Shown: positions 1 to 64,000 of the stretch, piece after piece
Position numbering within the stretch: position 1 is the first letter of the stretch
Layout of the letters: every line of letters starts with the position of its first letter
Assembly: GCA_001818495.1 (NCBI GenBank)
Contig: MHKS01000004.1
Location: forward strand, 84,657 to 148,656
Length of the DNA stretch: 64,000 nt
Direction of reading: 5' to 3'
From: Candidatus Komeilibacteria bacterium RIFOXYD1_FULL_37_29
GTDB lineage: Bacteria; Patescibacteriota; Patescibacteriia; UBA1558; GWA2-36-10
Translations under genes and position numbers: made by a program
The notes under the pieces: generated by a model
Seen by the model: only the letters and a program-made list of their open reading frames with translations
Told to the model about the DNA's origin: nothing
Database searches by the model: none

Positions 1-1
1 T

Positions 2-859
2 AGATTTGATCCAGATAGGATTATCTCTACTCGAGCTCCTTATCATAGAGTTAGTCTGGACAATATAACAGCTGGTACCTTCTTTAGTTATTTTGACGAC
101 GATGTAGACACTCTAGCCCAAGCTGTCAACCGAGCGCAACTTCAAATGCAGGATATATTCTTTAGGGTTTACAATCTCAATTGGTCATCTGCTTCTAGCA
201 CTTACCAATATTATGCGGAAACAGATTTGGCTGCCGGTAACCACAGCAATCCTTACGCTGGCCCAGATTATTCTCCACGTATTTTGGCTACTTGTGGCGA
301 TGCTCTTTGTGAGACCGTTGACTCCAGTGGAAACGTAGTTGGTGTAGAACAAGGTATTACTGTCAATGGTATAACGGGTGGTAATTTGATTGGTCTGAGC
401 GGTTCCCTATTTACCAATACTAGATTTTTTTACCATGCCCATCCAGATCATATGCCGGTTTACAGCGTTGACGCTGACTGGGGAGATGGCGTAGTCAACA
501 ATTTTTCACTCAATCCTGGTAAATATAAAAATTCTTTGCCAGAAACTTATTGTGATAAAGATATTGACGCACCAGGAGACGCCAATCCTATTACGCCTGG
601 TCGGGAACCACAGATTATGGGTTTTGGTGGAGAAGACAGAGCTTGTCAGCCGGGGTATAAGGTTTTCTACCATGATTATTTGTATGATGATACCAGAAAC
701 CATGATTGTAATGGCACGGCCAGTGGCGCTCCTGGTACGCCAGCCAAACCAACTATATCAAATGCCTCTTGCTATCAGCCGCGTATCAGAGTAATGGACA
801 ATTGGGGTTGGTTTAGAGTGGTACCTTTTGATGGTTGGATAATAGTCTATGCTGAATAA
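2..859 (+). CDS. Hypothetical Gly/Cys-rich secreted protein, 5'-truncated at window edge
   Basis: The frame of ORF 146..859 stays open back to base 2 with no stop, so the gene starts upstream of the window. The protein is Gly/Cys-rich and hydrophilic. No recognisable catalytic motif. Confidence 0.4.
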   Translation, partial: RFDPDRIISTRAPYHRVSLDNITAGTFFSYFDDDVDTLAQAVNRAQLQMQDIFFRVYNLNWSSASSTYQYYAETDLAAGNHSNPYAGPDYSPRILATCGDALCETVDSSGNVVGVEQGITVNGITGGNLIGLSGSLFTNTRFFYHAHPDHMPVYSVDADWGDGVVNNFSLNPGKYKNSLPETYCDKDIDAPGDANPITPGREPQIMGFGGEDRACQPGYKVFYHDYLYDDTRNHDCNGTASGAPGTPAKPTISNASCYQPRIRVMDNWGWFRVVPFDGWIIVYAE

Positions 860-898
860 TCTTTTGGGATAAATTTTCAATAAAGATAAGATATTAAT

Positions 899-3800
899 AT
901 GGAATTTAAAAAACATAAATTAATCAGCCGCTTCCCTTATTTGGCGACCATTTTTAGCTTGCTGATGTTTTTGCCAAATAGGGTTTTGGCAGTGGACCCA
1001 TTTACTAGATTGATTGGCGACGCGATTTGGAGCTTTTTTGTCTATCCGATGATTTGGGCCTTACAACTAGAATTGGCCATATTGAAGTTAGTAGCCAGAT
1101 ACAATAATTTTACCAATGAAGGTGGAGTAATCTTGGGTTGGATAGCGCTACGCGATCTTTCCAATATGTTTTTTATTCTGATACTTTTGGTGATTGCTTT
1201 TGCCACAATACTTAGAATTTCCAGTTATGGTTATCAGCAACTATTAAAGCGCACACTGATTATTGCTATTTTGATAAACTTTTCCAAAACCATCGTTGGT
1301 TTTGTGATTGATATCGCTCAGATTGTTATGTTGACTTTTATCTCAGCGGTAGACGATATATTGACCGGCGGAGTAGTAGTGGCTATCGGACTTCAAAAAT
1401 TTACCACCATTAATATTTTGGGTGATGGCATGGATTATGCTGATTATATTACCTCTTTGGTCATGGGGGCTCTACTAGTGGCTATACTTTTAGTAGTTAT
1501 TGGTATTATGGTGATGATGCTGACGATGAGAATTATAGCTTTATGGGTAGCGATTATTTTAGCACCGCTAGCTTTTGTGGCTAGTATTTTTCCAGCCACC
1601 AACAGCTTTTATAACACCTGGATAAAGCAACTGGGTAGCAATTTGGTCTCTGGGCCGATGCTGGCGTTTTTTCTGTGGCTGACCTTTTCTATTGTGGGAA
1701 ATGGAGAGGCATATAAAAGTTTTATGGAATCGGGCACCACTCCGGGGGATGGAGCTACAGAATTTTTGGGTACTAGTAATTTGGTAAATTATATAGTAGC
1801 CATTTCTTTGCTACTGACGGGTATTAAAATAGCGGCTAGTTCGGGAGCCGCTGGAGCCAGTTTTGCGGCCAAAGGCATGGGACTGATGCAAAAAACAGCC
1901 GGTAAACTTTATAGGCGTTATCCAAAAGCCCTGGGTATGAGAGTAGCTTCTGGTGTAGCTGGTCGAGTTGTTGATAAGGATGGTAATTTGAGAACAGGTT
2001 TCAAGACGCTAGGTAAAATACCTTTTTATGGCGGTCGCTTACAAAGAGGAGCTATGAACGTTAAAGGTAGAAATGCTGCTAGAATAATGGAGGAAAAAGC
2101 TGAAGACGAAAAATATCTTTTGCCACAGCACAAGGTGGTCTATGAAAAAACCTATGGAGCGGGAGCTAGTAGTAAATTTAAAGTAGGAAAAATACCTTTG
2201 GGTAAAATATATTCCAAGGTGGGTTCTTGGGGAGGTGACAAGGAAAGAGAAGCTATGATGTATCAGAATATGTTGGCTCGCGGCGAAATTAATGTTGGCA
2301 ATGCCGATAAAGCCACCAACGCCTTGCGTGATCTTGGTGATGAAGCTGGTATGCAAAAAATACAATCCCAATATTGGACCTTTAAAGATAAGGCAGAAGC
2401 CAAACGTTTGATAGAAAAGGGAGGATTGGGGACTGTATTGGATAGTGTAAAAACAGATAATCTTAGAGAAAAGGTTATAGATCCAAAAACAGGCAAGGTC
2501 GAAATGGAAAAATATATAGACCCAGCAACCGGTGAAACCAAGGAAAGAGAAAAAATTCGAGTAAAAGAGTCTACCCAATATGCTTTGGAAGCCATTGCTA
2601 ATCCGGAGCATGGACAGGCAGATCACAATACTATAGCCAAGTATATTTTGAAGTGGAGCAAAGAAGACAGGGGTACTTTGATGACTATTGTTAAAGATAG
2701 TTTTGATTTTGCTAAGCATTTTACAGGAGAAACGTTGGATTCAAAAGATGGTTATCAGCCAGACAAAAGAAACTTTATTCCATCTAGGTTATCAAACGAA
2801 GCTGTGATGTGGGCTCAGGTGACAGGAAAGATTTACCCTCAAATGTTGGGGGATGAGTTTGGTGATGATGGTAAATTGAAGCTATTTGGTGCAGATAGGT
2901 ATTATCATGCAGCTGGTTACCGAGATTTAAAAGAGTCGTATGTAGTACCTGGCCAAATAGCTAGTAGATTGCAACAACAACACGGAGAAACCAATGTTCA
3001 ATTTAAGAAAAGAAAGCAACATGCTGAAGCCCTTGATGTTGTAAAATTAGACGATGCCAGCACCTTACATCAAGCATTGCGAGGACGTTATGTGACTAAA
3101 GATGCGAGTGGTAAAGATGTCATTGATAAAGAGAAATTCGTTGAATATAGGCAAAAGATGTATAGGCAGATATTGAATTTAGATGCTTATACAGAAAATT
3201 TACAAGGTAAGAAGCGATCTGATTTTCACAATAATGATCATATCTATAATAATAATTTAACCATTGCTGAACAAGCAGAGCAATTGGCTAGAAAATATGT
3301 AGCTCCAGAAACAGCTCGCGGAGATTTAATAATTCAAAAAGACAATCCGGCCAAAGAAGGAGAACCAGATTATGAAGTTAGGAAATTACATAGAGGTAAT
3401 TTTGCTACTCAAACAGCTTATGCTGATTATCTTGATAATTTGCAAAGAGCTACCAGAGAAATAGAGAAAATATTGGCTATTAAAATGGAAGATGTTGATA
3501 AAGATTTTGATGATAAATTTGGTGAAGGTGCTTTTGAAAGAGAAAAAAGAAGGATGGTAGCAGAAGTGGTTGATGATAAGCGAACAGCTCATGATTTAGT
3601 ATCCAAGAGTATCTGGGGAGAAGTTCAAGATGGAGCGCCTGGGGAAAGACTGGCAGAAGTAAATACTGGTAATATTCATGAAGCAGTTATGCTTGATCAT
3701 GCTCTTGATTCATCTGAAAATCAGCAACAAGCTCAAGCATTTAAAGTAACTACCCCTGAGCAGACGCAATATATAGTAGATAAACTAGCCGAGCTTGGTA

Positions 3801-4270
3801 AACAGCCCCAGAAGATATTATTAGAAAATATCCCAAAGGTTCTAGCGGCTGAGGCTATGCAGAAATTTAATGATGTCAAGGCTCTACAAGCTGGTGTCTT
3901 GCCTCAGGACTTGTTGTTATTGGGAGCTGATTTGAGAAAAATATCGGTAGTTTTAAAAACTATGGCCAATCAACAAAACATGACGGTTTCTCAGATATTA
4001 AAAAAAGATAAGGCTTTAGAGGGGTATATAACAAGTTTGCAAAAGATACATGAGAATAACACAAATATTAATCAAGGCATGCTGGTGATAGATAATGCAC
4101 CGCCAGGAGTCAACAGCCCAGAATTGGAAAAATTGATGGAAGAAGCAGATATTGAAGGTGTACAAAGTGCTGGTTATTTGGTTAATGGAGTGGTGCAAAA
4201 AAAAGTGAAAGCTGAAGTGGATAAAAAAACTAAGGGATCTTCAGAAGATAGCGACAAAGAAAAAACCTAG
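899..4270 (+). CDS. VirB6/TrbL-like polytopic membrane protein with ~800 aa charged C-terminal extension
   Basis: N-terminal signal-like segment followed by about 7 hydrophobic helices in the first 330 aa, a TrbL/VirB6-like topology. The rest is a long Lys/Glu/Asp-rich hydrophilic tail. Assignment is by topology and by the VirB4 cluster lying 5 kb downstream; there is no sequence-level proof. Confidence 0.4.
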   Translation: MEFKKHKLISRFPYLATIFSLLMFLPNRVLAVDPFTRLIGDAIWSFFVYPMIWALQLELAILKLVARYNNFTNEGGVILGWIALRDLSNMFFILILLVIAFATILRISSYGYQQLLKRTLIIAILINFSKTIVGFVIDIAQIVMLTFISAVDDILTGGVVVAIGLQKFTTINILGDGMDYADYITSLVMGALLVAILLVVIGIMVMMLTMRIIALWVAIILAPLAFVASIFPATNSFYNTWIKQLGSNLVSGPMLAFFLWLTFSIVGNGEAYKSFMESGTTPGDGATEFLGTSNLVNYIVAISLLLTGIKIAASSGAAGASFAAKGMGLMQKTAGKLYRRYPKALGMRVASGVAGRVVDKDGNLRTGFKTLGKIPFYGGRLQRGAMNVKGRNAARIMEEKAEDEKYLLPQHKVVYEKTYGAGASSKFKVGKIPLGKIYSKVGSWGGDKEREAMMYQNMLARGEINVGNADKATNALRDLGDEAGMQKIQSQYWTFKDKAEAKRLIEKGGLGTVLDSVKTDNLREKVIDPKTGKVEMEKYIDPATGETKEREKIRVKESTQYALEAIANPEHGQADHNTIAKYILKWSKEDRGTLMTIVKDSFDFAKHFTGETLDSKDGYQPDKRNFIPSRLSNEAVMWAQVTGKIYPQMLGDEFGDDGKLKLFGADRYYHAAGYRDLKESYVVPGQIASRLQQQHGETNVQFKKRKQHAEALDVVKLDDASTLHQALRGRYVTKDASGKDVIDKEKFVEYRQKMYRQILNLDAYTENLQGKKRSDFHNNDHIYNNNLTIAEQAEQLARKYVAPETARGDLIIQKDNPAKEGEPDYEVRKLHRGNFATQTAYADYLDNLQRATREIEKILAIKMEDVDKDFDDKFGEGAFEREKRRMVAEVVDDKRTAHDLVSKSIWGEVQDGAPGERLAEVNTGNIHEAVMLDHALDSSENQQQAQAFKVTTPEQTQYIVDKLAELGKQPQKILLENIPKVLAAEAMQKFNDVKALQAGVLPQDLLLLGADLRKISVVLKTMANQQNMTVSQILKKDKALEGYITSLQKIHENNTNINQGMLVIDNAPPGVNSPELEKLMEEADIEGVQSAGYLVNGVVQKKVKAEVDKKTKGSSEDSDKEKT

Positions 4271-4351
4271 AGGCAGTACAGAAAATTTAGGAGAATAATT
4301 TCGTCAGGCCAGAAAATAAAAATAGAATAAAAATTAAAACATTCTAGGCAT

Positions 4352-5608
4352 ATGATGCCAAAAAATCTTTGGTTACAATTTCCGGAAGAGATAATGTTTT
4401 TTATCGCTAATGAAGTTGAACAGCTAGTTTATGATATAGCTGCTAAATTTGAATTGTCCGGCGAACAAGAAATGTATATCTTTGATCTAGCCGATGATAT
4501 TTTTTTGAAAAAAATCAGCATTTTGGATTTGCCTAATTATTTGGATAAAATACCCCAGGCCAAGGGAGTGGATGTGCGGCTTTTGGCACTGGACTTGGCT
4601 TATAAGGTCTTTTGGCCACTACAGGATTATTTAGGAGGAGTGGATCGTTTGATTTTACGTTTGGGCGGCAAGGTACCTAGACAAAAGACCCTGCAGGCCG
4701 GCTCTAAAGATGATAATAAGCTTTTTAATGGTACTGAGCAAAGTACTGTCAGTAAAATGTTGGAGCGTTATAAAAATTTTGCTAGTTTACGGCTCACGGC
4801 TAATAAAATTGTAAATAAAGCGGGGCACATAGTGCCGCCCATAGTGGCAAATTGGATTGAAGATTATGTACATTTTTTGGGAGCAGGAAACCACAATTCT
4901 TTAAAAAGAGCTCAATATCTTTCTAAAGCAGCCAATGCTTTAAAAGTGAGCGAAAAAGAAAGAGAAAGATTGCGTTATTTTTTTGTTTCTTATGATGAAA
5001 ATTCCCTAGTATTTTTTCATCTTGATCAAGGTATATTGATGGTTGAGGAAATACAGGAACAGGAAAAAACACCAGTAGCCGAAAATGCTAGTATAGACAT
5101 TTCCCAGACTTTGGATAATTTTTATCAAAATTTACGGTCTTTAGATAATAAAATAGTTTCCGCCAATATTATTATGTCTGAAGCTGAAAATAATCCCAAT
5201 AAAGTCCGAGATATTCTGTGGCAGGCCATGGGTATTGGTGATAAAGACAAAGCTTTGGGCTGTCTACGTGTTTTGATAACCAAAAAATCTTTTGATCAAA
5301 TGATCAAAGAGGATAGTCGTTTTAAAAATATTTTAAAGAGATTTATTGGTGTCAAATACGGTCAAAATATGGAACGGGCTTTGGATGAAAATATAGATCA
5401 GCTGATAGTTAGGCGTATTTTTTTGGAGATGATTTTATCCGAAAAATTAAGATTATCAGAGGAGGATGCTTATAGTACGGCTTTTTATCTGACCAATATT
5501 ATACCCGGTTCTGGACAGGTAGTTTATCTAGATAAGAGGAGTAAGGCATTTAGGTGGTTAGAAATTCAGGTGGTGGCCAATAAATTTTCTTGGGTTGATA
5601 AAATATAA
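4352..5608 (+). CDS. Hypothetical cytoplasmic protein
   Basis: Long ORF with no recognisable motifs and a host-like composition. Confidence 0.45.
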   Translation: MMPKNLWLQFPEEIMFFIANEVEQLVYDIAAKFELSGEQEMYIFDLADDIFLKKISILDLPNYLDKIPQAKGVDVRLLALDLAYKVFWPLQDYLGGVDRLILRLGGKVPRQKTLQAGSKDDNKLFNGTEQSTVSKMLERYKNFASLRLTANKIVNKAGHIVPPIVANWIEDYVHFLGAGNHNSLKRAQYLSKAANALKVSEKERERLRYFFVSYDENSLVFFHLDQGILMVEEIQEQEKTPVAENASIDISQTLDNFYQNLRSLDNKIVSANIIMSEAENNPNKVRDILWQAMGIGDKDKALGCLRVLITKKSFDQMIKEDSRFKNILKRFIGVKYGQNMERALDENIDQLIVRRIFLEMILSEKLRLSEEDAYSTAFYLTNIIPGSGQVVYLDKRSKAFRWLEIQVVANKFSWVDKI

Positions 5609-5646
5609 GATTGTTTATAGTGTGAGTTATTTATTTTAATTTAAAA

Positions 5647-5667
5647 CCCGCGGCCATAGGCCGCGGG
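5647..5667. terminator. Bidirectional intrinsic terminator (9-bp GC stem CCCGCGGCC/GGCCGCGGG, 3-nt loop)
   Basis: Perfect G+C-rich hairpin between the convergent genes 4352..5608 (+) and 5675..6841 (-). It has A/T runs on both sides. Confidence 0.6.
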
Positions 5668-5674
5668 ATATTTG

Positions 5675-6841
5675 TTATTTAAATTTCCAGACAGTAATTT
5701 GTCTTTTGACTTTTTGATCTTCGCGACTATAGATAATATCCTCTTTGAGCTGGTAATCAAAACCTAGTCGGGAAATATTTTTTTTATCTAAAGTATAAAT
5801 ATCTTGGCCAGCAATATTAAAAACCGGGAAGATAAAGATTATTTGGCCAGCAGGGGAGAGTATTTTTTGGAATTTTTCAAAAGCTGTTTGGTAGAGGTTT
5901 TGCAGGTCTTTTTGAATAGTTAGTAGATTGTGGGAGCTTCTTTGCTGGCTAATAAAGCGAGCATCACCCATAAAAGGTTCACTAACTATCAGATCGATGG
6001 AGTTGGTTTCAAAATTTTGGTCTATATTTTTTACATCAATAACCTTTATTTTTAGATCAGCCTTTAGAGCAAAATTTTTGCTCAACCAATCTAAGTTTTG
6101 TTTGGTTTCTTCGACAGCCTGGGAGCTGATATCAGAGCCATAGATTTTTTTATAACCCAAAAGCATAGCTTCTTGTAGGATGGTACCGGAACCGCAAAAG
6201 GGGTCTAAGAGACTTTTATTGGTGTCATAGCCAGCTAAATTGACTAGCATGCGAGCGACTTTGGGTGGCAACATGCCACTTCGATTATCGCGATAAGGTC
6301 TGGCCATATCCCTAAAACCATAAGAAACAAAATCTTGTACAGTCCTAGTTATTCCCAGTAGGTACTCTTCGTGGTTTTTTATAATCAGTAGTTCATGATC
6401 GAGTAATTTATTTTTAGCTACTATGACTGATGATAAGACTGCTTCTTGGCCAGTGACCAAGCGGCTTTTGTATTTTTTCTCTCGTAGTATTTTTTTTAAT
6501 TGAAAGGCAACTTTTTTTATATTTTGATAATTATTATTGCTGTCATTATAAAGACTAAAGCCAAAACAGTTTTTACTAGTTGGTTTCAGATTGTTTTTTA
6601 GAATATCATACCAGAGACTAGTATTTAAGTCTGATAAATTTTTTATAGTTTGAATATATTGGCCGACTTTGATAGTGCCCCCCAAGATATTGATCAGTTC
6701 CTGAGGTGTTTGGTTAGCCGATATTACTGCAAAATTTGTGCCAGTTAGCTCTATTTGGCCATTTGAGGAGCTCAAAACAGCTGCCAGCTCTTGACGAGCT
6801 AGCGCAGAGGATTGTCCTAGTATTAGCAGGTATTTATTCAT
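5675..6841 (-). CDS. SAM-dependent RNA methyltransferase (UPF0020 / THUMP-associated family)
   Basis: Motif I LDPFCGSGTILQEA and a downstream degenerate NPPY-like segment (DLIVSEPFMGD). The N-terminal domain is non-catalytic. There is no restriction-enzyme partner gene. Confidence 0.55.
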   Translation of the reverse strand: MNKYLLILGQSSALARQELAAVLSSSNGQIELTGTNFAVISANQTPQELINILGGTIKVGQYIQTIKNLSDLNTSLWYDILKNNLKPTSKNCFGFSLYNDSNNNYQNIKKVAFQLKKILREKKYKSRLVTGQEAVLSSVIVAKNKLLDHELLIIKNHEEYLLGITRTVQDFVSYGFRDMARPYRDNRSGMLPPKVARMLVNLAGYDTNKSLLDPFCGSGTILQEAMLLGYKKIYGSDISSQAVEETKQNLDWLSKNFALKADLKIKVIDVKNIDQNFETNSIDLIVSEPFMGDARFISQQRSSHNLLTIQKDLQNLYQTAFEKFQKILSPAGQIIFIFPVFNIAGQDIYTLDKKNISRLGFDYQLKEDIIYSREDQKVKRQITVWKFK

Positions 6842-6889
6842 AACTATTATATAATAGTGTAAATTATATTTTTAGGCAATATTTCAGTA

Positions 6890-6918
6890 TTGACTTATCT
6901 ACTAAATTGTGTTAAATT
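6890..6918 (+). promoter_or_regulatory. Sigma70-like promoter TTGACT-17-TAAATT upstream of rpsF
   Basis: Hexamers read directly with 17-nt spacing, about 90 nt upstream of the rpsF ATG. A 7-bp leader hairpin (CCTTGAT/ATCAAGG) follows. Confidence 0.35.
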
Positions 6919-7009
6919 GCGCTCAAGTTAATATATCTTAATTAACCACGCTCCTCTTATTAACTGTAGGGGGCCCTTGATCACAAAATCAAGGTAATTA
7001 GATAGAAAA

Positions 7010-7522
7010 ATGAAATACGAACTATCTTTTATTATTAGTCCGGCTATCGCTGAAACAGATCATACATCTGTTAATCAGGAGGCATTGGACTATCTCAAAG
7101 GCATCGATGCTAAAGTCACTCGAGAGCCTTATTTTATGGGCCGCAGAAAGTTGGCCTACCCTATTGCCAAGCAAAAGCATGGTTTTTATGTTTGCCTGGA
7201 GTTTGAAGTAGCTGATGGCAAAAAATTGCCAGAGTTGGACACCAAATTAAAGCACAATACTAGCTTGTTGCGTTATTTGATTATTCGATTGGAAAATCGT
7301 ACTCAAAATGTAACAGTTGATTTTGCTAAAATGGAAGAAAGAGACCGAGCTAAAACAAAAGTAATGGCTAATAAAAAATCAAAAACTCCAACGACCCGAG
7401 CTCCTTTTAAGAGAGAGACTTATTTCAGTAAAAGCAAGCCAGAGGCTACTCAACCAAAAGTAAGGCTGGAAGATATTGATAAGAGATTGGATGAAATTTT
7501 GGAAGATCCAAAAATTGATTAA
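7010..7522 (+). CDS. rpsF: 30S ribosomal protein S6 with C-terminal acidic/basic extension
   Basis: N-terminal YELSFII...RRKLAYPI core typical of S6. Classic rpsF-ssb-rpsR gene order. Confidence 0.85.
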   Translation: MKYELSFIISPAIAETDHTSVNQEALDYLKGIDAKVTREPYFMGRRKLAYPIAKQKHGFYVCLEFEVADGKKLPELDTKLKHNTSLLRYLIIRLENRTQNVTVDFAKMEERDRAKTKVMANKKSKTPTTRAPFKRETYFSKSKPEATQPKVRLEDIDKRLDEILEDPKID

Positions 7523-7540
7523 TTTTATTAAGATAATTAT

Positions 7541-8017
7541 ATGAATTTGAACAAAGCAATGATCATCGGCAATGTAGTACGCGATCCAGAAATGCGTAGT
7601 ACTCCTAGTGGTCAAAATGTCAGCTCTTTTTCAGTGGCTACCAACAGAGTGTGGAATGATACCAATGGTCAAAAACAGGAAAAGGTGGAGTTTCATAATG
7701 TAGTCGCTTGGCGTCGTCTGGCTGAAATCAGCAATCAATATTTAAAGAAAGGATCAAAAGTCTATGTTGAAGGCAGATTACAAACAAGATCCTGGGATGA
7801 CCCCAATGGTGTTAAAAGATATCGGACCGAAATTATTTTAGAAAATATGATTATGTTGGACAGGTCTGGTGGAGTTTCTTCTGCTGCTGGCTCTTTCAAT
7901 ACTGAGCAACCTTCTATGGACAAAACACCAGTCGTCGATGTAGAACAAAGCGGAGTTTCTAAAAATAAAGCTAGTGACTCAGATGAGGAAATTAGCATTG
8001 AAGATATTCCATTTTAA
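7541..8017 (+). CDS. ssb: Single-stranded DNA-binding protein
   Basis: OB-fold SSB core (MIIGNVVRDPEMR...VVAWRRLAE) and the acidic C-terminal tail ending DIPF. Confidence 0.9.
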   Translation: MNLNKAMIIGNVVRDPEMRSTPSGQNVSSFSVATNRVWNDTNGQKQEKVEFHNVVAWRRLAEISNQYLKKGSKVYVEGRLQTRSWDDPNGVKRYRTEIILENMIMLDRSGGVSSAAGSFNTEQPSMDKTPVVDVEQSGVSKNKASDSDEEISIEDIPF

Positions 8018-8041
8018 AAACCAATTAATACAAAGTTTAAT

Positions 8042-8260
8042 ATGCATAAAAAACAAACCAGTAAATATTGTCATTTTTGTGTCAACAATATTTCCGATAT
8101 TGATTACAAAAATTGGCAGCAATTAAAACGCTTTACTTCTTCTTATGGAAAAATAGTACCAAAAAGAAGAAACGGTGTTTGCTCAAAACATCAAAGAAAA
8201 ATGGCTCAAGCTATCAAACGGGCTCGTTTTATGGCACTTTTGCCTTATGTAGCCAAATAA
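8042..8260 (+). CDS. rpsR: 30S ribosomal protein S18
   Basis: CHFC...YKN...LKRF...GKIVPKRRNGVC...QRKMAQAIKRAR, S18 signature. Confidence 0.9.
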   Translation: MHKKQTSKYCHFCVNNISDIDYKNWQQLKRFTSSYGKIVPKRRNGVCSKHQRKMAQAIKRARFMALLPYVAK

Positions 8261-8264
8261 GATT

Positions 8265-8822
8265 ATGTTGTCACTGAGTGATTTAAAATTAGGACGAGTG
8301 ATATCGGTCAATGAAGAGCCCTATCAGATTGTGTTTAATCAGCACATCAAAGTAGCTCGTGGTGGAGCAGTGGTTAAAACCAAACTCAAAAATTTGATTT
8401 CCGGAAATACTTTGGAAAAAACTTTTTCTGGTTCGGATGATATCATGGAAGCCGACATTAACCGTACCAAAGCCAATTTTCTTTATAAACAAGAAGATAC
8501 TTTTCATTTTATGGACAATGAAAGTTTTGAGCAGTTTCAATTTTCAGAAAATGATTTGGGCGATTTAGTAAAATATCTAATCGAAGGTCAGGAAGTAGAT
8601 GTTTTGGTTTTCAATGACCGACCGGTTTCTATAGCCTTACCGACTAAAATTAAATTAGAGGTCAAATCAGCACCAGAAGGTGTCAAAGGTAATAGTGCGG
8701 GAGCTATTACTAAAACAGTGGTTTTAGAAAATGACTTAGAATTGAGAACGCCATTGTTTATTAAATCTGGGGACAGAATTGTTGTTAATACCGAGACGGG
8801 AGAATATGTAGAAAGAGCTTAA
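8265..8822 (+). CDS. efp: Elongation factor P
   Basis: 185 aa with EF-P domain order (N-terminal KOW-like segment, two OB domains). The conserved loop region reads KVARGGA. Confidence 0.85.
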   Translation: MLSLSDLKLGRVISVNEEPYQIVFNQHIKVARGGAVVKTKLKNLISGNTLEKTFSGSDDIMEADINRTKANFLYKQEDTFHFMDNESFEQFQFSENDLGDLVKYLIEGQEVDVLVFNDRPVSIALPTKIKLEVKSAPEGVKGNSAGAITKTVVLENDLELRTPLFIKSGDRIVVNTETGEYVERA

Positions 8823-8845
8823 TTTTTTCATATATTTTTTAAACA

Positions 8846-8884
8846 CCACCACTCAAAGCTTTAACGCCGGGCGGTGGTGTTTTT
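8846..8884 (+). terminator. Intrinsic terminator after efp
   Basis: CACCACC...GGTGGTG stem followed by TTTTTT. Confidence 0.5.
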
Positions 8885-9019
8885 TATTGTTTAATTGTTG
8901 GCTATAAATACTCAAATATGTTATAATATACTCACAATAGTTATCTACTGAAATGGTCTGAGAAGTTTTTAAAACAAAGCTTAGTAGCTAGCAAAAATAA
9001 AAATAATATACTCCAATTC

Positions 9020-10363
9020 ATGGACTTTGCAAATAATACAACCGTTAATATTTTAGATAACGACAACTGGTCTTCTTCGCTTTTGGTCAAAGATGAAAAG
9101 GGTAATTTGACTTACCTCAAAAATAAAGCACCCCAGATCAAGCTTGGCCCAGAGTCGCAAATTGATGTAGTTTCTGAAGGTGATTTAGCACCTCGGGATG
9201 CTTCTTTTATTTCACTGCCCAATATTTACGGCTCTTCTTCGGATAAAGCAGAACTTGTTTTTCATCCGCACGACAAGCAGGAGTTGGATTTTTTTGCTAA
9301 AAATGTACCACTAGATGATAGTAAAAAATATAGTATAGAAAAAATTGTGGCTCGCATTATTGCCAAGCAAGAGTTGGATTTTGATGAGAAAAATGCCAAA
9401 CTTTTTACTAATATTTTATACAATTTTTTCCGAAGTAGAAAAAGTGCGGCTATCGTGAGAGAGCTTTTGAGTAAAAATGTTTCATTGAAAAATAAACCAC
9501 TAGCGGGAGAAAATTTAGATACCATATTGTCTGTTATTAAAGTTATAAAAAATAAAATTGACTTGGCTGGGGGATTGGTAGTCAATCAAGCAGAATTAGC
9601 CCTTAAACAGGAGACAAGTGTTAAGTTGGAAATACCGACCATCAAAATAGAGGAAACAAACAATAACCAAAAATCAGCTCAAGACGAGATCAAAGATATG
9701 TTAAAAGGCGCTTTGCCAAAAGTAGAAGCCAAAATTATTGAAACAACAGTTGAGGACAAAAGTAAGATAAAGGATAAACAGGGAGTTCAACCAGCGGCTG
9801 GATTTTCTATTCCGGCGGGGTCAAAGGAACTTGATAAAAAACCGATTGTTAGTAACCCAAAGACCGATATAGTGGCTAGTAATAAAATTTTGGAGATTAA
9901 ACTAGATAGTCCGGAAGAAAAAATAGATATATCTTTACCCAAAGTATCTAGACCGGGTATTTCGCAAACTCCTAGGCGGTCTATGAGCGATGTTTTTACG
10001 CCAGCCAAAGAAGACGCTTCTTTTCTATCCAGGGCAACTTTAATGGGGCCAGTACAAGAATTGCAATCTTTTGATTTAATTGCTTTTCGTCGTTTGGGAA
10101 ATACTGCTGAAGAAAGAGTCCAAAAAGTGTTTGATCGGATAAATTTATTAGAGCAGGATTCTTATACTAAAAAAGCTCAAGGCATTGCTGCTTGGAGAGA
10201 GAGTGGTGTTTATAAATTATATCTTAAGCTAGGAGCAGATAGCATGATTGCTGGTCGGCAAGTGGCTGATTATATAGCAGACAAAGCAAATAAAAACGAA
10301 GATACTTTGAGTGTAGCCGAATTTTCAGCTATTTCTGATTTAAATAAGCAATTGAGGTTTTAA
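9020..10363 (+). CDS. Hypothetical protein, first gene of the T4SS-like cluster
   Basis: 447 aa hydrophilic, no TM helices and no recognisable motif. Its stop is 3 nt before the PrgI-like gene. Confidence 0.45.
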   Translation: MDFANNTTVNILDNDNWSSSLLVKDEKGNLTYLKNKAPQIKLGPESQIDVVSEGDLAPRDASFISLPNIYGSSSDKAELVFHPHDKQELDFFAKNVPLDDSKKYSIEKIVARIIAKQELDFDEKNAKLFTNILYNFFRSRKSAAIVRELLSKNVSLKNKPLAGENLDTILSVIKVIKNKIDLAGGLVVNQAELALKQETSVKLEIPTIKIEETNNNQKSAQDEIKDMLKGALPKVEAKIIETTVEDKSKIKDKQGVQPAAGFSIPAGSKELDKKPIVSNPKTDIVASNKILEIKLDSPEEKIDISLPKVSRPGISQTPRRSMSDVFTPAKEDASFLSRATLMGPVQELQSFDLIAFRRLGNTAEERVQKVFDRINLLEQDSYTKKAQGIAAWRESGVYKLYLKLGADSMIAGRQVADYIADKANKNEDTLSVAEFSAISDLNKQLRF

Positions 10364-10366
10364 GCT

Positions 10367-10849
10367 ATGCCAGAAAGATTTATTGTTCCACAATTTATCG
10401 ATACAGAAGACAAGATTTGGGGGCCGATTACAGTCCGACAATTTGTGATTATTCTAGCGGGCTTGCTTTTTGGGTTTATTGCCTACAAACTTTCTGATTT
10501 TTCTTTATTTATTTTTTGGGTAATTTTTATTGCATTTTTTGTGGGCGTTTTTGCTTTTTATAAAGTCAATGGAGCACCTTTTCATACTTTTGCTCTAAAT
10601 TTTATTGACAGTACTTTTAAAAAGCCGGCGCTGAGAGTTTGGCATAAAGAATACATTAAAGTACAGGAATTTAAATCCAAGAAAGAAAACCAAAACCCAC
10701 AAGTTTCCATAGCTCATAAACAAATGGTTTCTAGTCGGAAATTATCAGAATTATCTTTGATTATTGATACCGGTGGAGTTTACAAAGGAGAAAAACAAGC
10801 CAATGAAGAGCACTGGGTTGGTTTTTCAAATAAAAAAATTAATGATTAG
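10367..10849 (+). CDS. PrgI/VirB3-like small two-TM T4SS protein
   Basis: The N-terminus FIVPQFIDTEDKIWGPITVRQFVIIL is followed by two adjacent TM helices, a PrgI-family pattern. It sits immediately upstream of VirB4. Confidence 0.45.
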   Translation: MPERFIVPQFIDTEDKIWGPITVRQFVIILAGLLFGFIAYKLSDFSLFIFWVIFIAFFVGVFAFYKVNGAPFHTFALNFIDSTFKKPALRVWHKEYIKVQEFKSKKENQNPQVSIAHKQMVSSRKLSELSLIIDTGGVYKGEKQANEEHWVGFSNKKIND

Positions 10850-10851
10850 TC

Positions 10852-11532
10852 ATGAAAAATAAAAAATTAGCTGGTAATAAAGTGGCCACCTCTACTCAGA
10901 AATATTTGGATATTGCCGAAATCCGTGATAATTTGGTGGTTTTAAATGATGGTGCCGTCCGCGGTGTTTTATTGGTTTCTTCTATAAATTTTGATTTAAA
11001 ATCAGAGGACGAGCAGCGAGCTATTATCAGCAATTATGTTGGTTTCTTAAATACTTTAGACTATCCATTGCAAGTGATTATACAATCTCGACCTTTAAAT
11101 ATTGATGAGTATTTAGACAGATTGAAGAGAAAAGAAAGAGAGCAGACCAATGAATTATTGCGTATGCAAACGGCTGATTATCGCGGTTTTGTCCAAGAGC
11201 TTCTAACTCTAGAAAGTATTATGAGTAAAAAGTTTTATATAGTAGTTCCCTATAGTCAGGTCAGTGATAAACGTCGGGGATTTATTAGTCGTTTTGCTTC
11301 AGTTTTTTCTTCGGCCAAAGTTGTCACTTTAAGTCGTAAGCGTTTCGAAGAGTTTAGTGAACAGCTAGATAAACGTTGTAATTTTATTGGTAGTGGTTTA
11401 TCTGGGCTAGGACTAAGAAGCCAGCGTTTGAGTACACAGGCTTTAATTGAACTTTATTATAATAGTTATAATCCTGATATATTTCAAAAACAACCAATGG
11501 AGGATATAAATAAATTAACCGTTGAAACATAA
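10852..11532 (+). CDS. virB4: VirB4-like protein, N-terminal domain encoded as a separate ORF
   Basis: YLDIAEIRDNLVVLNDGAVRGVLLVSSINFDLKSEDEQ...QVIIQS resembles the N-terminal region of monoderm VirB4/TcpF/PrgJ proteins. The stop TAA overlaps the next ATG (TAATG). Confidence 0.5.
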   Translation: MKNKKLAGNKVATSTQKYLDIAEIRDNLVVLNDGAVRGVLLVSSINFDLKSEDEQRAIISNYVGFLNTLDYPLQVIIQSRPLNIDEYLDRLKRKEREQTNELLRMQTADYRGFVQELLTLESIMSKKFYIVVPYSQVSDKRRGFISRFASVFSSAKVVTLSRKRFEEFSEQLDKRCNFIGSGLSGLGLRSQRLSTQALIELYYNSYNPDIFQKQPMEDINKLTVET

Positions 11533-13454
11533 TGTTTGGTTTTAATAAAATAAAACAAGCCGAGCAAAAGACCAAAGGAGATAAGGATTTGGAAAAATTT
11601 GCTAGTGCTGAGCGGCGGGTTTTGTCTCAAACAGAGGTGATCGCTAGAGAAAAACAGCTGATCGAAGCAGAAAAAGTTTTTAGAGAAGGTATTGTTTCGG
11701 TTAGAGATATTGTAGCTCCTTCCGCTCTGAAAATTGATCCGAGGTTTTTACAGCTCAATGATTTTTATGTCCGGACTTTGTTTGTGATGACTTATCCGCG
11801 TTATGTTACTATTGGTTGGTTTGCACCGATTATCAATGAAAGTTTGACTCTGGATATCTCCATGTTTTTTTATCCTTTGGATATAAAATTGGTTTTAAAA
11901 CAGTTGAAAAATAAAGTTGGTACTATGCAGGCGCAGATTATTGCTGATCACGAAAAAGGTGCACCACGTGATCCGATTTCCGAAACAGCCCTTCAGGATA
12001 TCGAGGCGCTTCGGGACGGCTTGAGTCAGGGTACCGAAAAGTTTTTTCAATTTGCTCTCTATATTACTATTTATGCCAAAACTTTGGATGAACTAGATCT
12101 AGCCAGTGATCGTATTGAAAATTTATTGGGTATACAGCTTATTTATTCTCGTCGAGCTTTATTTCAGGCCGAACAGGGTTTTAATTCTACTCTGCCTTTG
12201 GGTAATGATGAGCTGAGTATTTCTACCAACATGAACAGCTCGCCAATCGCTTCGTCATTTCCTTTTGTCTCTTCCGAGCTGACTTCCGATGACGGAATTT
12301 TGTATGGTATCAATCGGCACAACAATAGTTTGATATTATTTGATCGTTTTTCTTTACAAAATGCCAACATGGTAGTGTTTGCTACTTCTGGTGCTGGTAA
12401 AAGCTATGCTATTAAATTGGAAGTGCTGAGGTCTATGATGTTGGGTACGGATGTTATTATTATTGACCCAGAAAATGAATACCAGCATCTGTCTGAGGCG
12501 GTTGGTGGTGCTTATATCAATGTATCTTTAAATTCTGAGAGCAAACTTAATCCTTTTGATCTGCCCAAGGGTTTTGGTGGCGATAGTAAGCCGGAAGATA
12601 TTATCAGAAGCGCTATTATTACTCTCAAAGGTTTGATCCGACTGATGATTGGTGATATTACCAACGGGGAAGATTCGCTGTTGGATCGGGCTATTTTAGA
12701 AACTTATGCTAAAAAAGATATTACGCCAGCTAGTGATTTGAATAATATTGAACCGCCGATTATGTCTGATTTGGAAGAGGTTTTGATCAGTATGGAAGGT
12801 GGGGAAGATATGGCCTTAAGAATTAAAAAATATACCGAAGGTACTTTTTCGGGGTTATTTAATAGTCCAACCAATATTAAAGTGGATAATCAATTGGTGG
12901 TATTTTGTATTCGGGACCTGGAAGATGAGCTTCGTCCGATTGCCATGTACATGATTATGACACATATCTGGAATATTATCAGAAGCGAATTGAAGCGCCG
13001 AATACTGGTAGTCGATGAGGCCTGGATTATGATGCGCCATGAAGATAGTGCCAAATTTATGTATGCTTTGGTGAAGCGTTGTCGTAAATATTATCTAGGA
13101 GTTACTACTATTACCCAAGATGTTAATGACTTTTTAACTTCTACTTATGGCAATGCTATTGTGACCAACTGCGCTTTACAACTTCTCTTAAAGCAGACTC
13201 CAGCCGCAGTCAATCTAGTTCAGAAGACATTTATGTTGACGGAAGGAGAAAAGTATCTACTGCTAGAAGCTGGATTAGGAGAGGGTATATTTTTTGCCGG
13301 AGCCAAACATGCGGCTATCAAGGTGCAAGCTTCTTATGCCGAGCATCAGATTATTACCTCAGACCCTCGTCAGTTGATAGAAATAGAAGAGGCCAAAAAA
13401 GAATTTGAAGAACAAATGATGGCCGAAGCAGAAAAAAATCCTAATCAAGTTTAG
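11532..13454 (+). CDS. virB4: VirB4/TraC/CagE-family T4SS ATPase (C-terminal two-thirds)
   Basis: Walker A VVFATSGAGKSY and Walker B ILVVDEAWIMM (the DEAW box typical of VirB4). The central domain shows the FYVRTLFVMTYPRYV pattern. Confidence 0.8.
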   Translation: MFGFNKIKQAEQKTKGDKDLEKFASAERRVLSQTEVIAREKQLIEAEKVFREGIVSVRDIVAPSALKIDPRFLQLNDFYVRTLFVMTYPRYVTIGWFAPIINESLTLDISMFFYPLDIKLVLKQLKNKVGTMQAQIIADHEKGAPRDPISETALQDIEALRDGLSQGTEKFFQFALYITIYAKTLDELDLASDRIENLLGIQLIYSRRALFQAEQGFNSTLPLGNDELSISTNMNSSPIASSFPFVSSELTSDDGILYGINRHNNSLILFDRFSLQNANMVVFATSGAGKSYAIKLEVLRSMMLGTDVIIIDPENEYQHLSEAVGGAYINVSLNSESKLNPFDLPKGFGGDSKPEDIIRSAIITLKGLIRLMIGDITNGEDSLLDRAILETYAKKDITPASDLNNIEPPIMSDLEEVLISMEGGEDMALRIKKYTEGTFSGLFNSPTNIKVDNQLVVFCIRDLEDELRPIAMYMIMTHIWNIIRSELKRRILVVDEAWIMMRHEDSAKFMYALVKRCRKYYLGVTTITQDVNDFLTSTYGNAIVTNCALQLLLKQTPAAVNLVQKTFMLTEGEKYLLLEAGLGEGIFFAGAKHAAIKVQASYAEHQIITSDPRQLIEIEEAKKEFEEQMMAEAEKNPNQV

Positions 13455-13492
13455 TTTTAAAGAAAAAATATTAGATAAGTTAATTTAAAAAT

Positions 13493-14047
13493 ATGGACGC
13501 TAAAAGAAAAAAAATACTTCTTATTCTAGCTGTACTCGTAGTATTGATCATACTTTTTTTAATCTGGATACTAAAAACTTCTGATCAAGGGCCGATGGGT
13601 AATGAAAACACCAATACTCCGCCGCCGGTTTTTAAAGCACCGAGTGTCAATTTGGAGTATAAAGATTCCGTAGAGGTCAAACAGACTTCTACCGAGTTTT
13701 CCGTGATTAATTTAGCCAAGACTTATGCGGCTAGATTTGGCTCTTGGTCCACCGATAATCAGGGAGCCAATCTCAACGAACTTTTGCCTCTTAGCACTGA
13801 AAAGATGAGGCAATACATTGCTAGTATTGATTTGGATTTTTCACCACAAGAGTTTCGAGGCAATACCACCAAAAGTATTAGCGCCAAAATAATCAGTTTA
13901 GACGAAAACAGTGCGGAGGTATTGGTCAATACTCAGAAAATAGAAACTAAGGCCAATTTGGAAGAGTCGGTCTACTATCAAGAAGCGACTGTCAAGATGA
14001 TTAAATCGGGTGATGTTTGGTTGGTTGATGAATTTATTTGGCAATAA
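13493..14047 (+). CDS. N-terminally membrane-anchored protein, possible VirB8-like component
   Basis: A single N-terminal TM helix then a soluble domain of about 150 aa. The size and topology are VirB8-like. The assignment is speculative. Confidence 0.3.
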   Translation: MDAKRKKILLILAVLVVLIILFLIWILKTSDQGPMGNENTNTPPPVFKAPSVNLEYKDSVEVKQTSTEFSVINLAKTYAARFGSWSTDNQGANLNELLPLSTEKMRQYIASIDLDFSPQEFRGNTTKSISAKIISLDENSAEVLVNTQKIETKANLEESVYYQEATVKMIKSGDVWLVDEFIWQ

Positions 14048-14050
14048 TTT

Positions 14051-14536
14051 TTGTTTATGGCTCTTGATTTAGCATTAAATCCGGAAGATTTAGGAGACGA
14101 CTTCGAAGACGAGGGCGAAGATTTTAATGATGAACTTTCTGAGGCTGGACAAAAAGAGGCTCAGCGTAATTTAGAAAGGATAAAAAAGCAAGTTAAAGAC
14201 AAAATCAAGAAACAGGTTCAGAAGGTAGCTAAGAAAATAGCTAGCAAAGTAACTGTTCGGGTAGTTTCTCTGGCTTGTGGAGCTACGGGTGTTGGACTTA
14301 TTGTTACTTATATTATTTGGACCGGGCAAGCCATCATTGCCAATTGGTTAGGCAAAGACAAAATTATACCAAAATTGGATTGGTGGGAGCTGGTTTTATG
14401 GGGCATTTTAACACTATTATTATTATTTCTCTTAGTAATTTTATTAGCTTTTTTAATAGTAGGTGCGGCTATTAGTAATCCAGTACTGGGGGTAACAATA
14501 CTTGGAGCTGTAGTTTGGAATTGGATCACCAGTTAG
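14051..14536 (+). CDS. Membrane protein with acidic N-terminus and two or three TM helices
   Basis: Asp/Glu-rich start, Lys-rich helix, then hydrophobic helices. No motif. Confidence 0.4.
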   Translation: MFMALDLALNPEDLGDDFEDEGEDFNDELSEAGQKEAQRNLERIKKQVKDKIKKQVQKVAKKIASKVTVRVVSLACGATGVGLIVTYIIWTGQAIIANWLGKDKIIPKLDWWELVLWGILTLLLLFLLVILLAFLIVGAAISNPVLGVTILGAVVWNWITS

Positions 14537-14553
14537 TATAAATAATATACATT

Positions 14554-15774
14554 ATGGATAAGAAAAAGATTTTTTTGGTCATCGGGTTTATTGTTCTAGT
14601 TTTGGGACTGGGCTTGGCTTTGTATTGGGTGTTTTTTAAACCAACTATTCCAATTACTCCAACAGATAATTTTAACGCTGGGAATTTGCCGGGGATTGGT
14701 AATGGCAATATACCGATTGTCAATGAAAATATCAATGCTCCTGACCAAGGATTGCCCTGGCAACAATATATTAAAGACAAAGTTTCCGATGTAGCCAGTG
14801 GCGGACTGACCAAGGTGTCAGAGGTTTCTGAAAATGAAGTCAGAGGGCTAACTAGTAGTCCCGGTGGTTTGCAATATTATGATGATAATGAACAAAAGTT
14901 TTATCGCATTACCGATAGTGGTACAGTAGAAGAATTGAGTAGCCAATTGTTTTATCAAGTAGAGGATGTGACCTGGGCTGGTAGCGGAGATAAGGCCATT
15001 TTGGAATATCCGGACGGATCAAATATTTTGTATAATTTTAAAAACGGCCAACAAGTGACCTTACCCAAAGAATTGGAAGATTTTTCTTTTGATGCTTCTG
15101 ATAGCCAAATTGCCGCCAAATGGATGGGCTCTAGTGAAGAGGATAACTGGGTGGTAGCATCCAATGATGATGGCTCGGGTATGTATCTTATCCAACCTTT
15201 GGGCGATCAAGCACATAATACTTTTGTCAGTTTTTCTCCAGATAATCAGGTAGCCGTCATGCATAGAAAATATGTGGACGCTCAAAGGCAAGAGGTTTAT
15301 CCTATTGGCTTACACGGCGAGACTTTTAAGGCTTTTACAGTGGCTGGCGCTGGTTTTGAATATGATTGGTCACCAGAGGGCAATAGTCTGGTTTATAGCG
15401 TTTATAATGAAACTAGTAATTACAATCCCAATCTTTGGGTGACCAATGGCAGTAGCAGTGAGTTGGGTGATATCAAAGTATCCTTAAATATTTCTACCTG
15501 GCCAGATAAATGCGCTTTTGTCGGTGAAGATATTATGTATTGCGCTGTACCTCAGGGATTGCCACGCGGTGCCGGACTTTATCCGGAAATAGCCGATCGT
15601 TATCCTGATAATTTCTATTATATCAACTTAAATTCCGGCTCTAAAAATTTGATTGCCAGTCCGGTTGGGGAGAGTGGTAGCTATACAGCCCATAATCTTT
15701 TTGTATCAAACGACCAATCAACCCTATATTTTACCGATCAGAACGGAAATTTACAAAGTATTAAATTAAAATAA
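14554..15774 (+). CDS. Membrane-anchored TolB-like (PD40 beta-propeller) protein
   Basis: N-terminal TM helix. PD40-like repeats are present (YPDGSNILYNF, FSPDNQVAVMH, WSPEGNSLVYSV). Confidence 0.5.
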   Translation: MDKKKIFLVIGFIVLVLGLGLALYWVFFKPTIPITPTDNFNAGNLPGIGNGNIPIVNENINAPDQGLPWQQYIKDKVSDVASGGLTKVSEVSENEVRGLTSSPGGLQYYDDNEQKFYRITDSGTVEELSSQLFYQVEDVTWAGSGDKAILEYPDGSNILYNFKNGQQVTLPKELEDFSFDASDSQIAAKWMGSSEEDNWVVASNDDGSGMYLIQPLGDQAHNTFVSFSPDNQVAVMHRKYVDAQRQEVYPIGLHGETFKAFTVAGAGFEYDWSPEGNSLVYSVYNETSNYNPNLWVTNGSSSELGDIKVSLNISTWPDKCAFVGEDIMYCAVPQGLPRGAGLYPEIADRYPDNFYYINLNSGSKNLIASPVGESGSYTAHNLFVSNDQSTLYFTDQNGNLQSIKLK

Positions 15775-15781
15775 TAATATT

Positions 15782-16549
15782 ATGAAAAATAAACGTTCAA
15801 TTATCTGGGGATCTTTACTACTATTATTTTTAATTTTTCCAGTCTTAGTTAACGCGATTGATGTAACCTATACACCAAATGTACCGATACCGATTAGGAT
15901 TGGTTCTTATGATTTTGGTGGAACAAATATAGTTGGTCCAGATTTTTTGGCTAGCTATATTGTGGCTATTTATACTTATGGAGCAGGTTTTGCCGGCATT
16001 GTAGCCATGTTTATGCTGGTGATTGCCGGTTGGCGTTGGCTTTTTGCCGCTGGTAATGCTAGTAAAATTGCCGCTGCCAAGGACACGGTCAATGGAGTCT
16101 TGGTTGGTTTGGCCTTACTTTTTGGCGGGCAATTGTTGCTTAGGCAAATTAGTGAGAATTTTAGCTCAATTCAAAGTTTGAAAGTCCAATTGCCAGAAGC
16201 AGCTCTCAATGCTATTTCTGCTAATAAGGCTAATGAGGATTTTTGTGCTAGTAGTGGCGAAGGATCTACTACAACAACTCCCAAAAGAGTTGAAGATTGT
16301 GAGGAATATAAAGATCCAACGCAATGTCTTACTGATACTTGTAATTTAATTGCCATTGGTGATTTTGATGACCGTTGTGTACCATTATTTAATAGGTCCA
16401 ATAATAGTTTTACCGGTTGTTCCGATTGTCCCAATACTTGTAGTTGCGATATATATATTAATGAGTTCTATAGAAATGCTGATCCTTGTGATTGTGATGA
16501 GGATAGCAAGTGGGTAGATGATAAATGTGAAGTTGTAGAGAATAACTAA
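15782..16549 (+). CDS. VirB2/TrbC-like T4SS pilin with cysteine-rich C-terminal domain
   Basis: A signal peptide (…VLVNA) is followed by two hydrophobic helices separated by a short charged loop (GNASKIAAAKD), the VirB2 topology. The last ~110 aa contain about 20 Cys. Confidence 0.45.
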   Translation: MKNKRSIIWGSLLLLFLIFPVLVNAIDVTYTPNVPIPIRIGSYDFGGTNIVGPDFLASYIVAIYTYGAGFAGIVAMFMLVIAGWRWLFAAGNASKIAAAKDTVNGVLVGLALLFGGQLLLRQISENFSSIQSLKVQLPEAALNAISANKANEDFCASSGEGSTTTTPKRVEDCEEYKDPTQCLTDTCNLIAIGDFDDRCVPLFNRSNNSFTGCSDCPNTCSCDIYINEFYRNADPCDCDEDSKWVDDKCEVVENN

Positions 16550-16552
16550 AGT

Positions 16553-18631
16553 TTATTCTAAATGAGTTTCGTTTTTTAGTTTGGCAATCGTAGCTTGCAG
16601 ATCGTGCCGAGCCAAATATTTTTGATCAGTCAAGATGTCCTGAGCCCATTTTTGGGCTTTTTTGATCAGAGCTGTTTCAGATAGCTTGGCTATTTTTAGT
16701 TTAATCAGGCCACTTTGTTTATGACCAAATATTTCACCGCTACCGCGTAGTTCTAGGTCCAAATCAGCCAATTTGAAGCCGTCACTAGTAGTACACAGCG
16801 CCTCTAGCCTTTTTTTACTAACCGACGAAATGTCATTGGTAAATAACAAACAAAAACTATCCAGAGCGTTTCGGCCAATCCGACCACGAAATTGATGCAA
16901 CTGACTGAGGCCAAATCTTTCGGCACTTTCTATGATCATGATGGTAGCTTGGGGGATATCTACACCCACTTCTATCACTGAAGTGGCAACTAAGATAGGG
17001 AATTGATTATTTTTAAAATCGGACATGATTTTTTCTTTGGCGTCGGATTTTAGCTTACCATGAAGCAGGCGGATTTCTAAATCAGGGAAAATATCTTTAT
17101 TTAATTTTTGATATTCAGCCGTGACAGATCTGACACCCAGCTTATCACTGTCATCTATCAATGGGCAGATGACAAAGACTTGTTCTTTATTTTGTATTTT
17201 TTCCCGAATAAAATTGTAAGCATCCAATCTTTTTTTCTCAGGCACTAAAAATGTTTTGATTTTTTTACGACCAGCTGGTTTTTCTTTGATTAGGGATATG
17301 TCCAGATCACCATAAAGCGTCAACGCTAAAGTGCGGGGGATGGGGGTAGCAGTCATAGATAATAAATGGGGCGCTTTGTGGTCTTTATTTTTTTCTTTCA
17401 GCGTTTTTCTTTGTCTGACCCCAAAGCGGTGTTGCTCATCAATAATAATCAAACCAAGTTTTTTAAAATTGATTTTATCTTGAATAAGACTATGAGTACC
17501 AACGACAAAATTGATAGAGCCGCTCGCTATTTTTTTGATTAGCTCAGTTTTATTGGTATTTGTACCGTCAGCCAATAGTTGATGGCTTTTGGTCAGTAGA
17601 GCAATTTGCGGTAAGTATTTAGCTGGTAGTATTTTTTTAATAGTAGCCAAATGTTGATTAGCTAGTATTTCGGTCGGAGCCATCAGGGCTACTTGTAAGC
17701 CGTGTGATAAGACATTCAAAGCTGATAAAATAGCTACGATTGTTTTGCCAGAGCCGACATCGCCTTCAATCAGTCGGTTCATCGGTATATCTTTGTTTAG
17801 ATCAGCCAAGACATCATAGAGAGCTTTTTGCTGGTCTAGGGTCAACTTAAAAGGCAGTGTTTTGATGTTTTGATTTAATAGATGGTTGTTTAAAGAGATT
17901 TGATAAGTGGGTTGAGACTGGTAGTTTTTTTTGGCCAATTGGTATTTGATTTGCAAATAAAATAATTCCTGAAATTTTAGTCTTTGACTAGCCGCTTCTA
18001 AAGATTTTTGGTCACTGGGGAAATGAATCTGTTTAAGAGATTCCATCAGCCAAGGATATTTTTCTTTATTAAGGATTTCCACCGGCAGAGGATCATCAAC
18101 TGGTGTTATTTCTTTTAAGGCTTTACTTATTAAAAAGCGCAGTTGTTTTTGGGTGATTTGGCCACTTAAATGATAAAGAGGCACTATCCGACCGCTGTGG
18201 ATAAGGTCAGCCTTGGCTTTTTCATAGCTGGGACTGATAAATTGCCAGCTAGATTTTTTGGCTTTTATTTTGCCACTGAGATAGACTTGATCGCCGATTT
18301 TAAGTATTTGAGAGATAAACTTTTGTCTAAACCAAATAGCTTCTACTGTACCACTGTCATCTTCAGCTATTAGCTCAGTGATGATCATCTTGGCTCGCCA
18401 AGCCCGGTAGCTTTTGATTTTGGTTATTTTGACGCAAACTGTATTTACTTCATTTTCATCAATATCTTTGACTAACTTGATATTGCTCAAATCATCATAA
18501 CGACCTGGGAAATACCAGAGCAAATCAGCCACGGTGTGGATATCCATTTTTTTTAAATCAGAAGCTAGACTGTTGGCTATGGAGTGCAGTTTTTTGATAT
18601 CCAAATTTAAATCCAGTATTGTTTTGCCCAT
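16553..18631 (-). CDS. recG: ATP-dependent DNA helicase RecG
   Basis: Wedge/OB N-terminal domain. Helicase motif I GDVGSGKT and motif II DEQHRFGV. The length of 692 aa is typical. Confidence 0.9.
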   Translation of the reverse strand: MGKTILDLNLDIKKLHSIANSLASDLKKMDIHTVADLLWYFPGRYDDLSNIKLVKDIDENEVNTVCVKITKIKSYRAWRAKMIITELIAEDDSGTVEAIWFRQKFISQILKIGDQVYLSGKIKAKKSSWQFISPSYEKAKADLIHSGRIVPLYHLSGQITQKQLRFLISKALKEITPVDDPLPVEILNKEKYPWLMESLKQIHFPSDQKSLEAASQRLKFQELFYLQIKYQLAKKNYQSQPTYQISLNNHLLNQNIKTLPFKLTLDQQKALYDVLADLNKDIPMNRLIEGDVGSGKTIVAILSALNVLSHGLQVALMAPTEILANQHLATIKKILPAKYLPQIALLTKSHQLLADGTNTNKTELIKKIASGSINFVVGTHSLIQDKINFKKLGLIIIDEQHRFGVRQRKTLKEKNKDHKAPHLLSMTATPIPRTLALTLYGDLDISLIKEKPAGRKKIKTFLVPEKKRLDAYNFIREKIQNKEQVFVICPLIDDSDKLGVRSVTAEYQKLNKDIFPDLEIRLLHGKLKSDAKEKIMSDFKNNQFPILVATSVIEVGVDIPQATIMIIESAERFGLSQLHQFRGRIGRNALDSFCLLFTNDISSVSKKRLEALCTTSDGFKLADLDLELRGSGEIFGHKQSGLIKLKIAKLSETALIKKAQKWAQDILTDQKYLARHDLQATIAKLKNETHLE

Positions 18632-18693
18632 TTAAACTGTTTTAATAAGCTGGACAAAATTGCCCAGCTTAAAGTTTTTTATTTTTTGTATGT

Positions 18694-19275
18694 TTATAAT
18701 TTTAGTATGCGAGATATACCTTCGCTAGTGGGGATTTCTTCTTTTTTTAGATCTTCGTCTAAATATTGGATGAGTATTTCTCTGATGCGAACTGGGTTTT
18801 GATTTTCTAGAGGGATAACCATTCTTTGTTTAATAAAACCCTTGGGTTGAAAATAGAGGTTTTTTATTTCCGGAGGATAGTAGATAATATAGAAATTTTG
18901 AAAATCCTCATAAGGAATAAATTTACTGCCGATAAATATGCCATCTTCGGTCAAGGCTGTTTCTACCATTTTTGGTTCATCTTTGGCCGAGCTAAAGTAT
19001 AAAACAGCAAAAATTACCAAAATAATAGCAAAAAGTAGATTGTCAGAAAAATAGGCGTAGACCAGTAGAGCCACAAAGACAATAGTAAAGGCTACATACC
19101 AGAGGGTTCCTTTTTGATGTTTGATAAATTCTGGAAATTCCCAGAAGGCTAGGACATCGCCATAATCACCAGCACCCGTATCGTCATCTCCCATATTTTC
19201 TACCATTTCGTCTGCTTGTTCAGCAGATGCTTTGGCTTTTTTTACATTTTTGGTATTTTTATTAGTTTTTACCAT
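18694..19275 (-). CDS. Hypothetical membrane protein
   Basis: Two central TM helices with a Lys-rich N-terminus. No motif. Confidence 0.45.
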   Translation of the reverse strand: MVKTNKNTKNVKKAKASAEQADEMVENMGDDDTGAGDYGDVLAFWEFPEFIKHQKGTLWYVAFTIVFVALLVYAYFSDNLLFAIILVIFAVLYFSSAKDEPKMVETALTEDGIFIGSKFIPYEDFQNFYIIYYPPEIKNLYFQPKGFIKQRMVIPLENQNPVRIREILIQYLDEDLKKEEIPTSEGISRILKL

Positions 19276-19437
19276 AGAATTTTATTAACTAGTGATTTTA
19301 TTATAACATATTCATTGGATTTCAGCCATTGCTCTAGGTATTGTCAAATAGGGCAAAATATATTATTATATAGCAGTCTTTTACGCTATAGAGCTTCAAT
19401 GGCTTAGTGTATTGTTTTATTAGGGTAAAAGTATAAT

Positions 19438-19476
19438 TTAGGAGAGTTGGCAGAGTGGTTGAATGCGGCGGTCTTG
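19438..19476 (+). repeat. Partial 5' copy (about 39 nt) of the downstream tRNA-Ser(TGA) gene including 3 nt of upstream flank
   Basis: Exact direct repeat of 19575..19613, covering the acceptor 5' strand, D-arm and 5' half of the anticodon arm. No matching 3' half follows, so it is not a functional tRNA. Confidence 0.7.
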
Positions 19477-19577
19477 TTCCCTGTTTGTCCAAGAGCGTAG
19501 CGATTGGCAACAAACAGCAATCCCGCCAAAGGCGGGAAAAACCTCCAAGGTTATTTACTAAGCAGAAATTTATTTTA

Positions 19578-19665
19578 GGAGAGTTGGCAGAGTGGTTGAA
19601 TGCGGCGGTCTTGAAAACCGTTGAGCCGAAAGGTTCCGAGGGTTCGAATCCTTCACTCTCCGCCA
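19578..19665 (+). tRNA. tRNA-Ser (anticodon TGA), long variable arm
   Basis: Cloverleaf folded by hand. Acceptor GGAGAGT/ACTCTCC, anticodon loop CTTGAAA, variable arm TGAGCCGAAAGGTTCC, T-loop TTCGAAT, CCA encoded. Confidence 0.85.
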
Positions 19666-19741
19666 GTCCTCGTAGCTCAATGGATAGAGCGTTTGGTTGC
19701 GGTCCAAAAGGTTGCAGGTTCGATTCCTGCCGGGGACGCCA
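19666..19741 (+). tRNA. tRNA-Arg (anticodon reads GCG)
   Basis: Begins immediately after tRNA-Ser. Acceptor GTCCTCG/CGGGGAC with one G-U pair, anticodon stem TTTGG/CCAAA, loop TTGCGGT, T-loop TTCGATT, CCA encoded. Confidence 0.65.
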
Positions 19742-19755
19742 TTTATTTAATTTTT

Positions 19756-19846
19756 GGAGAGGTGCCTGAGTGGTTGAAAGGGGCACCCTGCTAAGGTGTT
19801 ACTCCGTTTTTCGGGGTCGAGGGTTCGAATCCCTCCCTCTCCGCCA
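19756..19846 (+). tRNA. tRNA-Ser (anticodon GCT), long variable arm
   Basis: Acceptor GGAGAGG/CCTCTCC, anticodon loop CTGCTAA, long variable arm, T-loop TTCGAAT, CCA encoded. Confidence 0.85.
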
Positions 19847-19865
19847 TAATTTATTTTTTACTCTA

Positions 19866-19887
19866 CTGCCCTAAAAGGCGGTTTTTT
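19866..19887 (+). terminator. Weak intrinsic terminator after the tRNA cluster
   Basis: CTGCC/GGCGG stem (one G-U) followed by TTTTTT. Confidence 0.35.
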
Positions 19888-19901
19888 GTTATAATATTAA
19901 T

Positions 19902-20498
19902 ATGTTTATTAAATCCCACAATCTTCATAAATTACTTATCACTTCCTATGGCGTATCGACCTTTTCCGAAGGATTTTTGATGCCTATTTATGCCATATTT
20001 GTGCAAGGAATTGGTGGGGATATTTTGGAAGCGTCGGCGGCCATTTCTATATTTTTATTGGTATCAGGACTGACTACTATTTTTATTCATCGTTCTGCTT
20101 GGAGTGAAAAACATCGGGTTAAATTATTGGTTTATGGTTGGCTACTTTGGGCCATTGGTATTGGCGGTTATTTTTTTATTGTTGATACTTACACTTTATT
20201 TGCCGTACAAGTTATTGTGGCCTTGGGTAATGCTATTGCTGACCCAGCTTTTAGCGCTGAGTTGGATGATAATATCAATAAAAATAAAAAATCTTATTCC
20301 TGGGGAGTTTTTCAAGGCATTCAAGATATAGCCAACAGTATTGCCGCTATCGCTGGCGGTCTGATCGCCAGCTTGTTTGGTTTTCGCGTTTTGATAGCTT
20401 TTATGTTTGCTACTGCCACTTTGTCTTTTCTGATAATTTTATATTATGTTAAAATAAAGAATAGAAATTGGTTGGACAAACTTATTCATAATAATTAA
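19902..20498 (+). CDS. Half-size (6-TM) MFS-like transporter fragment, possible pseudogene or remnant
   Basis: 198 aa with six TM helices, resembling the C-terminal half of a 12-TM MFS transporter. It lies directly next to the tRNA cluster. Confidence 0.35.
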   Translation: MFIKSHNLHKLLITSYGVSTFSEGFLMPIYAIFVQGIGGDILEASAAISIFLLVSGLTTIFIHRSAWSEKHRVKLLVYGWLLWAIGIGGYFFIVDTYTLFAVQVIVALGNAIADPAFSAELDDNINKNKKSYSWGVFQGIQDIANSIAAIAGGLIASLFGFRVLIAFMFATATLSFLIILYYVKIKNRNWLDKLIHNN

Positions 20499-20511
20499 TA
20501 AAATAAAAATT

Positions 20512-20688
20512 ATGTCAAAAAATGCTTGTGGAGCCGGTGGTGCTATTTATGGTTTGGGTTTTATCGGGGCGGTTATTTATTATATTCAGCACGCCGATTC
20601 TTTTACCATGGGGTTAGTCGGCTTTTTAAAAGCCATAGTTTGGCCAGCTTTTCTGATGTATAAATTATTGGAATTTTTCCAAATGTAA
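20512..20688 (+). CDS. Small (58 aa) two-TM membrane peptide
   Basis: Below the ORF-track cutoff. Reads MSKNACGAGGAIYGLGFIGAVIYYIQ... Hydrophobic. Confidence 0.3.
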   Translation: MSKNACGAGGAIYGLGFIGAVIYYIQHADSFTMGLVGFLKAIVWPAFLMYKLLEFFQM

Positions 20689-20706
20689 ATACTGGTCAAA
20701 ATTATT

Positions 20707-21447
20707 TTAATTATTTTTGGCTAAGACTAGGCAAATTATATTGGAATAATTATTTTTCGTCAATACTTTGGCGGCTTGATTTAAAGTAGCCCCAGTTGAG
20801 GTGACATCATCGATTAGTAGGATTTGGGAGCAGTGCCGCATTTGTAGTGGCACTGTTTTTTGGTTTATTTCAAAAATATCTAAGACATTTTTTTGCCGAG
20901 CGATTTTATTTAATTTTGCTTGTGGTGGATTATTTTTGGTTCTGATTAAAAGAGGAGAGTAAGGCCGATTTAATCGCTTGGCTAATTTTTTAGCCAACAG
21001 CTCTGTCTGGTCAAAACCACGTTTTCTTTTTTTGTTTTGATGGAGTGGTATATTGACTATGATGGTATCTTTTCCCAAGGCCAAGTGTCGAGCTTGCTTT
21101 TCCAGTATATCTATCAGTGGTTCAGCCATGTTTTCCAAATAATTGTATTTATAGTTTTTTATTAATTTTTGGACGAGCTGGTTTTGGTAATCACAAGAAG
21201 AGTAGCAGGCTTTAAAATAGGTTTTTTCTTGGTCTGGCCAGTAAATGGCTTTTGGCTCGCTTAAGATAATATCATTTAAACAAAAACCACAGCAGAGTGA
21301 TCCTTCACTGTGACAGCCCAGGCAAAATTGTGGCCAAATAAAATCTAAGAGTATTTTAAAAACCTTTTTAATGTAAAATAAAAAGGTTTTTACATCGCTT
21401 TTTCCCGCGTACCGGGATCCCGCTTCGCGGGGCTTCCTTCCTATCAT
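20707..21447 (-). CDS. comF: ComF family competence protein (phosphoribosyltransferase-fold, N-terminal zinc ribbon)
   Basis: Double zinc-ribbon CLGC...CCGFC followed by the PRTase motif LLIDDVTSTGATL. Confidence 0.8.
   Translation of the reverse strand: MIGRKPREAGSRYAGKSDVKTFLFYIKKVFKILLDFIWPQFCLGCHSEGSLCCGFCLNDIILSEPKAIYWPDQEKTYFKACYSSCDYQNQLVQKLIKNYKYNYLENMAEPLIDILEKQARHLALGKDTIIVNIPLHQNKKRKRGFDQTELLAKKLAKRLNRPYSPLLIRTKNNPPQAKLNKIARQKNVLDIFEINQKTVPLQMRHCSQILLIDDVTSTGATLNQAAKVLTKNNYSNIICLVLAKNN
21404..21431. repeat. G+C-rich near-perfect palindrome CCCGCG-TAC-CGGGATCCCG-CTT-CGCGGG inside the comF 5' coding end
   Basis: Read directly from the sequence. It encodes the first residues of ComF, 6-40 nt downstream of the clpC stop. 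An A/T-rich 9-bp hairpin flanks it at 21362..21390. Confidence 0.5.
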
Positions 21448-21453
21448 TTAAAT

Positions 21454-23925
21454 TTAGCTAATACTTATTTTATTTTTTTCTAGGGATATTTTTAGTTGTT
21501 TAAAATTTTTATTCAGTAGGTTTTGGGCCAAGATATTGGCCAGATGTTGATCAACCAGTCTTTTGATACTCCGAGCGCCTTCTTTTAAGACATCTTTTTG
21601 TCCCAGTAAGTGGGGGATTATCTTAGAATCTATGACTACACTTACTCCTTGCTCGCTGAGACGCTCACTGATTAAAGATAATTCTTTTTTCAGGATTTTT
21701 TTGGCTGCCACCTGATCGAGCGGTTCAAAGACTACAATATCATCTAAACGGTTGGTAAATTCCGGAGGAAAATGTTTGGACAGAGAAGACAATATTTCCT
21801 GGGTTTTTTTGTAAAAATTTTCTTTGTGTTCATCAGTGGCAAAACCCATGACTGCTTCTTGGTTGAAAATACTTAGGCCAATATTGGAAGTCATGATGAT
21901 GATGCAGTTTCTAAAATTGACTGTTTTACCAGTGGCATCGGTCAGTTCACCTTCTTCCAAAATAGGCAAAAGCAGATTAAAGACATCGGGATGGGCTTTT
22001 TCTATTTCATCAAATAATACCAAGCTATAGGGCTTGTTTTTGACTAAATCAGTCAATTTATTACCTTCCCGATAACCCACATAACCGGCCGGAGAGCCGA
22101 TCAATTTGGAGATATTGAATTTTTCAGAAAACTCTGACATATCAATACGCAATAGATTTTTTTCTCCACCAAAAATGTGTTTGGCGATTTCTTTGGCCAT
22201 GGCGGTTTTGCCTACGCCACTGGGCCCCAAAAACATAAAAGAAGCCAGGGGTTTATTTTTATCGTTTAAGCCAGCTTTAGCTTTTCGGATAGTATGAGAG
22301 ATTTTGGCCAAGGCTTTGTCTTGCCCAAAAATATTTTGGCCGATTTTATTTTCCAAATTTAATAATTGTTTGTTTTCGCCGACAGTAATAGAAGATAGGG
22401 GGATACCAGTTATTTTTGACAATACATCTCTGATGTCTTCTGCACTTATTCGGCCAAACTTTTTATTGATTGTTTTATCCTGTTGAGCCTTTGTTCGTAA
22501 AAGTCTTTCTAAAATTTCTTCTTCTTTGGCCTTGTGACCAGTAGCTTCTAGATACTTTTCCGATAAAATAGCTTGTTTTTTATCAGTTTGAGCTTGATTT
22601 AGCTCATCTTGCAGACTTTTGATTTTTTTAAGCAATCCTTGTTTGGTTTTTTTAACGCGCAAACGAGCAGCGGCTTCATCTATCAGGTCAATGGCTTTAT
22701 CCGGCAATTTTTTGTCCGGTAAAAATCTTTTGCTTAGCTCCACAGCGGCTTTTATAGCCTGGTCATCTATGATGACATTGTGAAATTTTTCGTAGTTTTC
22801 TCTCAGGCCTTTTAATATTTGTTGAGTTTCATCCTCGGATGATTCCTCAATAATAATGGCTTGAAATCTTCTCTCTAGTGCTTTGTCGCTTTCTATATGT
22901 TTTTTGTACTCTTCAAAAGTAGTCGCCCCAATACACCTTAGCTGTCCGCGAGACAGCGCTGGTTTTAAGATATTGGCGGCATCCAAAGAGCCAGTCGTTG
23001 CTCCAGCCCCCATGATAGTATGGAGCTCGTCGATAAACAGTATGATGTCCGGATTGTTTTTTATCTCAGCAATTACTTTTTTTAAGCGGCTTTCAAATTC
23101 ACCTCGATACATCGTGCCAGCCAAGAGGCTAGAAATATCTAGGTTCAGGATAGTTTTATTGAGTAGGACATCAGGTACTTTATTTTCTGTGATTCTTTTG
23201 GCCAGGCCTTCGATAATAGCAGTTTTTCCTACTCCAGCATCGCCCAAAAGCACTGGGTTGTTTTTGGTGCGACGAGATAATATTTCTATCAGTCGGTCTA
23301 TTTCTTTAACTCGGCCAATCACTGGATCAATATCTTTTTGGATTTCTTTACTAGTTAGATCAATAGTAAATTTTTCCAAATCATTGGTATTGGCGGGGCC
23401 TTCTTCATTGAAAATTTCTTCAATTTCTTTGAGTTCCTCCTCGCTGGTTAAATCACTGAATTTGGAAGTGCTTTTTAGTATCAGACTTAGATGTTGTTTA
23501 AGACTTTGAGTGTTCACTTTGGCTTTTTGCAGTATCTGAGTGGTTTTTTCATCGGCGTTTTGGCTCAGCCCCCACAACAAGTGCTCAGTGCCGATATATT
23601 TGTGTTTGTGTTTGTAAGCGGTGACAACGGCTTTTTCAATTATTTTTTGTGATTCTAGAGATGGCTGGGGCATACTTTCTGGACTGATCGCTATGCTTTG
23701 ATAAGTATCAAAAGTAGCCATTTGTAGCCAGCCAAGATCTATATTTTGTTTAATCAAAATATCAGAGCCCAAAGAACCTTTGGTTTTTATCAAGGATATC
23801 AAAAGATCTTCCGGCTCAATGGCTTCGTGTTTTTTGCTAAAAGCTATATTTTGAGCGGTAATTAAAACCTGCTTAAAATGCTGGGTAAATTTATCTAATA
23901 TATTTTGAAAATTGTCACTAATCAT
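21454..23925 (-). CDS. clpC: ClpC-like AAA+ chaperone, ATP-binding subunit of Clp protease
   Basis: Two Clp_N repeats. AAA-1 Walker A GDAGVGKTAI, AAA-2 Walker A GPSGVGKTAM. The middle domain is short, so ClpC rather than ClpB. Confidence 0.85.
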   Translation of the reverse strand: MISDNFQNILDKFTQHFKQVLITAQNIAFSKKHEAIEPEDLLISLIKTKGSLGSDILIKQNIDLGWLQMATFDTYQSIAISPESMPQPSLESQKIIEKAVVTAYKHKHKYIGTEHLLWGLSQNADEKTTQILQKAKVNTQSLKQHLSLILKSTSKFSDLTSEEELKEIEEIFNEEGPANTNDLEKFTIDLTSKEIQKDIDPVIGRVKEIDRLIEILSRRTKNNPVLLGDAGVGKTAIIEGLAKRITENKVPDVLLNKTILNLDISSLLAGTMYRGEFESRLKKVIAEIKNNPDIILFIDELHTIMGAGATTGSLDAANILKPALSRGQLRCIGATTFEEYKKHIESDKALERRFQAIIIEESSEDETQQILKGLRENYEKFHNVIIDDQAIKAAVELSKRFLPDKKLPDKAIDLIDEAAARLRVKKTKQGLLKKIKSLQDELNQAQTDKKQAILSEKYLEATGHKAKEEEILERLLRTKAQQDKTINKKFGRISAEDIRDVLSKITGIPLSSITVGENKQLLNLENKIGQNIFGQDKALAKISHTIRKAKAGLNDKNKPLASFMFLGPSGVGKTAMAKEIAKHIFGGEKNLLRIDMSEFSEKFNISKLIGSPAGYVGYREGNKLTDLVKNKPYSLVLFDEIEKAHPDVFNLLLPILEEGELTDATGKTVNFRNCIIIMTSNIGLSIFNQEAVMGFATDEHKENFYKKTQEILSSLSKHFPPEFTNRLDDIVVFEPLDQVAAKKILKKELSLISERLSEQGVSVVIDSKIIPHLLGQKDVLKEGARSIKRLVDQHLANILAQNLLNKNFKQLKISLEKNKISIS

Positions 23926-23931
23926 AATGTT

Positions 23932-24807
23932 TTACATACTACGTAAAGCTTTGATTCTTTCGGCTATTGGTGGGTGAGTAGAAAATAATTTTGACAGGCC
24001 ACTGTTTTTAAAGGGATTAGAAATATACAAATGAGCTGTAGCTTTATTGGCTTTTTTAAGGGGCATGTTTTGGGTTGATATTTTTTCCAGCGCTTTAGCC
24101 AACCCTTCGGGATAGCGGGTAAGTAATGTTCCAGAAGCGTCGGCTAAAAATTCTCTTTTTCTAGATACAGCCAGCTGGATGAGCTTGGCAAAAAGCGGAG
24201 ACAAGATAGCCAAGACAATACCCACTAGCACCAAAATATTGCCTTTGTTGTTGTTATCGCTACGGCTATGACCTCTAAAAATAAAACTGCGCATCATCCA
24301 ATCAGCCAAAAGAGTAATAATGCCCACACAGACAATCACTACCATCATCAGTCGGATATCATAATTTTTGACATGAGAAAGCTCATGAGCAATCACACCT
24401 TCTAGCTCTTCGTTGGCCAAATTGTTGATCAGACCTCTGGTGACAGCAATAGAGGAGTGCTCCGGATCGCGGCCAGTAGCAAAAGCATTCATCGCTTCAT
24501 CTTCTATAATATACAATTTGGGCATAGTGACGCCAGCAGTGATGCTCAAGTTTTCTACCATCCGCCAGAGATAAGGATTGTCCTCTTTGCTTATTGCTTT
24601 GGCTCCAGCGGCGCTTAAAGCTATTTTATCTCCGGCAAAAAAACTGACAAGACTCAGTCCAGTAGCCATGATAGTAGCCGGGATGACCATATAATAGCCA
24701 CTTTGTGAATACTGGCTCCAAGCCCAGACCAAGCCAGCAATAATTACGACAAAAAGGATCATTAGAGCCAGACTTTTTCGTTTGTTGCTGTCTATTTGTG
24801 TATACAT
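23932..24807 (-). CDS. htpX: Zinc metalloprotease HtpX (M48 family)
   Basis: HELSH zinc motif, N-terminal TM helices, 291 aa. Confidence 0.85.
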   Translation of the reverse strand: MYTQIDSNKRKSLALMILFVVIIAGLVWAWSQYSQSGYYMVIPATIMATGLSLVSFFAGDKIALSAAGAKAISKEDNPYLWRMVENLSITAGVTMPKLYIIEDEAMNAFATGRDPEHSSIAVTRGLINNLANEELEGVIAHELSHVKNYDIRLMMVVIVCVGIITLLADWMMRSFIFRGHSRSDNNNKGNILVLVGIVLAILSPLFAKLIQLAVSRKREFLADASGTLLTRYPEGLAKALEKISTQNMPLKKANKATAHLYISNPFKNSGLSKLFSTHPPIAERIKALRSM

Positions 24808-24863
24808 TTGTTTATTTTATTGATTAGTTTTTATCAACTTAATATAACAATATCGGTCTTTGT

Positions 24864-24917
24864 TTGTCAATTAAATTTAGTTAATATATTGACAAAATTT
24901 ATTTAATAATGTATAAT
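24864..24917. promoter_or_regulatory. Divergent promoter region: 8-bp inverted repeat TTGTCAAT-16-ATTGACAA, plus-strand TTGACA-17-TATAAT consensus
   Basis: The plus-strand promoter is a perfect consensus (TTGACA 24889..24894, TATAAT 24912..24917) driving the ORF at 24980. The mirrored TTGACA on the minus strand faces htpX. Confidence 0.5.
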
Positions 24918-24979
24918 ATTTTGAATTTATGAACTTTATATCAGCAAGGTTAATAACAATAGAAACTAGGAGGTTGATC

Positions 24980-25246
24980 ATGGCAAAAACTAGACAGACT
25001 CACGGATTTGTTTTGGAGGAAGCAGGTGGTATTATTGTGTCAATAACACTTAGTTTTGGAGGGCGAAAAATTTCTATTGGAGACACAGTGACTTCTAATG
25101 GTCGCATGACCAAGAAGGGCCGTCAAGGAAAAGTAGTGACTATCGAAGAGCCGTTCACCAACGGCAGAACCACCGATGTTATTGAGGTTGATTTTGGCAA
25201 CAAAATCAGTAATCTGAAATTCAAGGATTTGGATTTCGGCATTTGA
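24980..25246 (+). CDS. Small hypothetical protein (88 aa)
   Basis: AGGAGG at 24969..24974, 5 nt before this ATG. The ORF-track start at 24929 lacks an RBS. No motif. Confidence 0.45.
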   Translation: MAKTRQTHGFVLEEAGGIIVSITLSFGGRKISIGDTVTSNGRMTKKGRQGKVVTIEEPFTNGRTTDVIEVDFGNKISNLKFKDLDFGI

Positions 25247-25267
25247 TACCAGATCACCAACAAGACA

Positions 25268-25301
25268 AAAGGGCTGTCGCTTTAAACAACGGCCCTTTTT
25301 T
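25268..25301. terminator. Bidirectional intrinsic terminator
   Basis: AAAGGGC/GCCCTTT stem then TTTTTT, between convergent genes. Confidence 0.55.
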
Positions 25302-25322
25302 ATTTAGTAATTTATTAGAGTC

Positions 25323-25880
25323 TTAAAATTTTACCTGTACATTGGCCTTTTCTTTTTCATCTCCAATAGCAAAGAAATCCCAAGCTTTGAAGTTTAGCAT
25401 ACCGGCAATCAGGTTGTTGGGGAAAACTTCAATTTTGGTATTAAAGTCGCGGACCTGTCCGTTATAAAATCTACGAGCGGCTTGAATTTTATTTTCCGTA
25501 TCAGAAATTTCATCTTGTAGTTGTAAAAAGTTTTGAGAAGCTTTTAGGTCCGGATAGTTTTCGGCTACGGCAAATAAACTTTTTAAAGTTTCAGACAACA
25601 TATTTTCGGCCTGGCCTTTTTCTGCTATACCCTGAGCTTGCATAGCACTGGCGCGGGCTTGAGTTACCTTGGTCAGTACGCCTTCTTCGTGTTTCATATA
25701 ACCTTTGACCGTTTCCATCAAATTGGGTATCAAATCATAGCGGCGTTTAAGCTGGACATCGATATCTGACCAGGCCTCTTTAACCCGATTTTTGAGCCTA
25801 ATCAGGCTGTTGTAGACGCCTATTAACCAGATAACTATCAGGGCTACGGCTACTAGGATGACAATAAGAGCTTTATTCAT
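25323..25880 (-). CDS. lemA: LemA family membrane protein
   Basis: N-terminal TM then the LemA core (YNSLIRLKNRVKEAWSDIDVQLKRRYDLIPNL). Confidence 0.85.
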   Translation of the reverse strand: MNKALIVILVAVALIVIWLIGVYNSLIRLKNRVKEAWSDIDVQLKRRYDLIPNLMETVKGYMKHEEGVLTKVTQARASAMQAQGIAEKGQAENMLSETLKSLFAVAENYPDLKASQNFLQLQDEISDTENKIQAARRFYNGQVRDFNTKIEVFPNNLIAGMLNFKAWDFFAIGDEKEKANVQVKF

Positions 25881-26016
25881 AGTTTTAATTTAATTATTTA
25901 ATCAACCCTTTAATTTTACTAGATTGCCATTTTTTTAGCAAATCAATGGGAGCTATTATCATAGTTGTTAAAATGTGTTATAATAAATTTAGTTTAAAAA
26001 TATATAAAATAAAATT

Positions 26017-28470
26017 ATGTTTAAAAGAATTAGTAATTGGCAACTATCTTTCATAATAGCCATTGTATCAATCTGTAGTCTAGTGTTGATACAGCAATAT
26101 GTCATCGCTCAAAGTGGTTGGGTGGATCCAGATACTTTACCAGGTGTTACTCCTAGTAATGTTTTTGTGGTCAATCCTTTGGCCTCTGATTTGCAGTTAA
26201 ATAATCATAATATTTTAGGTAGTAATATGGTTATTGATGGTTCGGCCAATCTAAATGCGGTGACCCTAACTGGCGGTCGAAAGATCTGTTTGTCTGGTAC
26301 TTGTAGAGATACTTGGCCGGTAGTAACGGGCGGTATTACTGGTGGGGGAACAGTAGAGAAGATAGCAAAATTTACTGGTGCTAGCGCTATCGGAGATTCT
26401 ACCATCGAACACAGAGGTAATAGTATTTATGCATTTAATTCTGGTTTTAGTACTTCGGGTTTAATCTTGGGTGGAGGATCAGTAGATCCTCTACAAATAT
26501 ATGGTATGAATAATTTTAGTACTTCTAATCTTGTGTATTTGTCTATCTCTGGAGCCGCTGTGCCTTCAAGTGGAAATGCTATTAATATATTGAATGATGG
26601 CCATGGTAGTGGTTTAATTATTAATAATTCTAGAGCCACCAATATTAAAGAGGGTATTAATATAACTAATGGTGGTTTGGGTAATGGTTTAGTTGTCACC
26701 CAAAATAATCCGACTCCTGGTGCTGCCACTGGTCGACCTTTTCGTGTTAATGATGATAATGCTTCTGATAATACTCCTTTTGTTGTAGATTGGGAGGGTA
26801 AAGTTGGTATTGGAACGGTTAGTCCTAATAAGAATTTACACATTCAAACCGCTTCTGGCAATGCGGAAATAGATATTCAAAGTGGGGGAGTGTCTGGTAA
26901 TCATTGGGGTATTTATCATGATGCCGCTACTGATGACCTTTTCTTTTGGAAAGACGCAGCCAATCGGGTAGTTTTTACTGATAGCGGTAATATTAATTTA
27001 CAGGGATCAGTTTGTGATATTAATGGTGCTAATTGTTTTTCCGGTTCAACCAATTATTGGACTCAAGATGCTAGTTTAAACTTGTCTAGGACTAATAGTA
27101 ATGTTCACTTATTAGCTAGTGGACAAACTATGCCAGCGGCTCTAGCTTTATCTGGAACTAGAATGGTTTGGCATCCTACTAAAGCAGCTCTTAGAATTGG
27201 AGGAATTGGTGCCTCTGGGGCTACAAAATGGAGTGAGACCAACATTGGAAATTATTCACTTGTTTTTGGTCTAGATAGTAGAGCTAGTGGTCTTTACTCG
27301 GCAGTACTTAGTGGTAATGCCAATAATTCTGATGCTGAAGCTAGTGTTGTGGCTGGAGGTAGACAAAATCAGGTAGCCGCTTTTGCTTTGGAGGGTGCGG
27401 TAGTTGGTGGAGGAGCAAATCAGGTTAATGGTCAGGGTGGGTTTATTGGTGGTGGAAATCAAAACATAACCTCTGGTAGTTATTCAGTGCTCAGTGGAGG
27501 TATTAGTAATAGATTAATGGGTACAGGTAGTGTTATTGGTGGTGGTGGATGGAACATCGCAACAACTAGTTATTCTGTTATTGGTGGTGGCCAACAAAAT
27601 GGTGTCAATGGGCAACATGGAGTTGTTGGTGGCGGTTATTTAAACATAGTATCGTCAGCTCAAAGTACCATTAGTGGTGGTTGGAACAATAGTATTAGTG
27701 GTCCGATTGGAACCATCGGTGGCGGAAAGGATAATTTAATATTACTAGAAGGTCAATTAAGCACTATCGGGGGAGGTACAAGTAATAATATCAGCGCTGA
27801 TTATGTAGCTATAGCCGGCGGACAAAGTAATACTGTTAGTGGTGATTTTGGAGCCATTGGAGGTGGTAGTTTAAATAGTGTCAGTGGTATTTTTTCAGTT
27901 ATTCCTGGTGGTTCTGCTAATTTGGCAGCCGGCGATTATTCTTTAGCTGCTGGCAGACATATGGAATTATCAGCTACAGCAGACAATAGTTTTGTTTGGG
28001 GAACTTCTGATACGCCGGTTTCTATCACTAGGGACAATTCCTTTATAGTATTTCCAACTAATCCAACAGGTAGTCTTCCTAGATTAGGTATTGGTACTTC
28101 TGCTCCCAACAGCACTGTCCATATCAAATCAAATAGTGGTAATGCCGAAATAGACCTACAAAGTGGCTCTAGCCCTTATTGGGGTATTTATCAAGATGAT
28201 ACGACCGACGAACTTCGCTTCTGGAATAACGGAGTCAATAAAGTGATTTTCAAGAGTAATAGTTTGGGAGTAGTTAGTGATTCGGCTGATGGGGTGGATA
28301 ATTATATTCAATTGGATAAGGTAAATGCAGTACCCCCAGTAACTGATTGTGATGAGGTAGCAGAGGAGGGTAGAATGATTTGGAAAGCGGCGGGTTTTAA
28401 TAGATTGATGATTTGTGGATACGACAGTGTCAGTGGATTATATGGTTGGAGAACTCTTTTATCTTCCTAA
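26017..28470 (+). CDS. Large secreted surface protein with YadA-head-like (Hep_Hag-type) Gly/Asn repeats and an internally duplicated ~55-aa module
   Basis: Signal peptide. Long run of repeats of the form GG.N.[VI]SG..S.I.GG. The module NLHIQTASGNAEIDIQSGG...WGIYHD..TD.L.FW occurs twice (about aa 260 and 690). A terminator follows. Confidence 0.5.
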   Translation: MFKRISNWQLSFIIAIVSICSLVLIQQYVIAQSGWVDPDTLPGVTPSNVFVVNPLASDLQLNNHNILGSNMVIDGSANLNAVTLTGGRKICLSGTCRDTWPVVTGGITGGGTVEKIAKFTGASAIGDSTIEHRGNSIYAFNSGFSTSGLILGGGSVDPLQIYGMNNFSTSNLVYLSISGAAVPSSGNAINILNDGHGSGLIINNSRATNIKEGINITNGGLGNGLVVTQNNPTPGAATGRPFRVNDDNASDNTPFVVDWEGKVGIGTVSPNKNLHIQTASGNAEIDIQSGGVSGNHWGIYHDAATDDLFFWKDAANRVVFTDSGNINLQGSVCDINGANCFSGSTNYWTQDASLNLSRTNSNVHLLASGQTMPAALALSGTRMVWHPTKAALRIGGIGASGATKWSETNIGNYSLVFGLDSRASGLYSAVLSGNANNSDAEASVVAGGRQNQVAAFALEGAVVGGGANQVNGQGGFIGGGNQNITSGSYSVLSGGISNRLMGTGSVIGGGGWNIATTSYSVIGGGQQNGVNGQHGVVGGGYLNIVSSAQSTISGGWNNSISGPIGTIGGGKDNLILLEGQLSTIGGGTSNNISADYVAIAGGQSNTVSGDFGAIGGGSLNSVSGIFSVIPGGSANLAAGDYSLAAGRHMELSATADNSFVWGTSDTPVSITRDNSFIVFPTNPTGSLPRLGIGTSAPNSTVHIKSNSGNAEIDLQSGSSPYWGIYQDDTTDELRFWNNGVNKVIFKSNSLGVVSDSADGVDNYIQLDKVNAVPPVTDCDEVAEEGRMIWKAAGFNRLMICGYDSVSGLYGWRTLLSS

Positions 28471-28483
28471 ATGATTTAAAATA

Positions 28484-28528
28484 AACCGCTACCCAAAGCT
28501 TTAGGCAAAGGGTGGCGGTTTTCTTGTT
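28484..28528 (+). terminator. Intrinsic terminator
   Basis: AACCGCTACCC/GGGTGGCGGTT stem, T-rich tail. Confidence 0.5.
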
Positions 28529-28603
28529 GGTGCATCAGCTTTTGTGGTATAATAAACATAGTAATTAAATATTTATTTATTTTTTAAGCTAGATTTATTT
28601 TAA

Positions 28604-30889
28604 ATGAAATCTGACTTTCATTTTCATTTCTATAGCCGGATATTTATCATGCTGATTTTGGCTGTGTCTTTATTTTTTATACAAAAATCAGTCAAGACCA
28701 CAGCGGAAATCACTTATCCTTATCAAGTAACTGGCTGGGCTTGGAACAATATAGCTCTTTGGTTTAGTTTGAATTGTGTTAATGATTTTGAAGTACCAGG
28801 CGTATATATTTCTACTTGTTCAGATATCCCGGGTGGTGTGGATTATGGTTTGCAAGTAGCTGCCGACGGTAACATCAGTGGTTGTATCTGGGCCGGTAAC
28901 AATGTCGGTGGCAGTGGTAGTGCTTTGGGTTGGGTGTGTTTTAATGACGTTTTTAGCGTTTTTAGAGCCACACCTAGTGATCTAGGAGTAGCTACTTCAT
29001 CGAAGTATTTAAATGCTATAGCCTCTACGACTTTTGCTAGTATACTTAGTTTTGAAGATTGGCGTTGTGTGGGTGGAACTATGAATGGTCAAAGGTGTGC
29101 TCCAAATACTGCTTTTTGTTCTGCTGCGGGCGGCACTTGCACTTTTACTGATGATGGCAAATGGAAACTTGGTTTTCCTATTATAGGGAGTGGAGAGCCT
29201 TGGGGTACAGACTTACCTAGCCCAGCCAATCCACTGCAGGGTTGTTTTAATTGTTATCAAGAATACAGCTACGCTTGTAGTATTGATGGTGGGTCGTGTG
29301 ATCCGAGTATTGGCTGTGGGGTAACTGGTACACCACCTACACCACAGGATTGTGTGGTTTCTTCGGTAGAAAATAAATGTGATAATTGTTTAGAATATTC
29401 TTATTATCCGGGTTTTTGCGAAGCCGCTGGTACAAAAAGTGTTACCATGGGTTGTGCTGATTTTGTTCATAATACGACCGATTGCTGTACTAGTAATAAT
29501 GATTGTGCCACCGGAGAAACTTGTCAAGCGGTCTCTTCTTGTGTTGCCATAACCAGCAATGAAAGAGAAGAATATACTTGTACGCAGAGCGAACCAGGCA
29601 ACTGCGTGCTCGTCCCGGAAGGTTGCGTAGATAGAACACTAGGCGCTTATAGAATGACTTTGGGCGGTTATGATTGTAGTAATTGTAATATTGAAAGTTA
29701 TGACAATCGTTGTTATTTAAATGCTGAAGAAGCCAATCTTAATAGTTGTGTCAGTTGTGCTAATATTTTTTATTATCCCGGAGTAATGATAGATCATAAA
29801 CATTACAATTTAGGAGCTGCCGAAATGGCTTATATGTGCGGCTGGGCTTGGAACGCGTGGGATGACAATAGCGACGGCAATCCAGACAACGGTTTGTACT
29901 GGTTTCAGTTTTCTCCTAGGATTGTTACTTCTACGCGCCCATTTTTGTCAGTAGAGAGCGGTAATATTTATTCCCAAAAAGGTATTAGTGGCGATTATTT
30001 GCCACCTTTTGGTCATTACAATTCTTCTTATTTGATTGAATCAGGGGGTAGTATTAGCAATTTTATTAGTTCCAGCACTTTGTCCGGTCTTTATCAAGGT
30101 GAAATACCTTATCAGCCGATTATTAGTTTTTTAAGACCAAATGCTAGTTTTAGTAAGTACAACAATGCTTTAGGTAGTATTGATTATGCTGGATTGATCG
30201 CTGATGTTGTTTCTGGGGCGGCCAATGTTAACAAATATGGATCAACTATCATTACTACTACCGGTATTACTCAGGCTGATGCCATGGTTTTTCTTAATGA
30301 TCTGAGTGATCCTTTGGAGTCAGAAAGTATGGTACATTATCATAACGATGATTTAAATATCAATACAGCTGCTTTTGTCCCGACACACACTATTTGGGCC
30401 GGTGATAATAATGAAAACGCTGCTAAAGTAGTGGTTGTTAATGGTGATTTATTGATTGGTGATAATTTTATTTATGAAAACGCTGCTAGCTATGGTAATT
30501 TTAAAAATATACCTTCTATAGTTTGGATTGTCAGGGGAGATTTATCTATTGATGCCGATGTCAACCAATTGGTTGGTACATTTATAGTTTTGGGTAATAC
30601 CAGTATTGCGGATTGTTCTTATGTATCTCCAGCCACACCAGCACCAAGTTGTGGGCAGATCATTACTTGTCTTGATACAAACATTGGCAATCCAGCGGAC
30701 TGTGATACTTCTTCATTAATTGTCCGTGGTAGTGCTTTGGCTAAATATTTTAATCTGAATAGGACTTTTATTGATGCATCTGATCCACGTCCATCAGAGC
30801 AGTTTATCAACGATGGTCGTTTACAGGTCAATCCACCGGCTGGTTTTAAAAATTTCTCCAATATTATTCCCAGATTTAGTGAGAATTAA
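28604..30889 (+). CDS. Large cysteine-rich secreted protein
   Basis: N-terminal TM/signal, more than 50 Cys, and a repeated GWAWN segment. No catalytic motif. Lies directly upstream of pilM. Confidence 0.5.
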   Translation: MKSDFHFHFYSRIFIMLILAVSLFFIQKSVKTTAEITYPYQVTGWAWNNIALWFSLNCVNDFEVPGVYISTCSDIPGGVDYGLQVAADGNISGCIWAGNNVGGSGSALGWVCFNDVFSVFRATPSDLGVATSSKYLNAIASTTFASILSFEDWRCVGGTMNGQRCAPNTAFCSAAGGTCTFTDDGKWKLGFPIIGSGEPWGTDLPSPANPLQGCFNCYQEYSYACSIDGGSCDPSIGCGVTGTPPTPQDCVVSSVENKCDNCLEYSYYPGFCEAAGTKSVTMGCADFVHNTTDCCTSNNDCATGETCQAVSSCVAITSNEREEYTCTQSEPGNCVLVPEGCVDRTLGAYRMTLGGYDCSNCNIESYDNRCYLNAEEANLNSCVSCANIFYYPGVMIDHKHYNLGAAEMAYMCGWAWNAWDDNSDGNPDNGLYWFQFSPRIVTSTRPFLSVESGNIYSQKGISGDYLPPFGHYNSSYLIESGGSISNFISSSTLSGLYQGEIPYQPIISFLRPNASFSKYNNALGSIDYAGLIADVVSGAANVNKYGSTIITTTGITQADAMVFLNDLSDPLESESMVHYHNDDLNINTAAFVPTHTIWAGDNNENAAKVVVVNGDLLIGDNFIYENAASYGNFKNIPSIVWIVRGDLSIDADVNQLVGTFIVLGNTSIADCSYVSPATPAPSCGQIITCLDTNIGNPADCDTSSLIVRGSALAKYFNLNRTFIDASDPRPSEQFINDGRLQVNPPAGFKNFSNIIPRFSEN

Positions 30890-30968
30890 AAATTTTGGAT
30901 TAAAAGTGGAAAATGTGTTATAATTATATAAATCTTTTAAAATATTTTAAGAAAATTACGGAAAAAAT

Positions 30969-32186
30969 ATGGGTTTATTTTCCAGCGTAACTAGTTATTT
31001 GGGAGTTGATATCGGAACATCCAGTATTAAGATGGTTGAGCTTGAAAATTATAAAAATCAGGCCAAATTGAGGACTTATGGTTATGCTGACATCGCCGTC
31101 AATGTTTTAAGTAGCTCGATTGATAAAAACAATCAACTAATTGCCGATTATATATCGGAAATTGCTCAAAAATCCAATGTTCAAACTAGGCAGGTGGTGG
31201 CCGCTTTGCCTACTTTTTCGGTTTTTAATTTTATTATCAATTTGCCACCCATGCCCAAAAAGGATTTGGCTTCAGCCATCAAGTGGGAGGCCAAAAAATT
31301 TATTCCCGTACCACTCGAAGAAATGATTTTGGACTGGAAAATACTCAATAAAAAGACCATTAACAAAAACCACGAAAAATCTTCTTTCTTATCTGGTGAA
31401 AAAGATAAAAAGAAAGACAACCCCATGGATATGGCTGGCGATATGGGCTTGGAAAATGATAGTCTGGGCACAGATAGAGCGGCTTTGGCTAAAAGCACGG
31501 CTAAAAACGCCTTAAAGGAGGAAGATAAATTTTTCGCTACCACTTCTAGTGACAATAATTATCGGATACTTTTGACGGCTGCACCAAAAAATTTAGTAGC
31601 CCGTTATATTGATATTTTCAAAAGAGCTAAATTTAATTTATTAAGCTTGGAAACCGAGGCTTTTGCTTTATCCAGATCGCTGATTGGTAATGACAATTCT
31701 ACTGTTATGATTGTAGACATCGGAGCCACCACAGCTGATATTTGTATTATTGAACAAGGCGTCCCGATACTTAATCGTGGCATAGATAGTGGTGGTGAGT
31801 TTATTACCAAAACTATCATGAATAGTCTAAATGTCAATTCGGAAAGAGCCGAACAGTTTAAAAGAGATTTTGGTTTGGCCGGTGGCGGATTTAAAAATGT
31901 ACCAGATGTTATTCAAAAATCTTTAAATTCTATCATCAATGAAATCAAATATGTTTTTGAGATTTATCAGAGACAGCGTAATAGCCATATAGAAAAAATA
32001 GTTTTGACTGGCGGTAGTGCTTTTTTACCCAGTTTGCCCCAATATTTATCTGAACTTTTGAATATGGAAGTAATTATTGGTGATCCTTGGGACAGAATAA
32101 TCTATCCTTTGGATTTAAAGCCGATTTTACAAGAAATTGGGCCTAGAATGGCTACTTCTGTCGGTTTAGCTATGCGCGATATATAA
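30969..32186 (+). CDS. pilM: Type IV pilus assembly protein PilM (actin-like ATPase fold)
   Basis: N-terminus LGVDIGTSSIKMVEL, typical of PilM. An acidic insertion is present. 405 aa. Confidence 0.8.
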   Translation: MGLFSSVTSYLGVDIGTSSIKMVELENYKNQAKLRTYGYADIAVNVLSSSIDKNNQLIADYISEIAQKSNVQTRQVVAALPTFSVFNFIINLPPMPKKDLASAIKWEAKKFIPVPLEEMILDWKILNKKTINKNHEKSSFLSGEKDKKKDNPMDMAGDMGLENDSLGTDRAALAKSTAKNALKEEDKFFATTSSDNNYRILLTAAPKNLVARYIDIFKRAKFNLLSLETEAFALSRSLIGNDNSTVMIVDIGATTADICIIEQGVPILNRGIDSGGEFITKTIMNSLNVNSERAEQFKRDFGLAGGGFKNVPDVIQKSLNSIINEIKYVFEIYQRQRNSHIEKIVLTGGSAFLPSLPQYLSELLNMEVIIGDPWDRIIYPLDLKPILQEIGPRMATSVGLAMRDI

Positions 32187-32189
32187 GTT

Positions 32190-33674
32190 ATGGAACAAGA
32201 AAAGGACAAAAAGGAAATAAATTTGATGCCCGAGGATCTCAGGTCAAAAGAGGCTGGGCTTTTGTCAAAAAACAAAAGTAAAAGTGGTTTTGATTTTGAT
32301 TTTGTCTCGCCCAAAGCATCCGCTATTAAAAAAGCGTCTTTTCAACCCAGTGTGTCTTGGTGGGATAAACTAAAAAGTATTTTCAGCCAGCCAGCCGGAT
32401 TTGGTCCAGCTGAGCATCATTTGGCCAAGCCAAAAGAAGCGGCTCAGGAAATAAAACCAAAGACGGATATTAAAAAAGAGAAACCGACTGACGATTTTGT
32501 TTTACACATGCCAGCTCCAGAAGAAAAAAATGATGCAGTGCATTTTCATGTTAATTATACCAAAGACTCTTTGGCTGGTGTTAAGGAAGGAAATCCCAAA
32601 GATAATATATCTCATGAACCAGCCGAAAAAAGTGGGCTATCTTGGTGGGATAAAATAAAAAAAATATTTGCCTCCAGAAATCATCAAACAAAATTGCCAA
32701 AAATTGAACGAGTGCCTGAGCGACCGATTAGGCCCAGGGATTTAGAAGATGTAGCACAGACCATCCCTAGCCAGCCCAAAGGGGCTATTGATATTTGGGA
32801 TGAGCAAAATATCAAAAATATTTTACCGATAAAAAATAATGTTAGTGCATCGGTAGTATCTCCCACGCCCGCTGTTTTAGAGGCTAATATAGCTATCAAA
32901 CCCGTCGATGAGAAGAATACTTCAGATTTTTATATTCCGGCGGTAGAGGAGCGTCATAAGAGTAAGTTTGAGAAAAAAGTTGAAAAACAAGCAGAAGTCA
33001 AAGATATTGAAGAGTCCAAATTCCATCAGCCTAGTTCTAGGGCTAGAGCCAAATTTTTAGATGAGAGTGGTGGAGTTGATTTGATTCCCGATGCGGCCAA
33101 AATCAGAAGTTGGAAGCAGATAAGTAAATTATTATTAATTACAGTTTTTAGCTTTTTGTTGGTCATAGTTATTTTTTATGGTTTTCTATTTTATCAGGGG
33201 AAAAATTTAGAAGGACAAAAAGCCGAGGAGGATGCTCAGATCACCAATTTGGAAAGACAAATTGTTGATTATCAAGACCTAAATAATCAGATTAGCCAGC
33301 TGGGTGATGAAATAAAAAATCTTCATCAACTGCTTAGTTTACATTTTTATTGGACGAATTTTTTTCAACTGCTAGAAAAATATACTATTGATGGAGTCTA
33401 TTACTCTGGTATGACAGCTGGCAACGGAGGGGCCATGACTTTGGAAGCCAAGGCTACCAGTTTTGAAACTTTGGCTCAGCAAATAAAAATTTTACAGCAG
33501 GAGGAAACTCAAGAATTTGTGACCAGTATCAAAGTATCTTCGGCTGATTATGATCAGGAAGAAGATGAAGTGAGTTTTAATATAAACATTGTTCTTAATC
33601 CATCATTATTTTTATATAACCAAAAGTATCTTTATGAAAGAGATAATGATTATGGCGTCGTGAGTGGAGAATAA
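32190..33674 (+). CDS. pilN: PilN-like protein with ~300 aa low-complexity N-terminal extension
   Basis: One TM helix at about aa 310, followed by coiled-coil and a PilN-like periplasmic domain. The N-terminal extension carries two copies of SWWDK[LI]K.IF. Confidence 0.45.
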   Translation: MEQEKDKKEINLMPEDLRSKEAGLLSKNKSKSGFDFDFVSPKASAIKKASFQPSVSWWDKLKSIFSQPAGFGPAEHHLAKPKEAAQEIKPKTDIKKEKPTDDFVLHMPAPEEKNDAVHFHVNYTKDSLAGVKEGNPKDNISHEPAEKSGLSWWDKIKKIFASRNHQTKLPKIERVPERPIRPRDLEDVAQTIPSQPKGAIDIWDEQNIKNILPIKNNVSASVVSPTPAVLEANIAIKPVDEKNTSDFYIPAVEERHKSKFEKKVEKQAEVKDIEESKFHQPSSRARAKFLDESGGVDLIPDAAKIRSWKQISKLLLITVFSFLLVIVIFYGFLFYQGKNLEGQKAEEDAQITNLERQIVDYQDLNNQISQLGDEIKNLHQLLSLHFYWTNFFQLLEKYTIDGVYYSGMTAGNGGAMTLEAKATSFETLAQQIKILQQEETQEFVTSIKVSSADYDQEEDEVSFNINIVLNPSLFLYNQKYLYERDNDYGVVSGE

Positions 33675-33680
33675 AAATTT

Positions 33681-34448
33681 ATGGCCGCTAAAAATAAAGA
33701 CAAAAAAGAAATACAATTTGAACAGCCGTCAGATATTTTGCTATTAGTCAATCGTTATCTGATGGTTATTATTGGTTTGATCATTTTAATTATTTTGGTA
33801 TCTGGTTATTTCTTTTTACTCAAACCAAAAATAGACAGCATCAATGTCAGTGAGACCAGAACCACCGTGACGGAAGAGAGAAGGTTAGGTAATGAACATT
33901 TATTGACTAGGATCAAAGAATTAGAAGCGGAATATTATGACATTATCAACAATCGTCAGGAAGATTTAGATATGTTGAGAAAAATGGTGCCGGCCGATTC
34001 ACAAATAGCCGAAATATTTTTGATGTCTGATTTATTGGCTAAAAAATACGGTTTTCAATTGACTACTATTGATATTAGCGATAATGAACCAGTCAGAGAA
34101 AAACCCAAACCGGTGGTAACTGAAGATTTTTCAGAAGATAATATCCCAGCAGATTCGGCTAGTGGGACCGCTCCACCAGAAACAAATACCATTGAAAGTC
34201 TATTGGCAATTAGCGGTATTAAAACGGCTACTGTTAAATTTGCTGTTGTCAGGGAAGTAGTGGATGACAGTCCAGTTTTGGGAGTAGAAATTTATGATGA
34301 TTTTAAAGATTATCTATCGGATTTGGAAAATAATATAAGATTAATGGATATTCAAGCAATAATTTTTGATTCTATTGATGCCGAGCCAGGTTCGAACGGG
34401 TCGAGAACTTATACTTTTAATTTAGATTTAATAACCTATTATCGATAA
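33681..34448 (+). CDS. pilO: PilO-like protein
   Basis: N-terminal TM then coiled-coil and a C-terminal globular domain. Position after pilN. Confidence 0.4.
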   Translation: MAAKNKDKKEIQFEQPSDILLLVNRYLMVIIGLIILIILVSGYFFLLKPKIDSINVSETRTTVTEERRLGNEHLLTRIKELEAEYYDIINNRQEDLDMLRKMVPADSQIAEIFLMSDLLAKKYGFQLTTIDISDNEPVREKPKPVVTEDFSEDNIPADSASGTAPPETNTIESLLAISGIKTATVKFAVVREVVDDSPVLGVEIYDDFKDYLSDLENNIRLMDIQAIIFDSIDAEPGSNGSRTYTFNLDLITYYR

Positions 34449-34453
34449 TTTTT

Positions 34454-34822
34454 ATGGCTAAAAGTACTGATAAAAAAACGACCATACTTTTACTGGTAAT
34501 ATTGGCGGTATCGGTTATTGGTGGGGGTATTTGGACTTACAGTAGTCTCAAGCCCATAGAGCCTACTCAAAATTTACCGGTGGGGGTAGACAGTTTAATG
34601 GGACTTAGTATTGATAATGTTTATGCTATCAAAGAGCAAGCCATAGCCAATATTGGAGATTTTTTAGAAACACCAAATTCTTCTGATACTCTATGGGATT
34701 ATTTTTATTCCAATCAGCAATTTAATAAATTAAATGATATTAATTTAGATATCAATATTGGTGGTTATGTAAATAATCCTAACCCTTTTGTGATACCTAG
34801 TTCTACCGAGGAAAATAGCTAG
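34454..34822 (+). CDS. Small membrane-anchored protein (PilP-position)
   Basis: N-terminal TM, 122 aa. No motif. Confidence 0.35.
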   Translation: MAKSTDKKTTILLLVILAVSVIGGGIWTYSSLKPIEPTQNLPVGVDSLMGLSIDNVYAIKEQAIANIGDFLETPNSSDTLWDYFYSNQQFNKLNDINLDINIGGYVNNPNPFVIPSSTEENS

Positions 34823-34843
34823 GATGATATAAGATTATTTTTT

Positions 34844-36580
34844 ATGACTCAGCAAGAAGTACAAAAACTTTTCGATTTTTTAAAGCAGAATAATTTACTA
34901 ACGGGTGATCAATATAAAGATTTAAACTCTAAGAAATATTCTACTTTTGAAGAGTTGGAAAAATATCTCCGTCGCACTATTTTAATATCTGATGAGGACT
35001 GGGTTAGAGCCAGGGGTGTTTTTTATGATATAGAATATAGCAATCTTATTGGCGCCAAGCTAGAATCAGATATTTTAAATATCTTACCACAAAATTTGTC
35101 GGAAAATTACCAGATGGTAATTTTTAATAAAGAGGGAGCCAATATAAAAGTCGGATTAGTTGATCCGACAAATTTTAAAGCAATTGAAGCACTCAATTAT
35201 TTAGCTCGGAAGAAAAATTTTCAAGTTAAGTATTATATAATTTCTGAAGATAGCTATCGGGCGGCTTATAAGCAGTATGAAACACTGGGCGAAGAAGTGG
35301 GTGAGGCTCTAGATACCGCCGAGGCCATTTTTGCCCCCAAAGAGCAGGATATAGATTTGGATGGTGATGTGGGAGAAATGGTCAAGAGTGCTCCAGTTTC
35401 TAAGATTGTTTCCGTCATACTTCGTCATGCTATAGAAGGTCGGGCGTCTGATATCCACATTGAGCCCTTTACCAATCAATCAAAAGTCAGGTATAGAATT
35501 GACGGAGTACTCCACACCACCATTGTTTTGCCAATTTATGTGCATGCGGCTTTAATTTCTAGAATAAAAGTGATGGCCAATTTGAAGATTGATGAAACTA
35601 GGATTCCCCAGGATGGCCGTATTCGTATCAATGTACACAATAAAGATGTTGATTTTCGTATCTCTACTATACCACTAATGGGCCACGAAAAGGTGGTAAT
35701 GCGTATTTTGGAAACACCAGACAAAGCGCCGACTTTTTCAGAATTGGGTTTTTTGGGTTTGCAGGGTAAAGTCATAGAGAAAAATATTTATAAACCCAAT
35801 GGTATGTTTCTACTGACCGGTCCGACCGGTTCTGGTAAATCCACCACCTTGTTTGCCCTTTTATCATTTTTAAATAAAGAGGATGTCAATATTTCCACTT
35901 TAGAAGACCCAGTAGAATATTATATTCCCGGAGTCAATCAATCTCAAATCAGGCCAGAAGTTAATTTTACTTTTGCTACAGGTCTAAGAGCTTTGCTTCG
36001 TCAAGATCCGGATATTATCATGGTCGGTGAGATTCGTGACAATGAAACAGCCGAATTGGCTATCCATGCTGGACTGACTGGGCACTCTGTTTTGACTACT
36101 TTACACACCAATAGTGCTGTCGGTGCTATTCCTCGTTTATTTGATATGAAAGTAGAGCCGTTTTTATTGGCTAGTACTTTAAATGCCGTAGTAGCTCAGA
36201 GGTTGGTCAGAAAAATTTGCGACAAATGTAAGGCTGAAGAAAAGTTGCCCTCTGGTTTAGAAGTCACTATTCATCAGCATTTAGATACCATACCCAAAGA
36301 AGCTTTTTATGGTGATGTCGATCCCAAAGTATTCAAATTTTATAAAGGTAAAGGTTGCGCCAACTGTGGTCAAACCGGTTACAAGGGTAGGTTGTCTATC
36401 GCTGAGGCTATAAATGTTACTAGGAGTCTCAAGGATATTATTGCCAAGGGTTTTGATCGTCAGGAAGTAGAGGTTGAGTTGGCCAAACAAAAATTTATTA
36501 CTATGGAGCAGGACGGAGTAATCAAAGCTTTATTGGGGCTCACTAGCATTGAGGAAATAATGAGAGTATCTAAGATGTAA
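34844..36580 (+). CDS. pilB: Type IV pilus assembly ATPase PilB (GspE family)
   Basis: Walker A LLTGPTGSGKSTTL, Asp and His boxes, and a tetracysteine motif CDKC...CANC. Confidence 0.9.
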   Translation: MTQQEVQKLFDFLKQNNLLTGDQYKDLNSKKYSTFEELEKYLRRTILISDEDWVRARGVFYDIEYSNLIGAKLESDILNILPQNLSENYQMVIFNKEGANIKVGLVDPTNFKAIEALNYLARKKNFQVKYYIISEDSYRAAYKQYETLGEEVGEALDTAEAIFAPKEQDIDLDGDVGEMVKSAPVSKIVSVILRHAIEGRASDIHIEPFTNQSKVRYRIDGVLHTTIVLPIYVHAALISRIKVMANLKIDETRIPQDGRIRINVHNKDVDFRISTIPLMGHEKVVMRILETPDKAPTFSELGFLGLQGKVIEKNIYKPNGMFLLTGPTGSGKSTTLFALLSFLNKEDVNISTLEDPVEYYIPGVNQSQIRPEVNFTFATGLRALLRQDPDIIMVGEIRDNETAELAIHAGLTGHSVLTTLHTNSAVGAIPRLFDMKVEPFLLASTLNAVVAQRLVRKICDKCKAEEKLPSGLEVTIHQHLDTIPKEAFYGDVDPKVFKFYKGKGCANCGQTGYKGRLSIAEAINVTRSLKDIIAKGFDRQEVEVELAKQKFITMEQDGVIKALLGLTSIEEIMRVSKM

Positions 36581-36616
36581 TCAAAATATTAATTATATAA
36601 TATACAATATAATCAT

Positions 36617-37003
36617 ATGGAAGGTAAAAAAATATTAATTGTTGAGGACGATGATTTCTTGTTGCAGATGTATTCTACCAAGCTGGAACTGGAGGGTTTC
36701 AAAGTTTTTGAAGCTATCAACGGCCTGCAAGGTTTAAAAGTTGCACAAAAAGAAAAGCCGGATTTGATTCTTTTGGATCTCAATTTGCCAGAGTTAAACG
36801 GTTTTGAGGTCTTAAGTCAGCTTAAAAGAGACGAAGAAACTAGTAGTATTAGAGTATTAATTTTGACTAATTATTCTCAAAAAGAAGATATTGATCGCTG
36901 TTTGGAATTGGGAGCTGATGATTATTTGATTAAGGCTCATTTTGTTCCCTCAGAGGTCATTGCTAAAATAAAAGATATATTAGAAAAAGAAAGCCAAAAA
37001 TAA
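36617..37003 (+). CDS. Standalone response-regulator receiver (CheY-like) domain
   Basis: ILIVEDDDFLL...DLILLDLNLPELNGFEV...KAHF. 128 aa with no output domain. Confidence 0.85.
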   Translation: MEGKKILIVEDDDFLLQMYSTKLELEGFKVFEAINGLQGLKVAQKEKPDLILLDLNLPELNGFEVLSQLKRDEETSSIRVLILTNYSQKEDIDRCLELGADDYLIKAHFVPSEVIAKIKDILEKESQK

Positions 37004-37004
37004 C

Positions 37005-38057
37005 ATGTCGGATGCTTTAATTATAAATGATATATTAAATGCGGCGGCCGAAAGAAAGGCTACTGATGTTCATCTGGTAGCTGGAAATAATCCAGTTATT
37101 CGGGTAGACGGTCGTTTGACCACTTTGGTTGATCAGCCAGTTTTGACTGGAGATATATTGATGGCTTTGGCTCAGTCATTTTTAAGTAAAGAATATTTTG
37201 ACAAGCTTAGTGTTGAAAAAGAAATAGTAGCTATTTATAATTGGGCCGGGCGCAGTCGTTATCGAGCCAAGGTATTTTATCAAAAAGGTTTTTTGGCTAT
37301 TTCTCTTCGTTTGTTGTCACCCTTTATTAGGTCACCCAAAGATTTGGGTATACCAGCTGCTATTTTACAGCTTTTAAATAAAGATCGCGGTATCATCATC
37401 ATCACTGGCCCTTTTGCCAGTGGGCGTACTTCTACCGCCGTATCATTGGTAGAAACACTCAATCAAAATAAAGGTTTGCATATACAGACTTTGGAAAATC
37501 CAGTCGAATATCTATTTTCCAATAATCAATCGGTGATTGAACAGCGCAACATTGGTTTGGATGTTAATAATTTTGTAGATGGTTTGAAAAATATGCTGGA
37601 CGAGGATATTGATGCTGTGTTTGTTGATTCCATGCATGAAAAGGGAGCGGAAGAAGTCATTTTAGAGTTGGCAGAAAGTGGCAAATTGATCATTTTTGTC
37701 ATGGATGCCGACACAGTAATTTCGGCTTTGGATAGATTTATTAACAATATTTCCACTAATCGTCGAGATTGGGGTAGAGAAACATTGGCTGATGTTTTGT
37801 TGGGGGTTATGGCGCAGCGTCTGATACCCCGAGTGGGTGGGGGACTTACTATGGCCTCAGAAGTTTTGATTAGCAACTCAGCTGTGCGTAGTTCTATTAA
37901 AAGTGACAAGCTTTCCCAGCTGGGTAGTATTATGCAGACCTCTCGGGAAGAGGGTATGTCTTCTTTGGACAAGTCTTTGTTAGAATTAATTAGAATTGGA
38001 GAAATTAGTTTAAGCGACGGGAAAAATCATGCGGTTGATCCGCAGAGTTTGAGATAA
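37005..38057 (+). CDS. pilT: PilT-like protein with degenerate ATPase motifs (predicted catalytically inactive)
   Basis: Colinear with PilT. Walker A reads GPFASGRTS (Lys replaced by Arg). The Asp box reads LENPVEY, Walker B reads DAVFVDSMHE (no catalytic Glu), and the His box is replaced by VMDADTV. Confidence 0.65.
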   Translation: MSDALIINDILNAAAERKATDVHLVAGNNPVIRVDGRLTTLVDQPVLTGDILMALAQSFLSKEYFDKLSVEKEIVAIYNWAGRSRYRAKVFYQKGFLAISLRLLSPFIRSPKDLGIPAAILQLLNKDRGIIIITGPFASGRTSTAVSLVETLNQNKGLHIQTLENPVEYLFSNNQSVIEQRNIGLDVNNFVDGLKNMLDEDIDAVFVDSMHEKGAEEVILELAESGKLIIFVMDADTVISALDRFINNISTNRRDWGRETLADVLLGVMAQRLIPRVGGGLTMASEVLISNSAVRSSIKSDKLSQLGSIMQTSREEGMSSLDKSLLELIRIGEISLSDGKNHAVDPQSLR

Positions 38058-38063
38058 TAATTT

Positions 38064-39272
38064 ATGCCAATATATAAATATAGAGCCAGGACCAAAGACG
38101 GCCGCATTATCAAAGGAGCGGTTGAAGCAGTGATGGAAGATGATGCCCTAGACCTTTTAAGTGAAAAAGGTTTGATTATTGTAGATTTGTTGGAGACAAA
38201 ACAAAAGAAGGTTCGACGTTTTAATATTAATGTTGGTACAATTAAGCATAAAGATTTGGTAATTTTTTCCCGTCAGCTGTCAGTCATGATTTCAGCTACT
38301 GTGCCCATAGTGCAGGCCTTAAAAATTTTGGCTCAGCAGACTACCAATCCAATGTTTGTGGATAAAATAATAGAAATGTCCAATGATATTGACGGCGGTA
38401 TGCGGTTTTCTGGTGCTTTATCTAAGCATGATAAAATTTTCAGCAATTTCTATGTGGCCATGGTCAAAAGCGGTGAAACCTCTGGTAAATTGGATGAGAT
38501 ACTCCAATATTTAGCTGATCAGATGGAAAAGGATTATGACTTGGTATCACGCATCAAAGGCGCTATGATTTATCCCATTTTTATTATTTCCGGTATGGTG
38601 GTGGTCGGTTTTTTGATGATGACCTTTGTAGTACCGCAGATGGTAAAAATGCTGGAAGAAACGGGAGCGGAATTACCGTTTTTGACTAGACTTTTGGTTT
38701 CAGTCTCGAGTTTTATGAACCAGTATTGGTATTTGATAGTTTTGGGAGTAGTGGTCGCTATAGTAATTTTGCGTTGGTGGATAAAATCCAAGCCGGGTAA
38801 AGTAACTTGGGATGCTATAAAGATCAGAATACCAATTTTTGGAGGGTTATTTAAGAAAATTTATATAGTACGTTTTACTCGCTCTTTTGCCACCTTGATT
38901 AAAGGTGGTGTGCCGATTGCTTCAGCTTTGGCTATTACCGCCGAGGTGGTAGATAACCGCGCTTATGAAAAACTCATCTTAGAAACAGTAGATGAAGTAG
39001 AGGGGGGTAATTCGGTGGCTACTTTGTTTTCCAATTCAGACATCATGCCCAAGATGCTTTCTCAGATGATGGTCATTGGAGAAAAAACTGGTCGCTTGGA
39101 TGATGTTTTGGAGCGTTTGAGTAATTTTTATAGCCGCGAAATAGACAACTTGGTTGGCAGTTTGACTTCTTTGATTGAACCTTTGATTTTGATTGTCATG
39201 GGTGTAGGTGTCGGTGGTATGGTTGCGGCTATTATGTTGCCGATGTTTAAGGTAGCCCAGTCTATTGGTTAG
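38064..39272 (+). CDS. pilC: Type IV pilus platform protein PilC (GspF family)
   Basis: Two GspF repeats, three TM segments, 402 aa. Confidence 0.9.
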   Translation: MPIYKYRARTKDGRIIKGAVEAVMEDDALDLLSEKGLIIVDLLETKQKKVRRFNINVGTIKHKDLVIFSRQLSVMISATVPIVQALKILAQQTTNPMFVDKIIEMSNDIDGGMRFSGALSKHDKIFSNFYVAMVKSGETSGKLDEILQYLADQMEKDYDLVSRIKGAMIYPIFIISGMVVVGFLMMTFVVPQMVKMLEETGAELPFLTRLLVSVSSFMNQYWYLIVLGVVVAIVILRWWIKSKPGKVTWDAIKIRIPIFGGLFKKIYIVRFTRSFATLIKGGVPIASALAITAEVVDNRAYEKLILETVDEVEGGNSVATLFSNSDIMPKMLSQMMVIGEKTGRLDDVLERLSNFYSREIDNLVGSLTSLIEPLILIVMGVGVGGMVAAIMLPMFKVAQSIG

Positions 39273-39292
39273 TTTTATTAGTGGAAAAATTG

Positions 39293-39321
39293 TTGTTGAA
39301 AAATTAAAAAAATGGTATAAT
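39293..39321 (+). promoter_or_regulatory. pilA promoter TTGTTG-17-TGgTATAAT (extended -10) with ~140 nt leader
   Basis: Read directly from the sequence. The RBS GAGAGGAGG precedes the pilA ATG. Confidence 0.4.
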
Positions 39322-39463
39322 GAAAATGTTCTTTATTTTTTAATAATACATTAAATAATTAATAAGGCTTTGGCATATTCTACTGTGGCTATTAAAACCT
39401 CAGGGATCTCAGGCTTTAATTAGCCGATAGAATTGCTAAAGTGAGAGGAGGTGAAAAGAAAAA

Positions 39464-39925
39464 ATGAAAAATAAAAAAGGTTTTACTTTAGTTGAGCTAT
39501 TGGTAGTTATTGCCATCATTGGTATATTGTCTACAGTAGCTATAGTAAACTTAAATTCCGCTCGTGATAAAGCTAGAGCAGCCAGTGTGCAGTCTGCCAT
39601 GAGTCAATTAACTAGTGCCGCCATACTTTGTCATGATGACCTTCAAAATTTAACTGAAAATGGTGCTCTCGTAGCGCCGGTAGTTTGTACTGGTGCCGCT
39701 GGTGATCAGCCAGTAGAGAATACTACAGTTTGTGAGCAGGATTATACTGACGCAACTTGGCCAGACCTTCCAGTTGGTTGGATTTATGAGGACAATTGTG
39801 CTTCTGATTATACAGCTAGCACTTGGTCCTTTACTGCTTGTGAAGGTACCCTTGTAACTTGTACGGCTGGTGGTAGAACAGTTACCTGTTCTAATACCGG
39901 ATGTACATCTGGAATTACTCCTTAA
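39464..39925 (+). CDS. pilA: Major type IV pilin (class III signal peptide)
   Basis: MKNKKG|FTLVELLVVIAIIGIL with Glu at +5 and a C-terminal Cys-rich globular part. Strong promoter, RBS and terminator. Confidence 0.85.
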   Translation: MKNKKGFTLVELLVVIAIIGILSTVAIVNLNSARDKARAASVQSAMSQLTSAAILCHDDLQNLTENGALVAPVVCTGAAGDQPVENTTVCEQDYTDATWPDLPVGWIYEDNCASDYTASTWSFTACEGTLVTCTAGGRTVTCSNTGCTSGITP

Positions 39926-39952
39926 TGCTTAACTCAATTTTAATTTAAAAAG

Positions 39953-39974
39953 CCCTCTGGTAGGGGGTTTTTTA
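39953..39974 (+). terminator. Intrinsic terminator after pilA
   Basis: CCCTC/GGGGG stem with a T run. Confidence 0.5.
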
Positions 39975-40008
39975 AATTTGTGTTATAATTTAATTAGCTT
40001 AAAAATCA

Positions 40009-40446
40009 ATGTTTAATTATTCTATCAAAATAAAGATATTTTTAATTGGTCTACTCATCATATCCATAGTAGTTTTGATTTTTTTGATTAGTATAAATAA
40101 AAGTCGGGGACGCGACCTTTATCGAGTTTCTCAGGCCAAAGTTTTGGCCACCAGCTTGGAGCGCTATTTTGACAAAAATTATGCTTATCCAGAGCTGGTC
40201 CAAACCAATATCACAGCTATTAAGATAGTGACAGAAAAAGGAGTCAATCAAGTCGGCGACTATCTCTATTTTCAAGGTCCGGCCAAGCTGTTAGAGGAAG
40301 GCACTTTAGTCAGCTCTCCTAGTCGTTATGTTATTGAGTTTACTCTAGAAAATTCTTGGGATTTATGGGGTATTAGCAGCAGTGCTGGAGGGACTTGTCG
40401 TATTTCCAACTATTTACAAATGGTTTGTCGTTCCCAGGATTCCTAA
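40009..40446 (+). CDS. Hypothetical membrane-anchored protein
   Basis: N-terminal TM and no prepilin cleavage motif. Confidence 0.4.
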   Translation: MFNYSIKIKIFLIGLLIISIVVLIFLISINKSRGRDLYRVSQAKVLATSLERYFDKNYAYPELVQTNITAIKIVTEKGVNQVGDYLYFQGPAKLLEEGTLVSSPSRYVIEFTLENSWDLWGISSSAGGTCRISNYLQMVCRSQDS

Positions 40447-40486
40447 ATAGCCAAATTATCTTAAAATATGCTATAATAAAGCTACT

Positions 40487-41266
40487 ATGACAGTAGCTTT
40501 TGTCTTTATTTTGGGACTTTTTATTGGTAGCTTCTTAAATGTAGTGATTTTACGGTTGCGACGACAAGAATCTTTTATCAAAGGGTCATCTAAATGCCTT
40601 TTTTGTCAGCATCGCTTATATCCCAAAGATCTCATACCATTATTTAGCTATTTGTTTTTAAAAGGGCGGTGTCGTTATTGTCAAAAAAGATTTTCCCATC
40701 AATATCCGTTAGTAGAATTTTTTACTGGTTTCTCTTTTGTTTTAATTTTTCAAAAAATAGTACCGAGTGCTGATTGGAATTTGATTTCTTCTTTACAGGT
40801 TTTACATTTATTGGATTGGTGGGTTATTGTTTCTTTTTTGGTTATTATTTTTGTTTACGACTTCAAATATTATTTGATATTGGATAGAGTGGTTTGGCCG
40901 ATTATTATTTTGTCATTTTTGGTCAATTTGTTTTTAGGTTTTTCTATCTTTAATCTGGTTTTTGCCGCAGTGATTGGCGGAGGATTTTTTTTCCTGCAAT
41001 TTATAGTCTCAAAGGGTCGTTGGATTGGTGGTGGGGACATACGTTTGGGACTACTAATGGGGGTTATTTTGGGCTGGCCACATGTTTTGACCGCTTTATT
41101 TATTTCCTATGTTTTGGGTAGTGCGGTTGGTGTGTCTTTATTGTGGAGCAAACGTAAGGATTGGGGCGACAAAATACCCTTTGGCACATTTTTGACCATT
41201 GGCACTTTTATGACTATGCTCTGGGGGCCTGCTTTGGTTAAGTGGTATTTGTCTTTATTTTATTAA
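40487..41266 (+). CDS. pilD: Prepilin peptidase PilD (A24 family)
   Basis: N-terminal CxxC...CxxC zinc motif (CLFCQH...CRYCQ) and a polytopic membrane domain. Confidence 0.85.
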   Translation: MTVAFVFILGLFIGSFLNVVILRLRRQESFIKGSSKCLFCQHRLYPKDLIPLFSYLFLKGRCRYCQKRFSHQYPLVEFFTGFSFVLIFQKIVPSADWNLISSLQVLHLLDWWVIVSFLVIIFVYDFKYYLILDRVVWPIIILSFLVNLFLGFSIFNLVFAAVIGGGFFFLQFIVSKGRWIGGGDIRLGLLMGVILGWPHVLTALFISYVLGSAVGVSLLWSKRKDWGDKIPFGTFLTIGTFMTMLWGPALVKWYLSLFY

Positions 41267-41297
41267 ATATATTATTAATTATTATTAATCTAAACAT

Positions 41298-42509
41298 ATG
41301 TTTAAAAAGATTTTTTACAACAAGGGCGGCTTTACTTTTTTGGAGCTGATGATAGTCATTGCCGTTACGGTGATTATCACTTCGGTGTTTGTGGTGAGCA
41401 CCAGAGAAACGGTTAGAGATCAAGTAGACACTTCTACCAATCAATTGCTCTCTGATATTCGTTATGCTAGAGGGCTGGCCACCTCTCGAGTGACTTATAA
41501 TTTTGGTGGTGCCCTTGGTACTGTTTATCCGCCCGGGGGCTATGGTGTACATTTTACGGACGGAGATTATAGGTATACTGTCTTTGCCGACAATGGTTCT
41601 GGTGGTGGTTTTAGCCTGCTGGCTGGAGATAAGATTATTAAAACCGGTACCCTAAAAAATACCTCTTTGGATTTGGAAGATTATAATCAAACTGTCGCTC
41701 TTGCCAAATATTTTACTTTTCAGGCAGAAAATGAAGTAGTAACCAATTTCGTCTCTGATAGTCAGGGTAAATACAAAATGTCCGTTACGTATAACCCAGG
41801 AACGGGCGGAGAGGGCTATCGTGGTATCATTACCTTGGGCGAGCAAGCGGCTGATGGTAGTGTTTTTGTCAGTTTAGGGATTGGCTCTATTGGTTATACT
41901 CCAACTTGTAGTACTCAAAATCAGGCCTGTGACGGTTCTCAACCTTGTTGTTTTGGTCAAGGGACTTGTACCGCTAGTATTTGTACAATACCGCCAACCA
42001 ATCCACCTCAAACCAGCTGTTTTCCAGCCGGAACAACAGTACTAATGGCTGATTATTCTTATAAAAATATTGAAAGTATTCAGGTTGGTGATTATGTTGT
42101 TAGCTACGATGAAGTTTCACAAAAAGAAGTAGCCGCTAAAGTTTTAGAGCTGGCTTCTCCAGTCAGAGAGCATATGTGTGAACTTATTTTTGTTGATGCT
42201 AGTTTAAAACTAACTGATGAACACCCAGTCTATACTCAAGCTGGTTGGAAATCTATCAATCCAGAAAAAACTATTGCGGAAAATGATGAAGTAGTAGTGA
42301 CTCAACTTACTTTAGGAGATCAGATTTTCTTTAGAGAGGCTGTTTATAAGGAGTTGATCAAAATTAATTGTTGGCAGGAAGAGATCCAGACTTATAATTT
42401 GAAAGAAGTAGAAAATTATAATACCTTTTTTGCTGACGATGTTTTGGTCCACAATGCTTCAGCTCCTAGCTGCGGTGGTAGCACAGATCCAGTCGGGGGT
42501 ATTTTTTAA
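41298..42509 (+). CDS. Pilin-like protein (class III signal peptide) with Cys-rich linker and C-terminal Hint / bacterial intein-like domain
   Basis: The leader is MFKKIFYNKGG|FTFLELMIVIAV with Glu at +5. The residues ~241-386 region is described under the separate feature 42018..42455. Confidence 0.7.
   Translation: MFKKIFYNKGGFTFLELMIVIAVTVIITSVFVVSTRETVRDQVDTSTNQLLSDIRYARGLATSRVTYNFGGALGTVYPPGGYGVHFTDGDYRYTVFADNGSGGGFSLLAGDKIIKTGTLKNTSLDLEDYNQTVALAKYFTFQAENEVVTNFVSDSQGKYKMSVTYNPGTGGEGYRGIITLGEQAADGSVFVSLGIGSIGYTPTCSTQNQACDGSQPCCFGQGTCTASICTIPPTNPPQTSCFPAGTTVLMADYSYKNIESIQVGDYVVSYDEVSQKEVAAKVLELASPVREHMCELIFVDASLKLTDEHPVYTQAGWKSINPEKTIAENDEVVVTQLTLGDQIFFREAVYKELIKINCWQEEIQTYNLKEVENYNTFFADDVLVHNASAPSCGGSTDPVGGIF
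42018..42455 (+). other. Hint / BIL (bacterial intein-like) domain within the pilin-like gene
   Basis: Codon TGT at 42018 encodes the first Cys and AAT at 42453 the terminal Asn. Block A reads C-FPAGTTVLMADYS, block B reads TDEHPVYT, and block G reads NTFFADDVLVHN. The domain is 146 aa and contains no homing-endonuclease insert. The +1 residue is Ala, not C/S/T, so canonical splicing is unlikely and a BIL-type or cleaving Hint is more likely. Confidence 0.6.
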
Positions 42510-42528
42510 GCTTTTTTAACAATTTTTT

Positions 42529-43233
42529 GTGCTAGCTACTAAAGACAATATAAAATTTACCCCTCGCTACTTGGCTCGACCAAGTAGCGAGGGGTTTACT
42601 TTGATAGAAACTTTGATATCTATTGTTGTTTTTACCATTGGAATTTTTGCCGCTTTGGGGCTATCCGTTTCCAATTATAATGATTCGCAAAATAATTTGG
42701 ACAGGATTATTGCTACTAATTTAGCTAGAGAAGGCGTAGAATTGGTTAAAAATGTTCGAGATAGCAATTGGTTAAAAATAGAGGCCAATGATACAGCTGG
42801 TTGTGGTGGCAGTTCTTGTACCTGGAATTATGCGTTAAATGGCCTGACTGATTATGTGGTCATGAGTTATGCTTCTACTACACCAAATTTTTTACCAGCT
42901 TGCGCACTTGGTATTGTAGAGTGTATCAAAAATAATGCCAGCACTCAATTGTCTATCAATGCCACAAATTATTATGTCCACGGCAATAACAATACCACTA
43001 AATATTCTCGGGCTATAAAATTAGAAAAAATATGTTTGGAATCAGAAGGTGAAATTCCCATAAATTCTCCGAATCCGCAAAATTTTGAATACCTCAGGAG
43101 TATGAGTCAAGATTGCAATGTCAGTGTCGGCGATACGCAGATTGGCCTCAAATTGACAGCGCATGTCCAATGGGAAGATGGTAGCACCAAATATATTGAA
43201 ATAGTAGACTCAATTTATAATTGGCGAAGATGA
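42529..43233 (+). CDS. Minor pilin / pseudopilin (class III signal)
   Basis: ...SSEG|FTLIETLISIVVFTIGIF with Glu at +5. The ORF-track GTG start gives a 22-aa leader; a TTG at 42571 would give a typical 8-aa leader. Confidence 0.6.
   Translation: MLATKDNIKFTPRYLARPSSEGFTLIETLISIVVFTIGIFAALGLSVSNYNDSQNNLDRIIATNLAREGVELVKNVRDSNWLKIEANDTAGCGGSSCTWNYALNGLTDYVVMSYASTTPNFLPACALGIVECIKNNASTQLSINATNYYVHGNNNTTKYSRAIKLEKICLESEGEIPINSPNPQNFEYLRSMSQDCNVSVGDTQIGLKLTAHVQWEDGSTKYIEIVDSIYNWRR
42559..42595 (+). promoter_or_regulatory. Perfect 16-bp hairpin (ACCCCTCGCTACTTGG-ctcga-CCAAGTAGCGAGGGGT) overlapping the start of the next pilin gene
   Basis: Read directly from the sequence. It is followed by a T-rich stretch. 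It encodes the leader peptide residues of the 42529 gene and contains an alternative TTG start (42571). Confidence 0.5.
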
Positions 43234-43889
43234 TATTTAAGCAATTGATAAAAAATAAACAGGGTTTTACTTTGGTCGAGCTTTTACTAGCCACCTTTAT
43301 TTTTACTTTGATGGTTTTTGCTGTATCGGGAGTCTATATTGCTTTTAATAAGAGCCAAATTCGAACCAATTCTAGTCAGCAATTATTAAATGATAGTCAA
43401 TACGCTTTAGAAGTTATTGCCAAAGAGATTAGAAACAACACTATTATAGATTATTCACCAACTACTGTTGACTGTGGTGCTTTAATTAAGACTGGCACTG
43501 GTACTGATAATTTTGATCAGTGTATTATTTTGGAAAGATCCAATGGCCAAACGGTAGCTTTTGCTCGACATAGCTTTATAGCTACTCCGGGCAGTTTAAG
43601 GTTATATTATCTTTTATTAGATTGTGATCAATTTTATTCATCTTGTACCAACATTAACATTAATTCATCAGCCGCTACAGCTATTTTGTCCCCGGAGGTT
43701 AACAATATAAATTTATCAGCTTTAAATTTTAATATTTTACCCAGCACCAATCCTTATATCACTGGTGGACCAAATCAGCAACCCCGAGTGACTATTAATA
43801 TGAACACAGCCTATATCAGCGCTGATCCGGTAAAAAATGTAGATCATACTTTTCAAACCACTGTGTCTTCACGAGTGTATAAGCGTTAG
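43221..43889 (+). CDS. Minor pilin / pseudopilin (class III signal)
   Basis: MAKMIFKQLIKNKQG|FTLVELLLATFIF with Glu at +5. Overlaps the previous gene by 13 nt. Confidence 0.7.
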   Translation: MAKMIFKQLIKNKQGFTLVELLLATFIFTLMVFAVSGVYIAFNKSQIRTNSSQQLLNDSQYALEVIAKEIRNNTIIDYSPTTVDCGALIKTGTGTDNFDQCIILERSNGQTVAFARHSFIATPGSLRLYYLLLDCDQFYSSCTNININSSAATAILSPEVNNINLSALNFNILPSTNPYITGGPNQQPRVTINMNTAYISADPVKNVDHTFQTTVSSRVYKR

Positions 43890-43914
43890 GATTTGACGAT
43901 TACCAAGGAATCAT

Positions 43915-46816
<2,902 letters not shown>

Positions 46817-46863
46817 TATAAATTGTTGCGTAATATTCCGATATTAGTTAAAATTAGTTTAAT

Positions 46864-47151
46864 ATGAAGTTTGATAAAAAAGAGGTACTACATTTGGCCA
46901 AATTAGCCAAATTGAATATCAAAGATGAAGAAGTGGAATCTTACAATCATGAGTTGCAAGCTATTTTAAATTATATAGAAAATATCAATAGTTTAAATTT
47001 GGATCAAGTTACAGAAAGTCTTCGTGGTATTGAAGGAGAGGGCGTTGGTCCTAGACCAGATAGCATTTCTCCATCTACTCCGCAGATTATTGGAGACGCT
47101 GGCCAAAAGGATGGTCAATATGTGGCCACACCGCAGGTTTTTAATAAATAA
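46864..47151 (+). CDS. gatC: Asp/Glu-tRNA amidotransferase subunit C
   Basis: 95 aa with the GatC pattern VLHLAKLAKLNIKDEE...NYI. Confidence 0.8.
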   Translation: MKFDKKEVLHLAKLAKLNIKDEEVESYNHELQAILNYIENINSLNLDQVTESLRGIEGEGVGPRPDSISPSTPQIIGDAGQKDGQYVATPQVFNK

Positions 47152-47170
47152 TTTTTTAAATTCAGACTAG

Positions 47171-48601
47171 ATGTCGAAGATTGATTTGGAAAAATTAAAT
47201 ATTGAGGAAATTCATCAGGCTCTTAGTAAAAAGATTTTTAGTAGTGAAGAGTTGACCAAAAAATACTTAGCGCGCATTAAGCAGGATGATACCAATGCTT
47301 TTATCAGTCTCAATGAAAATGCTCTAGACGAGGCTAAGGCCGCTGACCAGAAAATAAAATCCGGTCAGGCCGGCGTGTTGGTCGGAGTGCCACTAGCGGT
47401 CAAAGATGTTATTTTAGTGGCCGGTCAAAAAGCGACCGCCGCTTCGAAAATTTTGGAAAATTATACAGCCAGTTATACGGCTACGGCTGTGGCCAGACTA
47501 AAAGCAGCTGGTATGGTAATTTTGGGAAAGACCAATTGTGATGAATTTGCTATGGGCTCTTCCAATGAAAATTCTTATTTTGGTCCAGTTTTAAATCCTC
47601 ACGATAAAAGCCGTGTGCCGGGCGGTTCTTCTGGTGGCTCAGCCGTAGCCGTAGCCGCCAATTTGGCCCCAGTTTCTTTGGGCACTGATACCGGTGGATC
47701 AATTAGACAACCAGCAGCATTTTGTGGGGTAGTGGGCTTAAAACCTAGTTATGGTAGAGTTTCTAGATATGGGGCTATAGCCATGGCCTCTTCCTTAGAT
47801 CAAATCGGACCCTTGGCTAAAACGGTTAAGGACACAGCTTATCTTTTGCATCAGATGGCTGGTTTTGACAAGTATGATGCCACTAGTTCCACTGAGCCGG
47901 TTGCCGATTATCTTAAAGATATAGATAAAGATGTTAAAAAAATACGTTTGGGTATTCCGGAAGAATATTTTTTAAGTGGTATTGATCCAGCAGTTAGGCA
48001 AGCTGTTGAAGGTAAAATAAATTTTTTGGAAAAAGCTGGCTTTAAAATAAAAGCAGTTAAACTTCCGTATACAGAGTATGGGTTGGCTGCTTACTATCTT
48101 TTGATGCCAGCAGAAGTTAGCTCCAATTTGGCTCGTTACGATGGTATTTTATATGGGATGTCTCCAGACAAAAATTTGAGTCTGGATGATTGGTATAAAA
48201 GTGTTCGTAGTCAGGGATTTGGTAGTGAAACAAAACGTCGTATTATATTGGGTACATATATTTTATCCGCCGGCTACTTCGATGCTTATTATAAAAAAGC
48301 TCAGAAATTGCGCAGCTTGATTAAAAATGATTTTGCTAATGTTTTTAAACAAGTTGATGCTTTGTTGACGCCGGTGACGCCGACTACTGCTTTTAAAATC
48401 GGGGAAAAATCCAAAGATCCATTGTCTATGTATTTGTCTGATATATTTACGGTTGGCGCCAACATTGCGGGAATTTGTGGTTTGTCTTTGCCGATTGGTC
48501 AGGATAAAAATAATTTGCCGATTGGTTTACAAATATTAGCCAAGCCGTTTGCCGAGGATATTTTATTTAAATTGGGTTATTATATAGAAAATAATTACTA
48601 A
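47171..48601 (+). CDS. gatA: Asp/Glu-tRNA amidotransferase subunit A (amidase)
   Basis: Amidase signature GGSSGGSAVAVAA and the Ser-cisSer-Lys triad context. Confidence 0.9.
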   Translation: MSKIDLEKLNIEEIHQALSKKIFSSEELTKKYLARIKQDDTNAFISLNENALDEAKAADQKIKSGQAGVLVGVPLAVKDVILVAGQKATAASKILENYTASYTATAVARLKAAGMVILGKTNCDEFAMGSSNENSYFGPVLNPHDKSRVPGGSSGGSAVAVAANLAPVSLGTDTGGSIRQPAAFCGVVGLKPSYGRVSRYGAIAMASSLDQIGPLAKTVKDTAYLLHQMAGFDKYDATSSTEPVADYLKDIDKDVKKIRLGIPEEYFLSGIDPAVRQAVEGKINFLEKAGFKIKAVKLPYTEYGLAAYYLLMPAEVSSNLARYDGILYGMSPDKNLSLDDWYKSVRSQGFGSETKRRIILGTYILSAGYFDAYYKKAQKLRSLIKNDFANVFKQVDALLTPVTPTTAFKIGEKSKDPLSMYLSDIFTVGANIAGICGLSLPIGQDKNNLPIGLQILAKPFAEDILFKLGYYIENNY

Positions 48602-48620
48602 GTTATTTATAAGTAAATAT

Positions 48621-49391
48621 ATGGGTGTAGACAATAAAATAAAAGAGAGAGTGTCGGATGCTGTAGTTAGAAGTTATTATAAACCTTGGTATAAGAGAGT
48701 TTCCGGTCGGATATTTTTGGCTATCATGGCGGTAGTTGTTATTTCATCTTTGTATTTTGGAATAAAGGTAGCAATTGGTTACTTCCATGTACAAAAAGGA
48801 GAAAGTTACTATGAGGAGCTTAATATGTGGTTGACTCTGCCTCAGCAGGAAGCCAATCAAAAATTAGCGGCTGATATTATGACCGATGATGACCCGTGGT
48901 TGGGGGCTGAGAATCCGATTATTAGTATTGTGGCTTTTGAATCTTTTTCTTGTCCGTTTTGTCAGGCCGATCAAGCCAATATTAAACGGGTAATAGAAAA
49001 GTTTGGTTCTTTAGTTCGTTTTACCAGTAAAGATTTTACCACCGAAAACATTCATCCCGGAGTCTTTGAGGCCCACTTAGCTGCTTCTTGTGCTAATGAA
49101 CAAGAGGTTTATTGGGATTATCGGGATATTTTATATGATAATCAAGAATCTTTTGATAAAAAGAGTTTAAAGCTTTTTGCCAAAAATTTGGGTATTAACA
49201 TTTTCCAATTTGATAAGTGTTTGGATGAGGAAAAATATGGCAATGAAATCAGACAAGATAAAGCCGAGGGTGTAGATCTAGAAGTAGAAGGGACGCCTAC
49301 TTATATAGTCAATGGCAATATTATACCTGGTGGCATATCTTATGAAATGTGGGAAGAGATCATCGGTTATATTTTAAAAGGAGAATTATAA
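48621..49391 (+). CDS. Membrane-anchored thiol:disulfide oxidoreductase (DsbA/BdbD-like)
   Basis: N-terminal TM and a thioredoxin fold with the active site FSCPFCQ. Confidence 0.7.
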   Translation: MGVDNKIKERVSDAVVRSYYKPWYKRVSGRIFLAIMAVVVISSLYFGIKVAIGYFHVQKGESYYEELNMWLTLPQQEANQKLAADIMTDDDPWLGAENPIISIVAFESFSCPFCQADQANIKRVIEKFGSLVRFTSKDFTTENIHPGVFEAHLAASCANEQEVYWDYRDILYDNQESFDKKSLKLFAKNLGINIFQFDKCLDEEKYGNEIRQDKAEGVDLEVEGTPTYIVNGNIIPGGISYEMWEEIIGYILKGEL

Positions 49392-49394
49392 TTT

Positions 49395-50207
49395 ATGTTT
49401 TGGCAGGAGTATTTGCCACAACCCATACTTTTTTCTTTCGGCCCGCTGATTATACATTGGTATGGGCTGATTTTGGTATTAGCGATTTTGGTGTCAGCTG
49501 GTTTGGCTAGGAGATATTTTTTAAAGAAGGGGATTATTAGTAGTAGCCAATTTGAAGATTTGGTTTTTTATGTCATCATTTTTGGTTTGCTCGGAGCGAG
49601 ATTTGGCCATGTGGTATTTTTTAACTTAGCCTATTATTTACAAAATCCGCTAGATGTTTTCAAAGTTTGGCAGGGAGGCCTGGCTATCCAAGGAGCTTTA
49701 CTTTTCGGATTTTTGACATTACTTATTTGGTCTTATAAAAAAAAGATAAATTTTTGGAAACTGGCTGATGGATTAGCTCTAGCAGTGCCATTGGGTCAGG
49801 CGATTGGTCGTTGGGGTAATTATTTCAATCAGGAACTATTTGGTCGTCCGACTAGTGGCTGGTGGGGGATACCCATTGCTCCTTTCAATAGAGTAGCTGG
49901 CTACGGGGCCTTTTCTCATTTTCACCCGATATTTTTTTATGAATCTTTTCTTAGTTTTATTTTATTTATTATTTTGTATAGGCTAGCCTTTAAGTCTAGT
50001 CTTAAGTTGGGGCAAATAACTTTATTTTATTTTTTGGGTTATGGCTTGATTAGATTTTTTGTAGAATTTTTTCGCATTGATGATACTTTTATGCTTGGTG
50101 GTGTGCGGATAGCTCAGATTATTGCTTGGCTACTTATTCTTGCTGTCTATTATGTTTATAAATTCCACAAAAATTATAAAATTATTAGTACTGATAAAAC
50201 CCCCTAA
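49395..50207 (+). CDS. lgt: Prolipoprotein diacylglyceryl transferase
   Basis: Polytopic membrane protein with N-terminus ...HWYGLILVLAILV and a GxRxGH-type signature (GARFGHVVFF). Confidence 0.75.
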   Translation: MFWQEYLPQPILFSFGPLIIHWYGLILVLAILVSAGLARRYFLKKGIISSSQFEDLVFYVIIFGLLGARFGHVVFFNLAYYLQNPLDVFKVWQGGLAIQGALLFGFLTLLIWSYKKKINFWKLADGLALAVPLGQAIGRWGNYFNQELFGRPTSGWWGIPIAPFNRVAGYGAFSHFHPIFFYESFLSFILFIILYRLAFKSSLKLGQITLFYFLGYGLIRFFVEFFRIDDTFMLGGVRIAQIIAWLLILAVYYVYKFHKNYKIISTDKTP

Positions 50208-50251
50208 AGGCTTGCTAAAATATTGAAAATAGGGTATTATACTTTTGTTTT

Positions 50252-50282
50252 ATAAATTACGGGGTCGTAGTTCAGCTGGTTA
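50252..50282 (+). repeat. Partial 5' copy (31 nt: 9 nt of flank plus the first 22 nt) of the downstream tRNA-Asp gene
   Basis: Exact direct repeat of 50364..50394, followed by a G+C-rich hairpin CCCGCC...GGCGGG. Confidence 0.7.
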
Positions 50283-50372
50283 CCTGCCCGCCTTCGCGAG
50301 CATCGCTCGGGATCAGGCGGGGAACGTATTATAAAACAGGTTTTGGTAGAAAGTATATTAAAAATAAATTAC

Positions 50373-58835: not shown

Positions 58836-58929
58836 CTAAGGTTAGCTAAATTTTTTGATTATTAATAATTTGAAAAAAGCAGCTACTTCTGTTAAAATTA
58901 AAAGCACAAAAGGATTATAATAAAAATAT

Positions 58930-59472
58930 ATGACTAAAGAAAAAAAATACGCTAGACCAACTTGGGATGATTATTTTATGGCTGTGGCTAAGATAGTCGG
59001 TACTCGTAGTTCTTGCGATCGTTTACGAGCGGGCGCAGTTTTAGTGAAGGATAAGCGTATTATATCTACTGGATACAATGGGGCACCTTCTGGGCTGGAA
59101 AGCTGTGATGAGGTTGGACACTTAATGGAGGAAGGACATTGTGTCAGGACTATTCATGGCGAACACAATGCCATATTACAAGCGGCTATTATCAGCGGTG
59201 CTAGTACCCAAGGTACGACTATGTATAGCAAATATAATCCCTGTATTCATTGTTCCAAGTATATAGTAGCCGCTGGTGTGGCCAGAGTAGTTTTTAGTAA
59301 AATTTATCGTAATTCCAAAGCAGTAGATTATTTAAGACAGGCTGGTGTCAAAGTAGAAGAGTACAAAGAAAACGAAGATTGGAATGATAACATCAAAGAT
59401 TTATTTTCTGAAGATATCGAAGTAATAAAACCCAAAGAAGGTGATGTCAAAATGGAAGGAGAAATAGATTAA
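58930..59472 (+). CDS. dCMP deaminase (ComEB-like)
   Basis: Zinc motifs HGEHNAILQA and PCIHCSKYI. Confidence 0.85.
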   Translation: MTKEKKYARPTWDDYFMAVAKIVGTRSSCDRLRAGAVLVKDKRIISTGYNGAPSGLESCDEVGHLMEEGHCVRTIHGEHNAILQAAIISGASTQGTTMYSKYNPCIHCSKYIVAAGVARVVFSKIYRNSKAVDYLRQAGVKVEEYKENEDWNDNIKDLFSEDIEVIKPKEGDVKMEGEID

Positions 59473-60017
59473 TGAGTAAAATAATTTTAGGGTTTACCGG
59501 ACTGATGGCTTGTGGCAAAGGAACAGCCGCTAAATATTATAAAGAAAAATATAGCGCGCCAACTTTTCGTTTTTCTACATCGATGCGTGATTTACTAGAT
59601 CGTCTCTATTTGCCACAGTCTAGAGAAAATATGAGTACCATTTCGCGAATTACTCGAGAAGCTTTTGGCCAAGACTTGTATGCCAAAGTTATGGCTGGTG
59701 ATGTCGGTAAAGCCGAGCATGATATAGTGATAGTAGAAGGTATCCGCCGAATGGATGATGTCAAAGAATTAAAAAAATTGTCAAATTTTAAATTGGTAGC
59801 CATTGAAGCTGACATGAAAACTCGTTATGAGAGATTAAAAGTCCGAGGTGAAAATTCTGATGATGCTAGCAAAACTTGGGAGCAGTTTCAAAAAGATCAC
59901 CAGCTCGAGACAGAGATTAGTATTCCACCAGTGATGGCCAAAGCAGATATTGTGGTAGATAACAACGGTTCAGTGGAAGATTTTTATAAACAATTAGACA
60001 AATTGGTTATTCGCTAA
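59472..60017 (+). CDS. P-loop nucleotide/(deoxy)nucleoside-monophosphate kinase-like protein
   Basis: Walker A GLMACGKGT at the N-terminus. Its start overlaps the deaminase stop (TAATG) inside the dNTP cluster. Substrate unknown. Confidence 0.45.
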   Translation: MSKIILGFTGLMACGKGTAAKYYKEKYSAPTFRFSTSMRDLLDRLYLPQSRENMSTISRITREAFGQDLYAKVMAGDVGKAEHDIVIVEGIRRMDDVKELKKLSNFKLVAIEADMKTRYERLKVRGENSDDASKTWEQFQKDHQLETEISIPPVMAKADIVVDNNGSVEDFYKQLDKLVIR

Positions 60018-60032
60018 GCTCCGTATAATAAA

Positions 60033-60929
60033 ATGAAACAATATTTAGATTTACTAAAGAAAATAATGGATGAAGGCGTCGATAAGAGCGACCGCACTGG
60101 TGTGGGTACGCGCAGTGTTTTTGGTGCGCAAGCTAGATTTGATTTGTCCGAAGGTTTTCCGCTGCTGACCACTAAAAAAATGTTTTTAAAAGCTATTATT
60201 CATGAGCTGATTTGGTTTGTGAAAGGTGACACCAATATCAAGTATTTGGTGGACAATGGCGTGCGTATTTGGAATGAATGGCCTTATCAAAAGTATCTAG
60301 AAACTAACGGCTGGGTGGAAAAATATCCCAAATATACTCCCGAGTGGGAAGAGAAAATGGCCGGATTTGTGGAGAATATAAAAAATGACGCCCAGTTTGC
60401 TAAACAGTGGGGTGAGCTCGGACCGGTTTATGGTAAGCAGTGGCGTGATTTTGGTGGAGTAGATCAGCTCAAAGATGTAATTGAGAGAATAAAGACCAAA
60501 CCAAATGATAGACGGATGATAGTCTCGGCTTGGAATCCTCCAGAAATTCCTCAAATGGCTTTGCCACCTTGTCATTTGCTTTTTCAATTTTATGTCGCGA
60601 ACGGTAAATTGTCACTGCAAATGTATCAACGCAGCTGCGATACTTTTTTGGGCGTACCTTTTAACATTGCTTCTTATTCATTACTCCTTATGATGATCGC
60701 TCAAGTGACTGGTCTTCAGCCTGGTACTTTTGTCCATGTCTATGGTGATTTGCATATTTATACCAATCACTTTGGACAGGTCAAAGAACAATTGTCACGT
60801 CAGCCCAAGAAACTGCCAACTATGAAAATTAATCCGGCTGTCAAAAATATTGAAGATTTTGTGTTTGAAGATTTTACCTTAGAGGGTTATGATCCTCATC
60901 CGACTATTAAAGCACCAATTGCTGTATAA
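60033..60929 (+). CDS. thyA: Thymidylate synthase ThyA
   Basis: ...[10 protein letters not shown]...[12 protein letters not shown] (catalytic Cys)...DLHIYTNH. Confidence 0.9.
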
Positions 60930-60932
60930 AAT

Positions 60933-61382
60933 ATGGAGAATTTAATTAAAAATAATTTGATAATAGAATTACATGTTCCAGATTTAGAGGTCATAAAATC
61001 TTTCTACTCTAAATTGGGTTTTGTAATCACCATGGATGATCAAGTCAATGATAAAGAACTTGGTTATTTAACAATGACCAGAAAAGACGATTTGGGAAAT
61101 ACGATGTTAAATTTTTATGGGGGAGATGATAGAGTATATAACCAAGCCTATTTTAAACAATTCCCCAAGGATACTAAAAGAGCTTATGCTTCAGAGGTTA
61201 CTATACCGATTAAGGATATAGAGGTAATTTATAAATTAGCAACAACTCACTTGAAAAAATATATAGTTAGAGAACTGGTCGAGAAAGAAGATCATAAACA
61301 TAAGTGGAAAGATTTTCGTATGGAAGATCCTTTTGGATTTTATTTAAGATTTACAGAATTGTTAAATTGGGGGCAACAATAA
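60933..61382 (+). CDS. VOC/glyoxalase-fold protein
   Basis: ELHVPDLEVIKSFYSKLGF...FRMEDPFGFYLRF. Confidence 0.45.
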   Translation: MENLIKNNLIIELHVPDLEVIKSFYSKLGFVITMDDQVNDKELGYLTMTRKDDLGNTMLNFYGGDDRVYNQAYFKQFPKDTKRAYASEVTIPIKDIEVIYKLATTHLKKYIVRELVEKEDHKHKWKDFRMEDPFGFYLRFTELLNWGQQ

Positions 61383-61385
61383 AAT

Positions 61386-61874
61386 ATGAAAAAACCAATT
61401 ATTAGTTTAATAGCAGCCGTTACCAAAGACAGAGGCATTGGGTATCAAAATAAATTACTGGTGCATTTGCCACCTGATTTAAAGCATTTTAAGGAAGTTA
61501 CCTCTGGTCATATGGTGATTATGGGGCAGACCACTTATCAGTCTATGGGTAAAGCTTTGCCTGGTCGAGAAAACATAGTTTTGACTCGTGATCAAAATTT
61601 TAAAGTTGGTGATGCTAAAGTAATGTATTCCATTGAAGAAGCACTGGAATATATCAAGTCTTCTTCCGAAGAAGAAGTATTTTTTATTGGTGGAGCGTCT
61701 ATTTATGCTCAAGCTATTAAGTTTGCCGATAAATTATATTTAACTTTGATAGATCAGATTTATCCAGCTGATACATTTTTTCCTGAGTATGCCAGTGGTT
61801 TTACTTTAGTGTCAGAGTCCGAAGAACAGGATTATAATGGTATTAAATTTAAATACACAGAATTAACCAGATAA
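61386..61874 (+). CDS. folA: Dihydrofolate reductase
   Basis: ISLIAAVTKDRGIG...VIMGQTTYQSMG...PGRENIVLT...FIGGASIY. Confidence 0.85.
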   Translation: MKKPIISLIAAVTKDRGIGYQNKLLVHLPPDLKHFKEVTSGHMVIMGQTTYQSMGKALPGRENIVLTRDQNFKVGDAKVMYSIEEALEYIKSSSEEEVFFIGGASIYAQAIKFADKLYLTLIDQIYPADTFFPEYASGFTLVSESEEQDYNGIKFKYTELTR

Positions 61875-61879
61875 ATCTT

Positions 61880-62122
61880 ATGTGGGACTTAATATCACAG
61901 TGGTTCATTGCTATCTTAGGAGTAGTGGCTATTGTCATGGTAGCCAAGAAAAATAAATGGGGTTTTGTGATCGGTTTAATTTCTCAGCCATTTTGGTTTA
62001 TTACTTCTTTTTCAAATCGTCAGTGGGGAGTGTTTATTATGAGTTTTGCCGCTACAGCTAGTTGGATATTGGGTATTTATGAATGGTTTTATAAAAAAGA
62101 AAAAAATGAAAATAAAAGCTAA
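61880..62122 (+). CDS. Small two-TM membrane protein
   Basis: 80 aa hydrophobic. Overlaps the dut start by 17 nt. Confidence 0.35.
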   Translation: MWDLISQWFIAILGVVAIVMVAKKNKWGFVIGLISQPFWFITSFSNRQWGVFIMSFAATASWILGIYEWFYKKEKNENKS

Positions 62123-62528
62123 AAAATTATATCCTGATGCTATACTTCCTCAGACCATGAGAGCTGGCGATGCGGCCATGGATTTTTATGCTTATAAAGA
62201 TTATCAGATCAAAGCTGGTCAGAGGATAGTAGTTAGCACTGGTGTAGCGATTGCTATTCCTGATGGTTATTGGGGCAATGTCCGTGATCGGGGTGGTTTG
62301 GCCGCCAAACACGGTATTCATACCATGGCTGGTGTGCTGGATTCTAATTATCGGGGTGAAGTGCAGGTAGTGATAATAAATTTGGGTAGGGAAGATTATA
62401 ATATTAAAAAAGGCGATCGTATTTGTCAGATGATTATTGAGCGTCATGAGCAAGTAGAATTGGAAGAAACGGAAGAGCTAGATGAAACGAATCGGGGCGA
62501 GGGTCGTTTTGCTTCTAGCGGATATTAG
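62106..62528 (+). CDS. dut: dUTP pyrophosphatase
   Basis: ...AGVLDSNYRGEVQVVIINLG...GDRICQMII. Start moved to the internal ATG (140 aa). Confidence 0.85.
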   Translation: MKIKAKKLYPDAILPQTMRAGDAAMDFYAYKDYQIKAGQRIVVSTGVAIAIPDGYWGNVRDRGGLAAKHGIHTMAGVLDSNYRGEVQVVIINLGREDYNIKKGDRICQMIIERHEQVELEETEELDETNRGEGRFASSGY

Positions 62529-62631
62529 TAAATTTAAATTATATAGGTTAATGTTTAGGTCACTATTTTAATTTCACGCGAATTTCGGCGAAGCCGAGAG
62601 CAGGGAAATTAAAATAGTGACAGTAATAAAT

Positions 62632-63252
62632 ATGCATAAAGGAAAATTTATAGTCATGGAAGGAGGAGACAAATCTGGCAAAACCACCCAGATTGCTTTG
62701 CTGGAAAAATATTTAAAATCCAAAGGCCTCGAAGTAATTTTGACCAGAGAACCAGGTGGCAAAGATTCTATTATTGCTGAAAAAATTCGAGCCATAATTT
62801 TGGACAAAAACCATACCAAGATGAACAAACGGACAGAGTTGTTGCTTTTTTTGGCTTCTCGAGCTCAACATGTGTCAGAAGTAGTAGAGCCGGCTTTGGC
62901 TGCCGGTCAAGTAGTATTATCGGATCGTTTTGATTCTTCTACTTTTGCTTATCAGGTAGCGGCTCGTAATCTAGAACTAGAAAAAATAAAGGATATGAAT
63001 AACTGGGCTAAATATGGTTTAGAAGCAGACTTGATTATTTATTTGGATATTTCTGCCAGTGAAGCTGAAAATAGACGCCGTGACGAAAAACATGATAGAC
63101 TAGATAGAGAAACGCAAGCCTTTCATGAGGCGGTCAGACAGGGGTATCTCAGTCAGGCTAAAGATAATAATCGATGGTTTGTAGTTTCGGCTGTTGGTAC
63201 TATAGAAGAAATTTCTCAAAAAATAAATAAAAAAGTCGATAGTATTTTATGA
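62632..63252 (+). CDS. tmk: Thymidylate kinase
   Basis: FIVMEGGDKSGKTTQ...TREPGG...DRF. Start moved to the MHKGKF ATG. Confidence 0.85.
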   Translation: MHKGKFIVMEGGDKSGKTTQIALLEKYLKSKGLEVILTREPGGKDSIIAEKIRAIILDKNHTKMNKRTELLLFLASRAQHVSEVVEPALAAGQVVLSDRFDSSTFAYQVAARNLELEKIKDMNNWAKYGLEADLIIYLDISASEAENRRRDEKHDRLDRETQAFHEAVRQGYLSQAKDNNRWFVVSAVGTIEEISQKINKKVDSIL

Positions 63253-64000
63253 ATAAATACGAAACAATTATTGGATTAGAAATTCACTTACAGCTCAAGA
63301 CCAAGAGTAAGATGTTTTGTGCCTGTTCCAATGATGCTGATGGTCAGGATCCCAATACTTTAGTTTGTCCGATTTGTTTGGGCCATCCCGGTACTTTGCC
63401 GGCCGTCAATAAAGAAGCCATTAAGATGGGTTTACTGATGGCTTTGGCTTTAAATTGTAAAATCAATAAGCATTCCAAATTTGATCGCAAAAATTATTTT
63501 TATCCGGATTTACCCAAGGGTTATCAGATATCTCAATTTGACGAGCCCTTGTCTCACGATGGGCATTTGATTATTGAACTAGATAACCAAACTTGGAGCA
63601 TTGGTATCGAAAGACTTCATTTGGAGGAAGATGCCGCTAAAAATATTCATAAAGATAATAAGACCTTGGTGGATTATAATCGCGCTGGTACACCACTGGC
63701 CGAGATAGTGACTAAACCAGATTTTAAAAGTCCCAAAGAAACCAGAGAATTTTTACAACAGCTTAGGTTGATTGCTCGTTATTTGGGAGTATCTGATGCT
63801 GATATGGAAAAAGGCCACTTGCGTTGTGATGCCAATATATCTCTTAGACCCATTGGCGATCATGATCTTTATCCGAAAACAGAAATTAAAAATTTGAATT
63901 CCTTTCGAGCAGTGGAGAAAGCTTTGCTCTTTGAAGAAAAAAGACAAGCGGAGCTTTGGAGTAAGGGACAAGCACCGCAAACTACCGAAACACGCGGTTG
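63249..64000 (+). CDS. gatB: Asp/Glu-tRNA amidotransferase subunit B, 3'-truncated at window edge
   Basis: ATGA overlap with the tmk stop. MNKYETIIGLEIHLQLKTKSKMFCAC...NRAGTPL, the GatB N-terminal signature. Absent from the ORF track because it runs off the window. Confidence 0.85.
   Translation, partial: MNKYETIIGLEIHLQLKTKSKMFCACSNDADGQDPNTLVCPICLGHPGTLPAVNKEAIKMGLLMALALNCKINKHSKFDRKNYFYPDLPKGYQISQFDEPLSHDGHLIIELDNQTWSIGIERLHLEEDAAKNIHKDNKTLVDYNRAGTPLAEIVTKPDFKSPKETREFLQQLRLIARYLGVSDADMEKGHLRCDANISLRPIGDHDLYPKTEIKNLNSFRAVEKALLFEEKRQAELWSKGQAPQTTETRG

Follow-up and report, generated by a model that had tools for sequence, protein, structure and literature searches.

What does it mean when a VirB4 ATPase gene is closed by a stop codon and restarted at once in another frame: a decaying secretion system, an error of assembly, or a protein that is ordinarily made in two pieces? 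The question is raised by one locus in the window, the whole stretch of 64,000 nucleotides analyzed here, where ORFs of 226 and 640 codons meet at a TAATG junction. The original prediction, made from the sequence of the window, offered both a naturally split gene and a recent single frameshift. We find that this two-gene VirB4 is functional, ordinary for its phylum, and already described in the literature; it is neither a fresh frameshift nor an assembly error. Very probably, VirB4 is naturally encoded here by two genes, a TrsD-like ORF1 and an ATPase-core ORF2, that jointly rebuild the protein. The features of the locus are listed in Table 1.

Table 1. Features of the two-gene virB4 locus (positions in the window)
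Feature	Positions	Strand	Basis or remark
PrgI-family (VirB3-like) small membrane protein, 160 aa	10367..10849	+	Pfam PF12666 PrgI
ORF1, TrsD-like/TraC-like, 226 aa, start ATG	10852..11532	+	NCBIfam, hhalign to TrsD, fold, homologues
ORF1/ORF2 junction TAATG	11530..11534	+	Reads gaaacaTAATGttt; TAA 11530-11532, ATG 11532-11534, one base common to both
ORF2, VirB4-family T4SS ATPase without the first N-terminal sub-domain, 640 aa, start ATG	11532..13454	+	NCBIfam, Pfam, PDB
Walker A ATSGAGKS, ORF2 residues 284-291	12381..12404	+	Aligns with GSGKS of the fused homologue
Walker B ILVVDE, ORF2 residues 491-496	13002..13019	+	D and E nearly invariant in alignment A3
Four tightly packed genes 3' of ORF2 (184, 161, 406, and 255 aa)	13493..16549	+	ORFs

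The gene order runs from prgI (VirB3-like membrane protein) through ORF1 (TrsD/TraC-like) to ORF2 (VirB4 core), with ORF2 in the -1 frame relative to ORF1. Coordinates and sequence agree with the prediction of two ORFs in different frames that meet at TAATG, and their sum of 866 aa is, as had been said, about that of a full-length VirB4 (TrwK, 823 aa; PrgJ, 796 aa; fused Patescibacteria forms, 860-910 aa). The junction itself had been described as a clean 4-nt coupling overlap. A 4-nt stop/start overlap would be ATGA; TAATG is an overlap of 1 nt. Translational coupling at this overlap is possible. An SD-like motif was not found upstream of ORF2, and most genes in the window likewise have none, which speaks neither for coupling nor against it. 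Gaps or overlaps of 10 nt or less occur at 16 of the 44 same-strand gene junctions in the window, and at 59472 the unrelated genes for a dCMP deaminase and a kinase meet in another stop/start overlap of 1 nt; the type of junction between ORF1 and ORF2 is therefore not special there.

[quoted passage not shown] The PrgI-family gene (PF12666, E 7.7e-12, 46 bits against a cutoff of 27) lies directly 5' of ORF1 with a gap of 2 nt, its translation shows a hydrophobic stretch, and it supplies the adjoining VirB3-like gene that marks VirB4 loci. It occupies the equivalent position in related loci, and the order PrgI/ORF1-like/VirB4 also occurs in loci L091-L093. The four genes 3' of ORF2 gave only weak Pfam matches (PD40, E 0.01; T4SS_pilin, E 0.0035, in the last gene) and probably belong to the same T4SS cluster; in the related locus L091, a PD40/beta-propeller gene stands 3' of virB4. 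Neither a relaxase nor a coupling protein was found near the locus, whose setting is chromosomal, among housekeeping genes.

ORF2 exceeds the curated cutoffs of both the NCBIfam equivalog NF045971 conju_CD1110 (E 5.5e-102, 342.3 bits versus 325) and Pfam P-loop_TraG (97 bits versus 25.8), and also matches AAA_10 and DUF87. BLASTP aligns its residues 53-591 with residues 221-773 of PrgJ, and ORF2 also aligns with residues 56-626 of TrsE. Walker A and Walker B are intact in a RecA-like C-terminal domain. The original prediction assigned the N-terminal domain to one ORF and the ATPase core to the other, which needs amendment: ORF2 residues 250-609 match the crystal structure of the VirB4 C-terminal domain (4AG5, E 1.3e-46) and PF03135, the family of VirB4 N-domains, has a weak match at residues 149-222, so some 250 aa of the classical N-terminal domain remain in ORF2. 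The complete N-terminal region is thus not found in one polypeptide, some 200 residues of it being encoded separately by ORF1, and ORF2 is collinear with the remainder of VirB4 after the ORF1 part.

ORF1 encodes, as a protein of its own, the first sub-domain of the N-terminal region of VirB4. Coverage of full-length VirB4 by the two proteins is complementary and non-overlapping: in NCBIfam VirB4_plasma, ORF1 matches model positions 91-256 of 894 (E 2.3e-11) and ORF2 positions 275-893; in the CD1110 VirB4 model, the corresponding positions are 20-120 and 167-729 of 752. No similarity was found between ORF1 and ORF2, and ORF2 contains no second copy of the ORF1 module. As in the TrsD family, ORF1 is a protein of about 225 aa encoded between VirB3-like and VirB4 genes, and it is homologous to both TrsD and the N-terminal part of VirB4 (by hhalign, VirB4_plasma, and Foldseek). 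Its match to the TrsD/TraD family NF041427 (E 2.2e-9, 37.4 bits) falls far under the curated cutoff of 200 bits; hhalign against pSK41 TrsD gave a probability of 88-89% (E 2-4e-6, 125-175 columns). A local Pfam scan of ORF1 returned only PF11130 TraC_F_IV (E 0.013) and not PF26593; the PF26593 TraC-like name of the family is taken from precomputed matches on homologues, which are present in all 120 of the best 120.

Searches of the PDB by phmmer with ORF1 alone and by hmmsearch with an 82-sequence profile yielded only chance matches (SDR oxidoreductase, E 0.04) or none, so a fold comparison was needed. With the AF2 model of ORF1 (pLDDT 73.8) as query, the top 14 Foldseek matches in the PDB are all TrwK/VirB4 chains, with probability 1.0. 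The resemblance to VirB4 N-domains on which the original prediction depended is accordingly present in both the NCBIfam models and the predicted fold. A 101-sequence profile of the ORF1 family gave insignificant matches to the single TrwK and PrgJ sequences (hhalign, hmmsearch); these are positionally plausible (ORF1 119-145 with TrwK 112-138; ORF1 23-72 with PrgJ 46-95) and are not counted as evidence.

Homologues of ORF1 are numerous. Among the best 120 of 2510 found, identity is 58-91%, length is 197-234 aa (221-234 aa in all but two), and the labels are Patescibacteria, Komeilibacteria, or Parcubacteria. An exhaustive HMMER search returned 2541 cluster representatives, and among the best 150 of these, 149 are 132-443 aa long and one is 898 aa. 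Stand-alone proteins of the ORF1 type, about 226 aa in length, occur in hundreds of Patescibacteria, and the homologues terminate at the same residue. We fetched 80 loci, each from a different GTDB species, of which 79 include downstream DNA. In all 79 of these Patescibacteria loci, ORF1 is closed by a stop and the VirB4 core follows as an ORF of its own, of about 620-660 aa, with junctions that vary in geometry: the two genes overlap by 1 nt (17 loci), 8 nt (16), 4 nt (3), or 20 nt (1), or are separated by 0-25 nt (28) or 26-461 nt (14). The 1-nt overlap is thus not kept among relatives, and tight coupling of ORF1 and ORF2 is not a conserved requirement. Relative to its closest loci, ORF1 has a dN/dS of 0.06-0.07, with dS near saturation, and is under strong purifying selection; ORF1 and ORF2 are both conserved under such selection. 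Judged from these comparisons, the split is ancient and conserved across a wide span of Patescibacteria. The natural split foreseen in the original prediction thus stands, and the recent single frameshift offered beside it does not.

Closely related systems are already known. One is the chromosomal T4SS of Patescibacteria (CPR) (Quinonero-Coronel et al. 2025, PMC12102498; Wang et al. 2023, PMC10633639), which shares phylum, components, order, and chromosomal setting with the locus; we see no difference of substance, and the locus is one more instance of its TrsD plus VirB4 system. According to that survey (PMC12102498), TrsD and the N-terminal part of VirB4 are remote homologues, and no other T4SS component is as abundant in Patescibacteria: 2,272 homologues of TrsD were counted, 1,664 of them adjoining virB4. 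We credit the statement of TrsD-VirB4 homology to PMC12102498 only; that paper cites Guglielmini et al. 2014 (PMC4027160) for it, a work whose main text does not use the word TrsD. In its main text, the survey treats TrsD as a separate component and takes up neither the geometry of the junction nor the fused forms described below.

Likewise, the staphylococcal conjugative plasmids pSK41/pGO1 (MPF-FATA, pGO1 subclass; NF041427) have the same trsC-trsD-trsE layout, with genes of 135, 227, and 672 aa in pSK41 versus 160, 226, and 640 aa here. The pSK41 trsC is named by position and size only, being annotated as a hypothetical protein; at the trsE position, the annotation of the 672-aa gene reads DUF87 domain-containing protein. 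TrsE and ORF2 share 24% identity (E 2e-44), and their breaks are equivalent in position (ORF2 residue 79 pairs with TrsE residue 56); the similarity of TrsD to ORF1 is very remote (37 bits versus the family cutoff of 200). In contrast to the chromosomal locus studied here, which has neither a relaxase nor a VirD4-like protein, the conjugative plasmid pSK41 encodes both, and in it a gap of 14 nt takes the place of the overlap at the junction.

Single-chain relatives complete the comparison. PrgJ of pCF10 (CD1110 family), a full-length monoderm VirB4, has PrgI upstream, as here, but carries in the same polypeptide the first ~200 residues that a separate gene encodes in our locus. TrwK/VirB4 of R388 (cryo-EM structures 7O41, 8RTB, and 8RTD) is the one PDB fold family matched by the ORF1 model, with a query-normalized TM of 0.47, and its residues 445-782 align with the Walker core of ORF2; it belongs to a diderm MPF-T system, however, is a single chain, and is only 13-18% identical to ORF1.

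Within the phylum, one Berkelbacteria-type clade encodes fused TraC-like plus VirB4 proteins (e.g., P0258; locus L087 of CP066695.1). They contain the same two modules in the same order, 3' of PrgI, but in one ORF, where a linker of about 100 residues connects the parts that are two genes in our locus. P0258 corresponds to ORF1 over residues 2-224 and, over residues 322-890, to residues 49-616 of ORF2, with identities between the fused clade and our locus of 36% for the ORF1 part and 52% for the ORF2 part. Modeled with AF2, the fused homologue follows TrwK collinearly along ~930 columns; in its C-terminal domain it matches 4AG5/4AG6 (E 3e-23). The linker is predicted at pLDDT <50 and is probably disordered; the domain arrangement is of low confidence (pTM 0.44), and for this reason we claim no docking geometry of the module on the core from this model. 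In a neighbor-joining tree of the ATPase core (50 bootstraps), the fused clade is nested beside split forms, which suggests that the fused form is probably a secondary re-fusion. Neither the fused clade nor its nesting among split forms is mentioned in the main text of the 2025 survey (PMC12102498). Two short Berkelbacteria VirB4s, of 582 and 578 aa, were considered as split forms akin to the fused clade and rejected; their start codons had been called within frames that are open for 911 and 874 codons.

Three other explanations of the arrangement deserve weighing. First, ORF1 may derive from the VirB4 N-terminus and now act as an independent accessory factor (an assembly chaperone, regulator, or adaptor) rather than as a stoichiometric piece of the protomer. 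TrsD has no assigned function and its homologues do not adjoin virB4 in Gracilibacteria (PMC12102498), many members of the ORF1 family bear C-terminal extensions that bring them to 300-443 aa, and spacers as long as those above indicate that tight co-translation is not needed. Against these points stand the strictly complementary coverage of VirB4 models, the existence of a natural fusion in the same order, the adjacency of ORF1 and ORF2 in every one of the 79 loci and in pSK41, and an ORF2 that is without any other copy of the module. We regard an accessory role as improbable.

Second, a recent frameshift, or a 1-nt assembly or sequencing indel, could have broken a single virB4, leaving a decaying system or an artefactual split. 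The ORFs do lie in adjacent frames, a single-base change near 11526-11531 would join them, and a fused form of ~900 aa is known in another Patescibacteria clade. A frameshifted pseudogene, however, is recognized by an uninterrupted ORF in close relatives and by relaxed constraint, while here the stop and restart recur throughout the 79 loci, from different species and assemblies, the homologues share their last residue, and ORF1 evolves at a dN/dS of ~0.06. The TAATG junction is identical in four independent assemblies (L001-L004; 84-85% protein identity) and in 13 further loci, and the fused clade is distant and joined through its extra linker, not by a simple joining of frames. An origin by recent damage or error is thus hardly credible.

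Third, a programmed -1 ribosomal frameshift at the end of ORF1, which would yield an 866-aa VirB4 beside a short product, is suggested by the abutting ORFs and the -1 frame of ORF2 and is extremely unlikely: a TGA at 11523-11525, three codons before the ORF2 ATG, closes the ORF2 frame and leaves only two codons for a shift, no slippery heptamer X XXY YYZ was found in the open codons before that ATG, and the frame relation of the two genes varies among relatives (the same frame or the other shifted frame in some), which, together with separations of up to 461 nt, makes a conserved frameshift signal impossible.

We therefore return to VirB4 encoded by two genes. Under this interpretation, the ORF1 and ORF2 polypeptides would assemble non-covalently into a complete VirB4 protomer, in which ORF2 would supply the hexameric ATPase motor. 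In R388, the VirB4 N-terminal domain contacts VirB3 and VirB8 and has a role in dimer formation (PMC12857230). By analogy, ORF1 may supply part of the N-terminal domain that joins two protomers per dimer, and the contacts of the TrwK N-domain with VirB3 and VirB8 may extend to this system. Tight operon packing, including the 1-nt overlap, may help to match the amounts of both proteins.

For annotation, we propose that the locus be recorded as prgI/virB3-like, trsD-like, and virB4, not as a pseudogene or an assembly error. Beyond correct annotation, the finding is of little importance in itself. The split had been expected to inform on the activity of the system. Since this T4SS is normally split at VirB4, the split is uninformative on its activity and is no sign of an inactive T4SS. 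In compact, Shine-Dalgarno-poor genomes, a stop/start overlap within a known protein is better tested by cross-species comparison than called a frameshift.

Finally, most lineages encode the two sides of the ORF1/ORF2 boundary separately, and one clade joins them by a flexible linker; this observation could help to direct structural studies of the N-terminal docking of VirB4. More speculatively, and in our view rather doubtfully, the point at which the first VirB4 sub-domain ends may act as a functional hinge, cut and re-joined in the course of evolution, with the TrsD-like module as a detachable subunit. The T4SS of Patescibacteria is reported to be essential for epibiotic life, with homologous genes, including TrsD (PMC12102498), essential in Ca. 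Southlakia epibionticum. If the hinge is real, the amount or binding of the TrsD-like module could control the docking of VirB4 dimers on VirB3/VirB8, and the assembly of this essential T4SS could be controlled in the same way, which would make the arrangement more than a trivial gene fission.

Comparison of sequences and models shows that ORF1, the TrsD-like gene, and ORF2, the VirB4-core ATPase gene, supply complementary parts of the VirB4 architecture and are conserved neighbours that are fused in one clade. As originally predicted, the two ORFs lie in different frames and meet at TAATG, and the coordinates and the junction (gaaacaTAATGttt) hold on re-reading the sequence. The overlap is not the 4 nt first described; the ORF1 stop TAA (11530-11532) and the ORF2 start ATG (11532-11534) have one base in common, and ORF2 is in frame -1 relative to ORF1. 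Such an overlap would permit termination-reinitiation coupling, which may occur here and is not conserved among related loci.

Positions of the VirB4-related genes, the type IV pilus genes of the window and the compared genes of plasmid pSK41
Feature	Sequence	Position	Strand	Length	Group or record annotation
ORF1	window	10852..11532	+	226 aa	
ORF2	window	11532..13454	+	640 aa	
PilM-like	window	start 30969			type IV pilus cluster
PilB/T2SSE ATPase	window	start 34844			type IV pilus cluster
second T2SSE-type ATPase	window	start 37005			type IV pilus cluster
PilC/T2SSF	window	start 38064			type IV pilus cluster
pilin with N-terminal methylation motif	window	start 39464			type IV pilus cluster
prepilin peptidase	window	start 40487			type IV pilus cluster
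trsC position	pSK41	25492..25899		135 aa	hypothetical protein
trsD	pSK41	25886..26569		227 aa	TrsD/TraD family conjugative transfer protein
trsE position	pSK41	26584..28602		672 aa	DUF87 domain-containing protein

Tight gene packing is usual in the window (16 of 44 same-strand junctions have gaps or overlaps no longer than 10 nt), and 1-nt stop/start overlaps belong to the ordinary operon packing of this genome. A second one, at 59472 (58930..60017), joins unrelated genes for a dCMP/cytidine deaminase and a small P-loop nucleotide kinase, followed by thymidylate synthase (60033..60929). No Shine-Dalgarno-like motif precedes ORF2, which is uninformative because most of the 43 genes compared across the window lack one within 20 nt 5' of the start; AGGAG- or GGAG-like sequences occur in no more than about a dozen of these start regions. 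Translation initiation in this genome seems largely Shine-Dalgarno-independent.

ORF2 scores 342 bits (E 5.5e-102) against conju_CD1110, the NCBIfam equivalog for monoderm VirB4-like ATPases (curated cutoff 325), the match spanning positions 167-729 of 752 in the model. In VirB4_plasma it covers positions 275-893 of 894, and it contains the Pfam domains P-loop_TraG, AAA_10 and DUF87. Residues 250-609 match 4AG5 (E 1.3e-46), the crystallised C-terminal domain of Thermoanaerobacter VirB4, and both Walker A (ATSGAGKS, residues 284-291) and Walker B (ILVVDE, residues 491-496) are intact. About 250 residues precede the ATPase domain, among them a stretch (149-222) that weakly matches PF03135. This places the gene break within the classical VirB4 N-terminal domain, following its first sub-domain, rather than at the border of N-domain and Walker core where it had been placed.

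The proposed resemblance of ORF1 to the VirB4 N-terminus is borne out by both profiles and predicted structure. ORF1 matches VirB4_plasma positions 91-256 (E 2.3e-11) and CD1110 positions 20-120, so that its coverage of the VirB4 models, N-terminal to that of ORF2, is complementary and collinear; no similarity of ORF1 to any part of ORF2 was detectable. Its match to the TrsD/TraD family (E 2.2e-9) falls well under that family's curated cutoff. An AlphaFold2 model built from 82 homologues (mean pLDDT 73.8) retrieved R388 T4SS TrwK/VirB4 chains as all 14 top PDB matches (probability 1.0, E values from 6e-4, query-normalised TM 0.47), and the following matches had E of at least 0.08 and probability of at most 0.4. 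Many TrsD-like family members found by exhaustive HMMER search (P0136, P0146, P0150, P0193 and others) are 300-443 aa long, with the conserved module N-terminal and an uncharacterised C-terminal extension of 100-200 residues.

The original prediction left open a naturally split gene or a recent single frameshift, and the comparative data support the former and refute the latter. A search of 5.8 billion proteins returned 2510 matches to ORF1; the best 120 (58-91% identity, 197-234 aa, all but two 221-234 aa) belong to MAGs of Patescibacteria, Parcubacteria or Komeilibacteria. When 1.84 billion cluster representatives were searched exhaustively with HMMER, 2541 matched; of the best 150, all but one, of 898 aa, measure 132-443 aa. 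We compared 80 loci from different GTDB species (51-85% identity to ORF1). In 79 of the 79 with downstream DNA, a stop after ORF1 is followed by a separate VirB4-core ORF (about 620-660 aa where complete), and the split is thus conserved among related genomes. The junctions are overlaps of 1 nt (17 loci), 8 nt (16), 4 nt (3) or 20 nt (1), or gaps of 0-25 nt (28) or 26-461 nt (14), and at some loci both genes share a frame. Against the closest relatives, dN/dS for ORF1 is 0.06-0.07, dS being close to saturation. Together, the stand-alone homologues, the split at all 79 loci, varied junctions and low dN/dS exclude a recent frameshift, and the split and junction data likewise exclude an assembly indel. 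A conserved programmed frameshift is excluded by the varied junctions and frames; moreover, a TGA at 11523-11525 closes the ORF2 frame three codons before its ATG, and the junction sequence offers no slippery site and just two open codons for a shift.

Fused relatives do occur. P0258, the 898-aa match, is ORF1-like over residues 2-224 (36% identity) and ORF2-like over residues 322-890 (52% identical to ORF2 residues 49-616); its gene immediately follows a PrgI gene on five contigs, which represent at least three samples. Searching with it yielded about 70 clusters of such fused proteins, 860-910 aa long and carrying the labels Berkelbacteria, Saccharimonadales or Patescibacteria. Fused genes of this Berkelbacteria-type clade of Patescibacteria occupy L081 4001-6697, L087 2014-4749 and L089 2113-4737 among the related loci. 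Two apparently short Berkelbacteria VirB4s (582 and 578 aa) in the NCBI genomes CP066695.1 and MEZX01000002.1 proved to be internal-start calls in frames open for 911 and 874 codons. In an AlphaFold2 model of P0258 both modules are folded, and the roughly 100 residues between them (215-315, pLDDT below 50) are consistent with a flexible linker. The modelled C-terminal domain matches 4AG5/4AG6 (E 3e-23), and the whole chain is collinear with TrwK over about 930 columns. A neighbour-joining tree built on the ATPase core recovers Patescibacteria as monophyletic (50/50 bootstraps) and the fused proteins as one clade beside proteins of 600-700 aa (48/50); the three sampled members of that neighbouring group are all split, each with an upstream TraC-like gene of 240-277 aa. 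On the simplest reading of this simple tree, the phylum's ancestral state would be the split one, with a single later re-fusion.

A similar arrangement exists on the staphylococcal plasmid pSK41, whose genes at the trsC, trsD and trsE positions match the window's 160-, 226- and 640-aa genes in order and approximate size. TrsD matches the ORF1 family (hhalign probability 88-89%, E 2-4e-6), and TrsE aligns to ORF2 across 577 columns at 24% identity (E 2e-44). This alignment pairs ORF2 residue 79 with TrsE residue 56, and the break is therefore at an equivalent place. In PrgJ of pCF10 (796 aa), unlike the window, the first ~200 residues belong to the same chain; ORF2 residues 53-591 align to PrgJ 221-773.

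The T4SS cluster is chromosomal, with ribosomal protein S6, SSB and EF-P upstream and RecG downstream, and neither a relaxase nor a coupling protein was seen in its vicinity. The 447-aa ORF directly upstream of prgI, the VirB3-like gene, may belong to the cluster. This ORF (9020..10363) and those at 899..4270 (1123 aa), 26017..28470 (817 aa) and 28604..30889 (761 aa) had no Pfam match at the thresholds used. Further along are ClpB, LigA, GatA and a type IV pilus cluster (30969..41266, some 17 kb downstream from the T4SS genes), directly followed by a 403-aa ORF (41298..42509) with Hint/intein-like matches to Hint, Hom_end_hint, Vint and PT-HINT, all below Pfam cutoffs. A 422-aa ORF (53548..54816) is an unusual fusion of an EamA-type transporter domain (residues 159-292) and a riboflavin kinase domain (307-421). 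The mechanical 150-aa ORF at 19334..19786 (-), over three tRNA genes (19578..19846; Ser-tga, Arg-gcg, Ser-gct), is almost certainly not a gene.

In R388, VirB4 N-terminal domains join the two protomers of each dimer and contact VirB3 and VirB8 (review PMC12857230). We propose that ORF1 and ORF2 would form a complete VirB4 protomer by non-covalent association, in which ORF1 would supply part of the N-domain interface, beside the PrgI/VirB3-like protein, and ORF2 the ATPase ring. TrsD, described as a remote homologue of the VirB4 N-terminus, is reported to be the commonest T4SS component of Patescibacteria (2,272 homologues, 1,664 of them near virB4); the clusters are chromosomal and mostly without relaxase, the Patescibacteria VirB4 clade is placed next to MPF-FATA, and Ca. 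Southlakia epibionticum is noted as having an essential TrsD homologue (Quinonero-Coronel et al. 2025, PMC12102498). The T4SS is reported to be essential for epibiotic growth (Wang et al. 2023, PMC10633639). By these accounts, the locus is an instance of a published arrangement, already known and ordinary for the phylum; the main text of PMC12102498 makes no mention of the variety of junctions or of a fused Berkelbacteria-type clade nested among split forms. The split had been suggested as a clue to whether the system is active, but a two-gene VirB4 carries no information on inactivation of the T4SS.

Follow-up and report, generated by a model that had tools for sequence, protein, structure and literature searches.

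The gene at 15782-16549 probably encodes a pilin-type subunit of a chromosomal T4SS in Patescibacteria (class ABY1, Komeilibacteria), a protein of the T4SS_pilin family and of VirB2-like layout whose outer head would meet the host envelope; we give this reading a probability of roughly 60%. The protein adds a C-terminally extended form to the known Patescibacteria VirB2-like pilins. Its head is a newly defined domain of about 90 residues without prior annotation, and this appendage is not a one-off but one of many swappable heads in the clade, some of which are enzymes.

The open reading frame runs uninterrupted on the forward strand, and only four codons lie between the upstream stop and the ATG. 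The product of 255 residues is identical to the hypothetical protein OGY93593.1 from Candidatus Komeilibacteria RIFOXYC1_FULL_37_11. It is held in UniProt as A0A1G2BWQ1 with the annotation 'hypothetical', and the identical protein is recorded on 15 contigs, with three NCBI accessions (OGY93593.1, OGY95746.1 and OGY97151.1). A continuous reading frame is also kept by 13 orthologues from independent assemblies. Because the identical protein occurs on 15 contigs and the 13 orthologues have the same frame, a frameshift artefact is excluded, and the single extended protein that the sequence-only reading had described stands, with the C-terminal part in the same open reading frame. No further pilin paralogues were found in the window, meaning the whole 64-kb stretch of DNA that was analysed; the next best open reading frame there had an E-value of 0.057. 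The parts of the gene are as follows.

15782..16549, + strand: pilin-like gene with hairpin and 12-Cys C-terminal module, 255 residues plus stop (open reading frame, database identity)
15782..15856, + strand: predicted Sec signal peptide, residues 1-25, MKNKRSIIWGSLLLLFLIFPVLVNA, cleavage before I26 (sequence reading, -3/-1 rule)
15857..15946, + strand: mature N-terminal segment, residues 26-55, with the conserved motif Y-x-P-N-V-P-I-P (orthologue alignment)
15947..16045, + strand: hydrophobic helix 1, residues 56-88 (hydropathy, AF2 helix, overlap with the PF18895 match)
16034..16084, + strand: basic loop region, residues 85-101, with R85, K95 and K100 (sequence reading, positive-inside rule)
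16058..16153, + strand: hydrophobic helix 2, residues 93-124, GLALLFGGQLLLRQIS (hydropathy, AF2)
16154..16243, + strand: linker, residues 125-154, with a conserved QLPEAAL-AIS stretch (alignment, AF2 helix of low confidence)
16244..16531, + strand: 12-Cys module, residues 155-250, ending in the acidic motif DPCDCDxD..W.D..C (alignment, profile searches)

Hydropathy, AF2 and conservation among orthologues agree on the layout first read from the letters, a signal peptide followed by two long hydrophobic helices with a short basic loop. The n-region of the signal peptide carries K2, K4 and R5 and is followed by a hydrophobic core. The signal-peptidase site is likewise in order, with 'VNA' ahead of residue 26 and the Ala at -1 kept in orthologues. 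Hydropathy peaks at residues 63-81 and 102-120, and AF2 places helices at 55-88 (pLDDT about 70-79) and 93-126 with a turn at 89-92 (AAGN) that is flanked by R85, K95 and K100. K95 and K100 are invariant among orthologues. In the N-terminal motif P32, N33 and P35 are invariant in the 13 orthologues, and P32, I36 and P37 are nearly invariant in 41 relatives. The hairpin shows 85% identity among orthologues and a mean column identity of 71% over 19 diverse members, whereas the module has 43% identity among orthologues (35% at non-Cys positions).

By its profile matches the hairpin belongs to the Pfam family T4SS_pilin (PF18895) at family level, although the window protein itself is sub-threshold with 17.8 bits (E 0.0035, residues 69-114) against a gathering cut-off of 26.6 bits. 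The model is matched by 28 of the 41 hairpin relatives at E <= 0.01, with a best E-value of 5.8e-10, and precomputed PF18895 matches exist for three relatives (P0040, P0041 and P0043). One relative (P0022) bears the NCBI name 'pilin'. The NCBIfam model NF045849 (pilin-like conjugal transfer protein) is matched by 19 of the 41 relatives (best E 1.7e-4) and gives E 0.25 with the window protein, the model cut-off being 40 bits. The assignment as a T4SS pilin rests on the matches of relatives to these two models together with the gene context. Queries with only the C-terminal domain or only the hairpin found essentially no relatives in the word-index homologue search. Relatives were found both with the full-length query and by exhaustive profile searching, so the empty result is put down to the word index and not to absence.

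The canonical VirB2/TrbC family gave a different outcome. The sequence-only reading had seen a canonical VirB2/TrbC layout in the N-terminal part, and a VirB2 profile search on that part, the failure of which it named as a refutation, strictly fails: the Pfam model TrbC/VirB2 (PF04956) does not match the window protein (E 8.2, 7.2 bits). An hhalign comparison of the 41 mature hairpins with eight MPF_T VirB2/TrbC proteins was not significant (probability 2.3%, E 0.021, 19 columns), and the real alignment was hardly better than a reversed control (E 0.095). The targets were annotated plasmid VirB2/TrbC proteins taken as database sequences (L030-L037), and a VirB2 query sequence served only for the retrieval of annotated genes (99.2% match). 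Sequence-profile searches of the PDB with the hairpin and with the 12-Cys module each gave no match at E <= 10. Foldseek found nothing with the full-length AF2 model, which is poor (mean pLDDT 60) and in the C-terminal domain too poor for use. What holds of the VirB2/TrbC claim is thus a hairpin of T4SS pilin type in a T4SS operon, and what does not is a match to the canonical profile.

The gene is the last of a tightly packed same-strand operon that includes PrgI, TraC-like and VirB4 genes. Upstream of it lie the following seven genes.

9020..10363, + strand: g447, first conserved gene of the operon, 447 residues, soluble, no Pfam match (synteny, hydropathy)
10367..10849, + strand: PrgI family protein (VirB3-like) with two transmembrane segments (Pfam PF12666, E 7.7e-12)
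10852..11532, + strand: TraC/TrsD-like protein of 226 residues, related to the N-terminal part of VirB4 (precomputed PF26593 TraC-like match of orthologues)
11532..13454, + strand: VirB4-type ATPase of 640 residues (P-loop_TraG 1.2e-27, AAA_10 2e-12, weak CagE_TrbE_VirB)
13493..14047, + strand: g184, conserved, 184 residues, N-terminal transmembrane anchor and outside domain (synteny, hydropathy)
14051..14536, + strand: g161, conserved membrane protein of 161 residues, charged N-terminus and then at least two transmembrane segments (synteny, hydropathy)
14554..15774, + strand: g406, 406 residues, N-terminal transmembrane anchor and large outside domain (synteny, hydropathy)

The gaps between the eight genes from 9020 to 16549 are 3, 2, -1, 38, 3, 17 and 7 bases. 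The gene order is EF-P, g447, PrgI, TraC-like, VirB4, g184, g161, g406 and pilin, followed by RecG on the other strand, and the operon is collinear in all 27 related loci with enough flanking DNA. VirB4 is 78-92% identical across full-length related loci. The TraC/TrsD-like protein, 69-85% identical across loci, has a weak TraC_F_IV match (E 0.013). The g406 gene, which has only a weak hint of a PD40 beta-propeller, always lies directly upstream of the pilin gene or genes. Neither VirB6 nor VirD4 was recognised among the operon genes; g447 was considered as VirB6 and rejected because it has no transmembrane segment.

The C-terminal module contains exactly 12 Cys, at positions 155, 173, 182, 187, 199, 213, 216, 220, 222, 236, 238 and 249, and not the about 20 first reported, but the patterns named at the same time are all present: CxxC (C213-C216), CxC (C220-C222 and C236-C238) and CDCDED (236-241). 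Against a Cys frequency of 0.96% across the window's 62 likely genes, twelve in 101 residues lies far above chance (binomial P about 3e-10 per 101-residue stretch). All 12 are kept in 11 of the 13 orthologues, and six are invariant in the 22 modules compared. The losses that do occur are paired, repeated and independent. C220 and C238 were lost together three times (P0013, P0049 and P0046a), C222 and C249 were lost together in P0011 and P0046c, and C155 and C187 in P0046a-c. The stretch between C155 and C173 is variable and acidic or rich in Ser/Thr.

The window also encodes a protein that could oxidise these residues:

48621..49391, + strand: DsbA/MdbA-like thiol-disulfide oxidoreductase, membrane-anchored, with a CPFC motif (Thioredoxin_4 4.7e-24, DSBA 4.6e-17)

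Its gene is not linked to the operon, and it is a candidate oxidant of the module cysteines. This membrane-anchored DsbA/MdbA-like family is enriched in CPR (bioRxiv 10.1101/335083). The conservation of the Cys, their paired loss and the DsbA-like gene in the window make disulfides in the module likely. The earlier view of the C-terminal part as a genuine domain of the same polypeptide is supported; this domain is conserved, probably disulfide-bonded and predicted to be extracytoplasmic.

The module matches no Pfam family and no known fold. A calcium-binding reading (thrombospondin-type-3 or EF-hand) of DPCDCDxD..D.DGC was also tried and rejected; it had no Pfam support, with EF-hand at E 4.8 in one member only. 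The module is rare, with only 10 clusters among 1.84 billion representatives in a profile search. A metagenome scan found it at only four loci, all of them pilin fusions, and at the two loci whose open reading frames were read the module-bearing pilin lies between a g406-like gene and RecG.

Extension of the pilin is general in the clade. In 43 of 43 relatives 96-259 residues follow helix 2, with 8-28 Cys there and almost none before helix 2, so the statement that such pilins normally lack an extra domain fails for this group. The 27 related loci have one or two tandem pilins each, and every complete pilin among them is extended, by 105-279 residues with 8-34 Cys. The extensions fall into at least 10 unrelated types (clusters) at the equivalent site. 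An M15/VanY peptidase forms the head of the first pilin of a tandem pair in 12 loci; each of these 12 heads has the ExWH motif, and three have SxHxxGxAxD.

A homologous module is found at the C-terminal end of proteins from contigs labelled 'Nanoarchaeota', for example MBU1201837.1 from 'Nanoarchaeota archaeon'. The archaeal modules score 30-51 bits, whereas 500 shuffles of each that preserve composition stay below 9 bits, and they have the six invariant Cys and the DPCDCD motif in common with the window module. These carriers often have the module two or three times in tandem, behind a large middle region. On the contig L004 about 14 consecutive open reading frames, among them that of the carrier P0047 (MMKKG followed by EISLLV...), begin with [KR][KR]G and a hydrophobic stretch; L038 is syntenic with this carrier cluster. 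Pfam class III and pilin models did not match ten of the leader-type open reading frames of L004. From these N-termini the archaeal carriers look like filament subunits with class-III-like (type IV pilin-like) leaders. They resemble the window protein in the homologous C-terminal module, an N-terminal pilin-like hydrophobic segment and a filament-type gene cluster. Their scaffold differs, as one N-terminal helix of the type IV pilin kind takes the place of the VirB2-like hairpin, and they belong to another domain of life (DPANN).

In the mechanism that we infer, for topology, disulfides, filament display and binding function alike, the protein would be exported by Sec and its signal peptide cut after Ala25. 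It would insert as a helical hairpin in which, by the positive-inside rule, the basic loop faces the cytoplasm and both ends are outside, and the C-terminal module would therefore also lie outside the membrane, as its signal peptide and two transmembrane segments predict. There the module (about 100 residues, 12 Cys) would probably receive six disulfides from the MdbA/DsbA-like oxidoreductase. Co-loss suggests the pairs C220-C238, C222-C249 and C155-C187, which would leave the six invariant Cys for the remaining three bonds. The highly conserved hairpin would pack into the machine, forming either a pilus polymer or a channel or stalk, with the fast-evolving, lineage-swapped head as the working end at the host cell envelope. 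The head of this lineage is probably a binding module, and the adhesin role first suggested for the Cys-rich appendage is plausible; sister lineages would use other Cys-rich heads or a peptidoglycan peptidase of M15/VanY type.

The hairpin could instead be a membrane anchor or a static channel subunit of a T4SS that forms no pilus, with the Cys-rich head held just outside the membrane or wall. We regard this as unlikely, but it deserves serious attention. It would then have its counterparts among the accessory proteins and hydrolases that Gram-positive T4SSs anchor in the membrane. In favour of this, the M15/VanY variants look like anchored wall hydrolases, monoderm T4SSs are generally without pili (PMC12102498, PMC12857230), and no pilus has been observed in this lineage. 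No similarity could be detected between the hairpin and either pilus-forming VirB2 or any PDB chain, and a tightly packed filament of VirB2 type may leave too little room for a head of about 130 residues on each subunit, as estimated from published F-pilus geometry. However, simple anchors are rarely so conserved, and the hairpin is the best-conserved part of the protein both among orthologues and across the family, suggesting specific packing contacts. In addition, Pfam and NCBI call the family a pilin, and the archaeal carriers of the module have the appearance of filament subunits.

Trimming of the C-terminus is established for P-type pilins, and RP4 TrbC loses C-terminal residues before cyclisation. 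By such maturation the C-terminal part could be a pro-region or cargo that is cleaved to give a short pilin and a released Cys-rich factor (an M15 enzyme in sister lineages), and both the linker at 125-154 and the variable C155-C173 stretch could be accessible to a protease. This is improbable in that no gene for a TraF-like maturation peptidase was found among the operon genes scanned, the linker holds the conserved QLPEAAL-AIS motif and no recognisable cleavage site, and a tandem module at archaeal C-terminal ends suits a retained surface domain. Still less probable is a metal-binding or redox domain in which the cysteines hold Zn or Fe-S clusters and not disulfides. CxxC and CxC are common metal ligands and the DPCDCDxD motif is acidic, but Cys losses affect consistent pairs and not sets of four, no His is conserved alongside them, no metal-binding Pfam family matches, the predicted location of the module is extracytoplasmic, and the window encodes a membrane-anchored DsbA-like oxidoreductase.

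VirB2-like pilins near virB4 have already been published for Patescibacteria; they are essential in Southlakia epibionticum, where strain ML1 has a six-gene array, and TM7x has a Sec-secreted pilin array of VirB2-like type (PMC12102498, PMC10633639, PMC12857230). The protein described here shares with them the Pfam family (at the level of its relatives), the signal peptide and two-helix hairpin, and a chromosomal position beside a Patescibacteria-type VirB4/PrgI/TrsD-like cluster. The published pilins come in arrays of 2-11 genes, whereas here a single gene (two in sister lineages) occupies a constant place at the 3' end of the operon. All members of this clade have a C-terminal domain of 105-279 residues that is Cys-rich or enzymatic, and a domain of this kind is not mentioned in PMC12102498, PMC10633639 or PMC12857230.

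What the protein has in common with VirB2, TrbC and TraA (PF04956; MPF_T and MPF_F) is its signal peptide, a pair of hydrophobic helices, a short basic loop and a place in a VirB4-containing operon. On the other hand, the hairpin has no demonstrable sequence relationship to these pilins, and here the host is monoderm, a large C-terminal domain replaces the short tail and no cyclisation machinery is evident. In canonical conjugative pilins both termini are expected on the outer face, as in pilus structures. The pilin-like protein of Mycoplasma ICEs (NF045849, Mbov_0395 family) is the best NCBIfam model for the 19 hairpins that match it, though with weak scores, and the model, having only 80 positions, spans the hairpin but leaves out the Cys-rich domain. 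The origin of this model in monoderm ICEs fits the MPF_FATA ancestry reported for the Patescibacteria T4SS.

The sister variants alone resemble the peptidoglycan hydrolases of T4SSs (VirB1 and Gram-positive wall hydrolases) in that they are predicted to be membrane-tethered, wall-active enzymes (M15/VanY, LdcB-like) encoded in the operon. In these variants the anchor would be the pilin hairpin itself, and the enzyme class is of D-Ala-D-Ala or LD-carboxypeptidase type and not lytic transglycosylase or CHAP. The window protein, unlike the T4SS wall hydrolases, lacks an enzyme domain.

The sole genetically tractable Patescibacterium cannot lead its epibiotic life without the T4SS and its pilins. 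A conserved hairpin with lineage-specific heads provides concrete candidates for host recognition and wall penetration, since some heads are probably binding modules and some wall-cutting enzymes. Many Patescibacteria genomes have no recognisable VirB1 (PMC12102498), and the enzyme-bearing pilin heads may bear on this absence. The 12-Cys module offers a testable disulfide map. It also links a Patescibacteria pilin to pilin-like proteins of DPANN archaea, suggesting that ultra-small symbionts share attachment modules across domains of life. We tentatively suggest, as a possibility that is still doubtful, that the filament or stalk of the Patescibacteria T4SS serves as a modular scaffold for display. 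In it an almost invariant VirB2-like hairpin would bear interchangeable heads (binding modules such as the 12-Cys domain, other Cys-rich domains or an M15 peptidoglycan peptidase) that set the action on the host envelope. A further part of this suggestion is that the 12-Cys head has been exchanged across domains of life because it is also found on type-IV-pilin-like proteins of DPANN archaea. If so, ultra-small bacterial and archaeal symbionts would draw on a shared pool of filament-borne modules for contact with their hosts.

The open reading frame at 15782..16549 (+), which the sequence-only reading took for a VirB2-like pilin with a long cysteine-dense tail, was borne out exactly and encodes 255 amino acids; an upstream stop lies only four codons before the ATG. 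Identical copies, labelled as hypothetical, are on record from 15 contigs (NCBI OGY93593.1, OGY95746.1 and OGY97151.1; UniProt A0A1G2BWQ1). One uninterrupted frame is kept in these records and in 13 orthologues from independent assemblies (48-61% identity), which excludes a separate reading frame for the C-terminal part. A run of eight genes on the same strand (9020 to 16549), separated by 3, 2, -1, 38, 3, 17 and 7 bases, ends with this gene, and a RecG gene on the opposite strand converges on it, three bases apart. The eight genes are:

Gene 1, soluble protein of 447 amino acids (g447)
Gene 2, PrgI (VirB3-like)
Gene 3, TraC/TrsD-like protein of 226 amino acids
Gene 4, VirB4-type ATPase
Genes 5-7, membrane-anchored proteins of 184, 161 and 406 amino acids (g184, g161 and g406)
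Gene 8, 15782..16549 (+), the pilin

Related loci were collected via homologues (two, the first of them also as a short duplicate) and from GTDB representative genomes (25 at species level). Where the flanks are long enough, the common order is EF-P, g447, PrgI, TraC-like, VirB4, g184, g161, g406, pilin and RecG, and VirB4 is 78-92% identical among full-length loci. Patescibacteria have chromosomal, relaxase-less T4SS derived from MPF_FATA with VirB2-like pilins (PMC12102498, with a dataset that includes GCA_001818445.1 of class ABY1), and the operon agrees with these systems. In Southlakia epibionticum, pilins of this kind are essential (PMC10633639, PMC12857230). Several representative MAGs with a fully syntenic operon of this Patescibacteria type are titled 'uncultured Gammaproteobacteria bacterium' (loci L007-L009, L014, L015, L022-L024, L027 and L029); their taxonomy is apparently mislabelled in these titles.

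The claimed N-terminal layout holds: the protein starts like a signal peptide, MKNKRSIIWGSLLLLFLIFPVLVNA preceding I26 (the orthologues have Ala at -1), and continues with two hydrophobic stretches and basic residues around the turn. In the AF2 model, helices 55-88 and 93-126 are joined at AAGN (89-92), and R85, K95 and K100 surround the turn. The Pfam profile T4SS_pilin (PF18895) matches the protein with an E-value of 0.0035, but its 17.8 bits fall short of the gathering score, 26.6; the VirB2 profile failed, TrbC/VirB2 (PF04956) giving only E 8.2. The family as a whole gives a clearer picture. Among 41 proteins sharing the hairpin, PF18895 matches 28 (best E 5.8e-10) and NF045849, an NCBIfam model for a pilin-like conjugal transfer protein from Mycoplasma ICEs, matches 19; one relative is named 'pilin' by NCBI. 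Eight annotated VirB2/TrbC genes were translated and compared by hhalign with the mature hairpin alignment, an Agrobacterium VirB2 sequence serving as bait only (annotated virB2 genes matched at 99.2%). Across 19 columns of helix 2 the probability reached 2.3%, with a reversed control nearly as good, and neither a PDB profile search nor a fold search gave a match. Through its relatives the protein is thus best placed in the T4SS_pilin family, and it resembles VirB2 in layout and context; Pfam, hhalign, PDB profile and fold searches do not demonstrate homology to canonical VirB2.

The C-terminal part holds 12 Cys, all within residues 155-249, and not about 20 as first counted; as cited, CxxC occurs (213/216), and so do CxC (220/222 and 236/238) and CDCDED (236-241). 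Against a Cys frequency of 0.96% in 62 likely genes of the window, the binomial P of finding 12 Cys in a given stretch of 101 residues is about 3e-10. All 12 are invariant or nearly so among the orthologues, and DPCDCDxD..W.D..C closes the module. Among 1.84 billion cluster representatives, searched exhaustively by profile, only 10 proteins reached E <= 1e-3, and a JGI metagenome scan found four loci, all pilin fusions. None of 22 modules matched a Pfam family and PDB sequences gave no match; the module is without a described family or fold match. The only window ORF more Cys-dense than the pilin head encodes a secreted-looking protein of 761 amino acids (28604-30889, +) with 36 Cys, 15 of them in one 101-residue stretch, and no Pfam match.

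In four non-pilin proteins, P0046 to P0049, the module stands at the C-end, once or in up to three tandem copies; these score 30-51 bits versus <9 for composition-preserving shuffles (500 each). P0047 (MBU1201837.1) comes from a 'Nanoarchaeota archaeon' MAG; its contig, L004, encodes an RPA-type replication protein and is syntenic with the P0049 locus, L038. About 14 consecutive ORFs on the P0047 contig start with [KR][KR]G and continue as a hydrophobic stretch (MMKKG then EISLLV in P0047 itself), resembling archaeal class III (type IV pilin-like) leaders. Because Pfam gave no confirmation of such leaders, the archaeal carriers look pilin-like on this motif alone. This KKG-leader cluster, conserved between the two DPANN contigs (L004 1700-15000, and L038), counts four Cys-containing ORFs of 89-102 amino acids among its members, and 3' of it lie an RPA-like gene and a gene for a protein of 1174 or 791 amino acids that bears an SLT lytic transglycosylase domain.

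Type IV pilus genes are present in the window too, which therefore encodes such a system besides the T4SS. These and other features are:

30969-32186, 39464-39925, 42529-43233 and 43915-44799 (+), PilM (9.2e-45), two further N_methyl pilins and a PilX_N minor pilin
41298-42509 (+), 403-aa protein with an N-methylation leader of type IV prepilins (N_methyl, E 4.4e-4) and, at its C-terminus, a Hint/intein-like module (Hint 1.2e-6, PT-HINT 8.8e-6), an unusual fusion
899-4270, 4352-5608 and 26017-28470 (+), large ORFs of 1123, 418 and 817 amino acids without a Pfam match
19578-19846 (+), tRNA-Ser/Arg/Ser cluster, and 56466-56850 (-), tmRNA (122.7 bits), both ordinary housekeeping features
48621-49391 (+), membrane-anchored DsbA/MdbA-like oxidoreductase with CPFC
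49395-50207 (+), directly downstream of the latter, an ORF whose translation by eye resembles prolipoprotein diacylglyceryl transferase

The DsbA/MdbA-like family is, with VKOR, reported to be enriched in CPR (10.1101/335083). Six Cys (173, 182, 199, 213, 216 and 236) are invariant in the 22 bacterial and archaeal modules and the remaining six are lost in pairs: 220 with 238 in three independent cases (P0013, P0049 and the repeat P0046a), 222 with 249 (P0011 and the repeat P0046c) and 155 with 187 (P0046 repeats). Such paired loss fits disulfide partners better than four-ligand metal sites, and it is very improbable that the Cys bind metal instead of being disulfide-bonded. The signal peptide, the two membrane passes and the positive-inside rule suggest that the module lies outside the membrane.

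As a rule, pilins of this clade bear a C-terminal extension, and the extensions are swapped. In each of the 43 relatives helix 2 is followed by 96-259 residues with 8-28 Cys, and Cys is nearly absent before it. A single pilin gene or a tandem pair occupies the site 3' of g406 at the 27 related loci; each complete pilin has 105-279 extra residues with 8-34 Cys, and the extensions form at least ten clusters that are mutually unconnected by BLAST. At 12 loci with two pilins in tandem, the first one bears an M15/VanY (LdcB/VanXY-like) peptidase domain, with ExWH in 12/12 and SxHxxGxAxD in three, followed in most by a second, Cys-rich pilin. Fusions as the first gene after the g406 homologue are found in L003, L009, L010, L012-L015, L017, L020, L023 and L024. 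These heads are D-Ala-D-Ala or LD-carboxypeptidase-like.

The best-supported reading, with a probability of roughly 0.6, is a T4SS pilin-type subunit in which the conserved hairpin would pack into the machine as filament or stalk, while the disulfide-locked head would be exposed to the host envelope, probably as a binding module in this lineage and as a wall peptidase in sister lineages. A hairpin acting as static anchor or channel subunit, without a pilus, would suit a monoderm cell and the absence of VirB2 similarity, but the extreme conservation of the hairpin speaks against it and we regard it as rather unlikely. Removal of the head by cleavage during maturation is improbable.

VirB2-like pilins in Patescibacteria are already known. 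C-terminal domains on them, the 12-Cys module with its DPANN occurrence, and pilin-M15 fusions, which domain-architecture databases may list implicitly, are not mentioned in PMC12102498, PMC10633639 or PMC12857230. Among the orthologues the hairpin is 85% identical, versus 43% for the module (35% at non-Cys positions); thus the machine-facing part is nearly frozen and the outer part is fast-evolving or replaced, the pattern expected for a host-contact surface. The pilin-M15 fusions may provide a wall-cutting function where VirB1 is missing.

Follow-up and report, generated by a model that had tools for sequence, protein, structure and literature searches.

Hairpin-interrupted tRNA 5' fragments in a Patescibacteria genome as probable remnants of a GIY-YIG nuclease cassette family

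What might explain why an intact tRNA-Ser(TGA) gene in Candidatus Komeilibacteria is preceded by an exact copy of its own 5' part, and why the same arrangement is found again at a tRNA-Asp gene within 31 kb? The window, by which we mean the whole 64-kb stretch of DNA analysed, contains a 137-nt unit at tRNA-Ser and a 112-nt unit at tRNA-Asp. Both are probably degenerate, ORF-less members of a family of selfish tRNA-gene cassettes that is spread and amplified by nuclease-triggered recombination.

Interrupted copies of tRNA 5' parts in the window

Direct reading, a repeat finder and an exact-repeat scan all identify a 40-nt exact direct repeat 5' of tRNA-Ser(TGA) (19437-19476, identical to 19574-19613, spacing 137) that consists of TTTA and nt 1-36 of the tRNA gene, with homology reaching 48 nt at 94%. 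An earlier note on this DNA had described the 5' part of the gene as duplicated 137 nt upstream with the intact gene following, which is borne out, and had called the copy exact, which it is, but 39 nt long, one short of its actual length. Across the whole 64-kb window, the only exact direct repeats of at least 20 nt at spacings up to 400 nt are this pair and a 31-nt pair 5' of tRNA-Asp (50252-50282, identical to 50364-50394, spacing 112), where the earlier note had also seen the same architecture, correctly. The DNA that separates the repeat copies amounts to 98 nt at Ser and 81 nt at Asp. The features of the two units, and of a solitary hairpin between them, are as follows.

19341..19369, + strand: resident sigma-70-like promoter of the tRNA cluster, TTGTCA-17-TATTAT (promoter scan; block in relatives)
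19437..19476, + strand: displaced 5' fragment made up of 4 leader nt and nt 1-36 of tRNA-Ser(TGA) (40-nt exact copy of 19574-19613)
19477..19537, + strand: hairpin module within the anticodon loop of the Ser fragment (direct reading, hairpin scan, folding)
19538..19543, + strand: AAAACC, resumed tRNA-Ser sequence, gene nt 37-42, identical to 19614-19619, followed by the break-off (direct reading)
19544..19577, + strand: AT-rich spacer without coding capacity, at the position of the GIY-YIG ORF in full-length cassettes (tblastn, HMM; ORF-less neighbours of ORF-bearing units elsewhere)
19578..19665, + strand: intact tRNA-Ser(TGA) (ARAGORN; Rfam RF00005, 57.9 bits)
19666-19741: tRNA-Arg(GCG), directly 3' of tRNA-Ser(TGA)
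19756-19846: tRNA-Ser(GCT), 3' of tRNA-Arg(GCG)
21403..21431, unstranded: solitary GC double hairpin of the same kind (TCCCGCGTACCGGGA TCCCGCTTCGCGGG) between clpB-like and comF-like genes, with no tRNA adjoining (double-hairpin scan)
50252..50282, + strand: displaced tRNA-Asp 5' fragment that starts with 9 nt of leader and continues with gene nt 1-22 to an end within the D-loop (exact repeat of 50364-50394, 31 nt)
50283..50321, + strand: nested GC hairpin in the Asp fragment's D-loop, CCCGCC...[CGAGC-ATC-GCTCG]...GGCGGG (direct reading, hairpin scan, folding)
50322..50327, + strand: GAACGT, resumed tRNA-Asp sequence, gene nt 23-28, identical to 50395-50400, followed by the break-off (direct reading)
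50328..50372, + strand: AT-rich Asp spacer, the last 9 nt of which (ATAAATTAC) repeat the leader of the fragment (direct reading, repeat finder)
50373..50449, + strand: intact tRNA-Asp(GTC) (ARAGORN; Rfam, 70.9 bits)

The Ser fragment spans the acceptor 5' strand and the D-arm and runs into the anticodon loop (...GGTCTTG). Hairpin 1 (19481-19517) has 8 bp plus 4 bp, formed by CTGTTTGT at 19481-19488 with ACAAACAG at 19510-19517 and by an inner CCAA/TTGG, and its loop contains GAGCGTAGCGA at 19493-19503; hairpin 2 is TCCCGCC-AAA-GGCGGGA (19521-19537). Both had been recognized earlier, as an 8-bp hairpin and a CCCGCC-aaa-GGCGGG hairpin, but were thought to follow the copy. Because the AAAACC right after hairpin 2, which had been overlooked, continues the tRNA, they lie inside the tRNA copy and not past its end. 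The window thus holds three hairpin modules, counting the solitary one, and their sequences differ; the double-hairpin scan of the window found one double hairpin, against none in 20 Markov shuffles. An all-G/C 6-bp hairpin occurs at only four places in the 64 kb, two of which are inside the Ser and Asp spacers.

The earlier exclusion of an intron holds. The 3' half of tRNA-Ser is absent after the insert, ARAGORN allowing introns of up to 300 nt reports intact genes only and no intron-containing tRNA, and there is no Rfam intron match, so neither a group I nor a bulge-helix-bulge intron is tenable. At gathering scores Rfam finds only tRNAs and the tmRNA in the whole window, and at E<=10 over 19300-19900 it finds nothing credible in the spacer. 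The group I introns of Patescibacteria tRNA genes (PMC13011429) are unrelated to the cassette. A split or permuted tRNA is rejected because the intact gene is present, a CRISPR-like array because the spacing and repeat structure are unsuitable, and a transposase-style target-site duplication because the hairpin is in only one of the two copies. Nor does the GC hairpin look like a terminator: A's follow it on the + strand, and the promoter/terminator scan raised only a weak minus-strand flag.

Could the repeats be an attL/attR integration scar, as the earlier note had proposed? A tyrosine-recombinase element would have integrated within the 5' half of the tRNA, for which it brought a substitute, and the later loss of nearly all the element's DNA would have brought attL and attR to a distance of 98 nt. 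Integrases are the commonest origin of partial tRNA genes in prokaryotes (PMC9897764), their att sites likewise leave a partial tRNA direct repeat beside an intact gene, and an integrase-type truncation of tRNA-Thr exists among our comparison loci (L114; L-numbers are the labels of retrieved loci or contigs). However, att repeats usually involve the 3' part of the tRNA, bound an integrase-bearing element and end at the crossover, whereas in the window it is the 5' part that is repeated and the tRNA resumes past the insert, with AAAACC at Ser and GAACGT at Asp. Since tRNA sequence resumes after the module, the hairpin is an insertion into a tRNA loop and not a crossover boundary. Neither integrase nor cargo is found between or beside the repeats, which are flanked by housekeeping genes in conserved synteny (the Ser and Asp neighbours are RecG, DUF5673-like, MFS, Lgt and DHODH genes), and 30-60-nt hairpin insertions of the same kind recur in the D-loops, anticodon loops and T-loops of many fragments. 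Two independent, nearly complete deletions in one window would also be needed. Taken with this evidence, an att scar is very improbable.

The Ser and Asp units in the population and in relatives

The Ser structure is identical in seven of eight independently assembled contigs (JGI, ENA, NCBI) that differ in assembler and sample. In L002, a contig of the same population, precisely the 137-nt unit is missing and the flanks are 100% identical, although in principle this allele might be an assembly collapse rather than a true one. The Asp unit is present in every population contig that covers the locus, with no empty allele among them. A mis-joined or collapsed repeat as the source of the whole structure might draw on the difference of exactly one repeat unit in L002 and on an N-gap near the Ser locus in L003. 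The agreement of the seven contigs, the constancy of the Asp unit, and the presence of the same architecture in unrelated genomes, including the closed Giovannonibacteria genome CP066687.1, reduce an assembly or scaffolding artefact to a negligible probability.

Comparison of orthologous loci indicates which copy is the displaced one. The cassette-free relatives L009 and L011 have no unit at the orthologous tRNA-Ser(TGA), and in them a TTGTCA/TTTACA...TATTATATAGCAGTCTT block lies directly 5' of the intact tRNA, whereas in L010, L015 and the window the block is 5' of the fragment. The Ser fragment therefore sits at the 5' end of the ancestral gene, and the site is polymorphic for presence or absence of the unit among close relatives (L002 versus the other contigs; L009 and L011 without it). 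The orthologous locus L015 shares with the window both the breakpoint at gene nt 36 and hairpin 2. L010 shows the D-loop form twice, each time at a tRNA-Ser gene, and one of the two has an 83-aa GIY-YIG ORF (Pfam PF01541, E 9e-7). Relatives differ in their breakpoints, nt 14 against nt 36. The end of the Ser spacer, AAATTTATTTTA, is similar to the ORF-tRNA junction region of the L010 units.

It is conceivable that the 5'-half copy and its hairpins are selected as part of the pre-tRNA, acting as a regulator of processing or folding, as a decoy, or as a small RNA released by RNase P. The upstream copy is 100% identical to the tRNA in both the window and L015, even though the tRNA D-loops of the two genomes differ; the unit is downstream of a conserved promoter and is therefore probably transcribed; and its predicted fold is compact. 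Yet the unit is missing from L002 at otherwise identical sequence and from the close relatives L009 and L011, the breakpoints are not conserved, the leaders as wholes do not fold significantly (z-scores of -1.5 and -1.7), and there is no Rfam family. The identity within a genome fits a recent event, or gene conversion between adjacent repeats, equally well. A functional leader is accordingly quite unlikely.

Small GIY-YIG genes between tRNA fragments and intact tRNAs

The layout recurs across phyla and tRNA species, in related Patescibacteria, on Ignavibacteria/Bacteroidota-type contigs and on metagenome contigs of 58-61% GC, usually with the hairpin-bearing fragment and the intact tRNA on either side of an 80-84-aa UPF0213/Slx1-like GIY-YIG nuclease gene. 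The full-length cassette begins with the native tRNA 5' piece, still behind its native promoter. A GC-rich hairpin, single or double, interrupts this piece in its D-loop or anticodon loop, and the tRNA sequence stops 6-20 nt further on. A short A-rich leader follows, then a GIY-YIG gene of the UPF0213/YhbQ/Slx1 type that encodes the catalytic domain alone, and finally a complete tRNA gene that starts within about 20 nt of the ORF end and sometimes overlaps it. The duplicated stretch includes 4-23 nt of leader. In the D-loop type the geometry is constant, the fragment starting 66-69 nt before the ATG in six lineages. ORF calls in cassettes are often extended into the tRNA or across the hairpins, which is a gene-calling issue, and the stop codon of the ORF is often located within the tRNA.

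Ten GIY-YIG homologues were chosen without reference to hairpins or tRNAs, and every one has an intact same-strand tRNA downstream, at -9 to +86 nt (8 Ser, 2 Tyr); upstream of nine of the ten is a hairpin-bearing 5' fragment. ORFs with an intact catalytic motif are found in L010, L028, L029, L041, L045, L073, L074, L078 and L103-L133, with Y5, Y16, G18, R26, H30, N31 and E62 as invariant catalytic residues. The closest solved structures are the single-domain UPF0213 proteins 1zg2 and 1ywl. Unlike the characterized GIY-YIG homing endonucleases, the cassette proteins are without a separate DNA-binding domain, and their nuclease activity is putative. NCBIfam and PHROGs return only weak matches, to intron or homing endonucleases; the GIY-YIG profile has no relatives in IMG/VR, and PADLOC gives no defence-system match. 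The 64-kb window itself contains no GIY-YIG gene by tblastn or HMM. Because the ORF is absent here and present in relatives, the window unit could only be a degenerate derivative. The alternative offered in the earlier note, a small tRNA-targeting element, gains support in that the unit looks like the trace of a small tRNA-associated mobile element.

As in the window, tRNA sequence resumes after the hairpin in at least eight other loci, with differing sequences such as GTCGGT (L108), GAGAGCG (L109), AATGCGGCGGTCTTGA (L111, L117) and AAAACCGTTGTGGCGC (L028). Units occur in tandem arrays in L027, L029, L103, L113, L117, L118 and L045, and ORF-less units stand beside ORF-bearing ones in L010, L029, L103 and L113. 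The second unit of L029 keeps the ATG and first codons of the ORF, joined to the tRNA at a GGAG microhomology, which marks ORF-less units as derivatives of ORF-bearing ones. The 5' and 3' fragments that flank the intact tRNA in L041 and L132 have one acceptor stem and an encoded CCA in common and differ from that tRNA, and the cassette therefore brought a replacement tRNA. The fragments also differ from the intact tRNA in L109 and L078; in the window the copies are identical to each other, so that a common and a separate origin are indistinguishable.

Hairpin 2 is at the same tRNA position in L015, L027-L029, L041, L045, L073, L074 and L078. When it was used alone as the query in a metagenome scan, 19 of the 85 matches (22%, against a background of 2.8%) had the tRNA-Ser anticodon-loop motif GTCT[TC]G just 5', mostly exactly one hairpin away, and nine of these 19 loci have a GIY-YIG ORF; part of the comparison set was fetched with this query, an ascertainment bias. 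In L113 a tRNA-Thr fragment has a CCTGCC... palindrome, similar to the Asp hairpin, at the matching place in its D-loop. Two hairpin copies are near-identical within L010, as are two within L028, and stem variants are compensatory, an observation that is descriptive only. No terminal repeats or target duplication were seen around the hairpins. In a blastn-short search of the spacers against all fetched loci only hairpin 2 matched, and an ORF remnant was undetectable. The link between the window and the GIY-YIG cassettes rests on common architecture, insertion site and a short common hairpin.

Short hairpin units are also dispersed at unrelated sites without tRNA or ORF: at 21403-21431 in the window, intergenically in L049, L068, L070 and L089, and in-frame within protein genes, as in L083, where an 11-aa in-frame insertion is missing from 13 orthologues. 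This dispersal is a ground for supposing that the hairpin came first, as a small palindromic, MITE-like double-hairpin element with a preference for the loops of stem-loops that entered a spontaneously duplicated tRNA 5' copy, after which the dead copy decayed and GIY-YIG genes arrived independently as hitch-hikers on tRNA promoters. It would agree with the window having no ORF, and with the hairpin in fragments being always in a loop, several nt from the fragment/cassette junction. It leaves unexplained why all ten GIY-YIG genes abut an intact tRNA and why nine of them have, at a fixed distance, a fragment with a hairpin. Nor does it account for the ORF-less units, which demonstrably arose by deletion, or for L041 and L132, whose flanking fragments stem from a tRNA other than the intact one; spontaneous tandem duplication of leader and 5' part at two tRNAs so close together would also be improbable. 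We regard a hairpin-first origin as unlikely.

A proposed mechanism, its precedents and its implications

We infer that the nuclease breaks tRNA-gene DNA and that repair copies the cassette. The putative nuclease would cut the tRNA gene, and recombinational repair from a cassette-bearing allele would copy everything between the homology arms provided by the 5' piece and the intact tRNA, allowing the cassette to spread while tRNA function is retained. Repeated cycles of cutting and repair would add or remove tandem units. The hairpin module may itself be a small mobile palindromic element that serves as a mark on the displaced part of the tRNA or disrupts it. From the window the nuclease gene would have been deleted, leaving an inert leader that the resident promoter would transcribe and that RNase P would cut off in maturing the intact tRNA; such a leader could be lost through recombination between the 40-nt direct repeats. 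One feature sits awkwardly with this scheme. Around the hairpin site, fragment and intact tRNA have the same sequence in the window and at several other loci, and a nuclease recognizing that site would therefore cut its own intact copy. By analogy with SegB such self-cutting can be tolerable, yet it is unlike classical homing logic.

SegB of phages T4 and T6 is a free-standing GIY-YIG homing endonuclease, statistically enriched beside tRNAs, that cleaves within tRNA genes; the breaks lead by homologous recombination to preferential inheritance and to unstable tandem amplification of segments containing tRNAs and nuclease, truncated nuclease copies included (PMC13096335; PMC2330249). The cassettes resemble this in having a GIY-YIG gene among tRNA genes, and the amplification parallels their tandem units, ORF-less units and presence/absence allele. 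In contrast, the phage protein, at about 200 aa, includes a DNA-binding part, whereas the 80-84-aa domain-only cassette proteins belong to the UPF0213/YhbQ/Slx1 branch and are encoded on bacterial chromosomes, and hairpin-interrupted tRNA fragments have not been described at SegB loci. The cassettes are also reminiscent of the mobile ORFs (mORFs) of fungal mitochondria, which carry a replacement gene portion, as in Allomyces atp6 and Glomus atp6, atp9, cox2 and nad3 (PMC3630166). There too an endonuclease ORF enters an essential gene with a copy of the displaced part, the native part remains as a duplicate, and the inserted part may be foreign, which compares with the replacement tRNAs of L041 and L132. 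In that case the genes are organellar, encode proteins and have their C-terminal part duplicated in frame, whereas the cassettes occupy bacterial tRNA genes, duplicate the 5' part or the whole gene, and have a displaced piece that is interrupted by a hairpin.

The hairpins have precedents of their own. Rickettsia palindromic elements are short mobile palindromic repeats whose insertion in genes is tolerated. Fungal mitochondrial double-hairpin elements and GC clusters are likewise short palindromic mobile repeats (PMC4478555; PMC2800124). The modules described here share with such families a length of 30-60 nt, GC-rich composition, one or two hairpins, AT-rich host genomes, and intergenic as well as in-frame positions in conserved proteins, but neither a location in the loops of displaced tRNA pieces nor an association with a GIY-YIG gene has been described for the known families. 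In the literature searched, the combination of GIY-YIG genes and tRNA fragments interrupted by hairpins is nowhere described, and the cassette appears to be both undescribed and widespread in bacterial tRNA genes.

A bolder view, possible but rather doubtful, is that mini-nuclease and GC double hairpin together form an unrecognized kind of bacterial mobile element. The nuclease would be structure-selective, acting on hairpin or cruciform DNA and inserting or propagating hairpins in tRNA loops and occasionally in-frame in protein genes, with a replacement tRNA on board so that the host survives. In a still bolder variant, the transcribed tRNA 5' fragment with its hairpins might be an RNA that targets the nuclease or acts as its scaffold. 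If true, this mobile-element reading would assign a first biological role to the YhbQ/YazA/UPF0213 family, long an orphan.

If the cassette explanation is right, many partial tRNA genes in uncultivated bacteria would be footprints of selfish nuclease cassettes and not integrase scars, which would matter for tRNA annotation and gene calling. The UPF0213/YhbQ/Slx1-like mini-nucleases would gain a testable function, with tRNA-gene loops and GC hairpins as candidate substrate. The SegB principle of a tRNA-cutting homing nuclease with segmental amplification would extend from phages to bacterial chromosomes, and the fungal principle of a mobile ORF with a carried gene portion would extend to RNA genes. 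It would also expose a family of 30-60-nt GC hairpins, found in-frame in essential proteins of Patescibacteria, that bears on the many unexplained small insertions in the proteins of these bacteria.

Displaced tRNA copies in the window

Why should an intact tRNA gene be preceded by a copy of its own 5′ part? The earlier note had described such a duplication (39 nt, exact) upstream of tRNA-Ser(TGA), followed by two hairpins, with the same architecture at tRNA-Asp; all of this is borne out, the exact Ser copy being 40 nt long. We call the displaced partial copy a fragment, and the fragment with its hairpins and its spacer or ORF a unit. Positions are those of the window.

19437-19476 (= 19574-19613): exact 40-nt upstream copy of tRNA-Ser(TGA), spacing 137 nt, made of TTTA and gene nt 1-36
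after the Ser copy: hairpin 1, CTGTTTGT/ACAAACAG, with inner CCAA/TTGG
19521-19537: hairpin 2, TCCCGCC-AAA-GGCGGGA
19538-19543: AAAACC, identical to tRNA-Ser gene nt 37-42, directly 3′ of hairpin 2
19578-19665: tRNA-Ser(TGA), then directly tRNA-Arg(GCG) and tRNA-Ser(GCT)
upstream of tRNA-Asp: exact 31-nt copy, spacing 112 nt, made of 9 nt of leader and gene nt 1-22, then a nested CCCGCC...GGCGGG hairpin
50373-50449: tRNA-Asp(GTC)
56466-56850 (-): tmRNA gene (Rfam RF00023, 122.7 bits), 6 kb downstream of the tRNA-Asp locus

Apart from the Ser and Asp repeats, a scan of the 64 kb gave no exact direct repeat of 20 nt or more at a spacing of at most 400 nt. Just four hairpins with a 6-bp stem of G and C alone occur in the window, two of them within the Ser and Asp spacers. 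Homology of the Ser copy reaches 48 nt at 94%. The hairpin of the Asp fragment is followed by GAACGT, which is gene nt 23-28, as AAAACC follows hairpin 2 at Ser. Since tRNA sequence resumes after the hairpins, they are an insertion within a tRNA copy, in the anticodon loop (Ser) or the D-loop (Asp), and the copy breaks off 6 nt later. A promoter block, TTGTCA-17-TATTAT...AGCAGTCTT, lies just 5′ of the intact tRNA in L009 and L011, two duplicate-free orthologous loci of relatives, and 5′ of the fragment in the window and in the relatives' loci L010 and L015; the fragment is thus the native 5′ end of the tRNA-Ser gene, and the added material runs from the hairpin through nt 36 of the intact tRNA-Ser(TGA) gene. 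An integrase scar of attL/attR type, which the earlier note had suggested, is contradicted by the tRNA nucleotides past the hairpin, which rule out a recombination crossover at the repeat end, by the interval of just 98 nt between the Ser copies, and by flanks that are housekeeping genes.

Orthologous loci were retrieved from GTDB genomes through a 193-aa neighbour gene, and 4 of the 16 hold the same kind of relic with hairpins; the relic is absent in L009 and L011.

Relics at orthologous loci of relatives
L015: copy of tRNA-Ser(TGA) nt 1-36, CCACCGCC-TAC-GGCGGGG, TCCCGCC-ACA-GGCGGGA, AAAACC
L010: nt 1-14 copies of tRNA-Ser(TGA) and tRNA-Ser(GCT), each followed by a near-identical double hairpin; in the GCT unit an 83-aa GIY-YIG ORF lies between hairpins and intact tRNA
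L021: D-arm variant
L024: 3′-side variant with hairpins in the T-loop

L015 and the window share the breakpoint and the second hairpin, and in both the fragment equals the tRNA of its own genome, though the D-loops of the two differ. Close to tRNA fragments, hairpin loops and inserts repeatedly contain GAGCGTAGCGA or its complement, TCGCTACGCTC (window 19493-19503; L015 ~2146-2200; L010; L021), a motif that looks like a decayed CCGCGTAGCGG hairpin.

Within the window's own population, sourced from a Rifle aquifer Patescibacteria MAG, the Ser structure is identical in seven of eight independently assembled contigs, and the Asp unit is found in every contig covering the site. The remaining contig, L002, lacks exactly one 137-nt repeat unit between flanks that are 100% identical. 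The largest k-mers of common metagenome assemblers exceed 40 nt; the exact repeat is shorter than these, so collapse during assembly would be an unlikely source of the L002 allele. An artefact as the origin of the structure itself, which the earlier note had considered, is excluded, because independent assemblies agree and a closed genome carries a full cassette. A functional leader, possibly exapted, is an explanation weakened by the L002 allele, by the absence of the unit in L009 and L011, by varying breakpoints and by insignificant folding z-scores.

Other population contigs vary nearby. L008 and L003 are strain-level variants in the region of window 19666-19900. As its third tRNA L008 has tRNA-Ser(CGA) in place of tRNA-Ser(GCT), the first 28 nt being common to both; the hairpins GGCGAGATCTCGCC and TGCCAAA...TTTGGCA come next, together with a TCCGCCA stub. 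Between tRNA-Ser(TGA) and tRNA-Arg, L003 shows an additional Ser(GCT)-like copy as well as a GGCGAGACTCGCC hairpin and another TCCGCCA stub, adjoined by an N-gap. L130 has a 22-nt deletion within the intact tRNA-Asp gene (~window 50421-50442) that would destroy the T-arm; it may reflect a fault of assembly or a defective variant.

Coupling to a small GIY-YIG nuclease gene

Metagenomes scanned for hairpin 2 plus AAAAACC gave 85 matches in 78 loci, all thereby ascertained through the hairpin and many due to chance, e.g. P-loop codons. The 5′ side of the tRNA-Ser anticodon loop, GTCT[TC]G, lies just 5′ of 19 matches (13 loci), mostly exactly one hairpin length off, against a background of 2.8%, and in 9 of these 13 loci a GIY-YIG ORF directly follows the hairpins.

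Architectures at the metagenome loci
5′ fragment, hairpins, resumed tRNA nucleotides, ORF, intact tRNA: L028, L029, L041, L074, L078, L073, L045, L047
tandem units (fragment, hairpins, spacer) 5′ of the intact gene: L027, L029
mirror-image arrays of 3′ halves 3′ of the intact gene, GGTCTTG and hairpins before each half: L045, L046, L073, L078
3′ fragments with T-loop hairpins: L027, L028, L041
tRNA-Glu case: L051

In the second unit of L029 the start of the ORF survives, ATG and first codons, joined to the tRNA at a GGAG microhomology, which indicates that ORF-less units are deletion derivatives of the cassette (fragment with hairpin module, nuclease ORF, intact tRNA).

Because these loci had been chosen by hairpin, the reverse test began from homologues of the L010 nuclease, of which there are 159, 80-84 aa long, in Patescibacteria, Ignavibacteria and Bacteroidota. 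Genomic context was examined for ten, a sample free of hairpin selection. All ten have an intact same-strand tRNA downstream (8 tRNA-Ser, 2 tRNA-Tyr), from -9 to +86 nt from the domain end, and at several the ORF runs into it; upstream of nine there is a 5′ fragment with hairpins, while L118, the remaining one, has an array of 3′ halves that bear hairpins. This coupling is confirmed by an HMM scan over all the DNA retrieved, which also reveals a fixed geometry for the D-loop type, with 66-69 nt from fragment start to ATG in six lineages, and detects no GIY-YIG in the window. At L132 and L041 the 5′ and 3′ flanking fragments have one common acceptor stem and encoded CCA, unlike the intact tRNA that they enclose, which means that a replacement tRNA came in with the cassette; at L109 and L078 the fragment is strongly unlike the intact gene.

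Intact tRNAs in cassettes (L041, L132, L078, L073, L045) often have no encoded CCA and the displaced 3′ fragments of L041 and L132 end in CCGCCA, a difference consistent with different origins. At L111:1201-1461, L117:1001-1324 and L109:1201-1455 the ORF has no stop of its own before the tRNA, the annotated proteins ending ...LESWQSG or ...WKGG, the translated 5′ end of a tRNA-Ser gene, so that RNase P cleavage would yield a non-stop mRNA. A classical integrase event lies beside the GIY-YIG units at L114:1730-2243, a variant of the L113 locus: tRNA-Thr(GGT) is cut in the anticodon loop, and after it come unrelated DNA, a second tRNA-Thr and an integrase gene of phage type.

The GIY-YIG catalytic residues are invariant in the nuclease alignment. 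Among solved structures BH0048 and EF2693, both UPF0213 proteins of a single domain, come nearest, and the UPF0213 (YhbQ/YazA) family groups with the structure-selective nuclease Slx1 (PMC7017083). The 80-84-aa nuclease has no extra DNA-binding domain, no defence-system match and no relatives in IMG/VR.

The hairpin module

The typical module is T-C-NNNN-loop(3-4)-NNNN-G-A; it may stand singly or in pairs, at times nested, and, as a descriptive observation, its stem variants (CCGC/GCGG, CGCC/GGCG, AGCC/GGCT, GGCC/GGCC, CCAC/GTGG) are all paired. In tRNA contexts it was found only in fragments, always in the D-, anticodon or T-loop, within 5-20 nt of the fragment's inner end. A solitary double GC hairpin lies at window 21403-21431 between clpB-like and comF-like genes (one, against none in 20 shuffles), and other loci have intergenic copies. 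Gene callers of different assemblies either read the comF-like ORF through this hairpin (246 aa, N-terminus MIGRKPREAGSRYAG...) or split the gene. The module also stands in frame, in both orientations, within conserved proteins (L083:274-1044, also L042, L043, L092, L031, L100; RluD-like, sigma factor, Mur ligase, DnaG, YchF-like, ClpB-like), its translation reading ..SAKGGPASGGKNP.. or ..FPAQGGSASGG.. depending on orientation, and the L083 RluD-like protein has 11 extra residues, GPPPMAGSRQG, lacking in 13 orthologues. Orthologues of this pseudouridine synthase (proteins P0223, P0250, P0252 and P0177; second site of L083) have other short lineage-specific insertions elsewhere, e.g. DPPLPVRQKANG and LLNLGNAKHRTKAASS, a sign that Patescibacteria proteins may often bear such small insertions.

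Given its solitary, intergenic and in-frame copies, the module behaves like a small mobile palindromic element, reminiscent of Rickettsia palindromic elements, mitochondrial double-hairpin elements and GC clusters. Could the hairpin then have come first, with the nuclease uninvolved? The solitary and in-frame copies fit this explanation, but the 10/10 nuclease-tRNA coupling, the fixed geometry and the foreign tRNAs do not.

A proposed break-and-repair route

Observation establishes the architecture, its recurrence over tRNA species and phyla, the nuclease-gene coupling, deletion derivatives, tandem arrays, replacement tRNAs and a presence/absence allele. We infer a route in which the nuclease would break the DNA of a tRNA gene and repair from a cassette-bearing allele would copy the DNA between two homology arms, namely the displaced 5′ piece and the intact tRNA; repeated breakage and unequal repair would gain or lose units. 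The first duplication takes in 4-23 nt of leader. The intact tRNA copy is itself a potential nuclease target, yet is tolerated. The ever-present hairpin might make the displaced copy immune, serve the nuclease as a recognition structure or be a parasite in its own right.

SegB of T-even phages cuts within tRNA genes, is enriched beside tRNAs and causes a segmental amplification that is unstable, depends on recombination and takes in truncated copies of the nuclease (PMC13096335; PMC2330249), behaviour that the proposed route, with its gain and loss of units, would resemble. Fungal mitochondrial mobile ORFs carry a replacement for the disrupted gene part (PMC3630166), as the cassettes too bring a replacement for the disrupted gene. 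A full-text literature search, mostly outside subscription journals, found no description of this arrangement, and an earlier one is possible. We file the cassette as a free-standing homing-endonuclease cassette or mobile ORF combined with a palindromic mini-element. In the window units, from which the ORF is gone, the resident promoter is predicted to transcribe the unit and RNase P to remove it, and the Ser unit could still be deleted through its 40-nt repeats; these units are best seen as inert relics.

Follow-up and report, generated by a model that had tools for sequence, protein, structure and literature searches.

Can a protein encoded in a type IVa pilus locus at the place of the retraction ATPase PilT, with substitutions in every signature motif of its nucleotide site, still be a retraction motor, and if not, what might it do? 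The question is raised by a PilT-like protein of 350 amino acids with an ATG start (positions 37005..38057, + strand), encoded in the window, by which we mean the whole 64-kb stretch of Komeilibacteria DNA analysed here. Its sequence points to a protein folded like PilT whose nucleotide site is remodelled and probably does not hydrolyse ATP.

The pilus locus and its receiver gene

The gene order pilM...pilB-REC-pilT-like-pilC...pilD, all on the + strand, identifies a type IVa pilus locus. The actin-like PilM heads the operon (30969..32186, PF11104), followed by three ORFs for membrane proteins (32190..34822) that are placed at PilN/PilO by position alone, with no family match recorded. The extension ATPase PilB (34844..36580), recognised by domain and motif matches, has a weak MshEN N-terminal domain and keeps all four motifs (GPTGSGKST, LEDPVEY, VGEIRD and GHSVLTTLHTN), as had been predicted; it is the sole intact T2SSE ATPase within the 64-kb window. 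Downstream of the PilT-like gene lie the platform protein PilC (38064..39272, two T2SSF domains), a prepilin with an N-terminal methylation motif that is the candidate major pilin (39464..39925), the A24 prepilin peptidase PilD (40487..41266, domain match), and a pilin-Hint fusion with three minor-pilin-like genes (41298..44799, N_methyl and PilX_N). A minus-strand ORF inside the PilT-like gene (37526..37972, 148 aa, TTG start) was rejected as a shadow ORF; the gene that contains it is under strong purifying selection.

Between pilB and the PilT-like gene, the stand-alone CheY-like receiver (REC) of the original prediction was recovered (36617..37003, Pfam Response_reg E=1e-26), its stop codon 1 nt before the ATG of the PilT-like gene. 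Its phospho-acceptor pocket is intact (E10/D11/D12, D54, T84 and K106) and invariant in 63 loci. Gene order and translational coupling suggest a connection between receiver and PilT-like protein; REC also precedes canonical PilTs in other loci (L050, L051, L062, L063 and L067). No histidine kinase was found by Pfam scan of 20 of the window's ORFs, nor in the two flanking regions according to precomputed Pfam assignments of their genes.

A PilT ortholog by fold and by synteny

A phmmer search against the PDB aligned residues 6-349 colinearly to Aquifex aeolicus PilT (2EWV, E=9.6e-74, 36% identity), bearing out the predicted colinearity, and other PilT/PilU structures likewise matched without rearrangement, including Pseudomonas aeruginosa PilU (9N32, E=1e-36). 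The AF2 model (pLDDT 93.1) has the two-domain PilT fold and superimposes on ATP-bound PilT4 (6ojx_A) with a TM score of 0.92 and an rmsd of 2.0 Å. The protein belongs to the Pfam family PF00437 T2SSE (65.3 bits against a gathering threshold of 24.9, E=5e-18) and falls below the cutoff of the NCBIfam PilT/PilU profile TIGR01420 (274.3 versus 319.1 bits), even though the match covers profile positions 2-342 of 343. Close homologs are labelled by NCBI as 'TadA' or 'ATPase, T2SS/T4P/T4SS family', and not as PilT.

The original prediction had called the gene a paralog. This label does not hold: the conserved pilB-(REC)-pilT-pilC slot contains a canonical PilT in other Patescibacteria, and on this ground the PilT-like protein is the syntenic ortholog of PilT and not an extra copy.

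A remodelled nucleotide site

The HMMER alignment to PilT structures runs without gaps through every motif, and it placed the predicted substitutions where they had been read. In Walker A (37407..37433, + strand) GPTGSGKST has become GPFASGRTS, the P-loop lysine being replaced by Arg141. The Asp box (37491..37511, +) reads LENPVEY for IEDPIEY, with Glu164 kept and the aspartate changed to Asn165. The atypical Walker B region DIDAVFVDSMHE (37605..37640, +) keeps Asp201; within the Walker B/catalytic glutamate stretch, DVIFVGEMRD of PilT corresponds to DAVFVDSMHE, in which the glycine is now Asp208, the catalytic glutamate Ser209, the invariant arginine His211 and the aspartate Glu212. The former His box (37680..37712, +) has changed from GHLVFGTLHTN to GKLIIFVMDAD and has lost both histidines, one to Lys227 and the γ-phosphate histidine to Asp234. 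The PilT signature AIRNLIRE has a partly kept counterpart, AVRSSIKS (37881..37904, +), where A293, V294, I298 and K/R299 are conserved and positions 295 and 296-297 are not.

The motifs are thus substituted and not erased: the P-loop glycines, serine and threonine, the Asp-box glutamate, which coordinates Mg (PMC5424180), and both arginine fingers of the N-terminal domain (Arg85 and Arg102; 37257..37310, +) are all retained. The claim that every catalytic motif is altered stands, but the site is remodelled, not dead, with Glu168 among the residues that are kept. No alternative GxxxxGK[ST] P-loop or catalytic glutamate was found elsewhere in the protein when its whole sequence was examined.

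The Walker A lysine, the catalytic glutamate and residues of the Asp and His boxes are each needed for PilT or PilB activity (PMC5065972, PMC5424180, PMC6762196), and the His box has a role in γ-phosphate sensing (PMC5424180). This mutational literature suggests that the PilT-like protein has lost catalytic activity.

A graded series in Patescibacteria

In a pattern-seeded genomic survey of 80 listed loci, the order pilM..pilB-REC-pilT-pilC is kept in about 60 Patescibacteria loci, and other Patescibacteria loci carry a canonical PilT in the same slot. Across the 80 loci the proteins form a graded series that passes from canonical PilT through loss of the His box, the Lys to Arg change in the P-loop and loss of the Asp-box aspartate to loss of the catalytic glutamate. 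Berkelbacteria, Wolfebacteria and Moranbacteria stand at its fully canonical end and the clade of our protein at its fully stripped end. The degenerate forms are monophyletic (NJ bootstrap 100), a result unchanged after removal of the motif columns, and each of the 64 proteins in this clade has lost both His-box histidines. Intermediates are also present: the catalytic glutamate is kept alongside Arg141 in 17 of the 27 members of the group at 40-45% identity, and in Buchananbacteria loci.

A wider sample took the 100 single-domain proteins nearest to ours, each representing a 50%-identity cluster. Among these, 66 are without the γ-phosphate histidine, the P-loop has the arginine in 39, and in 22 every one of the five key residues is changed. 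When the canonical REC-linked PilT of locus L050 was searched against 5.8 billion proteins, the matches listed were saturated by Moranbacteria and gave no information on canonical PilTs in Komeilibacteria or their relatives.

As a side observation, the Patescibacteria loci L017, L023, L027, L030 and L033 contain orphan pilT-like/pilM pairs outside the main operon.

Conservation and selection

Conservation was assessed over 93 homologs of the PilT-like protein (54-99% identity). The substitutions are shared by orthologs, a point that the original prediction had proposed to check. Twenty-five positions are invariant, among them G135, S139, G140, R141, E164, P166, E168, R85 and D201, and the nucleotide motifs are 8-fold enriched in invariant residues (Fisher p=6e-5). 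Arg141 is present in 93/93 of these close homologs and in 24 of the 27 of the next group (40-45% identity); Arg85 is kept in all 93 and Arg102 in 92. Other positions of the site vary: 165 of the Asp box may be K, R, Q, N, D or S across the clade, and among the 93 homologs position 209, that of the catalytic glutamate, is S, A, C, E, G or Q, position 211 is H, N or Y, and position 208 is likewise variable. The fixation of Arg141, the P-loop glycines, Glu164/Glu168 and Arg85/Arg102, together with the freedom of position 209, points to binding of nucleotide or phosphate without normal hydrolysis. Residues fixed specifically in the clade, such as W80, W256, E212, M233 and E150, indicate new constraint rather than relaxation.

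Protein length hardly varies, with over 90 homologs measuring 350-356 aa. The dN/dS ratio of the gene is 0.079, estimated at an unsaturated dS of about 0.5, compared with 0.059 for pilB, 0.049 for pilC and 0.094 for pilM, and the identical protein was found in 33 blocks of public assemblies.

These data bear directly on whether the gene is a decaying pseudogene or functionless relic. In favour of decay, each of the four signature motifs is changed in ways that are known to inactivate PilT. Against it stand an intact frame, a constant length and a dN/dS of about 0.08; moreover, new tryptophans specific to the clade are among the 25 positions invariant over 93 homologs, the same protein recurs across public assemblies, and the AF2 model is confident and PilT-like. 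We consider decay effectively refuted, and the original view of a conserved PilT of pseudo-ATPase type is upheld. As judged from its sequence, the protein would qualify as a pseudo-ATPase by definition, with catalytic residues replaced, purifying selection in force and a position nested within canonical PilTs. In the literature searched, which covered few subscription-journal papers, we found no earlier account, whether for CPR or outside it, of a PilT that is degenerate or a pseudo-ATPase.

Possible functions of the PilT-like protein

The reading that we favour, by a little over even chances in our judgement, is that this PilT ortholog binds nucleotide, hydrolyses it little or not at all, docks on the pilus platform and works with the REC protein as a switch or clutch. 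The protein would retain a PilT-like ring and nucleotide binding; ATP hydrolysis would be very slow or absent, and the protein would thus have ceased to be a motor that generates force for retraction. Its ring could instead act as a nucleotide-dependent clutch or switch that competes with PilB, or displaces it, at the PilC/PilM platform. Displacement of PilB might stop extension and permit passive, PilT-independent depolymerisation, or a single active motor might be gated in another way; the clutch would take its input from the CheY-like receiver to which it is translationally coupled. A regulatory or scaffolding role of this general kind seems plausible. A bolder version, which we regard as doubtful, extends to a large branch of Patescibacteria: a nucleotide-sensing, non-hydrolysing ring that evolved from the retraction motor would, jointly with the co-translated REC, serve as a gear-shift on the one motor left and, when on PilC, turn PilB-driven extension into retraction or free the pilus for passive retraction.

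It is conceivable, although we think it unlikely, that the protein is a working retraction ATPase with a non-canonical site, built on Arg141 and a relocated catalytic base (Glu212 or Asp234/Asp236). Such an enzyme would also be in keeping with conservation being highest in the nucleotide-binding elements, where the P-loop, the Asp-box glutamate and the arginine fingers are strictly conserved; close to the former catalytic positions lie three acidic residues, Glu212, Asp234 and Asp236, that are fixed or almost so, and the intermediates suggest that an arginine P-loop by itself is tolerated in a possibly active enzyme. However, the Walker A lysine, the catalytic glutamate and the Asp- and His-box residues are each reported as essential in PilT/PilB, and positions 208, 209 and 211 vary freely in the clade, in contrast to a catalytic centre. 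Full-text searching with one phrase, in a literature with few subscription journals, found no paper on P-loop enzymes with a natural arginine for the Walker A lysine. A canonical PilT or PilU might instead be encoded elsewhere in the genome, and the degenerate protein might serve it as an accessory adaptor, for recruitment or regulation, in the way that an ATPase-dead PilT serves PilU in Vibrio. Such a non-catalytic adaptor PilT has a precedent (PMC6762196), Patescibacteria do have PilT-like genes outside the main operon (the orphan genes noted above), and our search for an intact PilT covered about 80 kb of the genome around the locus. Within this region, tblastn with both PilB and the PilT-like protein detected no further T2SSE-family gene in the 64-kb window, in agreement with the original prediction that the locus has no second, intact PilT, and none was present in the roughly 9 kb and 7 kb that flank the window, for which an identical public JGI contig was used. 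None of roughly 57 degenerate-type loci has a second T2SSE gene within +/-10 kb, and no assembly among the 80 loci listed has degenerate and canonical copies together, which is weak evidence in a pattern-seeded set capped at 80. The degenerate gene, moreover, occupies the ancestral pilT slot and is hence the ortholog. We find a separate PilT or PilU quite improbable.

Comparison with characterised pilus ATPases

The PilT-like protein shares with PilT (2EWV; Geobacter metallireducens PilT4, 6OJX; P. aeruginosa PilT, 3JVV) its colinear full length, its fold and its pilB/pilC neighbours, as well as the arginine fingers, the P-loop glycines, the Asp-box glutamate and part of AIRNLIRE. It differs at the Walker A lysine, the Asp-box aspartate, the catalytic glutamate, the arginine after Walker B and both His-box histidines. 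The canonical PilTs of Patescibacteria (L028, L050, L051, L060-L064, L066, L067, L069, L071 and L073, from Moran-, Wolfe-, Yanofsky- and Berkelbacteria) lie in the same slot, with REC directly upstream in several, but keep GxGKST, IEDPIEY, GEMRD and TLHTN. PilU belongs to the PilT family and is about as long; its catalytic motifs are all intact and AIRNLIRE is missing, whereas our protein is nearer to PilT and is the sole PilT-family gene of its operon.

The Vibrio cholerae PilT variants K136A, E204A and R206S affect the same positions as K141R, E209S and R211H here, and ATPase-defective V. cholerae PilT still engages the machine as an adaptor, with function provided via another ATPase (PMC6762196). 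Those variants, however, are laboratory or single-strain states that depend on PilU, whereas the state described here is of ancient origin and fixed throughout a large clade, with no PilU in the locus. For the Tad pilus, one active ATPase, CpaF, is reported to drive both extension and retraction (PMC11300603, PMC12019362); were the PilT-like protein inactive, this part would fall to PilB in the present locus. Tad systems are not known to have any PilT-like second ring, while here a PilT-derived protein is kept under selection.

Few protein systems are enriched across CPR/Patescibacteria; type IV pili are one of them, and a central part in episymbiosis and DNA uptake is ascribed to them (PMC6744442). 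In experimental work on Saccharibacteria TM7x, CPR PilT is taken to be a canonical retraction ATPase; the TM7x protein, which we compared by description, is reported to have its Walker A and B boxes conserved, and its locus is tied to twitching (PMC11623550). The assumption of a canonical PilT fails for a large number of CPR lineages of great diversity. If these organisms have no other PilT, their pili would be retracted without a dedicated motor or not retracted, and either outcome would alter how pilus-dependent attachment, motility and competence are inferred from CPR genomes; 'pilT present' in metabolic reconstructions would then mislead. Were the gear-shift proposal true, a PilT-derived regulator, not a motor, would underlie retraction unlike that of every characterised type IVa pilus. 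The natural graded series offers a ready set of variants for dissecting which functions of PilT need hydrolysis.

A PilT-like gene in a type IVa pilus operon

The ORF at 37005..38057 (+) is real, with an ATG start and a 350-aa product, and it belongs to a compact type IVa pilus operon comprising pilM (starting at 30969), three ORFs for membrane proteins occupying the PilN/O position, pilB (34844-36580), a stand-alone receiver domain (REC, 36617-37003), the PilT-like gene, pilC (38064-39272), a prepilin, pilD (40487-41266), and a pilin-Hint fusion with minor pilins. A single nucleotide lies between the TAA stop of REC and the ATG of the PilT-like gene. The G+C content of the window is 37%. Many public assemblies encode the identical protein, among them NCBI GCA_001818445.1 and a 226-kb JGI contig, and its closest orthologs in species-representative genomes are from Candidatus Komeilibacteria (75-79% identity).

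The pilin-Hint fusion (41298-42509 (+), 403 aa) begins with a prepilin methylation motif and carries at its C-terminus a Hint/intein-like domain matching Pfam Hint, Vint, PT-HINT and Hom_end_hint; the identical public contigs have kept this fusion too. Directly upstream of pilM are two very large ORFs (26017-28470 and 28604-30889 (+); 817 and 761 aa) with hydrophobic N-terminal segments and no family match, and just past the left window edge (locus L085, 1343-9961) is an ORF of 2872 aa that matches CBM_4_9 weakly; these large ORFs may encode surface adhesins or proteins associated with the pilus. A DsbA/thioredoxin-like protein encoded at 48621-49391 (+), about 4 kb beyond the operon on the downstream side, resembles a thiol-disulfide oxidoreductase that is enriched in Patescibacteria (CPR) and proposed to fold pilins (PMC6744442).

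A PilT fold with substituted catalytic motifs

Residues 6-349 are colinear with Aquifex aeolicus PilT (2EWV, E=9.6e-74; phmmer against all PDB sequences), followed by PilT of Thermus, Geobacter and Pseudomonas and then by PilU. Alignment to PilT structures confirmed the four motif substitutions of the original prediction: compared with Aquifex PilT, Walker A reads GPFASGRTS versus GPTGSGKST (Lys to Arg141), the Asp box LENPVEY versus IEDPIEY (Glu164 kept, Asp to Asn165), the atypical Walker B with catalytic Glu DAVFVDSMHE versus DVIFVGEMRD (Gly to Asp208, Glu to Ser209, Arg to His211), and the His box GKLIIFVMDAD versus GHLVFGTLHTN (His to Lys227, His to Asp234). GxxxxGK[ST] occurs nowhere else in the protein, the PilT-type AIRNLIRE region is partially retained, and all four motifs are intact in the PilB of this operon, as had been predicted. 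A confident AlphaFold2 model (pLDDT 93.1, pTM 0.88; built on 79 homologs) has as its top structural match ATP-bound PilT4 of Geobacter metallireducens (6ojx_A; TM 0.92, rmsd 2.0 A).

In PilB and PilT, Walker A binds phosphate, the Asp-box Glu holds Mg in place of the absent Walker B Asp, water is activated by the Glu that follows Walker B, a His-box histidine touches the gamma-phosphate and couples adjacent subunits, two arginines of the neighbouring packing unit sense nucleotide, and the Arg beside Walker B is invariant, R206S disabling Vibrio cholerae PilT (PMC5424180, PMC6762196, PMC5065972). The PilT-like protein keeps the binding half of this site (P-loop geometry, Mg Glu, arginine fingers) and has lost the chemistry-and-coupling half (catalytic Glu, adjacent Arg, both histidines), with the classical Lys to Arg change of Walker A in addition.

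The protein descends from PilT and would work like it, with the fold, the gene order, the Asp-box Glu and the arginine fingers all shared, but differs in four defining catalytic features and in its score with the curated NCBIfam PilT/PilU model TIGR01420 (274 bits, under the 319-bit cutoff). It should therefore be filed as a PilT-derived variant, probably non-catalytic, and not as a 'PilT retraction ATPase'. The Pfam T2SSE match is above threshold; because of the low TIGR01420 score, public names of close homologs drift to 'TadA' or a generic 'T2SS/T4P/T4SS ATPase'. The literature searched, which covers few subscription journals, handles CPR PilT as canonical and yielded no description of a degenerate lineage: Saccharibacteria TM7x PilT is described with conserved Walker A and B boxes (PMC11623550), and CPR surveys score PilT merely as present (PMC6744442). 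At the level of sequence, a degenerate PilT is a clear, widespread and directly testable surprise for CPR pilus biology.

Orthology and apparent stepwise loss

A family-alignment scan over GTDB species, each represented by a single genome, listed 80 loci, of which about 60 from Patescibacteria share the order pilM ... pilB - REC - pilT(-like) - pilC ... pilD. The gene had been taken for a paralog; since this conserved slot holds canonical PilT in other Patescibacteria, it is instead an ortholog. The slot is fully canonical (GxGKST / IEDPIEY / GEMRD / TLHTN) in Berkel-, Wolfe-, Yanofsky- and Moraniibacteriota-type loci, has lost the His box alone in Falkowbacteria-type loci, has an Arg P-loop and no His box with Asp-box Asp and catalytic Glu kept in Buchananbacteria-type loci, and carries all the changes in the query clade (L001-L009, L022). 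By neighbour-joining, the 64 proteins without a His box all group in a single clade that is nested within the canonical PilTs of Patescibacteria (bootstrap 100/100, unchanged when every motif column is left out), and the query clade has 89-95% support; a distance-based tree leaves some room for long-branch attraction. REC already lies upstream of canonical pilT in five loci (L050, L051, L062, L063, L067), which together with the nested tree makes its insertion older than the degeneration. The latter looks stepwise, from the His box to the Lys to Arg change, the Asp-box Asp and finally the catalytic Glu.

The diversity of these forms shows in 1.84 billion cluster representatives searched exhaustively with HMMER: among the 100 single-domain ones nearest the query, the gamma-phosphate His is absent from 66, the P-loop has Arg in 39, the catalytic Glu is absent from 46, and all five key residues are changed in 22.

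Tandem double-PilT fusions of 540-1024 aa were also found (proteins P0122-P0133, P0166, P0170, P0188, P0195, P0212, P0232), most with both halves canonical. The N-terminal half is degenerate in some (P0132 RDEKL, P0232 VRLKE, P0195 RTEKN); the second half is canonical in P0132 and P0232, and in P0195 (KDSQP) has neither the catalytic Glu nor either of the His-box histidines. An orphan pilT-like and pilM pair in L017, L023, L027 (9935-12128), L030 and L033 lies in a housekeeping neighbourhood (der, pth, mfd, dprA) that lacks pilB, REC and pilC; its PilT-like type keeps the Lys and catalytic Glu, but its Asp box reads E-K-P and the His box is missing. Assembly CAIRBL01 (LaPlata bin-0293) has two complete pilM..pilB-REC-pilT-like-pilC operons on separate contigs (L006, L022), both degenerate, reflecting either true duplication or a mixed bin. 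Many genome records with this clearly Patescibacteria-type operon (L004, L005, L010, L012, L015, L017, L029, L031 and others) bear the title 'uncultured Gammaproteobacteria bacterium', and one bears 'Bdellovibrionales'; these MAG titles are probably mislabelled.

Conservation and selection

Of the 93 homologs with 54-99% identity recovered from 5.8 billion proteins, 85 measure 349-356 aa and eight are shorter and partial; the taxon-labelled ones are all assigned to Patescibacteria (Komeili-, Parcu-, Nomurabacteria). A further group comes at 39-45% identity. P-loop G135, S139, G140 and Arg141, Asp-box E164, P166 and E168, Arg85 and Asp201 are invariant across the 93, and Arg102 is present in 92. 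The catalytic-Glu position 209 is variable (S35, A27, C8, E5, G4, Q3), as are 208 (S/D/G), 211 (H/N/Y/F) and 165 (K/R/Q/N/D). Nucleotide-binding motifs hold 9 of the 25 invariant residues (eight-fold enrichment, Fisher p=6e-5), and W80, W256, E150, G157, Q161, E212, M233 and F245 are clade-fixed residues not found in canonical PilT.

Between two Komeilibacteria orthologs at unsaturated distance (Nei-Gojobori, dS about 0.52), dN/dS is 0.079 for the PilT-like gene, comparable with pilB (0.059), pilC (0.049), pilM (0.094) and REC (0.040), and purifying selection on it is therefore as strong as on its neighbours. This value and the conservation bear out the expectation that the substitutions are not random decay; a relic pseudogene is refuted by the invariant and clade-fixed residues and by purifying selection. 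The target of selection is a nucleotide site remodelled, not abandoned.

The receiver and a possible role at the pilus platform

The predicted stand-alone REC is indeed a CheY-like receiver of 128 aa with all phospho-acceptor residues intact (E10, D11, D12, D54, T84, K106), invariant in 63 loci. No histidine kinase was found among the 20 window ORFs searched or in the flanks.

Motif states, their conservation, purifying selection, gene order and the tree are direct observations; going beyond them, we lean slightly towards a PilT-shaped ring that would still bind nucleotide, with slow or no turnover. It would remain docked at the PilC/PilM platform: part of the AIRNLIRE region survives, and the gene has stayed in its place between pilB and pilC. 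Acting against PilB, it would be a clutch or switch and not a motor, with the co-translated receiver probably controlling it. Any retraction would then be passive or PilB-dependent. ATPase-dead PilT variants still work at the pilus machine via another ATPase (PMC6762196), and single-motor Tad systems offer a precedent for retraction without a dedicated motor (PMC11300603, PMC12019362).

The very good conservation of the nucleotide-binding elements would also suit an ATPase that is still active and relies on the fixed Glu212 or Asp234 in an unconventional site, but positions 208, 209 and 211 vary freely and the PilT/PilB mutational literature disfavours such a site, which makes this doubtful. 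That the protein is the adaptor of a canonical PilT or PilU encoded elsewhere in the genome seems quite unlikely: the predicted lack of a second intact PilT holds over about 80 kb around the gene, no canonical PilT/PilU lies within +/-10 kb of any degenerate-type locus, and no assembly among the 80 loci listed has both types.

Other features of the window

A mostly unannotated ORF cluster at 9020-16549 (+) resembles a conjugation/T4SS-like module of the Gram-positive type; among its genes are PrgI-like, TraC-like and VirB4/TraG-type P-loop ATPase genes (11532-13451). A tmRNA gene (56466-56850 (-), 122.7 bits) adjoins smpB, and tRNAs occur as a cluster of three and one more (19578-19843 (+), 50373-50446 (+)).

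Follow-up and report, generated by a model that had tools for sequence, protein, structure and literature searches.

Genes and hairpin of the pilus locus

The hairpin lies in a type IV pilus operon of a Candidatus Komeilibacteria genome, within a 64-kb window (the whole stretch of DNA that was analysed, about a quarter of the source contig). The organism belongs to the candidate phyla radiation (CPR), whose pili are believed to attach these ultrasmall episymbionts to their hosts. The operon order is orf145, pilD, a Hint-pilin gene and three minor pilin genes, and ligA is located 16 nt beyond the last pilus gene. The features of the region are as follows:

41298-42509, + strand: Hint-pilin gene, a minor pilin with a Hint (Hedgehog/intein-like) domain (ORF list; Pfam Hint/Vint/PT-HINT and N_methyl)
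42529-43233, + strand: hairpin-bearing minor pilin gene (ORF), GTG start, 22-aa leader MLATKDNIKFTPRYLARPSSEG followed by FTLIE
42529-42594, + strand: leader-coding region, 22 codons, with the Gly(-1) codon GGG at 42592-42594
42553-42561, + strand: Lys-Phe-Thr codons AAA TTT ACC, directly 5' of the GC core
42559-42574, + strand: hairpin 5' arm, ACCCCTCGCTACTTGG, codons Thr-Pro-Arg-Tyr-Leu-Ala
42571-42573, + strand: TTG, rejected alternative start, paired in the stem, P(unpaired) <= 0.001
42575-42579, + strand: hairpin loop, CTCGA; ortholog loops have 3-9 nt, with neither sequence nor length conserved
42580-42595, + strand: hairpin 3' arm, CCAAGTAGCGAGGGGT, ending one nucleotide past the Gly(-1) codon, on the initial T of Phe(+1)
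42595-42609, + strand: "T-rich run" TTT ACT TTG ATA GAA, Phe-Thr-Leu-Ile-Glu, N-terminus of the mature pilin
43221-43889, + strand: downstream minor pilin gene (ORF, Pfam)
43915-44799, + strand: PilX-like gene (ORF, Pfam)

The Hint-pilin gene ends with a TAA codon at 42507-42509, and the insertion point of its Hint domain is 17 residues ahead of the C-terminus; Hint-less orthologs (~233 aa) share its C-terminal tail motif. The hairpin-bearing gene follows on the same strand after 19 nt and encodes a minor pilin with the features of a type IV prepilin (class III signal peptide), namely Gly(-1), a hydrophobic N-terminus, Glu5 and an N-methylation motif (PF07963, 25.7 bits, residues 20-43). The G/FTLIE motif (the slash marks the end of the leader) is invariant among orthologs, and the N-terminus ML.NK is also conserved. 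The 3' end of this gene overlaps the next one (43221-43233), which, like the PilX-like gene, keeps its synteny in all the related loci.

A perfect G+C-rich inverted repeat with 16/16 complementary arms and a 5-nt loop was found at 42559-42595, 49 nt after the Hint-pilin stop and 31 nt after the GTG at 42529. A first-pass annotation of this DNA had described the repeat, with coordinates that were all correct, and had placed it within the leader codons of the next pilin, which was confirmed (residues 11-22). The 16-bp hairpin is unique in the window and above chance expectation. Its arms are 62% G+C, against ~36% locally, 10 of the 16 pairs are G-C, and the calculated energy of the stem is ~-30 kcal/mol. 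For a 141-nt stretch the energy was -44.5 kcal/mol (z = -7.6), a value equalled by none of 200 dinucleotide shuffles, and the longest perfect stem (loop 3-12 nt) over 60 first-order Markov surrogates had 13 bp, against 16 bp in the window. A search of positions 41000-44000 against Rfam 15 gave best scores of 17-20 bits (E >= 0.5), against gathering scores of 39-100. The varied loops and the lack of an Rfam match fit a generic physical role rather than specific recognition.

Conservation of the pairing in related loci

A hairpin of 12-16 bp was found in eight related loci, in an identical register (gapless alignment) and with differing arm sequences; these loci and the window make up the nine-locus set. 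The first-pass annotation had proposed a search for the hairpin in orthologs, where complete absence would count against it. It is instead retained in 8/8 related Hint-pilin loci of the clade, with compensatory changes. Double-sided changes were found at 12 of the 16 pairs, and 91.7% of the cells are paired, a share that falls to 43-55% if the partners are shifted by 1-3 columns; none of 500 shuffles matched the observed values. The same helix was recovered independently by RNAalifold. Interior non-Watson-Crick cells in the nine loci comprise ten U·G and two others, a bias that fits the sense RNA only, since each U·G cell would turn into an A·C mismatch in an antisense transcript; counted by event, the imperfections are ~7 U·G against one A·C. 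Stems of 12-16 bp are kept in 9/9 loci, at a protein identity of the neighbouring gene as low as ~49%. These patterns indicate that the hairpin is a real, selected structure in the sense mRNA, and that what is conserved is the pairing, not the sequence or the encoded peptide. A metagenome scan for further close relatives with the hairpin returned only a duplicate of L006, one of the nine loci.

Inside one clade, the hairpin was present in 9/9 loci with the Hint domain, against 0/5 without it. The sister lineages L005, L091 and L092 retain the long leader and have lost the pairing, with a 6-bp remnant in L092. A strict coupling of Hint and hairpin was rejected, as the tree permits one gain and one loss and the coupling is broken outside the clade by L015 (Hint without hairpin) and L016 (hairpin without Hint).

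The perfect palindrome adjoins a gene with a mobile-looking Hint module, which could suggest a DNA-level site: a nicking site, an origin, or a cruciform or hairpin for a recombinase. Such a role is very unlikely: pairing alone is conserved, the G·U cells are mismatches in DNA, other carriers of the same Hint module have no downstream hairpin and no rearranged copies were seen in the related loci. The idea that the hairpin belongs to a mobile Hint cassette was also discarded, because the same module (57-60% identical) is found in other surface proteins without a hairpin downstream.

Start codon, T-rich run and termination

Both the GTG at 42529 and the TTG at 42571 are in frame with the prepilin motif G/FTLIE. 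A GTG that precedes the Gly(-1) codon by 63-69 nt was found in 9/9 loci, giving leaders of 22-24 aa and lacking a Shine-Dalgarno sequence in every case; the distance from this start to the stem is about 30-41 nt, and the ORF continues uninterrupted across the stem in 9/9. The first-pass annotation had pointed to the TTG as the true start, with an 8-aa leader, and had suggested that the hairpin regulates by hiding it. The TTG does give an in-frame MARPSSEG/F, and close to the loop a GTG or TTG in frame is likewise found in L003 and L006. However, an in-frame start codon inside the hairpin is present in 3/9 loci only and missing in the other six, the TTG is fully paired inside a -30 kcal/mol stem, and the upstream GTG and the ML.NK N-terminus are kept even by hairpin-less relatives. 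The TTG start can hardly be upheld, nor can the occlusion of a downstream start, as the stem begins 31 nt past the GTG and outside the footprint of an initiating ribosome. This settles the start codon for the gene family as GTG, with a 22-aa leader.

The constant distance from start to stem, just past the initiation footprint, the weak GTG without Shine-Dalgarno in all loci and the overlap of the next gene with the 3' end would agree with a translational brake only, in which the stem stalls the first ribosomes and limits initiation on this and the overlapping minor pilin, leaving the upstream mRNA unaffected. We consider this improbable, since elongating ribosomes unwind such stems efficiently, lower expression requires no perfect 16-bp stem, and the hairpins of L053 (past the preceding pilin) and L051 (at junctions), described below, indicate a role at cistron boundaries.

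Several other candidates were rejected. A candidate -1 frameshift signal (AAATTTA) directly before the stem fails on three counts: its frame is wrong, no spacer separates it from the stem, and neither L001 nor L003 conserves it. Read-through or fusion between the Hint-pilin and the next pilin is contradicted by their frames, which coincide in L003 alone and not in the window. For Shine-Dalgarno sequestration, with GAGGGG of the 3' arm serving a TTG at 42601, the Leu codon is TTA in L002 and L093-L096, and 6/9 arms are without GAGG. An internal promoter with ATATAAAAT as the -10 box, which would make the hairpin 5'-terminal, leaves 6/9 loci without a start codon, and the motif is present only in the four closest sequences.

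The T-rich run behind the stem had been taken in the first-pass annotation as a sign of a terminator, which was not borne out. Its TTTACTTTG corresponds to the Phe-Thr-Leu codons, and TTTACTTT follows the Gly codon in 4/4 pilin genes of the window; the T-richness is a by-product of coding, because the other pilin genes use the same codons. In pilin genes ACT accounts for 50-59% of Thr codons and TTR for ~70% of Leu codons, and selection for U-rich synonymous codons 3' of the stem was indistinguishable from this ordinary usage. The corresponding string is degraded to TATACTTTA in four hairpin-bearing orthologs. For a terminator signature, the stem should be followed at once by an uninterrupted U tract of ~7 nt, flanked by GC (-11/-10) and RU (-2/-1). 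Downstream of the stem, which ends in GG(U), the window has UUUACUUUG, L093-L096 have UAUACUUUA and L053 has UUUACCCUC; no phasing of the tail yields the consensus GC(U)7RU. Among the features of intrinsic terminators, the stable G+C-rich hairpin is present and the U tract is absent. Since the U-run is codon-derived, degraded in orthologs and off consensus, any termination should be partial or weak, making the hairpin a weak terminator at best. Of the earlier proposal that it terminates or attenuates transcription between the two pilin genes, a role between the cistrons stays plausible, but strong termination does not; the hairpin is situated inside an ORF and not in the gap between the genes. 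A T-rich run behind a hairpin at the 5' end of a pilin gene is a coding artefact, and such terminator calls deserve caution.

A canonical terminator is found in the window at 39942-39978, after the major pilin gene. The hairpin shares with it a G+C-rich stem after a pilin gene, but the stem is twice as long, lies inside the next ORF and lacks GC(U)7RU, and its tail is interrupted. In pyrBI-type attenuation, translation through a terminator stem-loop prevents its formation. The Streptococcus gallolyticus pil1 leader (PMC3894217) contains a proven, ribosome-sensitive terminator in which the ORF through the stem-loop encodes a dedicated regulatory peptide upstream of the operon. Common to both systems and to this locus is an ORF traversing a potential terminator stem-loop, the translation of which would block folding; unlike in pil1, the stem-loop here is read as part of the signal (leader) peptide of a mid-operon structural pilin, and the U tract is poor.

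A translation-sensitive intrinsic attenuator resembling these systems is a rather unlikely alternative. The hairpin and its UUUACUUUG tail would terminate transcription after the Hint-pilin gene unless a ribosome from the GTG at 42529 trails RNA polymerase closely and keeps the 5' arm unpaired. A simple scan scores the hairpin as terminator-like, its 5' flank being A-rich and its 3' flank T-rich, and the stem is followed immediately by UUU, in exact register, in L001-L003, L006, L053 and the window; the ORF through it in 9/9 loci is the geometry shown to suppress the pil1 leader terminator (PMC3894217), and this genome does employ canonical terminators, as at 39942-39978. However, the T-run consists of the usual Phe-Thr-Leu codons of all pilin genes here, with undetectable extra selection, L093-L096 carry UAUACUUUA and L053 carries UUUACCCUC as the tail, which mismatches GC(U)7RU, the 12-20 bp stems exceed the canonical terminator stems of these genomes, and an efficient terminator would silence ligA too, given its 16-nt gap from the pilus genes.

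Origin of the leader segment and proposed role between cistrons

The leader in the window is 13 codons longer than that of the short-leader ortholog L004 (VSSNKNNQG/FTLIE), and the hairpin corresponds to this 39-nt in-frame addition, which takes the leader from ~9 to 22 residues. TTTAC is present on both sides of the stem, and the AAA TTT ACC codons at 42553-42561 may be left over from the ancestral (Gly)-Phe-Thr codons, through a duplication that accompanied the addition of the palindrome. In L053, an Uhrbacteria pilin paralog, a perfect 20-bp hairpin ends on the Gly(-1) codon, ~30 nt past the stop of the preceding pilin, as an independent recurrence at the equivalent site. Flank duplication around this hairpin is clear (GGTTTCACC / GGTTTACC), whereas the window has only TTTAC / TTTAC and the Lys-Phe-Thr relic. 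Between pilin C of L053 and its paralog B there is a difference of 42 nt in total, made up of one 39-nt and one 3-nt gap, so that presence and absence of an in-frame palindrome between alleles was seen both here and between the window and L004. A 9-bp version is found in L016. In L051, another CPR pilus operon, hairpins of 16-28 bp without U tracts occupy four sites, namely two junctions between cistrons, the one between pilD and the next pilin, and the position directly past the last pilus gene.

An objection to selection is that template switching during replication can keep DNA palindromes perfect, and the homogenisation of inverted-repeat arms by this process is documented (PMC7202029, PMC8604942). 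The hairpin would then be a functionless in-frame palindromic insertion, selfish or accidental, at the conserved GGN-TTT-AC, tolerated since leaders are cleaved. The exact 39-nt in-frame difference from L004, the duplicated flanks in L053, a peptide so little conserved that L006 and L092 read the same nucleotides in different frames, and the loss by decay in the sister clade are all consistent with this origin. We nevertheless find a functionless insertion unlikely. The element is single-copy, with no further copies in the window (<=3 mismatches) or among the perfect hairpins >=12 bp in 638 kb of related loci, and its 12-16 bp stems persist in 9/9 loci down to ~49% neighbour protein identity. 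Moreover, the U·G bias (~7 events against one A·C) is unpredicted by a DNA-level process, and the aligned loops show no spacer inversion between lineages, a hallmark of template switching.

Rickettsia palindromic elements and MITE-like repeats are found in frame within genes, with lengths of 100-150 bp and many copies per genome. They share with the hairpin an in-frame palindrome tolerated by the protein and a possible flanking target duplication, but the element here is 39 nt long, single-copy in the sequence examined and has its pairing held by compensatory change. Type IVb prepilins have leaders of more than 20 residues, Gly(-1) and a hydrophobic N-terminus with Glu5, all of which are found here; in this pilin, however, a short type IVa-like leader has gained its extra length recently, with residues dictated by the RNA stem.

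The reading that we favour, with a probability of about 0.45, is that the hairpin is an operon-internal element that steps expression down past the Hint-pilin gene by forming a barrier to mRNA decay, with or without partial termination. More generally, the comparison of loci makes it most likely that the hairpin tunes expression between adjacent pilus genes. Once an endonuclease has cut the transcript at a more distal point, the stem, with its stability of -18 to -31 kcal/mol, would halt 3'->5' exonucleases, and the mRNA upstream of it, including the Hint-pilin gene, would outlast the downstream minor-pilin segment. The cistrons stepped down would be the minor pilin at 43221-43889 and the PilX-like gene at 43915-44799. 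In the window lineage, with UUUACUUUG behind the stem, a fraction of the transcripts may also terminate. Ribosomes initiating at the GTG would read through and melt the stem, so that the element would be effective mainly on poorly translated copies; the stem may also slow early elongation on the downstream pilin.

Operon-internal protective 3' structures, such as malE-malF and the E. coli set of Dar and Sorek (2018, PMC5927463), drive differential mRNA decay. Like them, the hairpin is a stable stem-loop at the boundary of adjacent same-strand cistrons, inside the downstream ORF (as is often the case for those structures), for which a proper U tract is unnecessary. It is also conserved among relatives, in nine loci and with the double-sided changes described above, and the upstream gene is predicted to exceed the downstream one in level. 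The differences are that the stem lies 31-67 nt into the ORF, in a cleaved leader peptide, that it is a perfect 12-16 bp helix resembling a discrete 39-nt insertion, and that it belongs to a CPR bacterium with uncharacterised RNases.

The L053 recurrence and the L051 junction hairpins were counted in favour of the step-down reading, as was the loss of pairing in L005, L091 and L092, which may represent decay where the element is unneeded. Against it, a fragment ending at the hairpin would have the GTG and 22 codons without a stop, with a cost in non-stop translation, and each ribosome on the downstream pilin would open the stem. The exact UUU/UAU abutment in all loci could mean termination or, equally, insertion history, and the link with the Hint domain exists only within one clade, where one gain and one loss could explain it.

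A literature search on hairpins in prepilin leaders and Hint-domain pilins found nothing relevant or comparable, and a conserved cis-acting RNA structure may thus be reported here for the first time in a type IV pilus operon of a CPR bacterium. The step-down reading would give a handle on the relative dosage of an unusual Hint-domain pilin and the other minor pilins, and would place the regulatory stem-loop of a compact genome in the disposable signal peptide of the next gene instead of an intergenic spacer. A broader scenario, of low probability, would combine insertion and function: a CPR class of ~40-nt palindromic in-frame insertions would land on the universally conserved prepilin Gly-Phe-Thr codons, duplicate them, lengthen the leader and install a ribosome-sensitive stem that makes the transcription or stability of downstream pilus genes depend on leader translation. 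This would have occurred independently in the Komeilibacteria minor pilin and the Uhrbacteria paralog, and in the Komeilibacteria clade the stem would have been kept specifically where the upstream pilin has a self-processing Hint domain.

For cleavage by RNase III, which takes about two helical turns (~20 bp) of uninterrupted dsRNA, the stems of 12-16 bp here and 20 bp in L053 are at the low end.

A hairpin in the leader of a minor pilin gene

The genes around the hairpin form a type IV pilus cluster, all on the + strand:

PilT-like ATPase and PilC, + strand, first-listed genes of the cluster
39464-39925, + strand, major pilin, followed by a canonical terminator at 39942-39978
Small membrane protein, + strand, between this terminator and PilD
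Prepilin peptidase PilD, + strand, between the small membrane protein and the Hint-pilin
41298-42509, + strand, pilin with an inserted Hint (Hedgehog/intein-like) domain at about 42006-42467 (Hint-pilin), upstream of the hairpin-bearing minor pilin
42529-43233, + strand, minor pilin with the hairpin, opening at GTG 42529
43221-43889, + strand, further minor pilin, next after the hairpin-bearing one
43915-44799, + strand, PilX-like protein, followed by ligA

The perfect inverted repeat at 42559-42595 was confirmed, with 16 of 16 base pairs complementary around a 5-nt loop. Perfect stems in 60 Markov surrogates of the window never exceeded 13 bp, and the local fold around the hairpin gave z = -7.6; the 16-bp hairpin is not a chance event. 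It lies at the boundary of two pilin cistrons, inside the downstream ORF and not between genes, since the Hint-pilin stops at 42509 and the next ORF opens at GTG 42529. Leader residues 11-22 of the minor pilin (MLATKDNIKFTPRYLARPSSEG) are encoded by the hairpin, followed by the cleavage site and the mature N-terminus FTLIE. The 3' arm takes in the codon (42592-42594) of Gly(-1), the last leader residue before cleavage, and ends on the T that opens the Phe codon. Rfam gave no match to the hairpin. A protein search matched the minor pilin, at 100% identity, to Candidatus Komeilibacteria bacterium RIFOXYC1_FULL_37_11, which belongs to the candidate phyla radiation (CPR). Many contigs with this CPR-type pilus cluster (L011, L014, L015, L018, L023 and others) are titled "uncultured Gammaproteobacteria bacterium" in public records; these are probably Patescibacteria bins with a wrong taxonomic label.

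Conservation, covariation and the start codon

To collect orthologs, both the minor pilin and the Hint-pilin served as protein queries, and the contigs encoding the matches were retrieved. Eight further loci (L001, L002, L003, L006, L093, L094, L095 and L096) have the same gene order and a Hint-pilin 49-79% identical to that of the window, and a hairpin of 12-16 bp was found in the same place in all eight. The nine-sequence alignment is gapless over the hairpin, the 14 nt before it and the 17 nt after it, and the arm sequences vary from locus to locus.

Table. 5' arm of the hairpin in the window and in related loci
Window: ACCCCTCGCTACTTGG
L001: CCTCGCTGCCGA
L002: CCTCGTTGCTGG
L003: CCTCGCTACTTTG
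L006: TCCAGCATCATTT
L093 and L095: CCCCACTACTCT
L094: CCCACTACTTTT

When the 16 pairs were imposed on this alignment, standard pairs filled 91.7% of the cells, against 43-55% with the partners slid one to three columns. Double-sided changes occurred in 12 of the 16 pairs, none of 500 shuffles reached the observed covariation, and RNAalifold found the same helix independently. The hairpin is real, conserved and supported by covariation, a sense-strand RNA helix selected for pairing and free of sequence-specific features. The non-Watson-Crick cells inside the stem comprise ten U·G and two others; a U·G pair in the sense RNA is an A·C mismatch in the antisense RNA and a mismatch in DNA, so the hairpin is best assigned to the sense mRNA. 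The loops (3-9 nt) are conserved neither in sequence nor in length, which, together with the lack of an Rfam match, favours a general physical function over a specific binding site. A functionless in-frame palindrome, its perfection maintained by template switching (PMC7202029, PMC8604942), is unlikely: the U·G bias, the long persistence and the single-copy state count against it, no second copy of the arm being found within the 64-kb window with 3 mismatches permitted.

The first-pass annotation had proposed that the minor pilin might start at TTG 42571 and that the hairpin might hide this start site. Tracing the reading frame upstream of the Gly(-1) codon led to a GTG start in all nine hairpin loci, 31-41 nt before the stem, with a leader of 22 aa (24 aa in L095 and L096). 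Inside the hairpin, an in-frame start codon occurs in just three loci (window, L003 and L006); even hairpin-less relatives keep Met-Leu-x-Asn-Lys at the leader N-terminus, and TTG 42571 is fully paired in the stem. On this pattern the TTG start is judged to be wrong, and start hiding finds no support. Shine-Dalgarno sequences are absent from most window genes, so a GTG without one is normal here. Among 12 gene starts inspected within 37005-46864, a strong Shine-Dalgarno was seen only at the major pilin (GAGAGGAGGTG), and several genes of this region have a TATAAT-like box 20 nt or less from the start codon, whose position suggests that their 5' leaders are very short or absent.

Termination and probable function

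The hairpin had also been read, with the T-rich run behind it, as a possible terminator or attenuator between the two pilin genes. Only part of this reading holds: the conserved stem at the cistron boundary stands, but the run (TTTACTTTG) consists of Phe-Thr-Leu codons. TTTACTTT directly follows the Gly codon in all four window pilin genes and in most pilin genes of related loci, ACT and TTR being the preferred codons; in L093-L096 the mature protein begins with Tyr, and TATACTTTA follows the stem. No post-stem tail matches GC(U)7RU, a signature lately described for strong terminators (preprint 10.64898/2026.05.29.728758). The hairpin would therefore be a weak terminator at best, and its terminator-like hit in a simple scan should not be given too much weight. 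An attenuator sensitive to translation, like the one in the pil1 leader of S. gallolyticus (PMC3894217), is a less likely alternative.

The hairpin most probably belongs to the known class of operon-internal stem-loops, and the best-fitting members are protective 3' structures that set operon stoichiometry by differential decay. The stem would block 3'->5' exonucleases, so that the upstream segment, with the Hint-pilin gene last, would outlast the downstream minor-pilin segment; we put this reading at a little under one half (about 0.45). Some extra partial termination could occur in lineages with UUUACUUUG. Ribosomes from the weak GTG, lacking a Shine-Dalgarno, would read through the hairpin. 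A pure translational brake is unlikely. The anatomy is unusual in that an in-frame addition of 39 nt places the stem in the codons of a prepilin leader.

Another CPR pilus operon, that of L051 (Uhrbacteria), has hairpins of 16-28 bp at 694-736, 1304-1366, 2153-2211 and 5153-5220, located at two cistron junctions, at the junction of pilD with the next pilin, and directly after the last pilus gene. None is followed by a U tract, and the set is consistent with operon-internal protective 3' structures. Their arms are tandem heptamer repeats, e.g. (CAGCTTC)4 versus (GAAGCTG)4, and (CCCAAAT)n.

Hint domain, possible origin of the hairpin and other structured sites

A concatenated tree of four neighbouring proteins defines a clade (bootstrap 1.0) in which the hairpin accompanies every Hint-bearing upstream pilin and is absent from the five loci whose upstream pilin is Hint-less. 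Three of these five retain the long leader with decayed pairing; in one of them, L092, 6 bp remain that resemble the L006 stem but are read in a different frame. This suggests that selection on the hairpin was relaxed once the Hint domain had been lost; for the distribution on the tree, however, a single gain and a single loss suffice. Outside the clade a strict link is contradicted by two loci. The more distant L015 (1916-3525) has a Hint-bearing pilin (Hint domain 45% identical) and, 8 nt after it, the orthologous minor pilin, which lacks the hairpin and whose leader is short (MKIDNKKG|F), while L016 has a hairpin without the Hint domain. No hairpin was found downstream of other genes carrying the same Hint module, and the association is treated as a clade-level correlation, not as demonstrated functional coupling.

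The pilin Hint module is 57-60% identical to modules in unrelated CPR surface proteins (L097 2185-2631; L099 1169-1618). One of these proteins has a membrane anchor at its C-terminus; the other, beside pilM, combines a PilX-like N-terminus with an fn3 domain and a large C-terminal domain. In the pilin, 17 residues separate the inserted module from the C-terminus, and the tail retains the Asp-Pro-Val motif of Hint-less orthologs. This context and the Ala following its His-Asn end give it the look of a mobile intein-like insertion, competent for cleavage but not for splicing.

Between the long-leader genes and the nearest short-leader ortholog, L004 (VSSNKNNQG|FTLIE), the difference is exactly 39 nt (13 codons). 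In the window the GC core is flanked by Lys-Phe-Thr codons before and Gly-Phe-Thr after, and it looks as if the palindrome was added after Gly-Phe-Thr codons with their duplication. A scan of all prepilin motifs in 76 species-level loci yielded very few further stems that end on the Gly(-1) codon. One, a 9-bp version in the L016 ortholog, is clearly akin to the L006 arm (CCAGCACCA vs CCAGCATCA). A different pilin gene, in L053 (Uhrbacteria), begins 5 nt beyond the preceding pilin gene's stop codon, and its leader (MSRLRKGFT-PHQFWTKSKTGAG|FTLIE) contains a perfect 20-bp hairpin (1028-1070), ending on Gly(-1) and flanked by duplicated Gly-Phe-Thr codons (GGTTTCACC / GGTTTACC); compared with its upstream paralog, the gene shows gaps of 39 nt and 3 nt, together 42 nt. 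This independent case indicates that the architecture has arisen at least twice.

Other structured sites were observed. L096 has a perfect 16-bp hairpin (1185-1221) 1 nt past a TATAAT box and after the major-pilin terminator, likely the 5'-terminal stem-loop of the next transcript; the equivalent place in L095 (about 1120-1230) has a longer structured leader. The window also contains a perfect 17-nt inverted repeat with 29-nt separation at 62559-62621 (GTCACTATTTTAATTTC / GAAATTAAAATAGTGAC) and, at 21357-21392, a perfect 14-bp A+T-rich palindrome with an 8-nt spacer (TAAAAACCTTTTTA / TAAAAAGGTTTTTA), which may be a bidirectional terminator.
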